Shown here piece by piece: positions 1-23,970 of a DNA stretch of 23,970 nucleotides. Positions within the stretch are counted from its first letter, which is position 1. Each line of letters starts with the position of its first letter. Position numbers and translations under genes: made by a program. The notes beneath the pieces were generated by a model that searched no databases, had not been told where the DNA came from, and was given only the letters and a program-made list of their open reading frames with translations. This DNA is from an uncultured bacterium (GTDB lineage Bacteria > Hydrothermota > UBA3073 > NMUJ01 > CBEVQO01). The DNA is taken from NCBI GenBank assembly GCA_965552055.1, contig CBEVQO010000011.1:1-23970 (forward strand). The letters are read 5' to 3'.

Positions 1-3000
1 CTTCATGCCATATCGTATCTCCAAGTATTTTATACCAGCATTTTATCTTCTTAACTTCATCGTTGAAAGAGTCGGTTACAGTGAAAGGTATGGTTACTGC
101 ATGATACTGCTCTGGTAATGTATCAGCAAGGTCAACTATTGGCTTGTGATAATTATCAACCCTAACTCTCAATATAAAATCTTCTCCCGGGTCAGAATCT
201 TTTGCAACTGCTTTAAATAAGCAATTGTACTCTACATCTGGCAAATCTATCAGTGTATGCCATGTTATTCTTCCTGTATCTCTTTGGGCGTTATAAAAAG
301 TAATTGTAACCGATGCTGTATCCCAAGTATTTCCTCCATCTATTGAATATTCACATATTATGGTATCTATAACATCTCCTTCTGGGTCATATATTCCGAA
401 TTCCATTTCAATGTCTGCTGTATCTTCGGGTAACAATGTATCTTCAAGCGTTATTGTGGGCGGCTCATTGTTATCAAGTCTGAATTGTATCGTATCTTCC
501 GGTCCCCATTTCCATTCGTCTTTAGCTCTCATCGTAAAGTAAATTATTCCTTCGTAATTTGTAACCTGAGGGTCTGCTTTTGAATCCCAATGTATCGTAT
601 AATAGCGATTCGGTTGATAATTTGTCAAAGGTTCAACAATTGTTGGACTATACCGGTTAACACCATCCAAAGAAAACCTGCATTGCAAATCTGCATTATC
701 ATAACTTATTGTGTCTCTGAGATAAAATGTTATACTAACCGTATCCGAAACTTCTCCCGTTATTGGCGTAATCTCTACTTTTTGTCCATGATAGTTATCA
801 ACATTTATCTGAACTGTATCTTCTTTTCCTGGGTCGGAATCTGCTGGTATCACTCTAAAATAAACATTATGATCGAGATTTAAGCCATCCGTCCTTGTAT
901 TCCAGATAATTGTATCTGTATCTGACTTTATCAAAGTTATTGTAGCATTATTCCAAGTTACTCCATCTTCTGAGTATTTTGCTGTTAATGTATATGCATC
1001 TCCTTCGGAATCTGTAACACAACAAAGTATTTGTATCTTTCCTGTATCCTCTGATGGTGCATACACAATTTGCGCAGATGGTGGCTGATTGTTATCAAGT
1101 TTAAAGGTAATGGTATCCCATCCACCCCATTTCCAGCCATCAAACGCTCTCACTCTAAACCACACAAACTGCTCTTTACCCGGAGCATCAACATTTGAAT
1201 GCCATGTGAAAGTACCCCAGCCAACCTGATACCATGACGATTTCGTAACCGTCGCTTCCTGATAAGTTACTCCGTCGAGTGAAAATTGACATTGTAAACT
1301 CGCGGAATCTCCCGTAGTGTCTTTCAAATTGAAACTTATCACCACATCTCCTGACTGCTCGCCAGAAGGCGTCACAAGCTCGGCAAATTGAGAATGATAG
1401 TTATCAACGACAAAACTAACTGTGTCACCCTTACCCCAATCCGCATCTTTCGGAATTACCCTGAATAAAGCATTATGTTGATAGAATAAACTATCTTTAA
1501 GTGTCATCCATATAATTGTATCTCCAATAATCGTATCTGTCGGAGTATCCCAGGTAACACCACCATCTACAGAATATTCTCTTAAGAGGTAAACTGAATC
1601 ACCTTCTGGGTCATATACATTGTAAATTATCCTTATATTTTCGATACTCTCAGGAGGCACATGAATTATTGTTACTTGTGGCGGTTCATTATTATCGAGA
1701 TGGAATTTTATCGTATCTGCTATTCCCCATGCCCATTCATCTTTTGCCCATATTCTGAAATAAACTGTATCATCAAAGCCCGAAATATCATTCTTCGATA
1801 ACCAGTGAATCGTGTAAGTAGGACCCGGATTACCTCCTTTATACCATACTGTATCTTCAATTATCGTCGCTCTATGCCATGTTCCTCCTGTGGAATATTC
1901 GCACTTTATAATATTTGAATCATTACCTGTGGTATCCACAATATAAAATTGTATCTCTACCGTATCTGTCTGCTCACCTGTCACTGGCCATATCACAACT
2001 TTTTGATTATGGAAATTATCGAGATGTACGAAAACGGTATCCCACTGTCCCGGGTCAGAATCCTTTGGTAGCGCTTTAAACAACAAAGCCCGGTATTCAC
2101 CTGTTAATCCATCTGCCCTTGTATCCCATACTATGCTATCTCCCTGTTTCACTGCATTAGTCGTTGTAAGCCATGTATTACCCGTATCGAGCGAATATTC
2201 ACAAATCAATGTAATATTATCACCTTCTGGGTCTTTTAAACTATCTATATGTATTATAACCTTACCTGTATCTTCTCCTGTTACCGGATGCAGGAAAATT
2301 GAAGGAGGTTCATTATTATCGAGTTTAAATTCAATGGTATCTGGTATTCCCCAATTCCATCTATCTTTTGCACTTATACTGAAATGCACCCATGCATCCA
2401 CACCGGGTGCATCTTCCTTCGAAAGCCAGTGAATTGTGTAAATAGGACCGGGTTTATACCAAATTGTATCTTCAACTATTTTCGCTTTCGTCCAGAAAGG
2501 TAAATTAAATGCAAACTTACATCTTATGATATTTGAATCATTGCTTGTAGTATCCGATATCTGGAACATTATAGAAACGGTATCAGATTGCTCCCCAGAT
2601 GAATCTGGTATCGTTACTTTTTGCTGATGGAAGTTATCAAGGTGAATTATCACTGTATCCCACTGTCCTGGGTCCGAATCTTTTGGTGTTACTTTGAAAA
2701 TCAATTTCCAGTATTCTTTTGTAAGATTATCAAGCCATGTATGCCATATTATACTATCTGTATGAATCGTCACAGTTGCAGTATCCCAAGTTTTTCCAGT
2801 ATCTTTTGAATATTCACAAATTAAAGTAATTGGGTCACCTTCTGAATCACTTTTTGTATATTTTATCACGACATCTCCTGTATCCTCATAAGGCACAGAT
2901 TGCAGTGTAACAACGGGCGGTTGATTGTTATCCAGTTTTATTTTAATACAATTTAAAGGTCCCCAATCCCAACCATCATGTGCTTGCATACCAATATAAA

Positions 3001-5290
3001 CAAAGCCATCAAAACCCGGTAAATCTGCTTTCGATAACCACTTTATCACATTGCCAGAATATCTCGATGTATCAAATATTGAATCTCCAATTACATGTGC
3101 ATTATACCAGTTCACACTATCTGTAGAATAAAGACATCTTATCTTCAAAGTATCCCACGAAATTGAATCATACAAATTGAATGTTATATCAACAGTATCT
3201 GTTTGCTCACCTGCTATTGGTAAAATTTCAACCCATTGCCCTTGGAAATTATCAAGCTTAAATCTCGCAGTAGATAACCATTGTCCTGTATCGCTATCCA
3301 AAGGTGTTATCATGAAGTAAACATACAAATCAGTATCGGGCAAATCTTCTTTTGATAACCATCTTATAACATTTGAGTAATTCGCAGAACCAATTCCTGC
3401 TGTATCTCCTGTAATTTTTGCTCTGTTCCATGTAGTGCTATCAAGTGAATAATAACAAATTATTCTGAGATTATCGTTTTCTGTATCTCCAAGTGTATAA
3501 TTTATAGGCACAGTATCATGTTGTTCTGATGCAGGTGTTTGTATTGATATAAGATAAGGTGGAGAATTATTGTCAAGGTGAAAGACCGCAGTATCCGAGA
3601 AACCCGTATCTGCATCCACAGGTATTATTTCAAACATAGTGTTCACCCTGTCAACTCCATCTGCATCGGATAAAGAATGCCATATTGCAAAGAAAGTATC
3701 ACCCGATATATTCCCCCATGTTACATTATTTGTAAAGTTAAATGTTATACCACCATCCACCGAATATCTGAAAGCAAAGGATAGTGGGTCATTTTCCGGG
3801 TCTTTTGCTTCAAATTTTATGGAGTCTACATCTCCTGATTGCTCTCCTGTTGGTGCCTGTATTATCGTCACACTCGGCAAACTATCATTATCAAGATGAA
3901 ATTGCCCGGTTTCATCTCCCCTTCCTTCTCCGACTTCTGCTCCTCCTTTTTCATAAGGGATTATCATAAAATTAGTGTAAATATCGGCACCGGGTAAATC
4001 GGAAATTGATTGCCATATTATTGTATCTTCCTTGATAAAATATACACTTTTAGGTGTTGAATCTATTAAAATAGTATCTCCTATTACATTTCCCGTAGGA
4101 TGCCAAACACCTCCCTGATAGTAATAGCATCTCAAAACTATGGTATCCGTTACATTATCTGTATCTCTATCCTGTACTCTGAAGAATATCTTTATATCGC
4201 CTGTTACTTCTGTATCTGCCGGTGATGTGTAATTAGGACGCAAACCAACTGCAATACCTGGCAGGTACTTATTGTTGACAAAGAAAATATTGCTCGTATC
4301 TGCTCTCCCCGTATCCTTATCTGCAATACTATCATAAGGAATGATTTTAAAAACCACCCATCCACTAGTATCTTTTAAAGTATCAGACGAGGAAAGCCAT
4401 ATTATTGAAGTATCATATCTCGAAGAGTCTAAATCCCTCGGAGTATAAAGCAATACTGGAGTGATCCAAGAACTCCATGCAGTATCACCTTCTAGTTTGT
4501 ATTTATACTTAACTATTATATTCAATGTATCGTATTCGACATCTCCCAATTTGAAAGGTATTTTTATATTTCCTGCAACATTGTTAGGTATTGCTTTGGA
4601 TACTGTACAAACAGGCGGTTTGTTTGCATCTATATGGAAAGGTCCTATTGTATCACCTTTGCCCCAATCTCTATGTAAATAGATACTATCTGAAGGGATA
4701 ACAAAGAGATAAGCTGTTTTAACATCTCTCCCAGGTATATCCTGATAAGCACTCCAGTAAAATACAGAATCATAAATCGAAGAATCAACGGCATCTTTGT
4801 TTATTGAAATGGTTGCATCATTCCATGTGACACCATCAAGCGAATATTTAACCACTATCTGTAAAGTATCCCAATCAGGGTCATGTAAGAAATATTTAAC
4901 TCTTGCGCTGTCTATTTGTTCAGAAGATATTTCTTTCAAAGAGCATAAAGGCGGAATGTTGTTATCAACATAAAATCTAAATGGTGCAGAATAATCGGAT
5001 ATATAGCCATCCCAGTTTTGCACTTTCATCCTGAAATCAACAGAATCATCAACTCCTCTTAAATTATAACTCCCACCTACTGTATTCCAGAGTATGGAAT
5101 CTGCACCCGGATATTTCCAGTCGTTATTATAAATTTGAGATGAAGTAATGGGATGCCACAAAGTATCTACTCTTTTCCTCCTGAATTGCCATGAAAATGT
5201 AATGACCAATTTATTCCTGGGGTCATGCGAAGTATAATAGATTGTTACAGTATCAGAATGACCTTTTATACTATCCACCTGAACATAAGG
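1..5290 (-). repeat. Intragenic tandem domain repeats (~16-17 units of ~300-380 bp), mostly alternating A/B types
   Basis: Linker motifs recur at ~4960 (VDNNIPP), 4625 (DANKPP), 4275 (VNNKYLP), 3890 (LDNDSLP), 3570 (LDNNSPP), 3250 (LDNFQGQ), 2925 (LDNNQPP), 2635 (LDNFHQQ), 2315 (LDNNEPP), 2015 (LDNFHNQ), 1690 (LDNNEPP), 1400 (VDNYHSQ), 1090 (LDNNQPP), 795 (VDNYHGQ), 470 (LDNNEPP) and 155 (VDNYHKP). Units carry D-x-E-G-D and YSxDGGxTW-like motifs. Confidence 0.85.
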
Positions 5291-6793
5291 AACATGAAAT
5301 CTCCTATACCATATTTTAATCCAGTTAATCTGTGGTGTGGAATCTTTATTATGTGTGTAAAACTCTATCCTGTACTGGCAATATCTATCGCCATTATTAA
5401 CAGAACTCAGTGAACTTGCTAGCCCTCCGTTTGTAGCAGACGGACAGTTTTCCCATGGAGTAGCGGTAGAAAAACTCGTATCAGGGGAAGTCCTTATTTT
5501 TATCACCAAACTACAACCAGCAGGAACATAAGCACTCCACCTTACCGTATCCCAGTAAGCAGAATCACAAGCATCAAAAATAGAAGAAATAATGTAACCC
5601 CGTGCGATATAAGATGTCTCCTGTGAAGATGATAAAAATGTAGCAACAGGCTCCGGCTGAACATATTTCCTTATGATAAAGTCATCGAAATATCCATAGG
5701 CATCATCATCCCATGAACATATACCGAATCTTTTATTACGCCAGCGAGTGTCAACAGTAGTTACTCGCAATACATAATCAGGGTCAGGAGGATTTGTCGC
5801 TTTTTGATAAATTTTAAAAGTATCCTTATAAAAGGTTATTTTATACCAGCACCAGTAATCGTCATTAAAATAATAACTGTTCACAATATAATAGCCAATC
5901 CTAGAATAAACAGGATTTCCTCCTGTCCATGCATATAAAATAATTCCACTCTGTTCGCTCCATCCAGAGGCATAAGAATGCATAATGCAATTGCCGACCA
6001 GTATCCTGTAACCATTTGCAAAATTATATCTTATATTGTTGTCATCCCACCAGCTGCCAGTCTGAGGTCTATCAACATTTGGTCCCCATTGTATCGTTCC
6101 ATCGGTAAAAAGAAAAATTCCAGTGCCTTCATAATAATTATCAGGCCTCTTTGTCCTGAATGTAATACAATATCCAAATCTATTTGGATTTAAACTGTCC
6201 TTAGCTAGTAACAAAGCAAGACCACTATCGGGACTTTCACCCCCATTATATCCAGCTATCCTCATTACTCCACCAATTTCAATTATATCCGAATATTTCC
6301 CATCGGCTTCCCACTTATTTTGCCATTCTCCATCTTCAAAATCATCAAAGAAATCAAAAACAGAATCACCACAGGACTTCGACTCTGCTCTCGGGTCACC
6401 ATAGTAAACATAAATGGTATCTGTCTCGCCAGGTAATGTAAGAGGGTCTTTTATCCATACTATCGCAGATTCACCAGCCCAATACTGCTCTATCCAGTAA
6501 TGCAAAGGAGTAAATTCATCTTCATCAAAGAACCTCAAATCACTAAAATTTGAATCCATCTGAGGAAGATAATGAATAACCACCTTCACAGGATAATCTA
6601 TTAAACTATCAGCTGAATTGTTTACTATTTCAATGCCACTTCTATACTGGAGTATTAACTGATTTTCTGTCCCTGTATCAATTGCTTCACTTTTCCAGTA
6701 TTTCGTGCGGTCATACCAGTATCTCTGCCCGGGACCCCCTTTCCAGTCGCTCTGTTCCCAGTAAAGGCTAATCGCAATGAGCAGCAGCCACAT
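1..6793 (-). CDS. Giant secreted/surface protein (>2260 aa, 3' end outside window): short hydrophobic N-terminus, DUF2341-like domain, lectin/ConA-like region, then tandem ~100-125 aa Ig-like repeats
   Basis: ATG at 6793 preceded by AAGGGGGGTGG. Manual translation begins MWLLLIAISLYWEQSDWKGGPGQRYW...FSDLRFFDED..LHYWIEQ..AIVWIKDP...IYVYYGDP..VFDFFDDFEDG (DUF2341-type). The same frame was checked at 6302, 5642, 4922, 3542, 2282, 1082, 422 and 2. It is absent from the ORF track, consistent with no in-frame stop inside the window. Confidence 0.9.
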   Translation of the reverse strand, partial: MWLLLIAISLYWEQSDWKGGPGQRYWYDRTKYWKSEAIDTGTENQLILQYRSGIEIVNNSADSLIDYPVKVVIHYLPQMDSNFSDLRFFDEDEFTPLHYWIEQYWAGESAIVWIKDPLTLPGETDTIYVYYGDPRAESKSCGDSVFDFFDDFEDGEWQNKWEADGKYSDIIEIGGVMRIAGYNGGESPDSGLALLLAKDSLNPNRFGYCITFRTKRPDNYYEGTGIFLFTDGTIQWGPNVDRPQTGSWWDDNNIRYNFANGYRILVGNCIMHSYASGWSEQSGIILYAWTGGNPVYSRIGYYIVNSYYFNDDYWCWYKITFYKDTFKIYQKATNPPDPDYVLRVTTVDTRWRNKRFGICSWDDDAYGYFDDFIIRKYVQPEPVATFLSSSQETSYIARGYIISSIFDACDSAYWDTVRWSAYVPAGCSLVIKIRTSPDTSFSTATPWENCPSATNGGLASSLSSVNNGDRYCQYRIEFYTHNKDSTPQINWIKIWYRRFHVPYVQVDSIKGHSDTVTIYYTSHDPRNKLVITFSWQFRRKRVDTLWHPITSSQIYNNDWKYPGADSILWNTVGGSYNLRGVDDSVDFRMKVQNWDGYISDYSAPFRFYVDNNIPPLCSLKEISSEQIDSARVKYFLHDPDWDTLQIVVKYSLDGVTWNDATISINKDAVDSSIYDSVFYWSAYQDIPGRDVKTAYLFVIPSDSIYLHRDWGKGDTIGPFHIDANKPPVCTVSKAIPNNVAGNIKIPFKLGDVEYDTLNIIVKYKYKLEGDTAWSSWITPVLLYTPRDLDSSRYDTSIIWLSSSDTLKDTSGWVVFKIIPYDSIADKDTGRADTSNIFFVNNKYLPGIAVGLRPNYTSPADTEVTGDIKIFFRVQDRDTDNVTDTIVLRCYYYQGGVWHPTGNVIGDTILIDSTPKSVYFIKEDTIIWQSISDLPGADIYTNFMIIPYEKGGAEVGEGRGDETGQFHLDNDSLPSVTIIQAPTGEQSGDVDSIKFEAKDPENDPLSFAFRYSVDGGITFNFTNNVTWGNISGDTFFAIWHSLSDADGVDRVNTMFEIIPVDADTGFSDTAVFHLDNNSPPYLISIQTPASEQHDTVPINYTLGDTENDNLRIICYYSLDSTTWNRAKITGDTAGIGSANYSNVIRWLSKEDLPDTDLYVYFMITPLDSDTGQWLSTARFKLDNFQGQWVEILPIAGEQTDTVDITFNLYDSISWDTLKIRCLYSTDSVNWYNAHVIGDSIFDTSRYSGNVIKWLSKADLPGFDGFVYIGMQAHDGWDWGPLNCIKIKLDNNQPPVVTLQSVPYEDTGDVVIKYTKSDSEGDPITLICEYSKDTGKTWDTATVTIHTDSIIWHTWLDNLTKEYWKLIFKVTPKDSDPGQWDTVIIHLDNFHQQKVTIPDSSGEQSDTVSIMFQISDTTSNDSNIIRCKFAFNLPFWTKAKIVEDTIWYKPGPIYTIHWLSKEDAPGVDAWVHFSISAKDRWNWGIPDTIEFKLDNNEPPSIFLHPVTGEDTGKVIIHIDSLKDPEGDNITLICEYSLDTGNTWLTTTNAVKQGDSIVWDTRADGLTGEYRALLFKALPKDSDPGQWDTVFVHLDNFHNQKVVIWPVTGEQTDTVEIQFYIVDTTGNDSNIIKCEYSTGGTWHRATIIEDTVWYKGGNPGPTYTIHWLSKNDISGFDDTVYFRIWAKDEWAWGIADTIKFHLDNNEPPQVTIIHVPPESIENIRIIYNVYDPEGDSVYLLREYSVDGGVTWDTPTDTIIGDTIIWMTLKDSLFYQHNALFRVIPKDADWGKGDTVSFVVDNYHSQFAELVTPSGEQSGDVVISFNLKDTTGDSASLQCQFSLDGVTYQEATVTKSSWYQVGWGTFTWHSNVDAPGKEQFVWFRVRAFDGWKWGGWDTITFKLDNNQPPSAQIVYAPSEDTGKIQILCCVTDSEGDAYTLTAKYSEDGVTWNNATITLIKSDTDTIIWNTRTDGLNLDHNVYFRVIPADSDPGKEDTVQINVDNYHGQKVEITPITGEVSDTVSITFYLRDTISYDNADLQCRFSLDGVNRYSPTIVEPLTNYQPNRYYTIHWDSKADPQVTNYEGIIYFTMRAKDEWKWGPEDTIQFRLDNNEPPTITLEDTLLPEDTADIEMEFGIYDPEGDVIDTIICEYSIDGGNTWDTASVTITFYNAQRDTGRITWHTLIDLPDVEYNCLFKAVAKDSDPGEDFILRVRVDNYHKPIVDLADTLPEQYHAVTIPFTVTDSFNDEVKKIKCWYKILGDTIWHE

Positions 6794-6808
6794 CCACCCC
6801 CCTTACTT

Positions 6809-6835
6809 ATTATATTCGGAATTTTATCTTGTCAA
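6809..6835 (-). promoter_or_regulatory. sigma70-type promoter of the giant surface protein gene (TTGACA-N15-TATAAT)
   Basis: Minus strand reads TTGACA agataaaattccgaa TATAAT aagtaaggggggtgg ATG. A second TTGACA (6849-6844) with TAAAAT 17 nt later overlaps it. Confidence 0.7.
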
Positions 6836-6845
6836 GCTAGAAATG

Positions 6846-7814
6846 TCAAAATTGATAAAAATTGATAATTTTAGTTCTGTGGGCAATCCACATCTTTAAT
6901 GGGTGCTTCCTTATCTCAGAGCCACAGCCTATTATACTATCCTCAATGTAAACTCCTTCTATCTTCGCATGCTCATAAATGATACTTCCTTTAATAACGC
7001 TATCACTTATATTTGCTCCTTCTTCAACATAGCAATAAGGACCTATAACCGAATTTTCTATCCTCGCACCCCTCACCAAACAGGGCTCTATAATCACCGA
7101 ATTTATTATTTCACCTTCAACACCGTGATATAATAATTCTTTGTTCGCATTAACCAAACCCTGCAAGGAGCCACAGTCAAGCCATTTTTTAATTTCATAA
7201 ATTTCGGTATGCTCCTCTTTGACATATAAATTTAAAGCATCGGTTAACTGATATTCACCTTTTGTCCTTATATCTTTTTTTATTATCTCTTCAAGTTTTT
7301 CAAACAATTTATCTGCATTTTTTATGTAATAAAGCCCGATAACCGCAATATTTGTCACAGGCTTTTCTGGTTTCTCAATCAAATTTATGATTTTTTTCCC
7401 ATCAACCTCTGCAACTCCGTATTTTCTTGGGTCTTCAACAACTTTACTTGCTATTTTGGAACAACCTCTTGTGAATTCTTCGTAATCGGTATCAACAATT
7501 GTATCACCAAGTATTATAAGCATTTCTCCTTTCACCTTTTCTTTTGTAAGATAAATAGCATGCCCCAAACCCAGACGCTCTTTTTGAAATACGATATCAG
7601 TATCTATTCCAAATCTTTTTTCAATCAACTCTTTAATTTCTTTTGACTCTTCACTCACAACAAGCACTATTTTATCAATCGGAAGATTTCTTATACGCTC
7701 AACTATATGATGTATAACTTCTTTCCCTGCTACTTTTATCAAAGCCTTTGGTATTACATAAGTCAAAGGTCTTAATCTCTTACCCCATCCTGCAACCGGT
7801 ATTACTGCTATCAT
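6846..7814 (-). CDS. Sugar-phosphate nucleotidyltransferase (glucose-1-phosphate thymidylyltransferase long-form-like) with C-terminal left-handed beta-helix
   Basis: N-terminal AGWGKRLRPLT..PKAL motif, QKERLGLGHA, ILGD, EKP, GEYQLTDAL, WLDCG, and hexapeptide-like C-terminal repeats (IENSVIGP, ISDSVI, IEDSIIG). Substrate cannot be determined from sequence. Confidence 0.88.
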   Translation of the reverse strand: MIAVIPVAGWGKRLRPLTYVIPKALIKVAGKEVIHHIVERIRNLPIDKIVLVVSEESKEIKELIEKRFGIDTDIVFQKERLGLGHAIYLTKEKVKGEMLIILGDTIVDTDYEEFTRGCSKIASKVVEDPRKYGVAEVDGKKIINLIEKPEKPVTNIAVIGLYYIKNADKLFEKLEEIIKKDIRTKGEYQLTDALNLYVKEEHTEIYEIKKWLDCGSLQGLVNANKELLYHGVEGEIINSVIIEPCLVRGARIENSVIGPYCYVEEGANISDSVIKGSIIYEHAKIEGVYIEDSIIGCGSEIRKHPLKMWIAHRTKIINFYQF

Positions 7815-8779
7815 TCTGATAATCTTTTTTTCAAATAATTTATTCGCTCAATAGGCGTGGGGTCAACTCCTCGTAACACTGCAAGATGATAGGAAACCCA
7901 ATCACCAAAATATACAAGATAAAAAATCCTCGAAAGAAAACTTTTACCTTCTGCAAAAATATCTTCATAAATTGTAAAATCTCTTATTATCTCTTTCACA
8001 ATCTCAAACCTTTTTTGAACTTTTTGGTGTTCATTCCCTGTTCTTAAAAATAAAACATAATAAGGCAAAGGAGGCTCTCCTATTCCAACAATTTCATTAT
8101 GATTCATTTCCGGGAAAACATTAAAGTGCGAAAATATTTTGCTGTTCTCAGCCAATTGACCTGCCCACCTTCTTGCAACGGGCATTATTCTGTCATCGCA
8201 GTAAATTATCGCAAATTTATTAAGTAATTTTGATGCCAGCCTGTGAGGAGCACCCTTTTCTGAAGAAAATTCATCCGATTTCTTTTTTAGCAACTCATAA
8301 GTTTCCTCAACTTCTTCTTTTACATCTCTTATTAATTTCAACTTTATCAAAGCAAATAAGACAGAAAAGAACAAATATCCAAGCGCACACCTAGGCTGTA
8401 AACCTGAAGGTATTTTTATAACATAATCTACTTCTTTTTCCAGCTTTCCATTGCTTGTAATCGCAATTATATTTTTTGTCCTTAACTTTGCAAAGGAAAG
8501 AGCAGATAAAGTTTCTTCTGTATTACCAGAATAACTCGATGCAATGAATAGAGTATTTTTATTTACATAAGCAGGAATTTCATAGTGTCTTACGACTTCA
8601 AAAGTAAAAGGAATTTCATTATAAAGGTATGAGCGTAGAAGGTCAGCACCGATAGCTGAGCCTCCCATCCCTGCAATCACTATATTCCTCACATTTTTAA
8701 CCCTGGGTAATCTCGTCTTCTCAACGATTTCAAATGATTTTTTAATTTGCTCCGGAAAATTTAATAAAACTTCTTTCAT
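7811..8779 (-). CDS. Bifunctional phosphoglucose/phosphomannose isomerase (PGI/PMI, SIS-domain family)
   Basis: GMGGSAIG, SSYSGNTEET, QPR, ENSK, FPEMNHNE and GVDPTPI..I..LK motifs. Strong SD (GGAGGAGGTGA) upstream. Confidence 0.92.
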   Translation of the reverse strand: MKEVLLNFPEQIKKSFEIVEKTRLPRVKNVRNIVIAGMGGSAIGADLLRSYLYNEIPFTFEVVRHYEIPAYVNKNTLFIASSYSGNTEETLSALSFAKLRTKNIIAITSNGKLEKEVDYVIKIPSGLQPRCALGYLFFSVLFALIKLKLIRDVKEEVEETYELLKKKSDEFSSEKGAPHRLASKLLNKFAIIYCDDRIMPVARRWAGQLAENSKIFSHFNVFPEMNHNEIVGIGEPPLPYYVLFLRTGNEHQKVQKRFEIVKEIIRDFTIYEDIFAEGKSFLSRIFYLVYFGDWVSYHLAVLRGVDPTPIERINYLKKRLSE

Positions 8780-8780
8780 A

Positions 8781-10523
8781 TCACCTCCTCCCGATTTCTT
8801 TCACTCTTTCATGCATTATACTTTCCATATATTCAATGACTTCTTCGTGATGCTTCATATTCATGATTTTTTCCGCAATTTCTTTTGCTTCTGCAAGGGT
8901 TATACTTCTTACGATTTTTTTTACAATAGGCACAAAAGCAGGAGGAACAGATAGCTCATCTATTCCAAAGCCTATCAGAATTGGAATAGCCAAAGGGTCG
9001 CCCGCCATCTCTCCGCATACCCCAACCCATATTCCCTCTGCATGACCGGATTCTATCGTAAGCTTTATCAGTTTTAAAACCGAAGGATGAAATGAATTAT
9101 AAAGATAAGCAACACTGGGATTTGTCCTGTCGCACGCAAGAGTATACTGTGTTAAATCATTTGTGCCAATGGAAAAGAAATTACAATATCGTGCAAGCTC
9201 ACGAGAAATCAAAGCAGCAGAAGGCGTCTCTATCATAATCCCGAACTCTATTTTCTCATCAAATTTCACATCTTCCCTCTTTAATTCTTCTTTCACTTCT
9301 TCGAGTATATCTTTAAATGCTAGTAACTCATCCACAGTTGATACCATTGGAATCATTATTTTTATATTTTTTAATGCACTTGCTCTTAATATAGCCCTTA
9401 ATTGTGCTCTCAGCATATCCTGTTTTTCGCGCAAAAGCAACCTCAAAGCTCTCAGCCCGAGTGCTGGATTTGGCTCATAACCGGAATCTGGCATCAATTT
9501 ATCTGCACCTACATCAAGAACCCTTATTATAACGGGTCTGGGATGCAATTTCCTGGCCACTTCATAATAAGTTAGAAATTGCTCCTCTTCCGATAACACT
9601 CTCCTTTTGAAAAGAAGAGCCTCTGTCCTCATAAGACCAACCCCATAAGCCCCATATTTAACAACATCTTTTACCTCTTCCGGAAATTCAATATTTGATG
9701 ATAACTCTATCTCATATCCATCTATCGTCTCACATGGCAGTTTTGTCCATTCTTCCAATCCTCTTTTATAAGCAACGAGCTTCTCTTTGCGACGCTCATA
9801 AGTGCGAAGAACATCTTCCGTAGGATTTAAAATAACTATTCCTTCATTCCCATCAACTATTAACAAATCTCCATCTTTCACATATTTTGTAAGATGCTTT
9901 AAACCCAGCACCGCAGGTATCCCCAGTGCTTTTGCCATTATAGCTATGTGCGATAACTTACTGCCAGCATCTGTCGCTATGCCCATTATTTTATCACCAG
10001 TAAATTGCGAAACATCTGTAGGGGTAAAAATAGATGCCACAGCTATGTGTTTCTCTTCAAGAAGGGATGCATCGCGGTCATAAATCTGACCCATTAAATT
10101 TGTTAAAATCCTTTCCGCAATATCTTTAACATCTATTAATCTCTCTTTTATAATCCCATCTTCAAGTGAGCCCAGAATTTCTAATATTTCGTCTGTGGCT
10201 TTTTTAAAAGCCTTTTCAGCACAATTACCTTCATTTATCAACTGAACAGTTCGCTCAAATAACTTGGGGTCCGTAACCATAGCAATCTGTGCATCGATAA
10301 TCTTTGCGAGATGTTTCTCTTTTTTCCTCAACCTGTATTTTATCTTTTCCAGATCTTTTTTTGCTTTCCTTATAGCTCTTATAAATTTCGCTACTTCACA
10401 GCAAGGCAAATCGGGTTCCCTTTCAACAATTTCTAAAGGATTACGCTTATAAACATAAACCTTGGCAATAGCTATTCCGGGAGAAGCAGGTTCACCAAAA
10501 AATTTTTTATTCTCTAATGCCAT
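8781..10523 (-). CDS. ptsI: PEP-protein phosphotransferase (PTS enzyme I)
   Basis: ASPGIAI N-terminus, active-site SHIAIMAKALGIPAV, GVGLMRTE, EPNPALGLR, MIETPSAA, FSIGTNDLTQY and VCGEMAGD. Confidence 0.96.
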   Translation of the reverse strand: MALENKKFFGEPASPGIAIAKVYVYKRNPLEIVEREPDLPCCEVAKFIRAIRKAKKDLEKIKYRLRKKEKHLAKIIDAQIAMVTDPKLFERTVQLINEGNCAEKAFKKATDEILEILGSLEDGIIKERLIDVKDIAERILTNLMGQIYDRDASLLEEKHIAVASIFTPTDVSQFTGDKIMGIATDAGSKLSHIAIMAKALGIPAVLGLKHLTKYVKDGDLLIVDGNEGIVILNPTEDVLRTYERRKEKLVAYKRGLEEWTKLPCETIDGYEIELSSNIEFPEEVKDVVKYGAYGVGLMRTEALLFKRRVLSEEEQFLTYYEVARKLHPRPVIIRVLDVGADKLMPDSGYEPNPALGLRALRLLLREKQDMLRAQLRAILRASALKNIKIMIPMVSTVDELLAFKDILEEVKEELKREDVKFDEKIEFGIMIETPSAALISRELARYCNFFSIGTNDLTQYTLACDRTNPSVAYLYNSFHPSVLKLIKLTIESGHAEGIWVGVCGEMAGDPLAIPILIGFGIDELSVPPAFVPIVKKIVRSITLAEAKEIAEKIMNMKHHEEVIEYMESIMHERVKEIGRR

Positions 10524-10770
10524 GTTCCAGTAAATCTTTTAAAGCTTTAAATGCCTCATCCTCATCCTCGCCTTCTACTCTCAAAAGAATTTTAGAACCC
10601 CTTTCAGCACCCAGTGCCAGAATATCGAGTATGCTTTTGCCATCCGCAACATAACCATCTTTTATAACCTCTACCTTTGATTTATATTTGGATGCAAGGC
10701 GCACAAACGCAGTAGCAGGACGGGCATGAATACCAAGAGTATTTTTTATTACAACAAAGCCTTCTCTCAC
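10507..10770 (-). CDS. ptsH: Phosphocarrier protein HPr
   Basis: GIHARPA (His15 site) and KSILDILALG (Ser46 site), 87 aa, GTG start. Confidence 0.96.
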   Translation of the reverse strand: MREGFVVIKNTLGIHARPATAFVRLASKYKSKVEVIKDGYVADGKSILDILALGAERGSKILLRVEGEDEDEAFKALKDLLEHGIRE

Positions 10771-10776
10771 ATAATT

Positions 10777-10803
10777 ATTTTAAATGATTTATAAAATTGT
10801 CAA
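10777..10803 (-). promoter_or_regulatory. Promoter of ptsH operon (TTGACA-N15-TAAAAT, 6 nt to GTG)
   Basis: Minus strand reads TTGACA attttataaatcatt TAAAAT aattat GTG. No SD. Confidence 0.65.
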
Positions 10804-10813
10804 GAAGAAAAAC

Positions 10814-10840
10814 TTGACAGCCAGGTATTCCCTTTATATT
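10814..10840 (+). promoter_or_regulatory. Promoter of aldehyde dehydrogenase (TTGACA-N15-TATATT, 5 nt to GTG)
   Basis: TTGACA gccaggtattccctt TATATT caaat GTG. No SD. Confidence 0.65.
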
Positions 10841-10845
10841 CAAAT

Positions 10846-12255
10846 GTGAATCTAATTTGTGGAAAATGGATTGAAAGAGAAGAGAAAATAAAAGTGATAA
10901 ATCCAGCGGATAATTCAATAGCAGGGGAAGTATCAGTAGCAACGGATGAAGATATCGAAAATGCAATAAAATCGGCACAGAATGGCTTGAAAGAAATTTA
11001 CAAATTAACATCTTACGAAAGAAGTAAAATCCTGCTCAAAACGGCTGAACTCATTGAAAAGAAAAAAGAAGATTTAGCGAGGGTTATAGTAAAGGAAGTA
11101 GGAAAAACCATAAGGGAAGCAAGGGGCGAAGTTGAGCGTGCGATTCAAACATTCACCATAGCATCGGAAGAAGCAAAAAGGATTTATGGCAAAACTATAC
11201 CTTTTGACAGCGTGCCTCAGGGCAAAGGGCGTTTCGGATTTTACATAAGGGTGCCAGCAGGTATTGTGCTCGCAATTTCACCTTTCAATTTCCCTCTAAA
11301 TCTCGTGGCTCATAAAGTAGCACCAGCAATAGCAGCTGCAGATAGCGTGATACTCAAGCCTTCATCTCTTACCCCTTTAATAGCAATAGAACTTGGTAAA
11401 ATTTTGTTAGAAGCTGGTTTGCCAGAAAAAGCGATTTCCATTTTGAACGGTCCGGGTAGCAGAGTAGGCGAGGCATTAATTAGACGCCCAGAAATAAGGG
11501 TGATAAGCTTTACAGGAAGCTTGGATGTTGCGAACCGCATTTTCAAAGTAGCAGGTTTCAAAAGGATAATAATAGAAGCAGGTTCAAATTCTGCCTGCGT
11601 TGTAATGGATGACGCAGATATTCCTTTTGCAGCAAAAAGAATTGTAACAGGTGCTTTCACGCTCGCAGGTCAGGTATGTATCTCTGTCCAGAGGGTTTAT
11701 ATCCACGAAAAAATATTTGACAAATTCATGAATGAAATTTTAAATCTGACAAAAAATTTAAAAGTAGGCAACCCAATGGAAGAGGATACAGATGTCGGAC
11801 CCATGATTTCTGAGGATGCAGCAAAGAGAGCAGAAAAATGGATAGAAGAAGTAGTAAATATGGGGGCAAAAATATTATGTGGTGGCAAAAGAAAAGGCAC
11901 ATTTTTAGAACCAACAATTTTGCTCAATGTACCCCATTCTTCACACATCTATAAAGATGAAGCATTTTGTCCTGTTATATGCGTGGAAAAAATCAAAAAT
12001 ATCGATGAAGCAATAAAACTGGTGAATGACTCAAAATATGGCTTGCAGGCAGGTATTTTCACAAAAGATTTAAAAACCGCTTTAAAATTCGCTAAGGAAG
12101 TGGAAGTAGGTGGTGTAAATATCGGCGATGTGCCAACTTTCCGTGCAGACCCCCAGCCCTATGGCGGAGTAAAAGGAAGCGGACTCGGTAGAGAAGGACC
12201 TGCTTTTGCAATAGAAGAATTAACCGAAATAAAATCTGTTTGCTTTAACTTATAA
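10846..12255 (+). CDS. NAD(P)-dependent aldehyde dehydrogenase (lactaldehyde dehydrogenase/y4uC-like branch)
   Basis: ISPFNFPLNL, LKPSS, FTGS, catalytic Glu in IEAGSNS, catalytic Cys in AGQVCISVQR, EAFCPV, YGLQAGIFT and PYGGVKGSGLGREG. Confidence 0.93.
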   Translation: MNLICGKWIEREEKIKVINPADNSIAGEVSVATDEDIENAIKSAQNGLKEIYKLTSYERSKILLKTAELIEKKKEDLARVIVKEVGKTIREARGEVERAIQTFTIASEEAKRIYGKTIPFDSVPQGKGRFGFYIRVPAGIVLAISPFNFPLNLVAHKVAPAIAAADSVILKPSSLTPLIAIELGKILLEAGLPEKAISILNGPGSRVGEALIRRPEIRVISFTGSLDVANRIFKVAGFKRIIIEAGSNSACVVMDDADIPFAAKRIVTGAFTLAGQVCISVQRVYIHEKIFDKFMNEILNLTKNLKVGNPMEEDTDVGPMISEDAAKRAEKWIEEVVNMGAKILCGGKRKGTFLEPTILLNVPHSSHIYKDEAFCPVICVEKIKNIDEAIKLVNDSKYGLQAGIFTKDLKTALKFAKEVEVGGVNIGDVPTFRADPQPYGGVKGSGLGREGPAFAIEELTEIKSVCFNL

Positions 12256-13683
12256 CACCTTCAAAACGATAAATGTTATATCATCGAACTGTGGTTCTCC
12301 TTTTGTAAAATTTTCTATTAATTCTATGACTTTATCTTTAATTTCGTCCGCAGGAGCTTTTGTATTCTTTTTTATTATATCAAGAAGACGATGTTCTCCA
12401 AATTCTTCTTTATCCGGATTCTTTGCTTCGATTATGCCATCGGTGTAAAAGAAAAGCAAATCTCCCTTTTTCAGCTGAATCTCTCTCTTCTCCAACGCAC
12501 TTTTATATTTCTCCACGGATAAAAATGGCACACCCACAGGGGTACCTTTTGTTTTTATAGTTTCTAATTTATCCCTTTCGCTATCATAATAAATTAAGGA
12601 TGGATGCCCTGCATTACATAATTTCATCTTCTTGGTGTTAACATCAATCACAGCATTAATACATGTTATAAACATTCCCCTGGGCATATCTTCTTTTAAA
12701 TGTTGATGAAGCAAGGTCAAAAGTTCATCTGGCTCTGTAACTTCTACTTTTATGTGTCTCACGATTGCATGAAACATAGCCATCAGAGGCAAACTCGCCA
12801 CACCCTTACCCGAAATATCTGCTATTATTATTTTACATTTGTTATCGTACTCAAACACATCATAATAATCGCCACCTACTTCCTTCGCAGGTTGATAAAA
12901 AGCTTCTATAGAAAAGCCGCTTACTTCCGGAATCCTATCGGGCAATAATCTGGTATGCACATCTCTAACTATATTCATTTCTTCGTTTAATTTTTTATAG
13001 ATGGATAATTGCTTATCCTTTATTTTGCCAAGCATACTGTTTATAGCATCACTCAGCGCTCCCGCTTCATCCGGTGATTTTATTTCAAATTCTTTCATCT
13101 TTTCGGCATCAAACATCTCCATCTCTTTTATCAAACTACGCAAAGGCTTAACAATAAAAACACCAGTTATACCCGCCAATACCATGCCTATTATCACAGC
13201 AATAAGCGAAAAAATAAACATTTTTTTCCAGAACTTCTTCAAATGCTCTTTTATAACCCCGATAGATAAATCTATCAGTGTATAGCATAGAACTTTTCCT
13301 TTGTGTTTCAAAGGAACTTTAATATCACCCTTTATTTCTTTAACTCTTTTATTCAACATATTTGCATCTGTATGCGCTATTATCACGCTATCCCTTGATA
13401 TAATACTTATTGCCTCGACACCTGGATTTTTTTGTTTCATCACATTTATCACATTAAGTATAGGTACGAGGGATGTTTTTTCGCCTTTTTCGAATTTCAA
13501 ATAATATTGCGCTATCATATTGTTTATATCACGCGCTAAAATTTGTCCCTTTTTCATAAACGATTCGAACACCAATTTCCTCTCCCTAGCAGCTGTATAG
13601 CGCGTTATCGCAATCATAATAGCTGTAATCAACGCACCCGTAAAGATAACAAATTTTACAGGAATGCTAAATTTTAACTTCAT
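12250..13683 (-). CDS. Membrane-bound HAMP-domain PP2C/SpoIIE (RsbU-like) serine phosphatase
   Basis: Two TM helices flank a small extracytoplasmic domain, followed by HAMP (IVKPLRSL...DEAGALSDAINSM) and PP2C motifs VGGDYYD, IADISGKG, NAGH, YTDGIIEA and DDITF. The ATG at 13683 overlaps the upstream stop (TGATG) and has GAGGAGG upstream; the ORF track uses TTG 13686. Confidence 0.92.
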   Translation of the reverse strand: MKLKFSIPVKFVIFTGALITAIMIAITRYTAARERKLVFESFMKKGQILARDINNMIAQYYLKFEKGEKTSLVPILNVINVMKQKNPGVEAISIISRDSVIIAHTDANMLNKRVKEIKGDIKVPLKHKGKVLCYTLIDLSIGVIKEHLKKFWKKMFIFSLIAVIIGMVLAGITGVFIVKPLRSLIKEMEMFDAEKMKEFEIKSPDEAGALSDAINSMLGKIKDKQLSIYKKLNEEMNIVRDVHTRLLPDRIPEVSGFSIEAFYQPAKEVGGDYYDVFEYDNKCKIIIADISGKGVASLPLMAMFHAIVRHIKVEVTEPDELLTLLHQHLKEDMPRGMFITCINAVIDVNTKKMKLCNAGHPSLIYYDSERDKLETIKTKGTPVGVPFLSVEKYKSALEKREIQLKKGDLLFFYTDGIIEAKNPDKEEFGEHRLLDIIKKNTKAPADEIKDKVIELIENFTKGEPQFDDITFIVLKVL

Positions 13684-14642
13684 CAATACCTCCTCTTTAT
13701 TAATTCTACAACCGCACCCTTACCATAGGGTGTTATACCCAATTTTTTGAGCTCTTCTTCATTTATCTTCGGTATCCCTATATTTACCTCATCGAAAATT
13801 TTCCTCATCAAAGCAAGACCCCTTCCGTGATGACCCTTTTTGGGCGCTGTAAATCCCCTTCCATAGTCCACAAAGTAAATCACCAGCTCATTTTTACCGA
13901 GAAATCTCTGTAACCTCACTTTTCCTATTTCTTTACCACCGTATCCATGGTTTATCGCATTGGTCATCAATTCCCTCGCTACCATTTCAATATGCGATTC
14001 CTTAATCGATGTAATACCAGCTTCCACACATATCGCCTGAAAAAGAAATTGATATACCACAGAAGTAAATTTACGCTGAGCCGGAATGATTATCTCATTT
14101 GAACTTTTTATCATATCAAAATATTCCTGCATTTTATCAAGCTCTGTGATAACATTTTCTTCGCCAACATATTCCGCAAGAATTTTAACCGTACGCTTAA
14201 CCATAGAAGATAAGTGCGCCTCCATAGGGGTGAGCTTTTCCTTCGCTCTCTTAAATCTTTCAAAAAATTCATCATCAATGGATACCTTCTCCTTTATTTC
14301 TTCAACCGATTCATAAAAAGTAAGCCACTCCATTATCCCCAGTAATTCAAAAGCATCTTTAATATCCACAGGTAATTTCGATATCAATAAATAATCTTTC
14401 TTACTGTCTTCCAGCATCATTATAAAACCAAGACCCGATGAACTTATAAAATTAACATTCTCCATATCAACTATGTAGTTATAGTATTTGGGCATCCATA
14501 TTTGATTAAAGAATTCTCTCTGAAACATCATAATAGGGTCGGTATCCATAGAGCCTGCAAAGATTAATCCCATCAATCCCTTCTCATAGTGATAAATGCA
14601 AATAACCTCCATCCTTTCATATTTAAGATATTTCTCCTCCAT
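13683..14642 (-). CDS. Fusion of STAS anti-anti-sigma domain (N-terminal) and RsbW/SpoIIAB-type serine kinase HATPase domain (C-terminal)
   Basis: STAS signature IVDMENVNFISSSGLG...IKDAFELLGI. Kinase boxes ELMTNAINHG (N), VDYGRGF (G1) and GRGLALMRKIFDEV (G2). ATG 14642 preferred over GTG 14645 from promoter geometry. Confidence 0.85.
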   Translation of the reverse strand: MEEKYLKYERMEVICIYHYEKGLMGLIFAGSMDTDPIMMFQREFFNQIWMPKYYNYIVDMENVNFISSSGLGFIMMLEDSKKDYLLISKLPVDIKDAFELLGIMEWLTFYESVEEIKEKVSIDDEFFERFKRAKEKLTPMEAHLSSMVKRTVKILAEYVGEENVITELDKMQEYFDMIKSSNEIIIPAQRKFTSVVYQFLFQAICVEAGITSIKESHIEMVARELMTNAINHGYGGKEIGKVRLQRFLGKNELVIYFVDYGRGFTAPKKGHHGRGLALMRKIFDEVNIGIPKINEEELKKLGITPYGKGAVVELIKRRY

Positions 14643-14648
14643 CACAAA

Positions 14649-14675
14649 ATTTTACACAAAATAAAAATATGTCAA
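14649..14675 (-). promoter_or_regulatory. Promoter of STAS-kinase/PP2C operon (TTGACA-N15-TAAAAT, 6 nt to ATG 14642)
   Basis: Minus strand reads TTGACA tatttttattttgtg TAAAAT tttgtg ATG. No SD. Confidence 0.65.
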
Positions 14676-14686
14676 GCAAAAAATGA

Positions 14687-14713
14687 TTGACAAAGATAAA
14701 ATTTCATTAGTAT
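14687..14713 (+). promoter_or_regulatory. Promoter of TonB-dependent receptor operon (TTGACA-N15-TAGTAT, 5 nt to ATG)
   Basis: TTGACA aagataaaatttcat TAGTAT aaaga ATG. Alternative -10 TATAAA at 18-bp spacing. No SD. Confidence 0.6.
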
Positions 14714-14718
14714 AAAGA

Positions 14719-16875
14719 ATGATTAATTTTTTGATAACAGCAATAATATGGGGAATGGTCGTAGAAAGTGGAACAGAAAAACCCATAAAAAGTGCCCTTT
14801 TGGTAATAAAGGAAAGAAATTTAACAATACTAACAGATAAAGAGGGAAAATTTCATTTCAACAATTTAAAGACAGGAGAATATACATTAAAAATCACACA
14901 TACGGGTTATAAGGAGAAAGAAATAAAGTTAAAAATAAGGCACGAAGATGATAAAATTTTTCTAAAAATACTGTTATCACCGAGAATCTATTCACTCTCA
15001 AAGATAGTAGTCACAGGTGGTTTAACAATTTATGATGATATAACGGGTAAGACAGGTGTCACAAAGGAAGATATTTTAACAACTGCAGGTTGTGCAGGAG
15101 ATGTCTTCTGGACGCTACAAACCCTGCCGGGTATCAGTGGCACAGGTGAAGGCGCTGTTATAGCATTACAGGGCGGTGAGCCCGACGAAATAAAAGTTTA
15201 TGTAAATGAAGCCTTTTTACCTCGACCATTTTATTACGAAGGTGCGGGCGGAGGACTTTTTAGCCTCGTGAACACAACCCTTTTACGCAAAGGCGACCTT
15301 TATACCGCAGGTTATAGCGCTTCTTTCGGCGATGCACTGTCAGGCGTTTTAAATCTAAAACTGAGAAGAGGAGTTAAAAAAGGCGGAAAATTGGACATCA
15401 GTATGGCGGGCGCAGAAATATCAATCGAAAGAAAAAATTTAATACTAAGTGCGGGAAGAAGTTATACAGACCTTTTCTACAGATTACTTTATAAACTGCA
15501 TGGAGATACTTCATGGACTTTCATATCTTTTCCTCAAAACTGGTGGTGTCAGGGTATAAAAACATTTTTGCTCAAAAATAAAGTGATAAATCTATTTGCA
15601 ATTTTCGGTGGCGACTTATCAGCAATAAGATTACCGAAAGAATACGGAACAGATATTTACTCGAGAAGCACAAAAGGAACAATAGGAACAGATTTCACAC
15701 AAAAATTTAAAAATTTAATCATAAATTCAGTTGCTTCATGGGATTATTATTACACTTATAACGAATTCACAGGCGGAATTTTAAAACAATGGGAAAAAAC
15801 ACAGGGCTTAAATCTTCGCTCTAAATTACAGATAGAATTCAAAAGAATTTTCGTAGAATCAGGCTTTTCAATTAGATTACATAATCCTTCATATTACGCT
15901 TATTATCCAAAAGACGCAAAAGGAACGGAATTCTGGGACCCGGATTATCCACATGATACAACACAAAAAGATACATCTACTTTAAAATTAGCACAGTGGA
16001 ACCTTTTAAAATTTAAGATTTCCGAAAAATTATTTCTGGAATCCGGAATCTACGGAAGTTATCTCCGGTATAACGGACAAAAATATTTTGACCCAAGAGG
16101 CGCTATTCTATTTATCCCTTCCGAAAATCATAAAATAAGATTCGGAATAGGGAAATATCATCAGTTTCCGCCTTTTGTAAAACGATATGCACCATTTTTG
16201 TTAACAAAGCCACATTTAAAACCCCAGAAATCAAATCATTATGCTATAAGTTATGATGGAAAATTCGGAAAATATTCTGTATTCTTTGAAATCTATAAAA
16301 AAGATTACGGAAATTTACCTGTCTATGATACAGCAAATAATATTTACAGTGAAGGAAAAGGATATGCAAAAGGATTTGGTTTCCTGATTCGGAAATTAAA
16401 AGGCAAAATATCTGGCTGGATTTCGTATTCATATCTTTCTTCAAAAAGAGAATTTAAAAAGGGAGAAGGTTTAACTTCTTCAAATTATGACCTCACTCAT
16501 ATATTACAAATTATAATAAATTATAAGATTTCGGAAAAATATAAACTCGGATTGAAATTGCGCTATGCCACAGGCAAACCTTATACTCCTCTCTCTGGCG
16601 TAGATACCCTGATTTACAACGGAGAGACCTACATCCGACCAGTATGGGGAAAAACCAATTCAAAAAGATTACCCGACTATTTTAAAATTGACCTCAGATT
16701 TGTGCATAAATATAAAATGTTCGGAAAACCCTGTCTCAGCTATACAGAAATCTGGAATTTAACTTCGCACAAAAATTACCTTGGAGTAAGCTATAGTAAA
16801 AATTATGATAAAGAAGAATTTGTGCAATGGATGGGTGGGATAATGGTCTTTGGTGGTTTTATAATGAAATTTTAA
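14719..16875 (+). CDS. TonB-dependent outer-membrane receptor with N-terminal carboxypeptidase-regulatory-like domain
   Basis: G.V.E..T..PI..A.....TD..G.F.F.NL..GEY.L.I...GY N-domain; plug motifs DVFWTLQTLPGI and GYSASFGDALSGVL; barrel motifs DPR, SGWISYSYL, RYATGKPYTP, RLPDYFKIDLR; terminal Phe. Confidence 0.9.
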   Translation: MINFLITAIIWGMVVESGTEKPIKSALLVIKERNLTILTDKEGKFHFNNLKTGEYTLKITHTGYKEKEIKLKIRHEDDKIFLKILLSPRIYSLSKIVVTGGLTIYDDITGKTGVTKEDILTTAGCAGDVFWTLQTLPGISGTGEGAVIALQGGEPDEIKVYVNEAFLPRPFYYEGAGGGLFSLVNTTLLRKGDLYTAGYSASFGDALSGVLNLKLRRGVKKGGKLDISMAGAEISIERKNLILSAGRSYTDLFYRLLYKLHGDTSWTFISFPQNWWCQGIKTFLLKNKVINLFAIFGGDLSAIRLPKEYGTDIYSRSTKGTIGTDFTQKFKNLIINSVASWDYYYTYNEFTGGILKQWEKTQGLNLRSKLQIEFKRIFVESGFSIRLHNPSYYAYYPKDAKGTEFWDPDYPHDTTQKDTSTLKLAQWNLLKFKISEKLFLESGIYGSYLRYNGQKYFDPRGAILFIPSENHKIRFGIGKYHQFPPFVKRYAPFLLTKPHLKPQKSNHYAISYDGKFGKYSVFFEIYKKDYGNLPVYDTANNIYSEGKGYAKGFGFLIRKLKGKISGWISYSYLSSKREFKKGEGLTSSNYDLTHILQIIINYKISEKYKLGLKLRYATGKPYTPLSGVDTLIYNGETYIRPVWGKTNSKRLPDYFKIDLRFVHKYKMFGKPCLSYTEIWNLTSHKNYLGVSYSKNYDKEEFVQWMGGIMVFGGFIMKF

Positions 16876-16887
16876 AAAGGAGGCGTT

Positions 16888-17643
16888 ATGCGTAAATATT
16901 TACCGATATTTCTACTGGTATTAATCGCCTGTAAAAGGGAGACGGTTTCGCTCAAATGCACGCTTACACTGGAAGACGAAAAGGTAATAGTGTGCAGGGT
17001 GAAAAACGAAGCCAAAACAGAAGCTAAAAGAATACAGCTGAAAATAGAAGCACTAAAACCCTATGAAAATGTAGTAAGATATAAAGGTGAAATATCAAAA
17101 CTCAAAAAAGGCGAAGAAAGACAGGTAAAAATCGAATTCAAGAAACCAAAGAAAATAACAGAAAAAGAATTAATAATAGTGGCAACAGCAAAGGTAAAAG
17201 AGAAAAAATTTGCAGATACATTGAAAATAGCACTAAAAGAGGAGAAAAAGAAAGAAATTAAAAAAGCTAAAGAAATTAAAGAAGTTAAAAAACCGCAAAA
17301 AAAGGAGAAAAAAATCAAAAAAGTAGAAAAAATTAAAAAGGTTGAGAAACCCGTATCAAAAGTAGATAAAGAGCCACCAAAGATATATTTAATATTTCCG
17401 GATACCGCAATGATAAAAGAAATACCGAAAACTACCTTACTCATAAAAGGAAGGGTTGAAGATGAATCAGGAGTAGCCTATGTCAAAGTAGCAGGGAAAG
17501 AATGTAAGCTATCAAAAACACCTTTCGGATTAACATTCCAGACGGAAATCAAACTGAAAAAGGGACTCAACATAATATCGATTGAAGCTGAGGATAAAAA
17601 AGGTAATTTGAAAAGATTTAAGATAAGAGCTCTCGGCAGATAA
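16888..17643 (+). CDS. Putative lipoprotein: Ig-like domain, Lys/Glu-rich linker, C-terminal Ig/cadherin-like beta-sandwich
   Basis: Signal MRKYLPIFLLVLIA-C with lipobox, SD AGGAGG, and C-terminal DKEPPKI...IKGRVEDESGVAYVKV...LKKGLNIISIEAEDKKGN pattern. Confidence 0.8.
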   Translation: MRKYLPIFLLVLIACKRETVSLKCTLTLEDEKVIVCRVKNEAKTEAKRIQLKIEALKPYENVVRYKGEISKLKKGEERQVKIEFKKPKKITEKELIIVATAKVKEKKFADTLKIALKEEKKKEIKKAKEIKEVKKPQKKEKKIKKVEKIKKVEKPVSKVDKEPPKIYLIFPDTAMIKEIPKTTLLIKGRVEDESGVAYVKVAGKECKLSKTPFGLTFQTEIKLKKGLNIISIEAEDKKGNLKRFKIRALGR

Positions 17644-18124
17644 TATCATAGATTTTTTCAACAATCGCCAAATTATCATAAAATTTGCCTGTTATCTCAT
17701 ATAAGGTGTCAATTTTTTCCCTTAAATTTTTCGGAAAAATTTCCTTTTTTAAATTTGTATTGATTCCGATTCCTATTAATGTTCTTTTCTTCAAATTTTC
17801 TATTAAAATACCGCATACCTTTTTGCCATGGTAAAGAATATCATTTGGAGGTTTTATCTCAAAATTTTTATCTGTCTCTTCTCTTAAAACTTTACAAATT
17901 ATTTTTGCTACTTTTTGTGATAATTTTTCGGGTTCTAAATTTATTTTCTTTATGCAAAATGTACACCACAGTCCGCCTTTTGGTGAATACCAGTCGCGCG
18001 CTCGCCTGCCCCTACCCGATAGCTGCTCATCTGCCATAACAACAAAATCCCCATAAATTTTTGATGATAATTCACGGGCAAGATCTTGCGTTGAATCTAT
18101 TTTATCATACTTTATAAGTAACAT
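17618..18124 (-). CDS. birA: Biotin-protein ligase, catalytic domain only
   Basis: IDSTQD, ADEQLSGRGR..R.WYSP.GGLW, IKPPNDI, KKVCGILIE and IGIGIN. No N-terminal HTH and no C-terminal domain. Confidence 0.88.
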   Translation of the reverse strand: MLLIKYDKIDSTQDLARELSSKIYGDFVVMADEQLSGRGRRARDWYSPKGGLWCTFCIKKINLEPEKLSQKVAKIICKVLREETDKNFEIKPPNDILYHGKKVCGILIENLKKRTLIGIGINTNLKKEIFPKNLREKIDTLYEITGKFYDNLAIVEKIYDIICRELLS

Positions 18125-19643
18125 TTCTTATTATAAATTCGGCAATCAACAGCAATAAAAGGAAAATTAAAAAATAAGGTCGCAAACTACGGGTAGATAT
18201 CTCGGAAGATAAATTTTTACGAACTACTTCTTTGCCAAATTTCAAATTGACAGAAAATTTATACAAATTCTCAACAGAATAATTGCCTGACTTTTCCGGA
18301 TAAAATGTTAAATAATAATTTTTTCCGATTTTTTCGGGATACAGGAAAAAGGGACCTTCGGGAGTTTCAATCCTATACGCTCTATACTCTTTTACCCGTA
18401 ATTTAACGCATTCTTCCACCCGGTAATCACAAAGGGAAAATCTTTCACCTGTTAAATAAAAAATAAGATTTAATAAAAACTGGATAAAACCTGCACTTAC
18501 AGCTATTTCATTTTCCTCTGGATTAAAATCAAAATGCAAAAGTAAATTATTCATGGGTAGCAACTCGATAGCGGGCTCACCAGAAGAAAATGAAGAAAGA
18601 ACTTCACCGGAAGGCAAAGAAAATTTGTAAGAAAAAAACCTAACCTCATCGTAATACGGGAATTTTAAATCATCGTCAATTTCTTTTAAATAAAAAACAC
18701 CATTTTTATCGCCTTTCTGCGTTATAATCGCATTTTTAACACCTTCTGGCAGTGATTTATTCAAAATAAATAAAACATCATAAGAAGATGGTAGCCCTTC
18801 TTTCAAATATTTAACCTGAAGAAAGGGTATTTGTGAGAGAGCAGTTTTTACAAAAAATGCAGATAAAGTATCTCCAATTATACAAATCTTCAAACTGCGT
18901 GGAAGTGCAATTGTAAAATAAAAAATGTTATCAAATGTAATATCATCACCCATAATTTTAAAATAGCCAGAATTAAAGCCACTACTTAAATCCCAAAAGT
19001 AAAATTTAAACACCTTCTTTTCATAAGGTGAAAATAAAATTTCCCTTTTAACATGAAAAATATCCGAAGTAAAGAATATTTTTACATTTCTTTCAGATAA
19101 ATTTTTGATGGATAAAGCTATTGTATCAATTGCTTCAAAATACACACTGTCTATTTTTACATTAACAGGTTTCGGAAGTTCTATCAATTTGTATTTTGAA
19201 TTTTGAATTTTGTCCTTATAGGTTATTATCACGGGTGTAAGACCCGAAAAGCTTTTATCGTCGAACAAAAGCTCATAAGGCACGCATTCTTCTTTTTCTC
19301 CTTTTGCAAAGAAATATTTGTCAAATTTTTTTGCTTTCTTGATGGCAAGTTTTAAATTTTTCTCCATTGTATAGGAGTTATCAATTATTGCGATTTTTTC
19401 TTTGTGAATTATCACTGGATTTGCAAAAATGAATATTAAAGTGAGCAACGAAAATTCTCTTATTATGAGAAGTATTAAATTTTTAAGCCGTAGAAATCTT
19501 GATAAACCTTTTTGTGCTTCTTTTAGTAACATTATAGATGGGAAGTAAAATTTTTTTGTGGTCAATTTTTTAAAAAGATGAATCAAAACTGGCAATGGTA
19601 AAAGAAAAAGAAAATAAAGTATATTTGGATTTAAAAACTTCAC
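18105..19643 (-). CDS. BatA (aerotolerance regulator N-terminal) domain membrane protein
   Basis: MKFLNP..L..L.LLPLPVLIHLF...FPS..LL...LILLIIR...FANP signature, degenerate vWA start (IIDNSYTM) and C-terminal TM LRPYFLIFLLLLLIAEFII. Confidence 0.82.
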   Translation of the reverse strand: MKFLNPNILYFLFLLPLPVLIHLFKKLTTKKFYFPSIMLLKEAQKGLSRFLRLKNLILLIIREFSLLTLIFIFANPVIIHKEKIAIIDNSYTMEKNLKLAIKKAKKFDKYFFAKGEKEECVPYELLFDDKSFSGLTPVIITYKDKIQNSKYKLIELPKPVNVKIDSVYFEAIDTIALSIKNLSERNVKIFFTSDIFHVKREILFSPYEKKVFKFYFWDLSSGFNSGYFKIMGDDITFDNIFYFTIALPRSLKICIIGDTLSAFFVKTALSQIPFLQVKYLKEGLPSSYDVLFILNKSLPEGVKNAIITQKGDKNGVFYLKEIDDDLKFPYYDEVRFFSYKFSLPSGEVLSSFSSGEPAIELLPMNNLLLHFDFNPEENEIAVSAGFIQFLLNLIFYLTGERFSLCDYRVEECVKLRVKEYRAYRIETPEGPFFLYPEKIGKNYYLTFYPEKSGNYSVENLYKFSVNLKFGKEVVRKNLSSEISTRSLRPYFLIFLLLLLIAEFIIRNVTYKV

Positions 19644-19648
19644 TCTTT

Positions 19649-19675
19649 ATGATAATCATAAAATATTTTTGTCAA
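19649..19675 (-). promoter_or_regulatory. Promoter of BatA-domain/birA operon (TTGACA-N15-TATCAT, 5 nt to GTG)
   Basis: Minus strand reads TTGACA aaaatattttatgat TATCAT aaaga GTG. No SD. Confidence 0.65.
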
Positions 19676-19690
19676 ATTAAAAAAATAAGC

Positions 19691-19720
19691 TTGACATTCG
19701 GATTATTCCGATATTATAAT
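19691..19720 (+). promoter_or_regulatory. Promoter of clpC operon
   Basis: TTGACA (19691-96) with TATTAT at 15-bp spacing (19712-17) or TATAAT at 18-bp spacing (19715-20). ATG at 19726, no SD. Confidence 0.7.
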
Positions 19721-19725
19721 GTGAG

Positions 19726-22158
19726 ATGAATTATGAATTTACCCAAAGGGTTCGTCGTATTTTTGATATAGCCCAGCAAGAGGCAAGGCGCTATGGCAGT
19801 GACTCTGTTGGTACAGAGCACATCTTACTCGGGCTTGTTCGTTCTCACGGAGGAGTAGCGCTTGCAGCACTATCCAACATGGGAGTTGACATAGAGCAGC
19901 TCGAGCAGGATGTAATCGAGTTTATAAGGGAAAATGTATCGGGCATTCCTGTTCCTCATGTTCATTTCAATGACGAAGCGAATCAGCTTGTGAATCTCGC
20001 AAGAATGGAAGCAAAGGATATGGGGGACAATTACATAGGCTCCGAGCACCTTCTACTCGCGATGATGAGATTCAAAGGCTCAAATGCATTTAATATACTT
20101 GCAAGACATGGAATAACTTACGAAGAAGTAAGAAACGAAATCCTTGCAGTAAGAAGGGAGCCAGATAGAAAGCATTTTGCAAAGAAAAGGGTCAAAACTC
20201 CTTATCTCGACCACTTCTGCAGGGATATAACTAAAATGGCAAAAGAAAATAAACTTGACCCTGTGATCGGAAGAGAAAGGGAAATCGAAAGAGTGATGCA
20301 AATACTGTGTAGAAGAAAGAAAAATAATCCTGCTCTAATAGGAGAACCTGGTGTCGGTAAAACAGCGATTGTAGAAGGATTGGCTCAAAGAATAGCAGAA
20401 GGTAAAGTACCACGCCAATTAATGGATATGCGAATACTGCAGCTTGACCTAGCTGCAATCGTAGCAGGAACAAAATACAGGGGACAATTTGAAGAAAGAT
20501 TAAAAGGAATTCTGGAAGAATTAAGAAGAACAGGAAATATCATAATCTTCATCGATGAATTGCATACGATTGTTGGGGCAGGAGCTGCTGAAGGTGCGAT
20601 AGATGCATCAAATATGCTGAAACCTGCGCTTGCGAGAGGTGAAATACAATGCATAGGAGCAACAACATTATCGGAATACAGGAAATACATTGAGAAAGAT
20701 GGTGCACTTGAGCGCCGTTTCCAGCCAGTTTATATTTCACCGCCATCGGTTTCCGAAACAATCGAAATATTAAAAGGATTAAAAGAAAAATATGAACAGC
20801 ATCACAATGTGGTTTACACAGAAGAAGCACTCGTTGCAGCTGCTACTCTTGCAGATAGATACATAACAGATAGATTTCTGCCTGACAAAGCAATAGATGT
20901 TATGGATGAAGCAGGAGCAAGGGTTAAGCTGGAACGCCTGCCTGCTATATCAAAAGAACTTGATAAACTTGAGAAAAAACTCGCAGAAATACAAAAATTA
21001 AAGGATAAAGCAGTTGAAGAACAAAACTTTGAAGAAGCAGCAAGATTGAGAGACGAAGGAATTAAAATTCAAAAGAAAATCAGGGAGATTAAAGAAAAAG
21101 AGGAGCAAATTGTAAAAAAAGTTACAGAAGAACACATTCGCCAGGTAATATCCCTGTGGACCGGGATACCCCTTACCAAGCTCGAACAGAAAGAGCAAGA
21201 GCGCTTATCGAAGATGGAAGAGGAACTGAAAAAGAAAGTAGTTGGTCAGGATGAAGCCATTGCAGCACTTTGCAAAGCAATAAGGCGAAACAGACTGGGA
21301 TTAAAAGACCCAAGAAGACCCGTTGGTTCATTCCTGTTCCTTGGACCCACTGGTGTTGGTAAAACCTACCTCGCAAAGAAACTTGCAGAATTTTTGTTTG
21401 ATTCAGAAGCAGCACTTATAAGAATCGATATGTCAGAGTATATGGAGAAATTCAATGTATCAAGATTAATAGGTGCACCACCGGGATATGTGGGATACGA
21501 GGAAGGAGGACAATTAACAGAAAAAGTAAGAAGAAGACCTTATTCTGTTGTATTATTTGATGAAATAGAAAAAGCTCATCCAGAGGTATTTAACATACTT
21601 TTACAGGTACTGGAAGACGGAGTATTGACCGATAGCTTCGGAAGAAATGTGAACTTCAAAAATACAATCCTTATAATGACATCCAATCTCGGGACAGAAG
21701 GGTTGAAGAAAAAATCAATAGGATTTGAAATAGAAACAGAAGAGCTACAATCCTATGAGCAAATGAAAGAAGAATTGATAGAAAAAGCCAAAAAATTCTT
21801 CAGACCGGAATTTTTGAATCGTCTTGATGATATAATCGTGTTTAGACCGCTTACAAAGGAAACGATGTTTAAGATAGTTGATATTTTACTCGATGAATTA
21901 CAGCAAAGATTGAAAGAAAGAGAAATAGAAATTGAAGTAACACAGGGAGTTAAAGAGCTTCTTGTAGAAAAAGGTTTTGACCCGTTCTATGGTGCTCGTC
22001 CGATAAGGCGTGCGATACAAACAATTATCGAAGACCCGCTTGCAGATGAAATATTGAAAACAGGATATGAAAAAGGAATAAAATTCTTATTGGAAAGAGA
22101 AGGTGATAAAGTGAAATTTATTTTGAAGAAAAGAAAAAAGGAGTTAATAAGTGCTTAA
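19726..22158 (+). CDS. clpC: ATP-dependent Clp protease ATP-binding subunit ClpC
   Basis: Two Clp-N repeats ([18 protein letters not shown]), Walker A GEPGVGKT and [17 protein letters not shown] pore loop, UVR middle domain ([13 protein letters not shown]), SIGF ClpP-docking loop and GARPIRR. Confidence 0.96.
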
Positions 22159-22354
22159 AACAACGGCGGATATTGTAAAAGATGTATCAGAAGTGACAGG
22201 TTACTCCCAACGAGATGTTAACATTATAATCCTGAAGTTTTTAGAAAAAATAAAGGAAGAACTTAAAAAAGATAAAGTTGTTGTGATAAATGGTTTAGGT
22301 GAATTTAAATTAAGCGATGATAATAAAAAAGTTATAGAATTTAAGCCAGAATAG
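22151..22354 (+). CDS. Short HU/IHF-family DNA-binding protein lacking the beta-ribbon arm
   Basis: HU-like helices (TADIVKDVSEVTGYSQRDV..II..FLEKIKEELKK), V.INGLGEF strand and terminal FKP. SD AAGGAG; GTG start overlaps the clpC stop. Confidence 0.78.
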   Translation: MLKTTADIVKDVSEVTGYSQRDVNIIILKFLEKIKEELKKDKVVVINGLGEFKLSDDNKKVIEFKPE

Positions 22355-22362
22355 GAGGAGTT

Positions 22363-22467
22363 ATGCCCTGTGGTAGAAAGAGAAAATTAAAAAAAGTTAA
22401 GCGTCATAAATATAAGAAGAGAAGGAAAGCGATGCGTCATAAGAAGAAATTCAAGGAGGGACATTAA
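22363..22467 (+). CDS. Small basic AURKAIP1/COX24-domain peptide (30S ribosomal protein bS22/mS38-like), 34 aa
   Basis: Strong SD AGGAGGAG, then MPCGRKRKLKKVKRHKYKKRRKAMRHKKKFKEGH-TAA, matching the MP.G.KRK.....HK.KKR....RHKKK family pattern. Below the ORF-track length cutoff. Confidence 0.85.
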   Translation: MPCGRKRKLKKVKRHKYKKRRKAMRHKKKFKEGH

Positions 22468-22470
22468 AGT

Positions 22471-22543
22471 GCGCCCGTAGCTCAACTGGATAGAGCGGCG
22501 GATTCCGGATCCGCAGATGAAGGTTCGAGTCCTTTCGGGCGCA
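22471..22543 (+). tRNA. tRNA-Arg (anticodon CCG), CCA not encoded
   Basis: Acceptor GCGCCCG/CGGGCGC, D arm GCTC/GAGC with A20, anticodon arm GCGGA-TTCCGGA-TCCGC (CCG at 22505-07), T arm GAAGG-TTCGAGT-CCTTT, discriminator A at 22543. Confidence 0.96.
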
Positions 22544-22550
22544 GAAAAGA

Positions 22551-23357
22551 ATGGCTAAGAAAAAGCCTTTAGGAAAGGGATTAGAAGCATTATTGCCAAC
22601 AGAGGAAGAAAATTATAAAGAAATACCCCTTAATGACCTCTTGCCCAATCCTTATAATCCAAGGGCTGACCCGGGAGACCTATCCGAACTGATAGCATCG
22701 ATAAAAGAAAAAGGAGTTATAGAGCCAATTGTAGTAAGGAAAAAAGAAGACAAATATGAAGTTGTTTGCGGTAGCAGGAGAGTAGCGGCATGTAAAGAAC
22801 TTGGTCTCGAAGTAATCCCGGCAATCGTAAAAGATGTAGATGATAGAGGAATGCTTGAATTCGCACTTATAGAAAATCTGCAAAGAAAAGATTTAAATCC
22901 AATTGAAGAAGCAGAAGCATATCAAAGATTAAATAAAGAATTTGGATTATCACATGAAGAAATCGCAGAAAGAGTAGGGAAAAATAGAGCAACCATAACG
23001 AATACGATACGCTTATTAAACCTACCTGATGAGATAAAAGAAATGTTAAAAAGAGGTGAACTTACAGAAGGACATGCAAGGGCACTTTTACAGGCAGAAA
23101 CCGAAGAAAAAATGGTAGAACTGGCACAGAGAATTTTAAAAGAAAAATTAACGGTAAGAGAAGTTGAAAAACTTGCAAAGAAAAGGGTACCAATGCCAAA
23201 AGAAGAATTTTTGATAAATATTGAAAGGAAATTTTCGGAAAATTTCGGAGTGAAGGCAAACATCAAAAAAGGGAAAAGAAGTTATAAGATTGAAATAAGA
23301 TGTAAATCTTTTGACGAATTTAAAGAATTTTTGAAAAAACTCGGTTTAGAACTATAA
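22551..23357 (+). CDS. parB: Chromosome partitioning protein ParB/Spo0J
   Basis: LGKGLEALL N-terminal peptide, NPYNPR, SIKEKGVIEPIVVR, GSRR CTP-binding patch, ALIENLQRKDLNPIEEA, HTH HEEIAERVGKNRATITNTIRLL and GHARALL. Confidence 0.95.
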   Translation: MAKKKPLGKGLEALLPTEEENYKEIPLNDLLPNPYNPRADPGDLSELIASIKEKGVIEPIVVRKKEDKYEVVCGSRRVAACKELGLEVIPAIVKDVDDRGMLEFALIENLQRKDLNPIEEAEAYQRLNKEFGLSHEEIAERVGKNRATITNTIRLLNLPDEIKEMLKRGELTEGHARALLQAETEEKMVELAQRILKEKLTVREVEKLAKKRVPMPKEEFLINIERKFSENFGVKANIKKGKRSYKIEIRCKSFDEFKEFLKKLGLEL

Positions 23358-23374
23358 AAATTTAAGGAGGGAAT

Positions 23375-23563
23375 ATGCCAGAATATGCAACAAAAGAAGA
23401 TGTGAAGAAAATAAAAGAAGAGATGTTAAAACTTGAGAAAAAATTACAGGAAGCAGAAGCAAGAAATAATGAAAGAGAAAAGCGTTTAAAAGAGAGAGCA
23501 TGGTGGGTTGGAATAGTCGTCGCTTTACTCACAACTTTAATAATGTTGTTAACAAAAATTTAA
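23375..23563 (+). CDS. Small coiled-coil protein with C-terminal TM anchor, copy 1 (62 aa; DUF1640/CCDC90/Bdr-like architecture)
   Basis: SD AAGGAGGG; YATKED motif, charged heptad helix, WWVGIVVALLTTLIMLL TM segment. Confidence 0.85.
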   Translation: MPEYATKEDVKKIKEEMLKLEKKLQEAEARNNEREKRLKERAWWVGIVVALLTTLIMLLTKI

Positions 23564-23572
23564 GGAGGGGAT

Positions 23573-23794
23573 ATGCCAGAATACGCAACAAAAGAAGATT
23601 TGATGAAGATAAGAGAAGAGACAAGAGAAGAAATAATGAAAACAAAAGAAGTAGTAATGAGACTAGAGAAAAAATTACAGGAAGCAGAAACAAGAAATAA
23701 TGAAAGAGAAAAGCGCTTAAAAGAGAGAGCATGGTGGGTTGGGATTGTCGTCGCTTTACTCACAACTTTAATAATGTTATTAACAAAAATTTAA
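23573..23794 (+). CDS. Small coiled-coil protein with C-terminal TM anchor, copy 2 (73 aa)
   Basis: Paralog of copy 1 with an 11-residue longer stalk; own SD. Confidence 0.85.
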   Translation: MPEYATKEDLMKIREETREEIMKTKEVVMRLEKKLQEAETRNNEREKRLKERAWWVGIVVALLTTLIMLLTKI

Positions 23795-23803
23795 GGAGGG
23801 GAT

Positions 23804-23970
23804 ATGCCAGAATACGCAACAAAAGAGGATTTGATAAAACTTGAGAAAAATACCAAAGAAGAAATAATGAAACTTGAGAAAAAATTGCAGGAAGCGGAAG
23901 CAAGAAATAATGAAAGAGAAAAGCGTTTAAAAGAGAGAGCATGGTGGGTTGGAATAGTCGTCGCTTTACT
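23804..23970 (+). CDS. Small coiled-coil protein with C-terminal TM anchor, copy 3 (partial, runs off window)
   Basis: ATG at 23804 after AAGGAGGGG; MPEYATKEDLIKLEKNTKEEIMKLEKKLQEAEARNNEREKRLKERAWWVGIVVAL. Not in the ORF track. Confidence 0.85.
   Translation, partial: MPEYATKEDLIKLEKNTKEEIMKLEKKLQEAEARNNEREKRLKERAWWVGIVVAL

Follow-up and report, generated by a model that had tools for sequence, protein, structure and literature searches.

The 17-bp spacer between the -35 and -10 boxes is treated as a near-universal constant, set by how far apart sigma2 and sigma4 sit on the core enzyme. A 15-bp gap is conventional for sigma28/FliA, whose consensus pairs a TAAA-like -35 element with a GCCGATAA-like -10 element. 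With consensus boxes, expression in E. coli is high at spacers of 15 to 19 bp, with an optimum at 17 bp (PMC8695583, accessible part). The extended -10 dinucleotide T-15 G-14 is read by the sigma residues R441, V454, and E458 (PMC4593229, accessible part). Bacteroidota sigmaABfr recognizes a -33 TTTG and a -7 TAnnTTTG (PMC7366714, accessible part). In E. coli, a 16-nt spacer is found in stable-RNA promoters and belongs to a regulated minority (PMC9303308, accessible part).

The window described here, a stretch of 23,970 nucleotides, comes from G000, a bacterial genome in which a spacer mode of 15 bp is confirmed genome-wide; other genomes compared are numbered G001, etc., and families f2, f4, etc. 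The source bacterium is likely heat-loving. In common with canonical sigma70/SigA (E. coli and the 49 TSS-mapped species of PMC12641261, as far as its accessible part goes), G000 has TTGACA and TATAAT-like boxes, a TG element and an upstream A-tract, a transcription start that leaderless genes would put 6-7 nt past the -10 box, promoters positioned at both tRNA and rRNA genes, and a dnaG-linked RpoD with regions 1.1-4. It differs in having a modal spacer of 15 rather than 17 bp with essentially no independent 17-bp class, a TG at -16/-15 rather than -15/-14, and changes at R441, V454, and E458 of RpoD. In the literature covered, mostly outside subscription journals, nothing was found that describes housekeeping spacers of 15 bp across a genome. 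A supplementary per-species spacer figure of PMC12641261 may bear on the point; the one mention of a "15 bp spacer" among the matches listed concerned Ehrlichia sigma32.

The window contains 22 TTGACA hexamers, seven of which have TAnnnT exactly 15 nt downstream (Table 1). A full hexamer listing places all seven where the initial annotation had put them, with the -10 hexamers it named and with no TAnnnT at 17 bp (0/7), and the sites coincide with seven transcription-unit starts predicted from ORFs and protein families, as had been proposed. The caveats raised at the time also hold, namely an 18-bp TATAAT at clpC, an 18-bp TATAAA at the TonB-dependent receptor (TBDR) gene, and a separate TTGACA followed by TAAAAT at 17 bp; no further pair in the window has that spacing. 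The sole ambiguous case is clpC, the spacer of which is filled by a perfect 14-bp inverted repeat. Rfam matches in the window amount to one tRNA and nothing else.

Table 1. Predicted promoters in the window (1-based positions, whole stretch; each -35 begins at the first T of TTGACA) and sigma factor genes of G000
Feature	Location	Strand	-35 box	Spacer (bp)	-10 box	Start codon or other details
Giant gene (2264+ aa, DUF2341), predicted promoter	6809..6835	-	6835-6830	15	TATAAT 6814-6809	ATG at 6793; 15-nt gap after -10 holding a purine-rich SD-like stretch
Alternative pair overlapping the giant-gene promoter	6821..6849	-	6849-6844	17	TAAAAT	
ptsH-ptsI-PGI-nucleotidyltransferase operon, predicted promoter	10777..10803	-	10803-10798	15	TAAAAT 10782-10777	GTG (10770) 6 nt past -10; likely leaderless
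Aldehyde-dehydrogenase-like gene, predicted promoter	10814..10840	+	10814-10819	15	TATATT 10835-10840	GTG (10846) 5 nt past -10; likely leaderless
STAS/HATPase and SpoIIE genes, predicted promoter	14649..14675	-	14675-14670	15	TAAAAT 14654-14649	GTG 3 nt past -10; in-frame ATG 6 nt past -10
TBDR gene, predicted promoter	14687..14713	+	14687-14692	15	TAGTAT 14708-14713	ATG (14719) 5 nt past -10; likely leaderless
BatA-domain gene, predicted promoter	19649..19675	-	19675-19670	15	TATCAT 19654-19649	GTG (19643) 5 nt past -10; likely leaderless
clpC, predicted promoter	19691..19720	+	19691-19696	15 or 18	TATTAT 19712-19717 (15 bp) or TATAAT 19715-19720 (18 bp)	ATG +8 nt (15 bp) or +5 nt (18 bp); inverted repeat 19698-19711
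RpoD, group 1 sigma	G000:C7:57373-59100					After dnaG; five Pfam families above cut-off (regions 1.1, 1.2, 2, 3, 4)
Short sigma, putatively Bacteroidota-type, group-1-like	G000:C5:66580-67398					272 aa; without region 1.1

The genome-wide histogram that the initial annotation had suggested as a check has a sharp intergenic peak at 15 and not at 17-18 bp: TAnnnT follows the 493 intergenic TTGACA hexamers of G000 at 15 bp in 290 cases, at 16 bp in 45, and at 17 bp in 62, with 42 sites carrying it in both the 15- and 17-bp registers. Counts in 622 intergenic segments (146,737 nt) come to 269 for TTGACA-N15-TAnnnT, compared to a mean of 1.5 and a maximum of 5 in 30 dinucleotide-preserving shuffles, so the pairing is not due to chance; at 16, 17, and 18 bp, the same segments hold 41, 60, and 20 pairs. 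A same-strand ORF is faced by 280 of the 290 sites, and of 364 genes with divergent starts, 199 carry a 15-bp pair versus 36 with a 17-bp pair. Among the 1290 TTGACA hexamers that touch called ORFs, the 15-bp class numbers 100 versus 16-48 at other distances, an excess that probably stems from promoters masked by over-long ORF calls. TANAAT lies at 15, 16, 17, and 18 bp in 261, 49, 21, and 9 cases, a mode outside the 17 ± 1 bp of sigma70/SigA, and of the 21 apparent 17-bp sites, 13 hold TA in the 15 register too. Anchored on leaderless starts (n = 253), TTGACA is found at these four distances in 115, 14, 0, and 1 cases. A 15-bp pair is present within 120 nt of 23 of the 47 tRNA/tmRNA genes, a 17-bp pair in six, and pairs of 14, 16, 18, or 19 bp in none; the presumed rRNA operon is preceded by two tandem 15-bp pairs. 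Judged by promoter position, the 15-bp class thus appears to serve stable-RNA and core genes as sigma70/SigA promoters do.

The boxes themselves are those of sigma70. The -35 element is a full TTGACA in 326 of the 381 intergenic TTGACN-N15-TAnnnT sites; the most frequent -10 hexamers among the 290 sites, TAAAAT (102) and TATAAT (90), retain T-12, A-11, and T-7. Within the 326 sites, TAnAAT accounts for 218 of the -10 boxes and TAnnTT for 67. Because the A-tract lies in the canonical register, 7-9 nt upstream of the C preceding TTGACA, and the start codon lies 5-6 nt past the -10 box in 174/365 sites, the shortening is within the spacer. Without conditioning, base frequencies have their maxima at T22/A23/T27 (84/80/67%), and the -7 position of the 17 register holds 42% T versus 44% A. 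The TG motif is displaced by one base, occurring at -16/-15 in 115/365 and at the extended -10 position, -15/-14, in 19/365 sites, whereas the 17-bp relative G013 has it at -15/-14 in 32/52. FliA is encoded in G000, and the TTGACA/TAWAAT motif differs from that of sigma28.

The spacer survey covered 272 genomes of this WOR-3-like phylum and two Bacteroidota genomes. The 15-bp signal is confined to the order of G000, with other lineages of the phylum peaking at 17 or 16 bp; a lineage-specific property of the transcription machine, as the initial annotation had supposed, is therefore the best reading, although the structural causes it named are not borne out (see below). Family f4 shows a sharp 17-bp peak with 152-277 consensus promoters per genome, and 16-bp peaks are found in G023, G029, G035 (6/249/21 pairs at 15/16/17 bp), and G014 (5/100/45). 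The 16-bp lineages have canonical boxes and a shortened spacer as well, G035 sharing with G000 the TG at -16/-15, the strict TTGACA, and TAnAAT, but G000 is one base shorter again. In the sister family f2, promoters of 15 and 16 bp account for 28 and 16 of 78 intergenic boxes, with 0 at 17 bp (270 kb of G002); unlike that of G000, their motif combines a relaxed TTGACN with TAnnTT (21/28) and has TG at -16/-15 in only 1/27.

RpoD of G000, the gene upstream of which we take to be dnaG from its N-terminal sequence, is intact and contains a duplicated region-1.1-like segment. It scores 284.8 bits with TIGR02393, below the curated cut-off of 354, a weak test here because only 70 of the 272 genomes pass. 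RpoD is selectively accelerated, RpoB and RpoC being normal: its identity to outgroups is 50.8%, versus 56-63% in class members. Changes affect 16/81 conserved columns and, at the residues reading the extended -10 element, consist of R441K, V454P, and E458N; the RpoDs of f15 are equally diverged (21/86 and 14/84 columns), yet have a 16-bp peak. No single sigma residue consistently predicts the TG shift over 41 genomes: V454/E458 are changed in G023 and G029 without displacement of TG (27 vs 29; 11 vs 26), and in f3 TG is displaced though E458 is kept. The shortened sigma2-sigma4 geometry suggested initially finds no support in the sigma3.2-sigma4 linker of RpoD, which is two residues longer, and linker shortening is rejected as the cause; sigma3 has a one-residue deletion. 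A horizontal origin of rpoD, hinted at by a FastTree placement in another class, was not upheld by IQ-TREE, and the non-conserved region matches class members. A contig search returned four unrelated loci, whose likeness to G000 in region 2.4 is biased because they were selected by G000 peptides; the best non-self RpoD is 35% identical.

G000 and most of its relatives, including the 17-bp family f4, also encode a short sigma; none was found in G023 and G029. The short sigmas of the phylum group with two Bacteroidota primary sigmas, separate from RpoD, with support of 99/97 in a tree with few outgroups and no RpoS or SigB. Conservation of the protein in G000 and f2 is good (43% to outgroups), and its 3.2-4 linker falls about 3 residues short of that of SigA. 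Since the short sigma of G000 also lacks R441/V454/E458, these residues do not identify the promoter reader. RpoD is present in 254/272 genomes of the phylum and was found in none of the three f2 genomes, which are 66-99% complete and in 80-130 contigs, so that its loss there is "not found" rather than proven. The sigmas detected in f2 are the short sigma and one ECF-like sigma, and dnaG is followed by a gene other than rpoD at 2/2 loci. As f2 has short spacers with no rpoD found, RpoD cannot be the order-wide cause, which leaves the core, the short sigma, or something unseen as the shared cause.

The core-enzyme indels anticipated by the initial annotation did not materialize: among 37 RpoB and 33 RpoC sequences, none is private to G000 in the beta flap or beta' zipper, nor in the zinc-binding domain, lid, clamp helices, or dock. 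A shorter beta-i9 is shared with f3, f5, f6, and f7 and does not fit, the long form being present in some 16-bp lineages. Order-specific core changes are small and conservative, namely E42D in the spacer-contacting beta' zipper (also in the 16-bp genome G035) and K890R in the beta flap (also in the 16-bp genome G029), with R47K of the beta' zipper in G000 only.

The TTGACA/TAWAAT pairs 15 bp apart, found at most predicted transcription starts, are likely the housekeeping promoters. The holoenzyme was likely re-tuned to a spacer two bases shorter by protein changes and not by DNA topology. Its reader in G000 would most likely be the dnaG-linked RpoD, acting on a core with the E42D, R47K, and K890R changes, and the RpoD and core substitutions are the putative cause of the shift. 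To this reading, an intrinsically re-tuned housekeeping holoenzyme with RpoD as the reader, we assign a probability of roughly 0.55 from sequence comparison. The fast evolution of RpoD could instead reflect decay. That would suit a somewhat unlikely scenario in which a short Bacteroidota-type sigma took over housekeeping in the ancestor of the order and drew spacers to 15-16 bp, with rpoD lost in f2 and decaying or secondary in G000. This single cause would cover the whole order and is consistent with the sigma complement and dnaG neighbors of f2, the grouping with Bacteroidota sigmas, the shorter linker, and the conservation of the short sigma while RpoD accelerated; moreover, the TTG-N19-TA mode counted here in two Bacteroidota genomes equals a 16-bp hexamer spacer (36/100 and 18/50 among the matches listed). 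It fits poorly with the difference in motif between G000 and f2, the intact RpoD, the short sigma in the sharply 17-bp f4, the 16-bp peaks of G023 and G029, and the fragmentary f2 genomes.

An order-specific accessory factor, RNAP-binding or DNA-bending, that realigns the boxes at nearly all promoters would explain how two apparently different sigmas use short spacers with no core indel, and the AT-rich spacers (76%) show positional biases. It is nevertheless improbable: spacers are diverse (258/261 distinct) with no operator-like motif beyond TG, and CarD was not found in G000 and four relatives, the sole PF02559 match lying in a Mfd-sized frame of 946-1098 aa. Very improbable is an ordinary holoenzyme on DNA that reverse gyrase holds in a relaxed or overwound state, such that 15 bp gives the right angle between the boxes. 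Reverse gyrase is encoded in G000, G001, and G002, and relaxation favors 15-nt spacers in E. coli (PMC9303308, accessible part), but the other three carriers among 41 genomes are not at 15 bp (15/16/17 bp: G026, 3/2/22; G038, 0/2/30; G029, 3/44/27), G038 remains at 17 bp with no gyrase found, and a GyrA-family gene is also present in G000, G001, and G002. The twist arithmetic for 15 bp needs a superhelical density (sigma) of about +0.065, full relaxation being worth one base only, and spacer length influences supercoiling sensitivity to a minor degree (PMC8695583, accessible part); reverse gyrase is rejected as the cause on the non-15 carriers and this arithmetic. Most improbable is an artifact in which a 17-bp enzyme reads a degenerate -10 box two bases downstream, or in which 15 bp damps over-strong promoters. 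The DNA after the -10 box is AT-rich, 42/290 sites offer both registers, and consensus promoters with 15 bp can be expressed in E. coli (PMC8695583, accessible part), which also makes the earlier statement that E. coli uses 15 bp poorly too strong. However, base frequencies at position -7 of the 17 register do not favor T, the 17 register would leave 3-4 nt before leaderless starts, and equally many consensus promoters at 17 bp in f4 indicate that strong consensus needs no damping.

Set against the Bacteroidota system (PMC7366714, accessible part), the short sigma appears to group with sigmaABfr and the spacer is likewise below 17 bp (a 16-bp equivalent in Bacteroidota), but G000 keeps RpoD, has a full TTGACA instead of the -33 TTTG and TAWAAT instead of TAnnTTTG, and its spacing is shorter by one base and far sharper. 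Family f2, seemingly without rpoD like the Bacteroidota and with a TAnnTT -10 box, is closer. In comparison with the E. coli 16-nt minority, 15 bp is the norm in G000.

A 15-bp mode with textbook boxes, corresponding to a rotation of ~70 degrees and a distance shorter by 7 angstrom, suggests that the spacer ruler can evolve. A tentative, broader view is that a thermophilic order broke the 17-bp rule with a polymerase built for 15 bp and is mid-way through a change of primary sigma, f2 having dropped rpoD for the short sigma and so repeated the Bacteroidota switch independently, whereas G000 retains a remodeled RpoD. The probable rpoD loss in f2 would provide a second case for studying primary-sigma replacement. 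With relatives at 17 (f4), 16 (G035), and 15 bp and no core indels, the determinants of spacer length become accessible to a finite swap experiment, and the phylum, if the reading is true, forms a natural series from which the few residues setting it can be learned. The finding bears on promoter prediction and heterologous expression in uncultured lineages and might give a partly orthogonal class of housekeeping promoters.

The genome under study (G000; 2.23 Mb in 15 contigs, 97% complete, the window being contig C11) predominantly places its predicted promoter elements 15 bp apart. Among 493 intergenic TTGACA boxes, TAnnnT lies at 15, 16, 17, and 18 bp in 290, 45, 62, and 22 cases, respectively, and 42 of the 62 boxes at 17 bp also have TAnnnT at 15; the 15-bp spacing that the initial annotation described for seven promoters thus holds genome-wide. 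Over 622 intergenic segments, TTGACA-N15-TAnnnT occurs 269 times, against 1.5 ± 1.2 expected from 30 dinucleotide shuffles. Whole-genome counts of TTGACA to TANAAT at 14–18 bp are 12, 261, 49, 21, and 9, with 13 of the 21 17-bp sites having TA in the 15 register as well. Base frequencies following TTGACA, without conditioning on any −10 box, peak at T22 (84%), A23 (80%), and T27 (67%). In a start-anchored set (n = 253; TAnAAT, then at 5–6 nt a start codon opening at least 80 codons), TTGACA is found at 15 bp in 115 members and at 16 bp in 14; 14 and 18 bp occur once each, and 17 bp is absent. 15-bp pairs accompany 199 of 364 divergently started genes (122 have no pair) and lie within 120 nt of 23 of 47 tRNA/tmRNA genes, three being second genes of a tandem pair; 17-bp pairs occur at six tRNA/tmRNA genes, and in four of these cases a 15-bp pair overlaps. 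Two tandem 15-bp pairs are present in a GC-rich, ORF-free stretch of contig C5, the presumed rRNA operon. On sequence grounds, the TTGACA-N15-TAnnnT pairs are predicted to be working promoters, and the probability that they are real 15-bp housekeeping promoters is put at about 0.93.

Because the A-tract upstream of the −35 box is in its usual position and leaderless starts fall 5 nt (123 of 365 sites) or 6 nt (51 sites) downstream of the −10 box, the missing bases must lie inside the spacer. ATG or GTG follows the −10 box by 5–6 nt at 174/365 sites, compared with 19/48 in the 16-bp relative G035 and 1/52 in the 17-bp relative G013; by this measure, the apparently leaderless type makes up roughly half of the 15-bp promoters. 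Three of four near-identical promoter-like blocks (see table) border long ORF-free stretches and are possibly CRISPR leaders.

In the window, 7 of 22 TTGACA hexamers have TAnnnT exactly 15 nt downstream. These are the seven sites named initially, each at a predicted transcription-unit start, and at five the −10 box is followed by a start codon at 5–6 nt. The giant-gene promoter has a 15-nt gap containing an SD-like stretch, and the clpC promoter is ambiguous, as annotated, reading as either 15 bp (8-nt gap to the start) or 18 bp (5-nt gap). The clpC spacer is filled by a perfect 14-bp inverted repeat, a possible local repressor site, with no second exact intergenic copy found in the genome. 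The −35 boxes of the divergent pairs are so close together that upstream DNA would be common to both polymerases. Repeated modules of the giant protein weakly match reelin subrepeat B.

Coordinates of promoter-associated and neighboring features
Feature	Location	Strand	Remarks
Giant secreted-type protein	window 2-6793	-	at least 2264 aa, runs off contig; DUF2341
Divergent promoter pair, back-to-back −35 boxes	window 10798-10819		gap 10 bp
Divergent promoter pair, back-to-back −35 boxes	window 14670-14692		gap 11 bp
Divergent promoter pair, back-to-back −35 boxes	window 19670-19696		gap 15 bp
Inverted repeat in clpC promoter spacer	window 19698-19711		
Two short ORFs after clpC	window 22150-22544	+	below 80-aa cut-off; presumably one HU-like frame and one tiny Lys/Arg-rich frame
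tRNA-Arg, then ParB-like gene	beyond the two short ORFs downstream of clpC		
Four near-identical promoter-like blocks	G000:C1:281212, 340322, 379337; C6:20570		17-bp match; TA in 15 register too
RpoD region 1.1	~residues 16-120 of RpoD (L002:490-2217)		extra ~50-residue look-alike segment

Named homologues of the genome indicate a WOR-3 lineage. TTGACA-N15-TANAAT occurs 261 times in this genome and at most 17 times in each of 271 other genomes of the phylum. Counts at 16 and 17 bp were also taken for 40 relatives: the eight genomes of family f4 peak sharply at 17 bp (152–277 sites; 0–3 at 15), G035 peaks at 16 (6/249/21 for 15/16/17), and many others tend toward 16. The sister family f2 (G001, G002, and G003) scores low for TANAAT because its −10 box is TAnnTT. 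Of 78 intergenic TTGACN boxes in G002 (270 kb of ~1.2 Mb), the −10 box lies at 15 bp in 28 and at 16 bp in 16, with 17 bp unrepresented. In a scan of 272 genomes, TTGACN-N15-TANNTT occurs 125, 136, 122, and 91 times in G000–G003, versus 38, 12, 11, and 11 for reversed-pattern controls; outside the order, the largest excess among the matches listed is 46 versus 28 (G199). Short spacing thus characterizes the order (4/4 genomes); because related genomes are not independent, it counts as one origin.

The cause probably resides in the polymerase proteins. An unlikely alternative is that reverse gyrase relaxes or overwinds the DNA so that an ordinary holoenzyme fits 15 bp, which needs a superhelical density of about +0.065 by twist arithmetic (model from PMC9303308). 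Reverse gyrase is present in 6 of 41 genomes, namely G000, G001, G002, G026, G029, and G038, the last three peaking at 17, 16, and 17 bp; the G038 peak holds even though no gyrase could be found there. In this assembly (4 contigs, 99% complete) no GyrA/ParC-family match was found, which, if real, is unusual for a bacterium. CarD was not found in the five genomes searched. Within the polymerase, the RpoB flap and RpoC zipper indels suggested earlier did not materialize: alignments of 37 RpoB and 33 RpoC sequences reveal no indel unique to G000 within the flap, zipper, zinc-binding domain, lid, clamp helices, or dock. Of the core columns conserved in E. coli and in at least 90% of the other WOR-3, nine have changes common to G000 and f2, including flap β K890R and zipper β′ E42D. 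A causal role for these two is opposed by their occurrence in 16-bp genomes (E42D in G035, K890R in G029), as it is by the overall core change of G000 (17/287 and 15/378), which stays inside the range of relatives. β′ R47K is found in G000 alone; R47 (R48 in the numbering of PMC3173786) belongs to the Tyr-Arg pair with which the zipper contacts the −17 phosphate (PMC4593229, PMC3173786). Elsewhere in the phylum, rpoB and rpoC are fused in one 2612-aa open frame (L084, G025:C37), and in f2 they are unlinked, on different contigs.

The sigma factors of G000 are RpoD (575 aa, encoded downstream of dnaG), a group-1-like protein of 272 aa that lacks region 1.1 (the short sigma), FliA, and two small sigmas. 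RpoD is selectively accelerated: its identity to outgroups is 50.8% versus 56–63%, compared with 53.3% versus 49–60% for RpoB, 56.4% versus 55.5–59.5% for RpoC, and 43.2% versus 36.8–43.6% for the short sigma. Changes affect 16 of 81 conserved columns, clustering at 441–446, with V454P and E458N in addition. In the regions (3–4) proposed for inspection, RpoD has a one-residue sigma3 deletion unique among 37 RpoDs, and the 3.2 linker is longer (+2 residues), not shortened. Region 1.1 appears tandemly duplicated; in an alignment with six relatives and E. coli, none of these has the extra segment, and Pfam reports one stretch. R441, V454, and E458 read the canonical T−15 G−14 (PMC4593229), and their change matches a shift of TG, which lies at −16/−15 in 115/365 sites of G000 and 22/48 of G035 and at −15/−14 in 32/52 of G013. 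At 16-bp sites of G000 (n = 55), TG is at −17/−16 in 14 versus −16/−15 in 8. Across 41 genomes, shifted TG dominates in G000 (101 vs 29), G035 (138 vs 27), and family f3. It does not in G023 or G029, both also changed at 454/458, so no single sigma residue explains the shift. In family f15 (L035 of G030, L041 of G036), whose spacer leans to 16 bp, the same sigma2.4–3.0 patch of RpoD diverged independently (R441K, D445E).

The question of which sigma reads these promoters is complicated by f2, where family, protein, and synteny searches of the three genomes found no rpoD and dnaG is adjoined downstream by an unrelated gene (L143, L144, L148, L149, L064-L066, L215-L217). Of the 272 phylum genomes, 254 yielded an RpoD; apart from f2, the 15 without one are scattered among RpoD-bearing families. 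The only group-1-like sigma of f2 is the short one; f2 seems to have kept this Bacteroidota-type protein alone. A 99/97 split (outgroups sparse) places the short sigma and two primary sigmas from Bacteroidota on the same side; Bacteroidota lack rpoD and give such a sigma the primary role, according to PMC7366714, and two Bacteroidota genomes have a TTG-N19-TA peak (the 16-bp equivalent) among the matches listed (150 of 350). Either a core tuned to short spacers carries both sigmas, or promoter reading throughout the order falls to the short sigma; the latter is less likely. In G000 we favor RpoD because the motif is unlike that of f2 and like that of G035, and because the intact protein has its changes clustered at contacts close to the spacer. 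This is a preference rather than a result, since the short sigma also lacks R441, V454, and E458. The 15-bp observation itself is confirmed, and its interpretation as altered polymerase geometry is partly supported.

Within partial literature coverage, no published account of housekeeping promoters spaced at 15 bp across a genome was found. PMC12641261 gives a predominantly 17-bp spacer for 49 species from an E. coli-trained model, with no WOR-3 in its figure-legend lineage list; PMC8695583 places the optimum at 17, yet with high expression across 15 to 19. The G000 elements are predicted to work like sigma70 promoters yet fail the spacer and extended −10 tests, and are thus a variant of sigma70 promoters.

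Follow-up and report, generated by a model that had tools for sequence, protein, structure and literature searches.

A tandem array of small, predicted membrane-anchored coiled-coil proteins between parB and gapA

The array and its surroundings

The stretch of DNA analysed here, called the window, is 23,970 nucleotides long and is the entire contig C11 of genome G000, from an uncultured bacterium of the Hydrothermota. Its last 615 bases hold three ORFs of a tandem array, the rest of which was found at the start of contig C8 by tblastn against the genome, the C8/C11 overlap being 55 identical bases. Joined in this way, the two contigs carry five intact head-to-tail genes, each with its own ribosome-binding site, between parB and gapA. 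The encoded proteins are 62, 73, 66, 73 and 77 aa long. The features of the locus are as follows.

22551..23357, + strand: parB, 268 aa, the gene upstream of the array; ParB_N and HTH_ParB both pass their Pfam cut-offs, and the stop codon overlaps the first boundary repeat
23356..23380, + strand: left boundary repeat, 16 nt exact, about 25 nt including the start codon; contains the Shine-Dalgarno site
23375..23563, + strand: copy A, 62 aa; YATKED at the N-terminus, then a stalk of pure heptads (register assigned by hand), then the invariant membrane-proximal block of 43 residues, which includes the predicted C-terminal TM helix
23554..23578, + strand: second boundary/Shine-Dalgarno repeat
23573..23794, + strand: copy B, 73 aa (+11 residues relative to A); DNA-identical to the fourth copy, C8:99-320
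23785..23809, + strand: third boundary/Shine-Dalgarno repeat
23804..23970, + strand: copy C (+4 relative to A), truncated where the contig ends; its length would be 66 aa when joined to C8
23916..23970, + strand: last 55 nt of contig C11, which recur unchanged at the start of C8 and at window 23475-23529; the assembly breaks here, inside the repeat
C8:99-320, beyond the window: fourth copy, 73 aa
C8:330-563, beyond the window: fifth copy, 77 aa (+15)
C8:574-1596, beyond the window: gapA, then pgk

The count of five genes corresponds to the shortest path through the C11/C8 join. Because C8 1-326 repeats window 23475-23800 exactly and so forms an assembly loop, five is a minimum for this assembly, and the copy number in G000 is at least 5. 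An earlier note on the window had described at least three head-to-tail cassettes, each with its own Shine-Dalgarno motif. This is borne out, since the ORFs at 23375-23563, 23573-23794 and 23804->23970 all lie behind AAGGAGG, and a recount agrees with the 19, 30 and 23 residues that had been placed ahead of LEKKLQ. Followed rightwards, the copies continue on C8 to a total of at least five, and gapA-pgk closes the array. The supposed invariance of MPEYATKED holds in part: YATKED is present in all copies, but residue 2 is Ala in the last G000 copy and in four of the five second-strain copies. Likewise, the proposed stalk steps of +4 and +11 both exist, but steps of +7 and +15 also occur.

A second strain, with flanks 98% identical, was found as two metagenome contigs. 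One (L012) runs in a single piece from parB through four complete copies (62, 73, 69 and 69 aa) into part of a fifth; the other (L013) shares 102 nt with it, one of them mismatched, and runs on into gapA. The second-strain array thus comprises five open copies of 62, 73, 69, 69 and 77 aa. In both strains, the first (62), second (73) and last (77) lengths are alike, the middle differs, and there are four lengths among five copies. Since this strain carries five copies with a different middle, an assembly artefact is ruled out. In addition, contigs from public runs X1-X4 cover the array and contain further stalk variants. In run X1, contig depth is 39.6 over the conserved block against 6.9-10.4 over single-copy flanks, which fits some 4-6 copies, though such depths do not measure copy number.

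The first array gene begins 17 nt past parB, and gapA follows 10 nt after the fifth copy; the coupling to gapA-pgk on the downstream side is no less tight than that to parB upstream. Beyond pgk come four PaREP1 paralogues and an endonuclease IV-like gene. PaREP1 was assigned by Pfam; gapA, pgk and nfo were recognised from their sequences. A scan of 22100-23970 gave four promoter-like sites, against 4.8 expected, and 0 terminators. None of the parB loci of 17 relatives has an array-type gene or gapA beside parB. Given this and the equally tight coupling to gapA, the specific tie to ParB entertained in the earlier note is not upheld.

The parB gene has no adjacent parA, and a Soj/ParA-like ORF lies on another contig (C7:14390-15142). 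parB is unlinked from parA in several same-class relatives, and the two genes are together in more distant members of the phylum. Between clpC and parB (window 22151-22544) are found an HU-like gene (Pfam), a short, very basic ORF at about 22364-22468 and tRNA-Arg(CCG). The basic ORF resembles the bS22/AURKAIP1 type. At the other end of the window (2-6793, - strand) a very large, secreted-looking protein of more than 2264 aa, cut by the contig start, contains many imperfect repeats.

Protein design and family

In each array protein, three residues precede the YATKED motif, after which come a charged stalk and then, at the C-terminus, a single hydrophobic stretch (mean hydropathy 2.2; residues 53-71 in copy B). 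This predicted membrane helix lacks any charged residue. An AlphaFold2 single-chain model of copy B, built on a nine-row alignment, is one helix spanning residues 7-72 (pLDDT 76, pTM 0.31). Foldseek comparison of this model with the PDB gave 0 matches, a lone helix being an uninformative query, and sequence searches of the PDB returned generic coiled coils only, with no match below E 0.02.

One study (PMC4786415) gives the beta-layer consensus of DUF3782 and DUF1640 proteins as [aliphatic]-A-T-K-[polar]-[DE], indicates that beta-layers can cap the N-terminus of trimeric coiled coils, and explains periodicities of 4, 11 and 15 residues. In its table, the N-terminal layers of MPN010 and SadB begin, as YATKED does, with an aromatic residue. 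Together with the modelled helix and the single C-terminal hydrophobic stretch, this supports the prediction, already made in the earlier note, of a headless neck-stalk-anchor design, that is, a beta-layer followed by a stalk and an anchor.

The idea that the length changes are of the stutter and hendecad kinds that coiled coils tolerate also stands. Read by hand from the beta-layer onward, all five variants keep an unbroken hydrophobic seam of heptads and hendecads, so the array lengths preserve the register. The distances from the motif to QE in the array and in distant relatives (14, 18, 21, 25, 28, 29, 32 and 36 residues) are whole helical turns. No set out of 60,000 random ones was as coherent in phase, and the array alone gives P 5e-4; it should be noted that the lengths are not independent and that this test does not separate selection from slippage in an already periodic sequence. 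Because slippage would give the same pattern, the result speaks for coiled-coil compatibility more than for selection for diversity.

No Pfam family, DUF1640 and XhlA included, lies above its cut-off for the array genes, and nothing in NCBIfam, PHROG or PADLOC exceeds the curated cut-offs for the array proteins. The best weak rows (SH3_and_anchor, E 3e-6; phrog_7090, E 4e-5) are generic coil-plus-anchor matches. Single family members give weak PHROG holin or hemolysin rows, and the PADLOC defence library yields chance-level Csm2 and pAgo rows only. A word-indexed search found matches in the source species only. Using an exhaustive profile search, one true relative was recovered (P0004; E 1e-5, 97% profile probability), together with four longer ATKxD proteins (E 8e-5 to 1e-3), one of them named as CCDC90 family. 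Iteration brought the relatives to ten (P0004, P0012-P0020), of 58-107 aa, two of them labelled Methanosarcinales archaeon. These ten share KxxQE, ERxK and ER motifs and a membrane helix, and six of them keep the N-terminal motif. In the membrane-proximal half, conservation of polar residues extends to the archaeal homologues.

The array family was found in 0 of 30 relatives' whole genomes, in 0 of 271 other genomes of the phylum searched and, on the archaeal side, in none of two further samples of 400 genomes, one drawn from the class and one from the phylum of the archaeal genome G272. Pattern scans of GTDB gave 0 loci with the array alignment and one with the family alignment. Viral contigs, phage records and plasmids scanned hold no homologue. 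In a Bathyarchaeota genome, a distant single-copy homologue is flanked by two integrase-like genes, of which one has a Pfam E of 8e-6, just under cut-off, and the second was judged by eye. The family is thus rare, unnamed and patchy, and occurs in a bacterium and in archaeal genomes.

The Bathyarchaeota locus (L018:2181-7675) has the appearance of an integrated element; besides the family homologue and the two integrase-like genes it carries a 348-aa ORF. This ORF is without Pfam match, and its HxH motif hints at a rolling-circle Rep.

Several known systems resemble the array proteins. DUF1640/CCDC90-like proteins (MempromCC) also have an ATKxD-type beta-layer, from which a coiled-coil stalk leads to a single C-terminal membrane helix; in the array that helix is predicted, and the first residue of the motif is aromatic (Y) instead of aliphatic. 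The MempromCC architecture, reportedly set out by Adlakha et al. in 2019, has an N-terminal head domain before the neck. In contrast, the array proteins are headless, only three residues preceding the motif, and they have their own KxxQE, ERxK, ER signature and a five-gene tandem arrangement. Searches of the whole library gave weak matches to P0007, named as CCDC90 family (E 9e-4), and to P0006, which has the same 11-residue stalk repeat, and a profile comparison of the array family with P0007 gave 4% probability. Within G000, PF07798 (DUF1640) leaves the array unmatched and hits two other loci, below cut-off. Membership of DUF1640, which the earlier note had raised, is not supported, as the array has neither a PF07798 match nor a head domain.

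XhlA (PF10779) likewise is a headless coiled coil of about 60-80 aa with a C-terminal membrane helix (predicted in the array). According to PMC10630273, XhlA accompanies holins in phage lysis cassettes. The array differs in lying in a chromosomal housekeeping operon, next to parB and gapA-pgk and without holin or endolysin nearby, and in having no homologue in the phage collections scanned. PF10779 does not match it in the own-genome search at E<=0.01 or in Pfam scans, and has weak matches at other G000 loci; the comparison with XhlA that had been suggested therefore finds no support in that family's profile. In a language-model Atlas, the array protein lies closest to clusters of unnamed phage proteins and to an XhlA cluster (0.91, with 173 of 256 features shared; 0.88 in a second comparison). 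We treat this proximity as a lead only.

Borrelia Bdr paralogues vary in internal repeat number, carry a C-terminal membrane anchor and are encoded by genes dispersed over plasmids. As far as these general features go, the array proteins are similar in their variable internal repeats and C-terminal anchor, but they are much shorter and form one chromosomal tandem array. No Borrelia-family Pfam match appears among the weak matches listed (the best 25 of 41 families), which does not bear out the likeness to Bdr as membership. A literature search, mostly of papers outside subscription, found nothing on the array family or on headless arrays. On balance, we regard the family as a previously undescribed, headless form of the beta-layer/stalk/anchor design, whose genes make up an array of an ordinary kind.

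Origin and maintenance of the array

A 16-mer containing the Shine-Dalgarno site occurs at six exact sites in the 2.2-Mb genome, all of them in the array (window 23356, 23554 and 23785; C8 80, 311 and 554). This boundary word precedes all five copies and gapA, hence n+1 occurrences, and also encodes the last two codons and the stop of each array gene. The extended repeat is about 25 nt, including the start codon, with one indel and two mismatches. Since the word is found n+1 times and only at the array, insertion with target duplication followed by amplification is suggested. An empty parB-gapA allele was found in none of four relatives' gapA loci and none of 17 parB loci, all from distant relatives without parB-gapA adjacency, and the only close strain also carries the array. 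Insertion is for this reason deduced from the repeat alone. The array was likely acquired as one gene and then amplified.

A comparable process is described in PMC2853133, where restriction-modification genes insert with long target duplication and amplify through the repeats, with a duplication threshold of 30 bp. The array similarly is flanked by a direct repeat unique to its site and has expanded into tandem copies. However, its repeat, 16 nt exact and about 25 in total, is below that threshold, and its cargo is a membrane mini-protein. No integrase or transposase was recognised among the ORFs neighbouring the array.

Comparison of the copies bears on what happened next. Nine complete copies from the two strains were compared over the C-terminal block, whose 43 codons run from LEKKLQ to the stop; the incomplete third copy and the incomplete fifth copy of L012 were excluded. 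Their differences comprise 14 synonymous and 2 replacement changes. With a synonymous site fraction of 0.22, pN/pS between copies is 0.04 (binomial P 6e-8; 3e-6 when transitions are given five-fold weight). The membrane-proximal half is under purifying selection, in agreement with the earlier observation that DNA differences in this block are mostly synonymous, the named synonymous pairs being present. A four-gamete test on ten copies gives 21 failures among 45 pairs of informative sites. Copies differ by 6.25/120 nt within a strain and by 6.36/120 nt between strains. These two results indicate exchange between copies, and the description of the array as prone to recombination fits the four-gamete failures.

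Together, these observations can be placed in a tentative scenario. One horizontally acquired gene would have landed on the ribosome-binding site of gapA, and its insertion would have duplicated about 25 bp of the gapA translation-start region. Unequal crossing-over between boundary repeats may then have built the array, and gene conversion may keep the anchor half alike. Slippage between internal 7- and 11-residue repeats would alter stalk length, only in-register lengths surviving.

The genome contains many arrays of this general kind. A crude count over 2246 ORFs gave 18 runs of adjacent small paralogues, two of which are the halves of the five-gene array. At least 16 other small-paralogue arrays thus occur in G000, including PaREP1, Uma2, DUF5618 and aspartyl-protease-like families (Pfam) and, presumably, nucleases with a coiled coil. 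Examples lie at C8:2787-4298, C5:102871-104054, C2:89129-90619, C2:170643-172378, C4:142545-145180 and C8:10077-10837. Many are wedged inside housekeeping operons, and several share the start codon and the next few bases with the downstream host gene, suggesting that start-codon microhomology may be the usual array junction. By eye, the first gene of many arrays lies a few bases behind TTGACA/TTGACT and TATAAT-like boxes and has no Shine-Dalgarno motif (C8:10837, C2:372982, C2:431631, C5:116532, C7:35160, C10:62540, C3:258615). To judge from these letters, this looks like leaderless transcription.

Possible functions

Our preferred account, to which as a whole we give a probability of about one half, its functional step standing lower, is that one acquired and amplified gene supplies abundant membrane-anchored trimers working through the invariant membrane-proximal half. 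Because a signal peptide is lacking and basic residues lie just before the helix, the proteins would be tail-anchored with the stalk in the cytoplasm. They would form trimers in which the YAT layer caps the tip. Free mixing of the chains, whose anchors are identical, would by calculation give 8.8% of trimers with stalks of one length. With so few of them and a headless tip, the dosage of stalk plus anchor, and not precise rulers, is most likely what is selected. That both strains keep four lengths among five copies, with the first, second and last alike, despite recombination argues against dosage and fits selection for length diversity.

As their likeliest activity, the trimers may act as an XhlA- or DUF1640-like accessory membrane protein in conflict with phages or mobile elements or in envelope stress, binding a partner at the membrane surface. 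PMC2701414 describes solo PaREP1/HEPN and Uma2 paralogue cassettes of thermophiles, predicted to be nucleases or toxin-antitoxin-like. Arrays of the PaREP1/Uma2 type occur in the array's own operon and genome. The likeness is that small mobile accessory genes are expanded as paralogues; unlike these cassettes, the array product is a predicted membrane coiled coil. A conflict or stress role is favoured because such neighbours and the mobile context suggest it. Against a role in conflict, no defence-library or phage homologue was found in the libraries scanned.

Other explanations can be weighed against this one. The conserved lengths at the first, second and last positions, with four lengths among five copies in both strains and all of them in register, would also be expected of a selected repertoire of rulers, spacers or decoys that are anchored in the membrane, have separate targets and reach about 5 to 8 nm (estimated at 0.15 nm per residue). 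We consider this unlikely, though it heads the alternatives: three residues before the beta-layer leave no binding head, mixing through identical anchor halves should leave only about 9% of trimers uniform in length, the two strains differ freely in their middle copies, and slippage alone explains the lengths. A more specific version carries the same low credence, namely a recombination-tuned repertoire of headless trimeric rods, in which co-assembly through invariant anchors and stalks differing by one to four turns would set tip reach or stagger. If it were true, the array would be a length-coded decoy or spacer system, transferred between vent bacteria and archaea and carried on a highly expressed glycolytic operon.

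Somewhat less credible is an XhlA-like protein, domesticated from a mobile element, that permeabilises membranes, as a holin helper or a triggered abortive-infection pore oligomerising through identical TM helices. Its size and layout are those of XhlA; the Atlas neighbours (0.91; 0.88), the weak holin and hemolysin rows for single members and the company XhlA keeps in phage lysis cassettes (PMC10630273) point the same way. Nevertheless, the PF10779 profile misses the array in both kinds of search, neither holin nor endolysin is nearby, the membrane helix is uncharged, and a constitutive pore is hard to reconcile with five gene copies that have strong ribosome-binding sites and lie in a glycolytic operon. 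We place lower again the notion of a nearly neutral operon passenger, tied to gapA translation and regenerated by recombination, from which selection removes only misfolding or frameshifting changes. The extreme sporadicity of the family and the abundance in G000 of accessory-gene arrays inside housekeeping operons (16 others) would agree with it. However, the flanking direct repeats would permit clean deletion, yet two strains keep five intact copies and other public runs also hold the array, and the membrane-proximal polar residues are conserved as far as the archaeal homologues. A membrane tether for ParB or the chromosome partition machinery is very improbable. It would account for an array 17 nt behind a parB that has no parA beside it, with no terminator-like site in between, but no such gene stands beside parB in 17 relatives, the 271 other phylum genomes searched miss the family, the 8-kb locus of the Bathyarchaeota homologue has no parB in its ORF list, and the boundary repeat ties the array to gapA.

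As predicted here, the family strips the head-neck-stalk-anchor design to a minimum of cap, stalk and anchor, and may be useful for asking what headless DUF1640/XhlA-like proteins do. It also offers a natural series of coiled coils that differ by 4, 7, 11 and 15 residues on an identical anchor, of use for stutter and hendecad rules. Finally, the array illustrates clearly how housekeeping operons may take in accessory genes and let them multiply, the newcomers borrowing the translation start of the next gene. Its weight is limited because such arrays are common in G000 and its role is a prediction from sequence.

G000 has other genes for a coiled coil with a C-terminal membrane helix, which no Pfam family explains (L038-L043; C2:287067, C4:134761, C1:355848-356869, C7:35160-36079, C9:38637, C3:69341). 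They vary in stalk length; several have a VTKEE or VTREE beta-layer motif, two form tandem pairs, and one is apparently headless.
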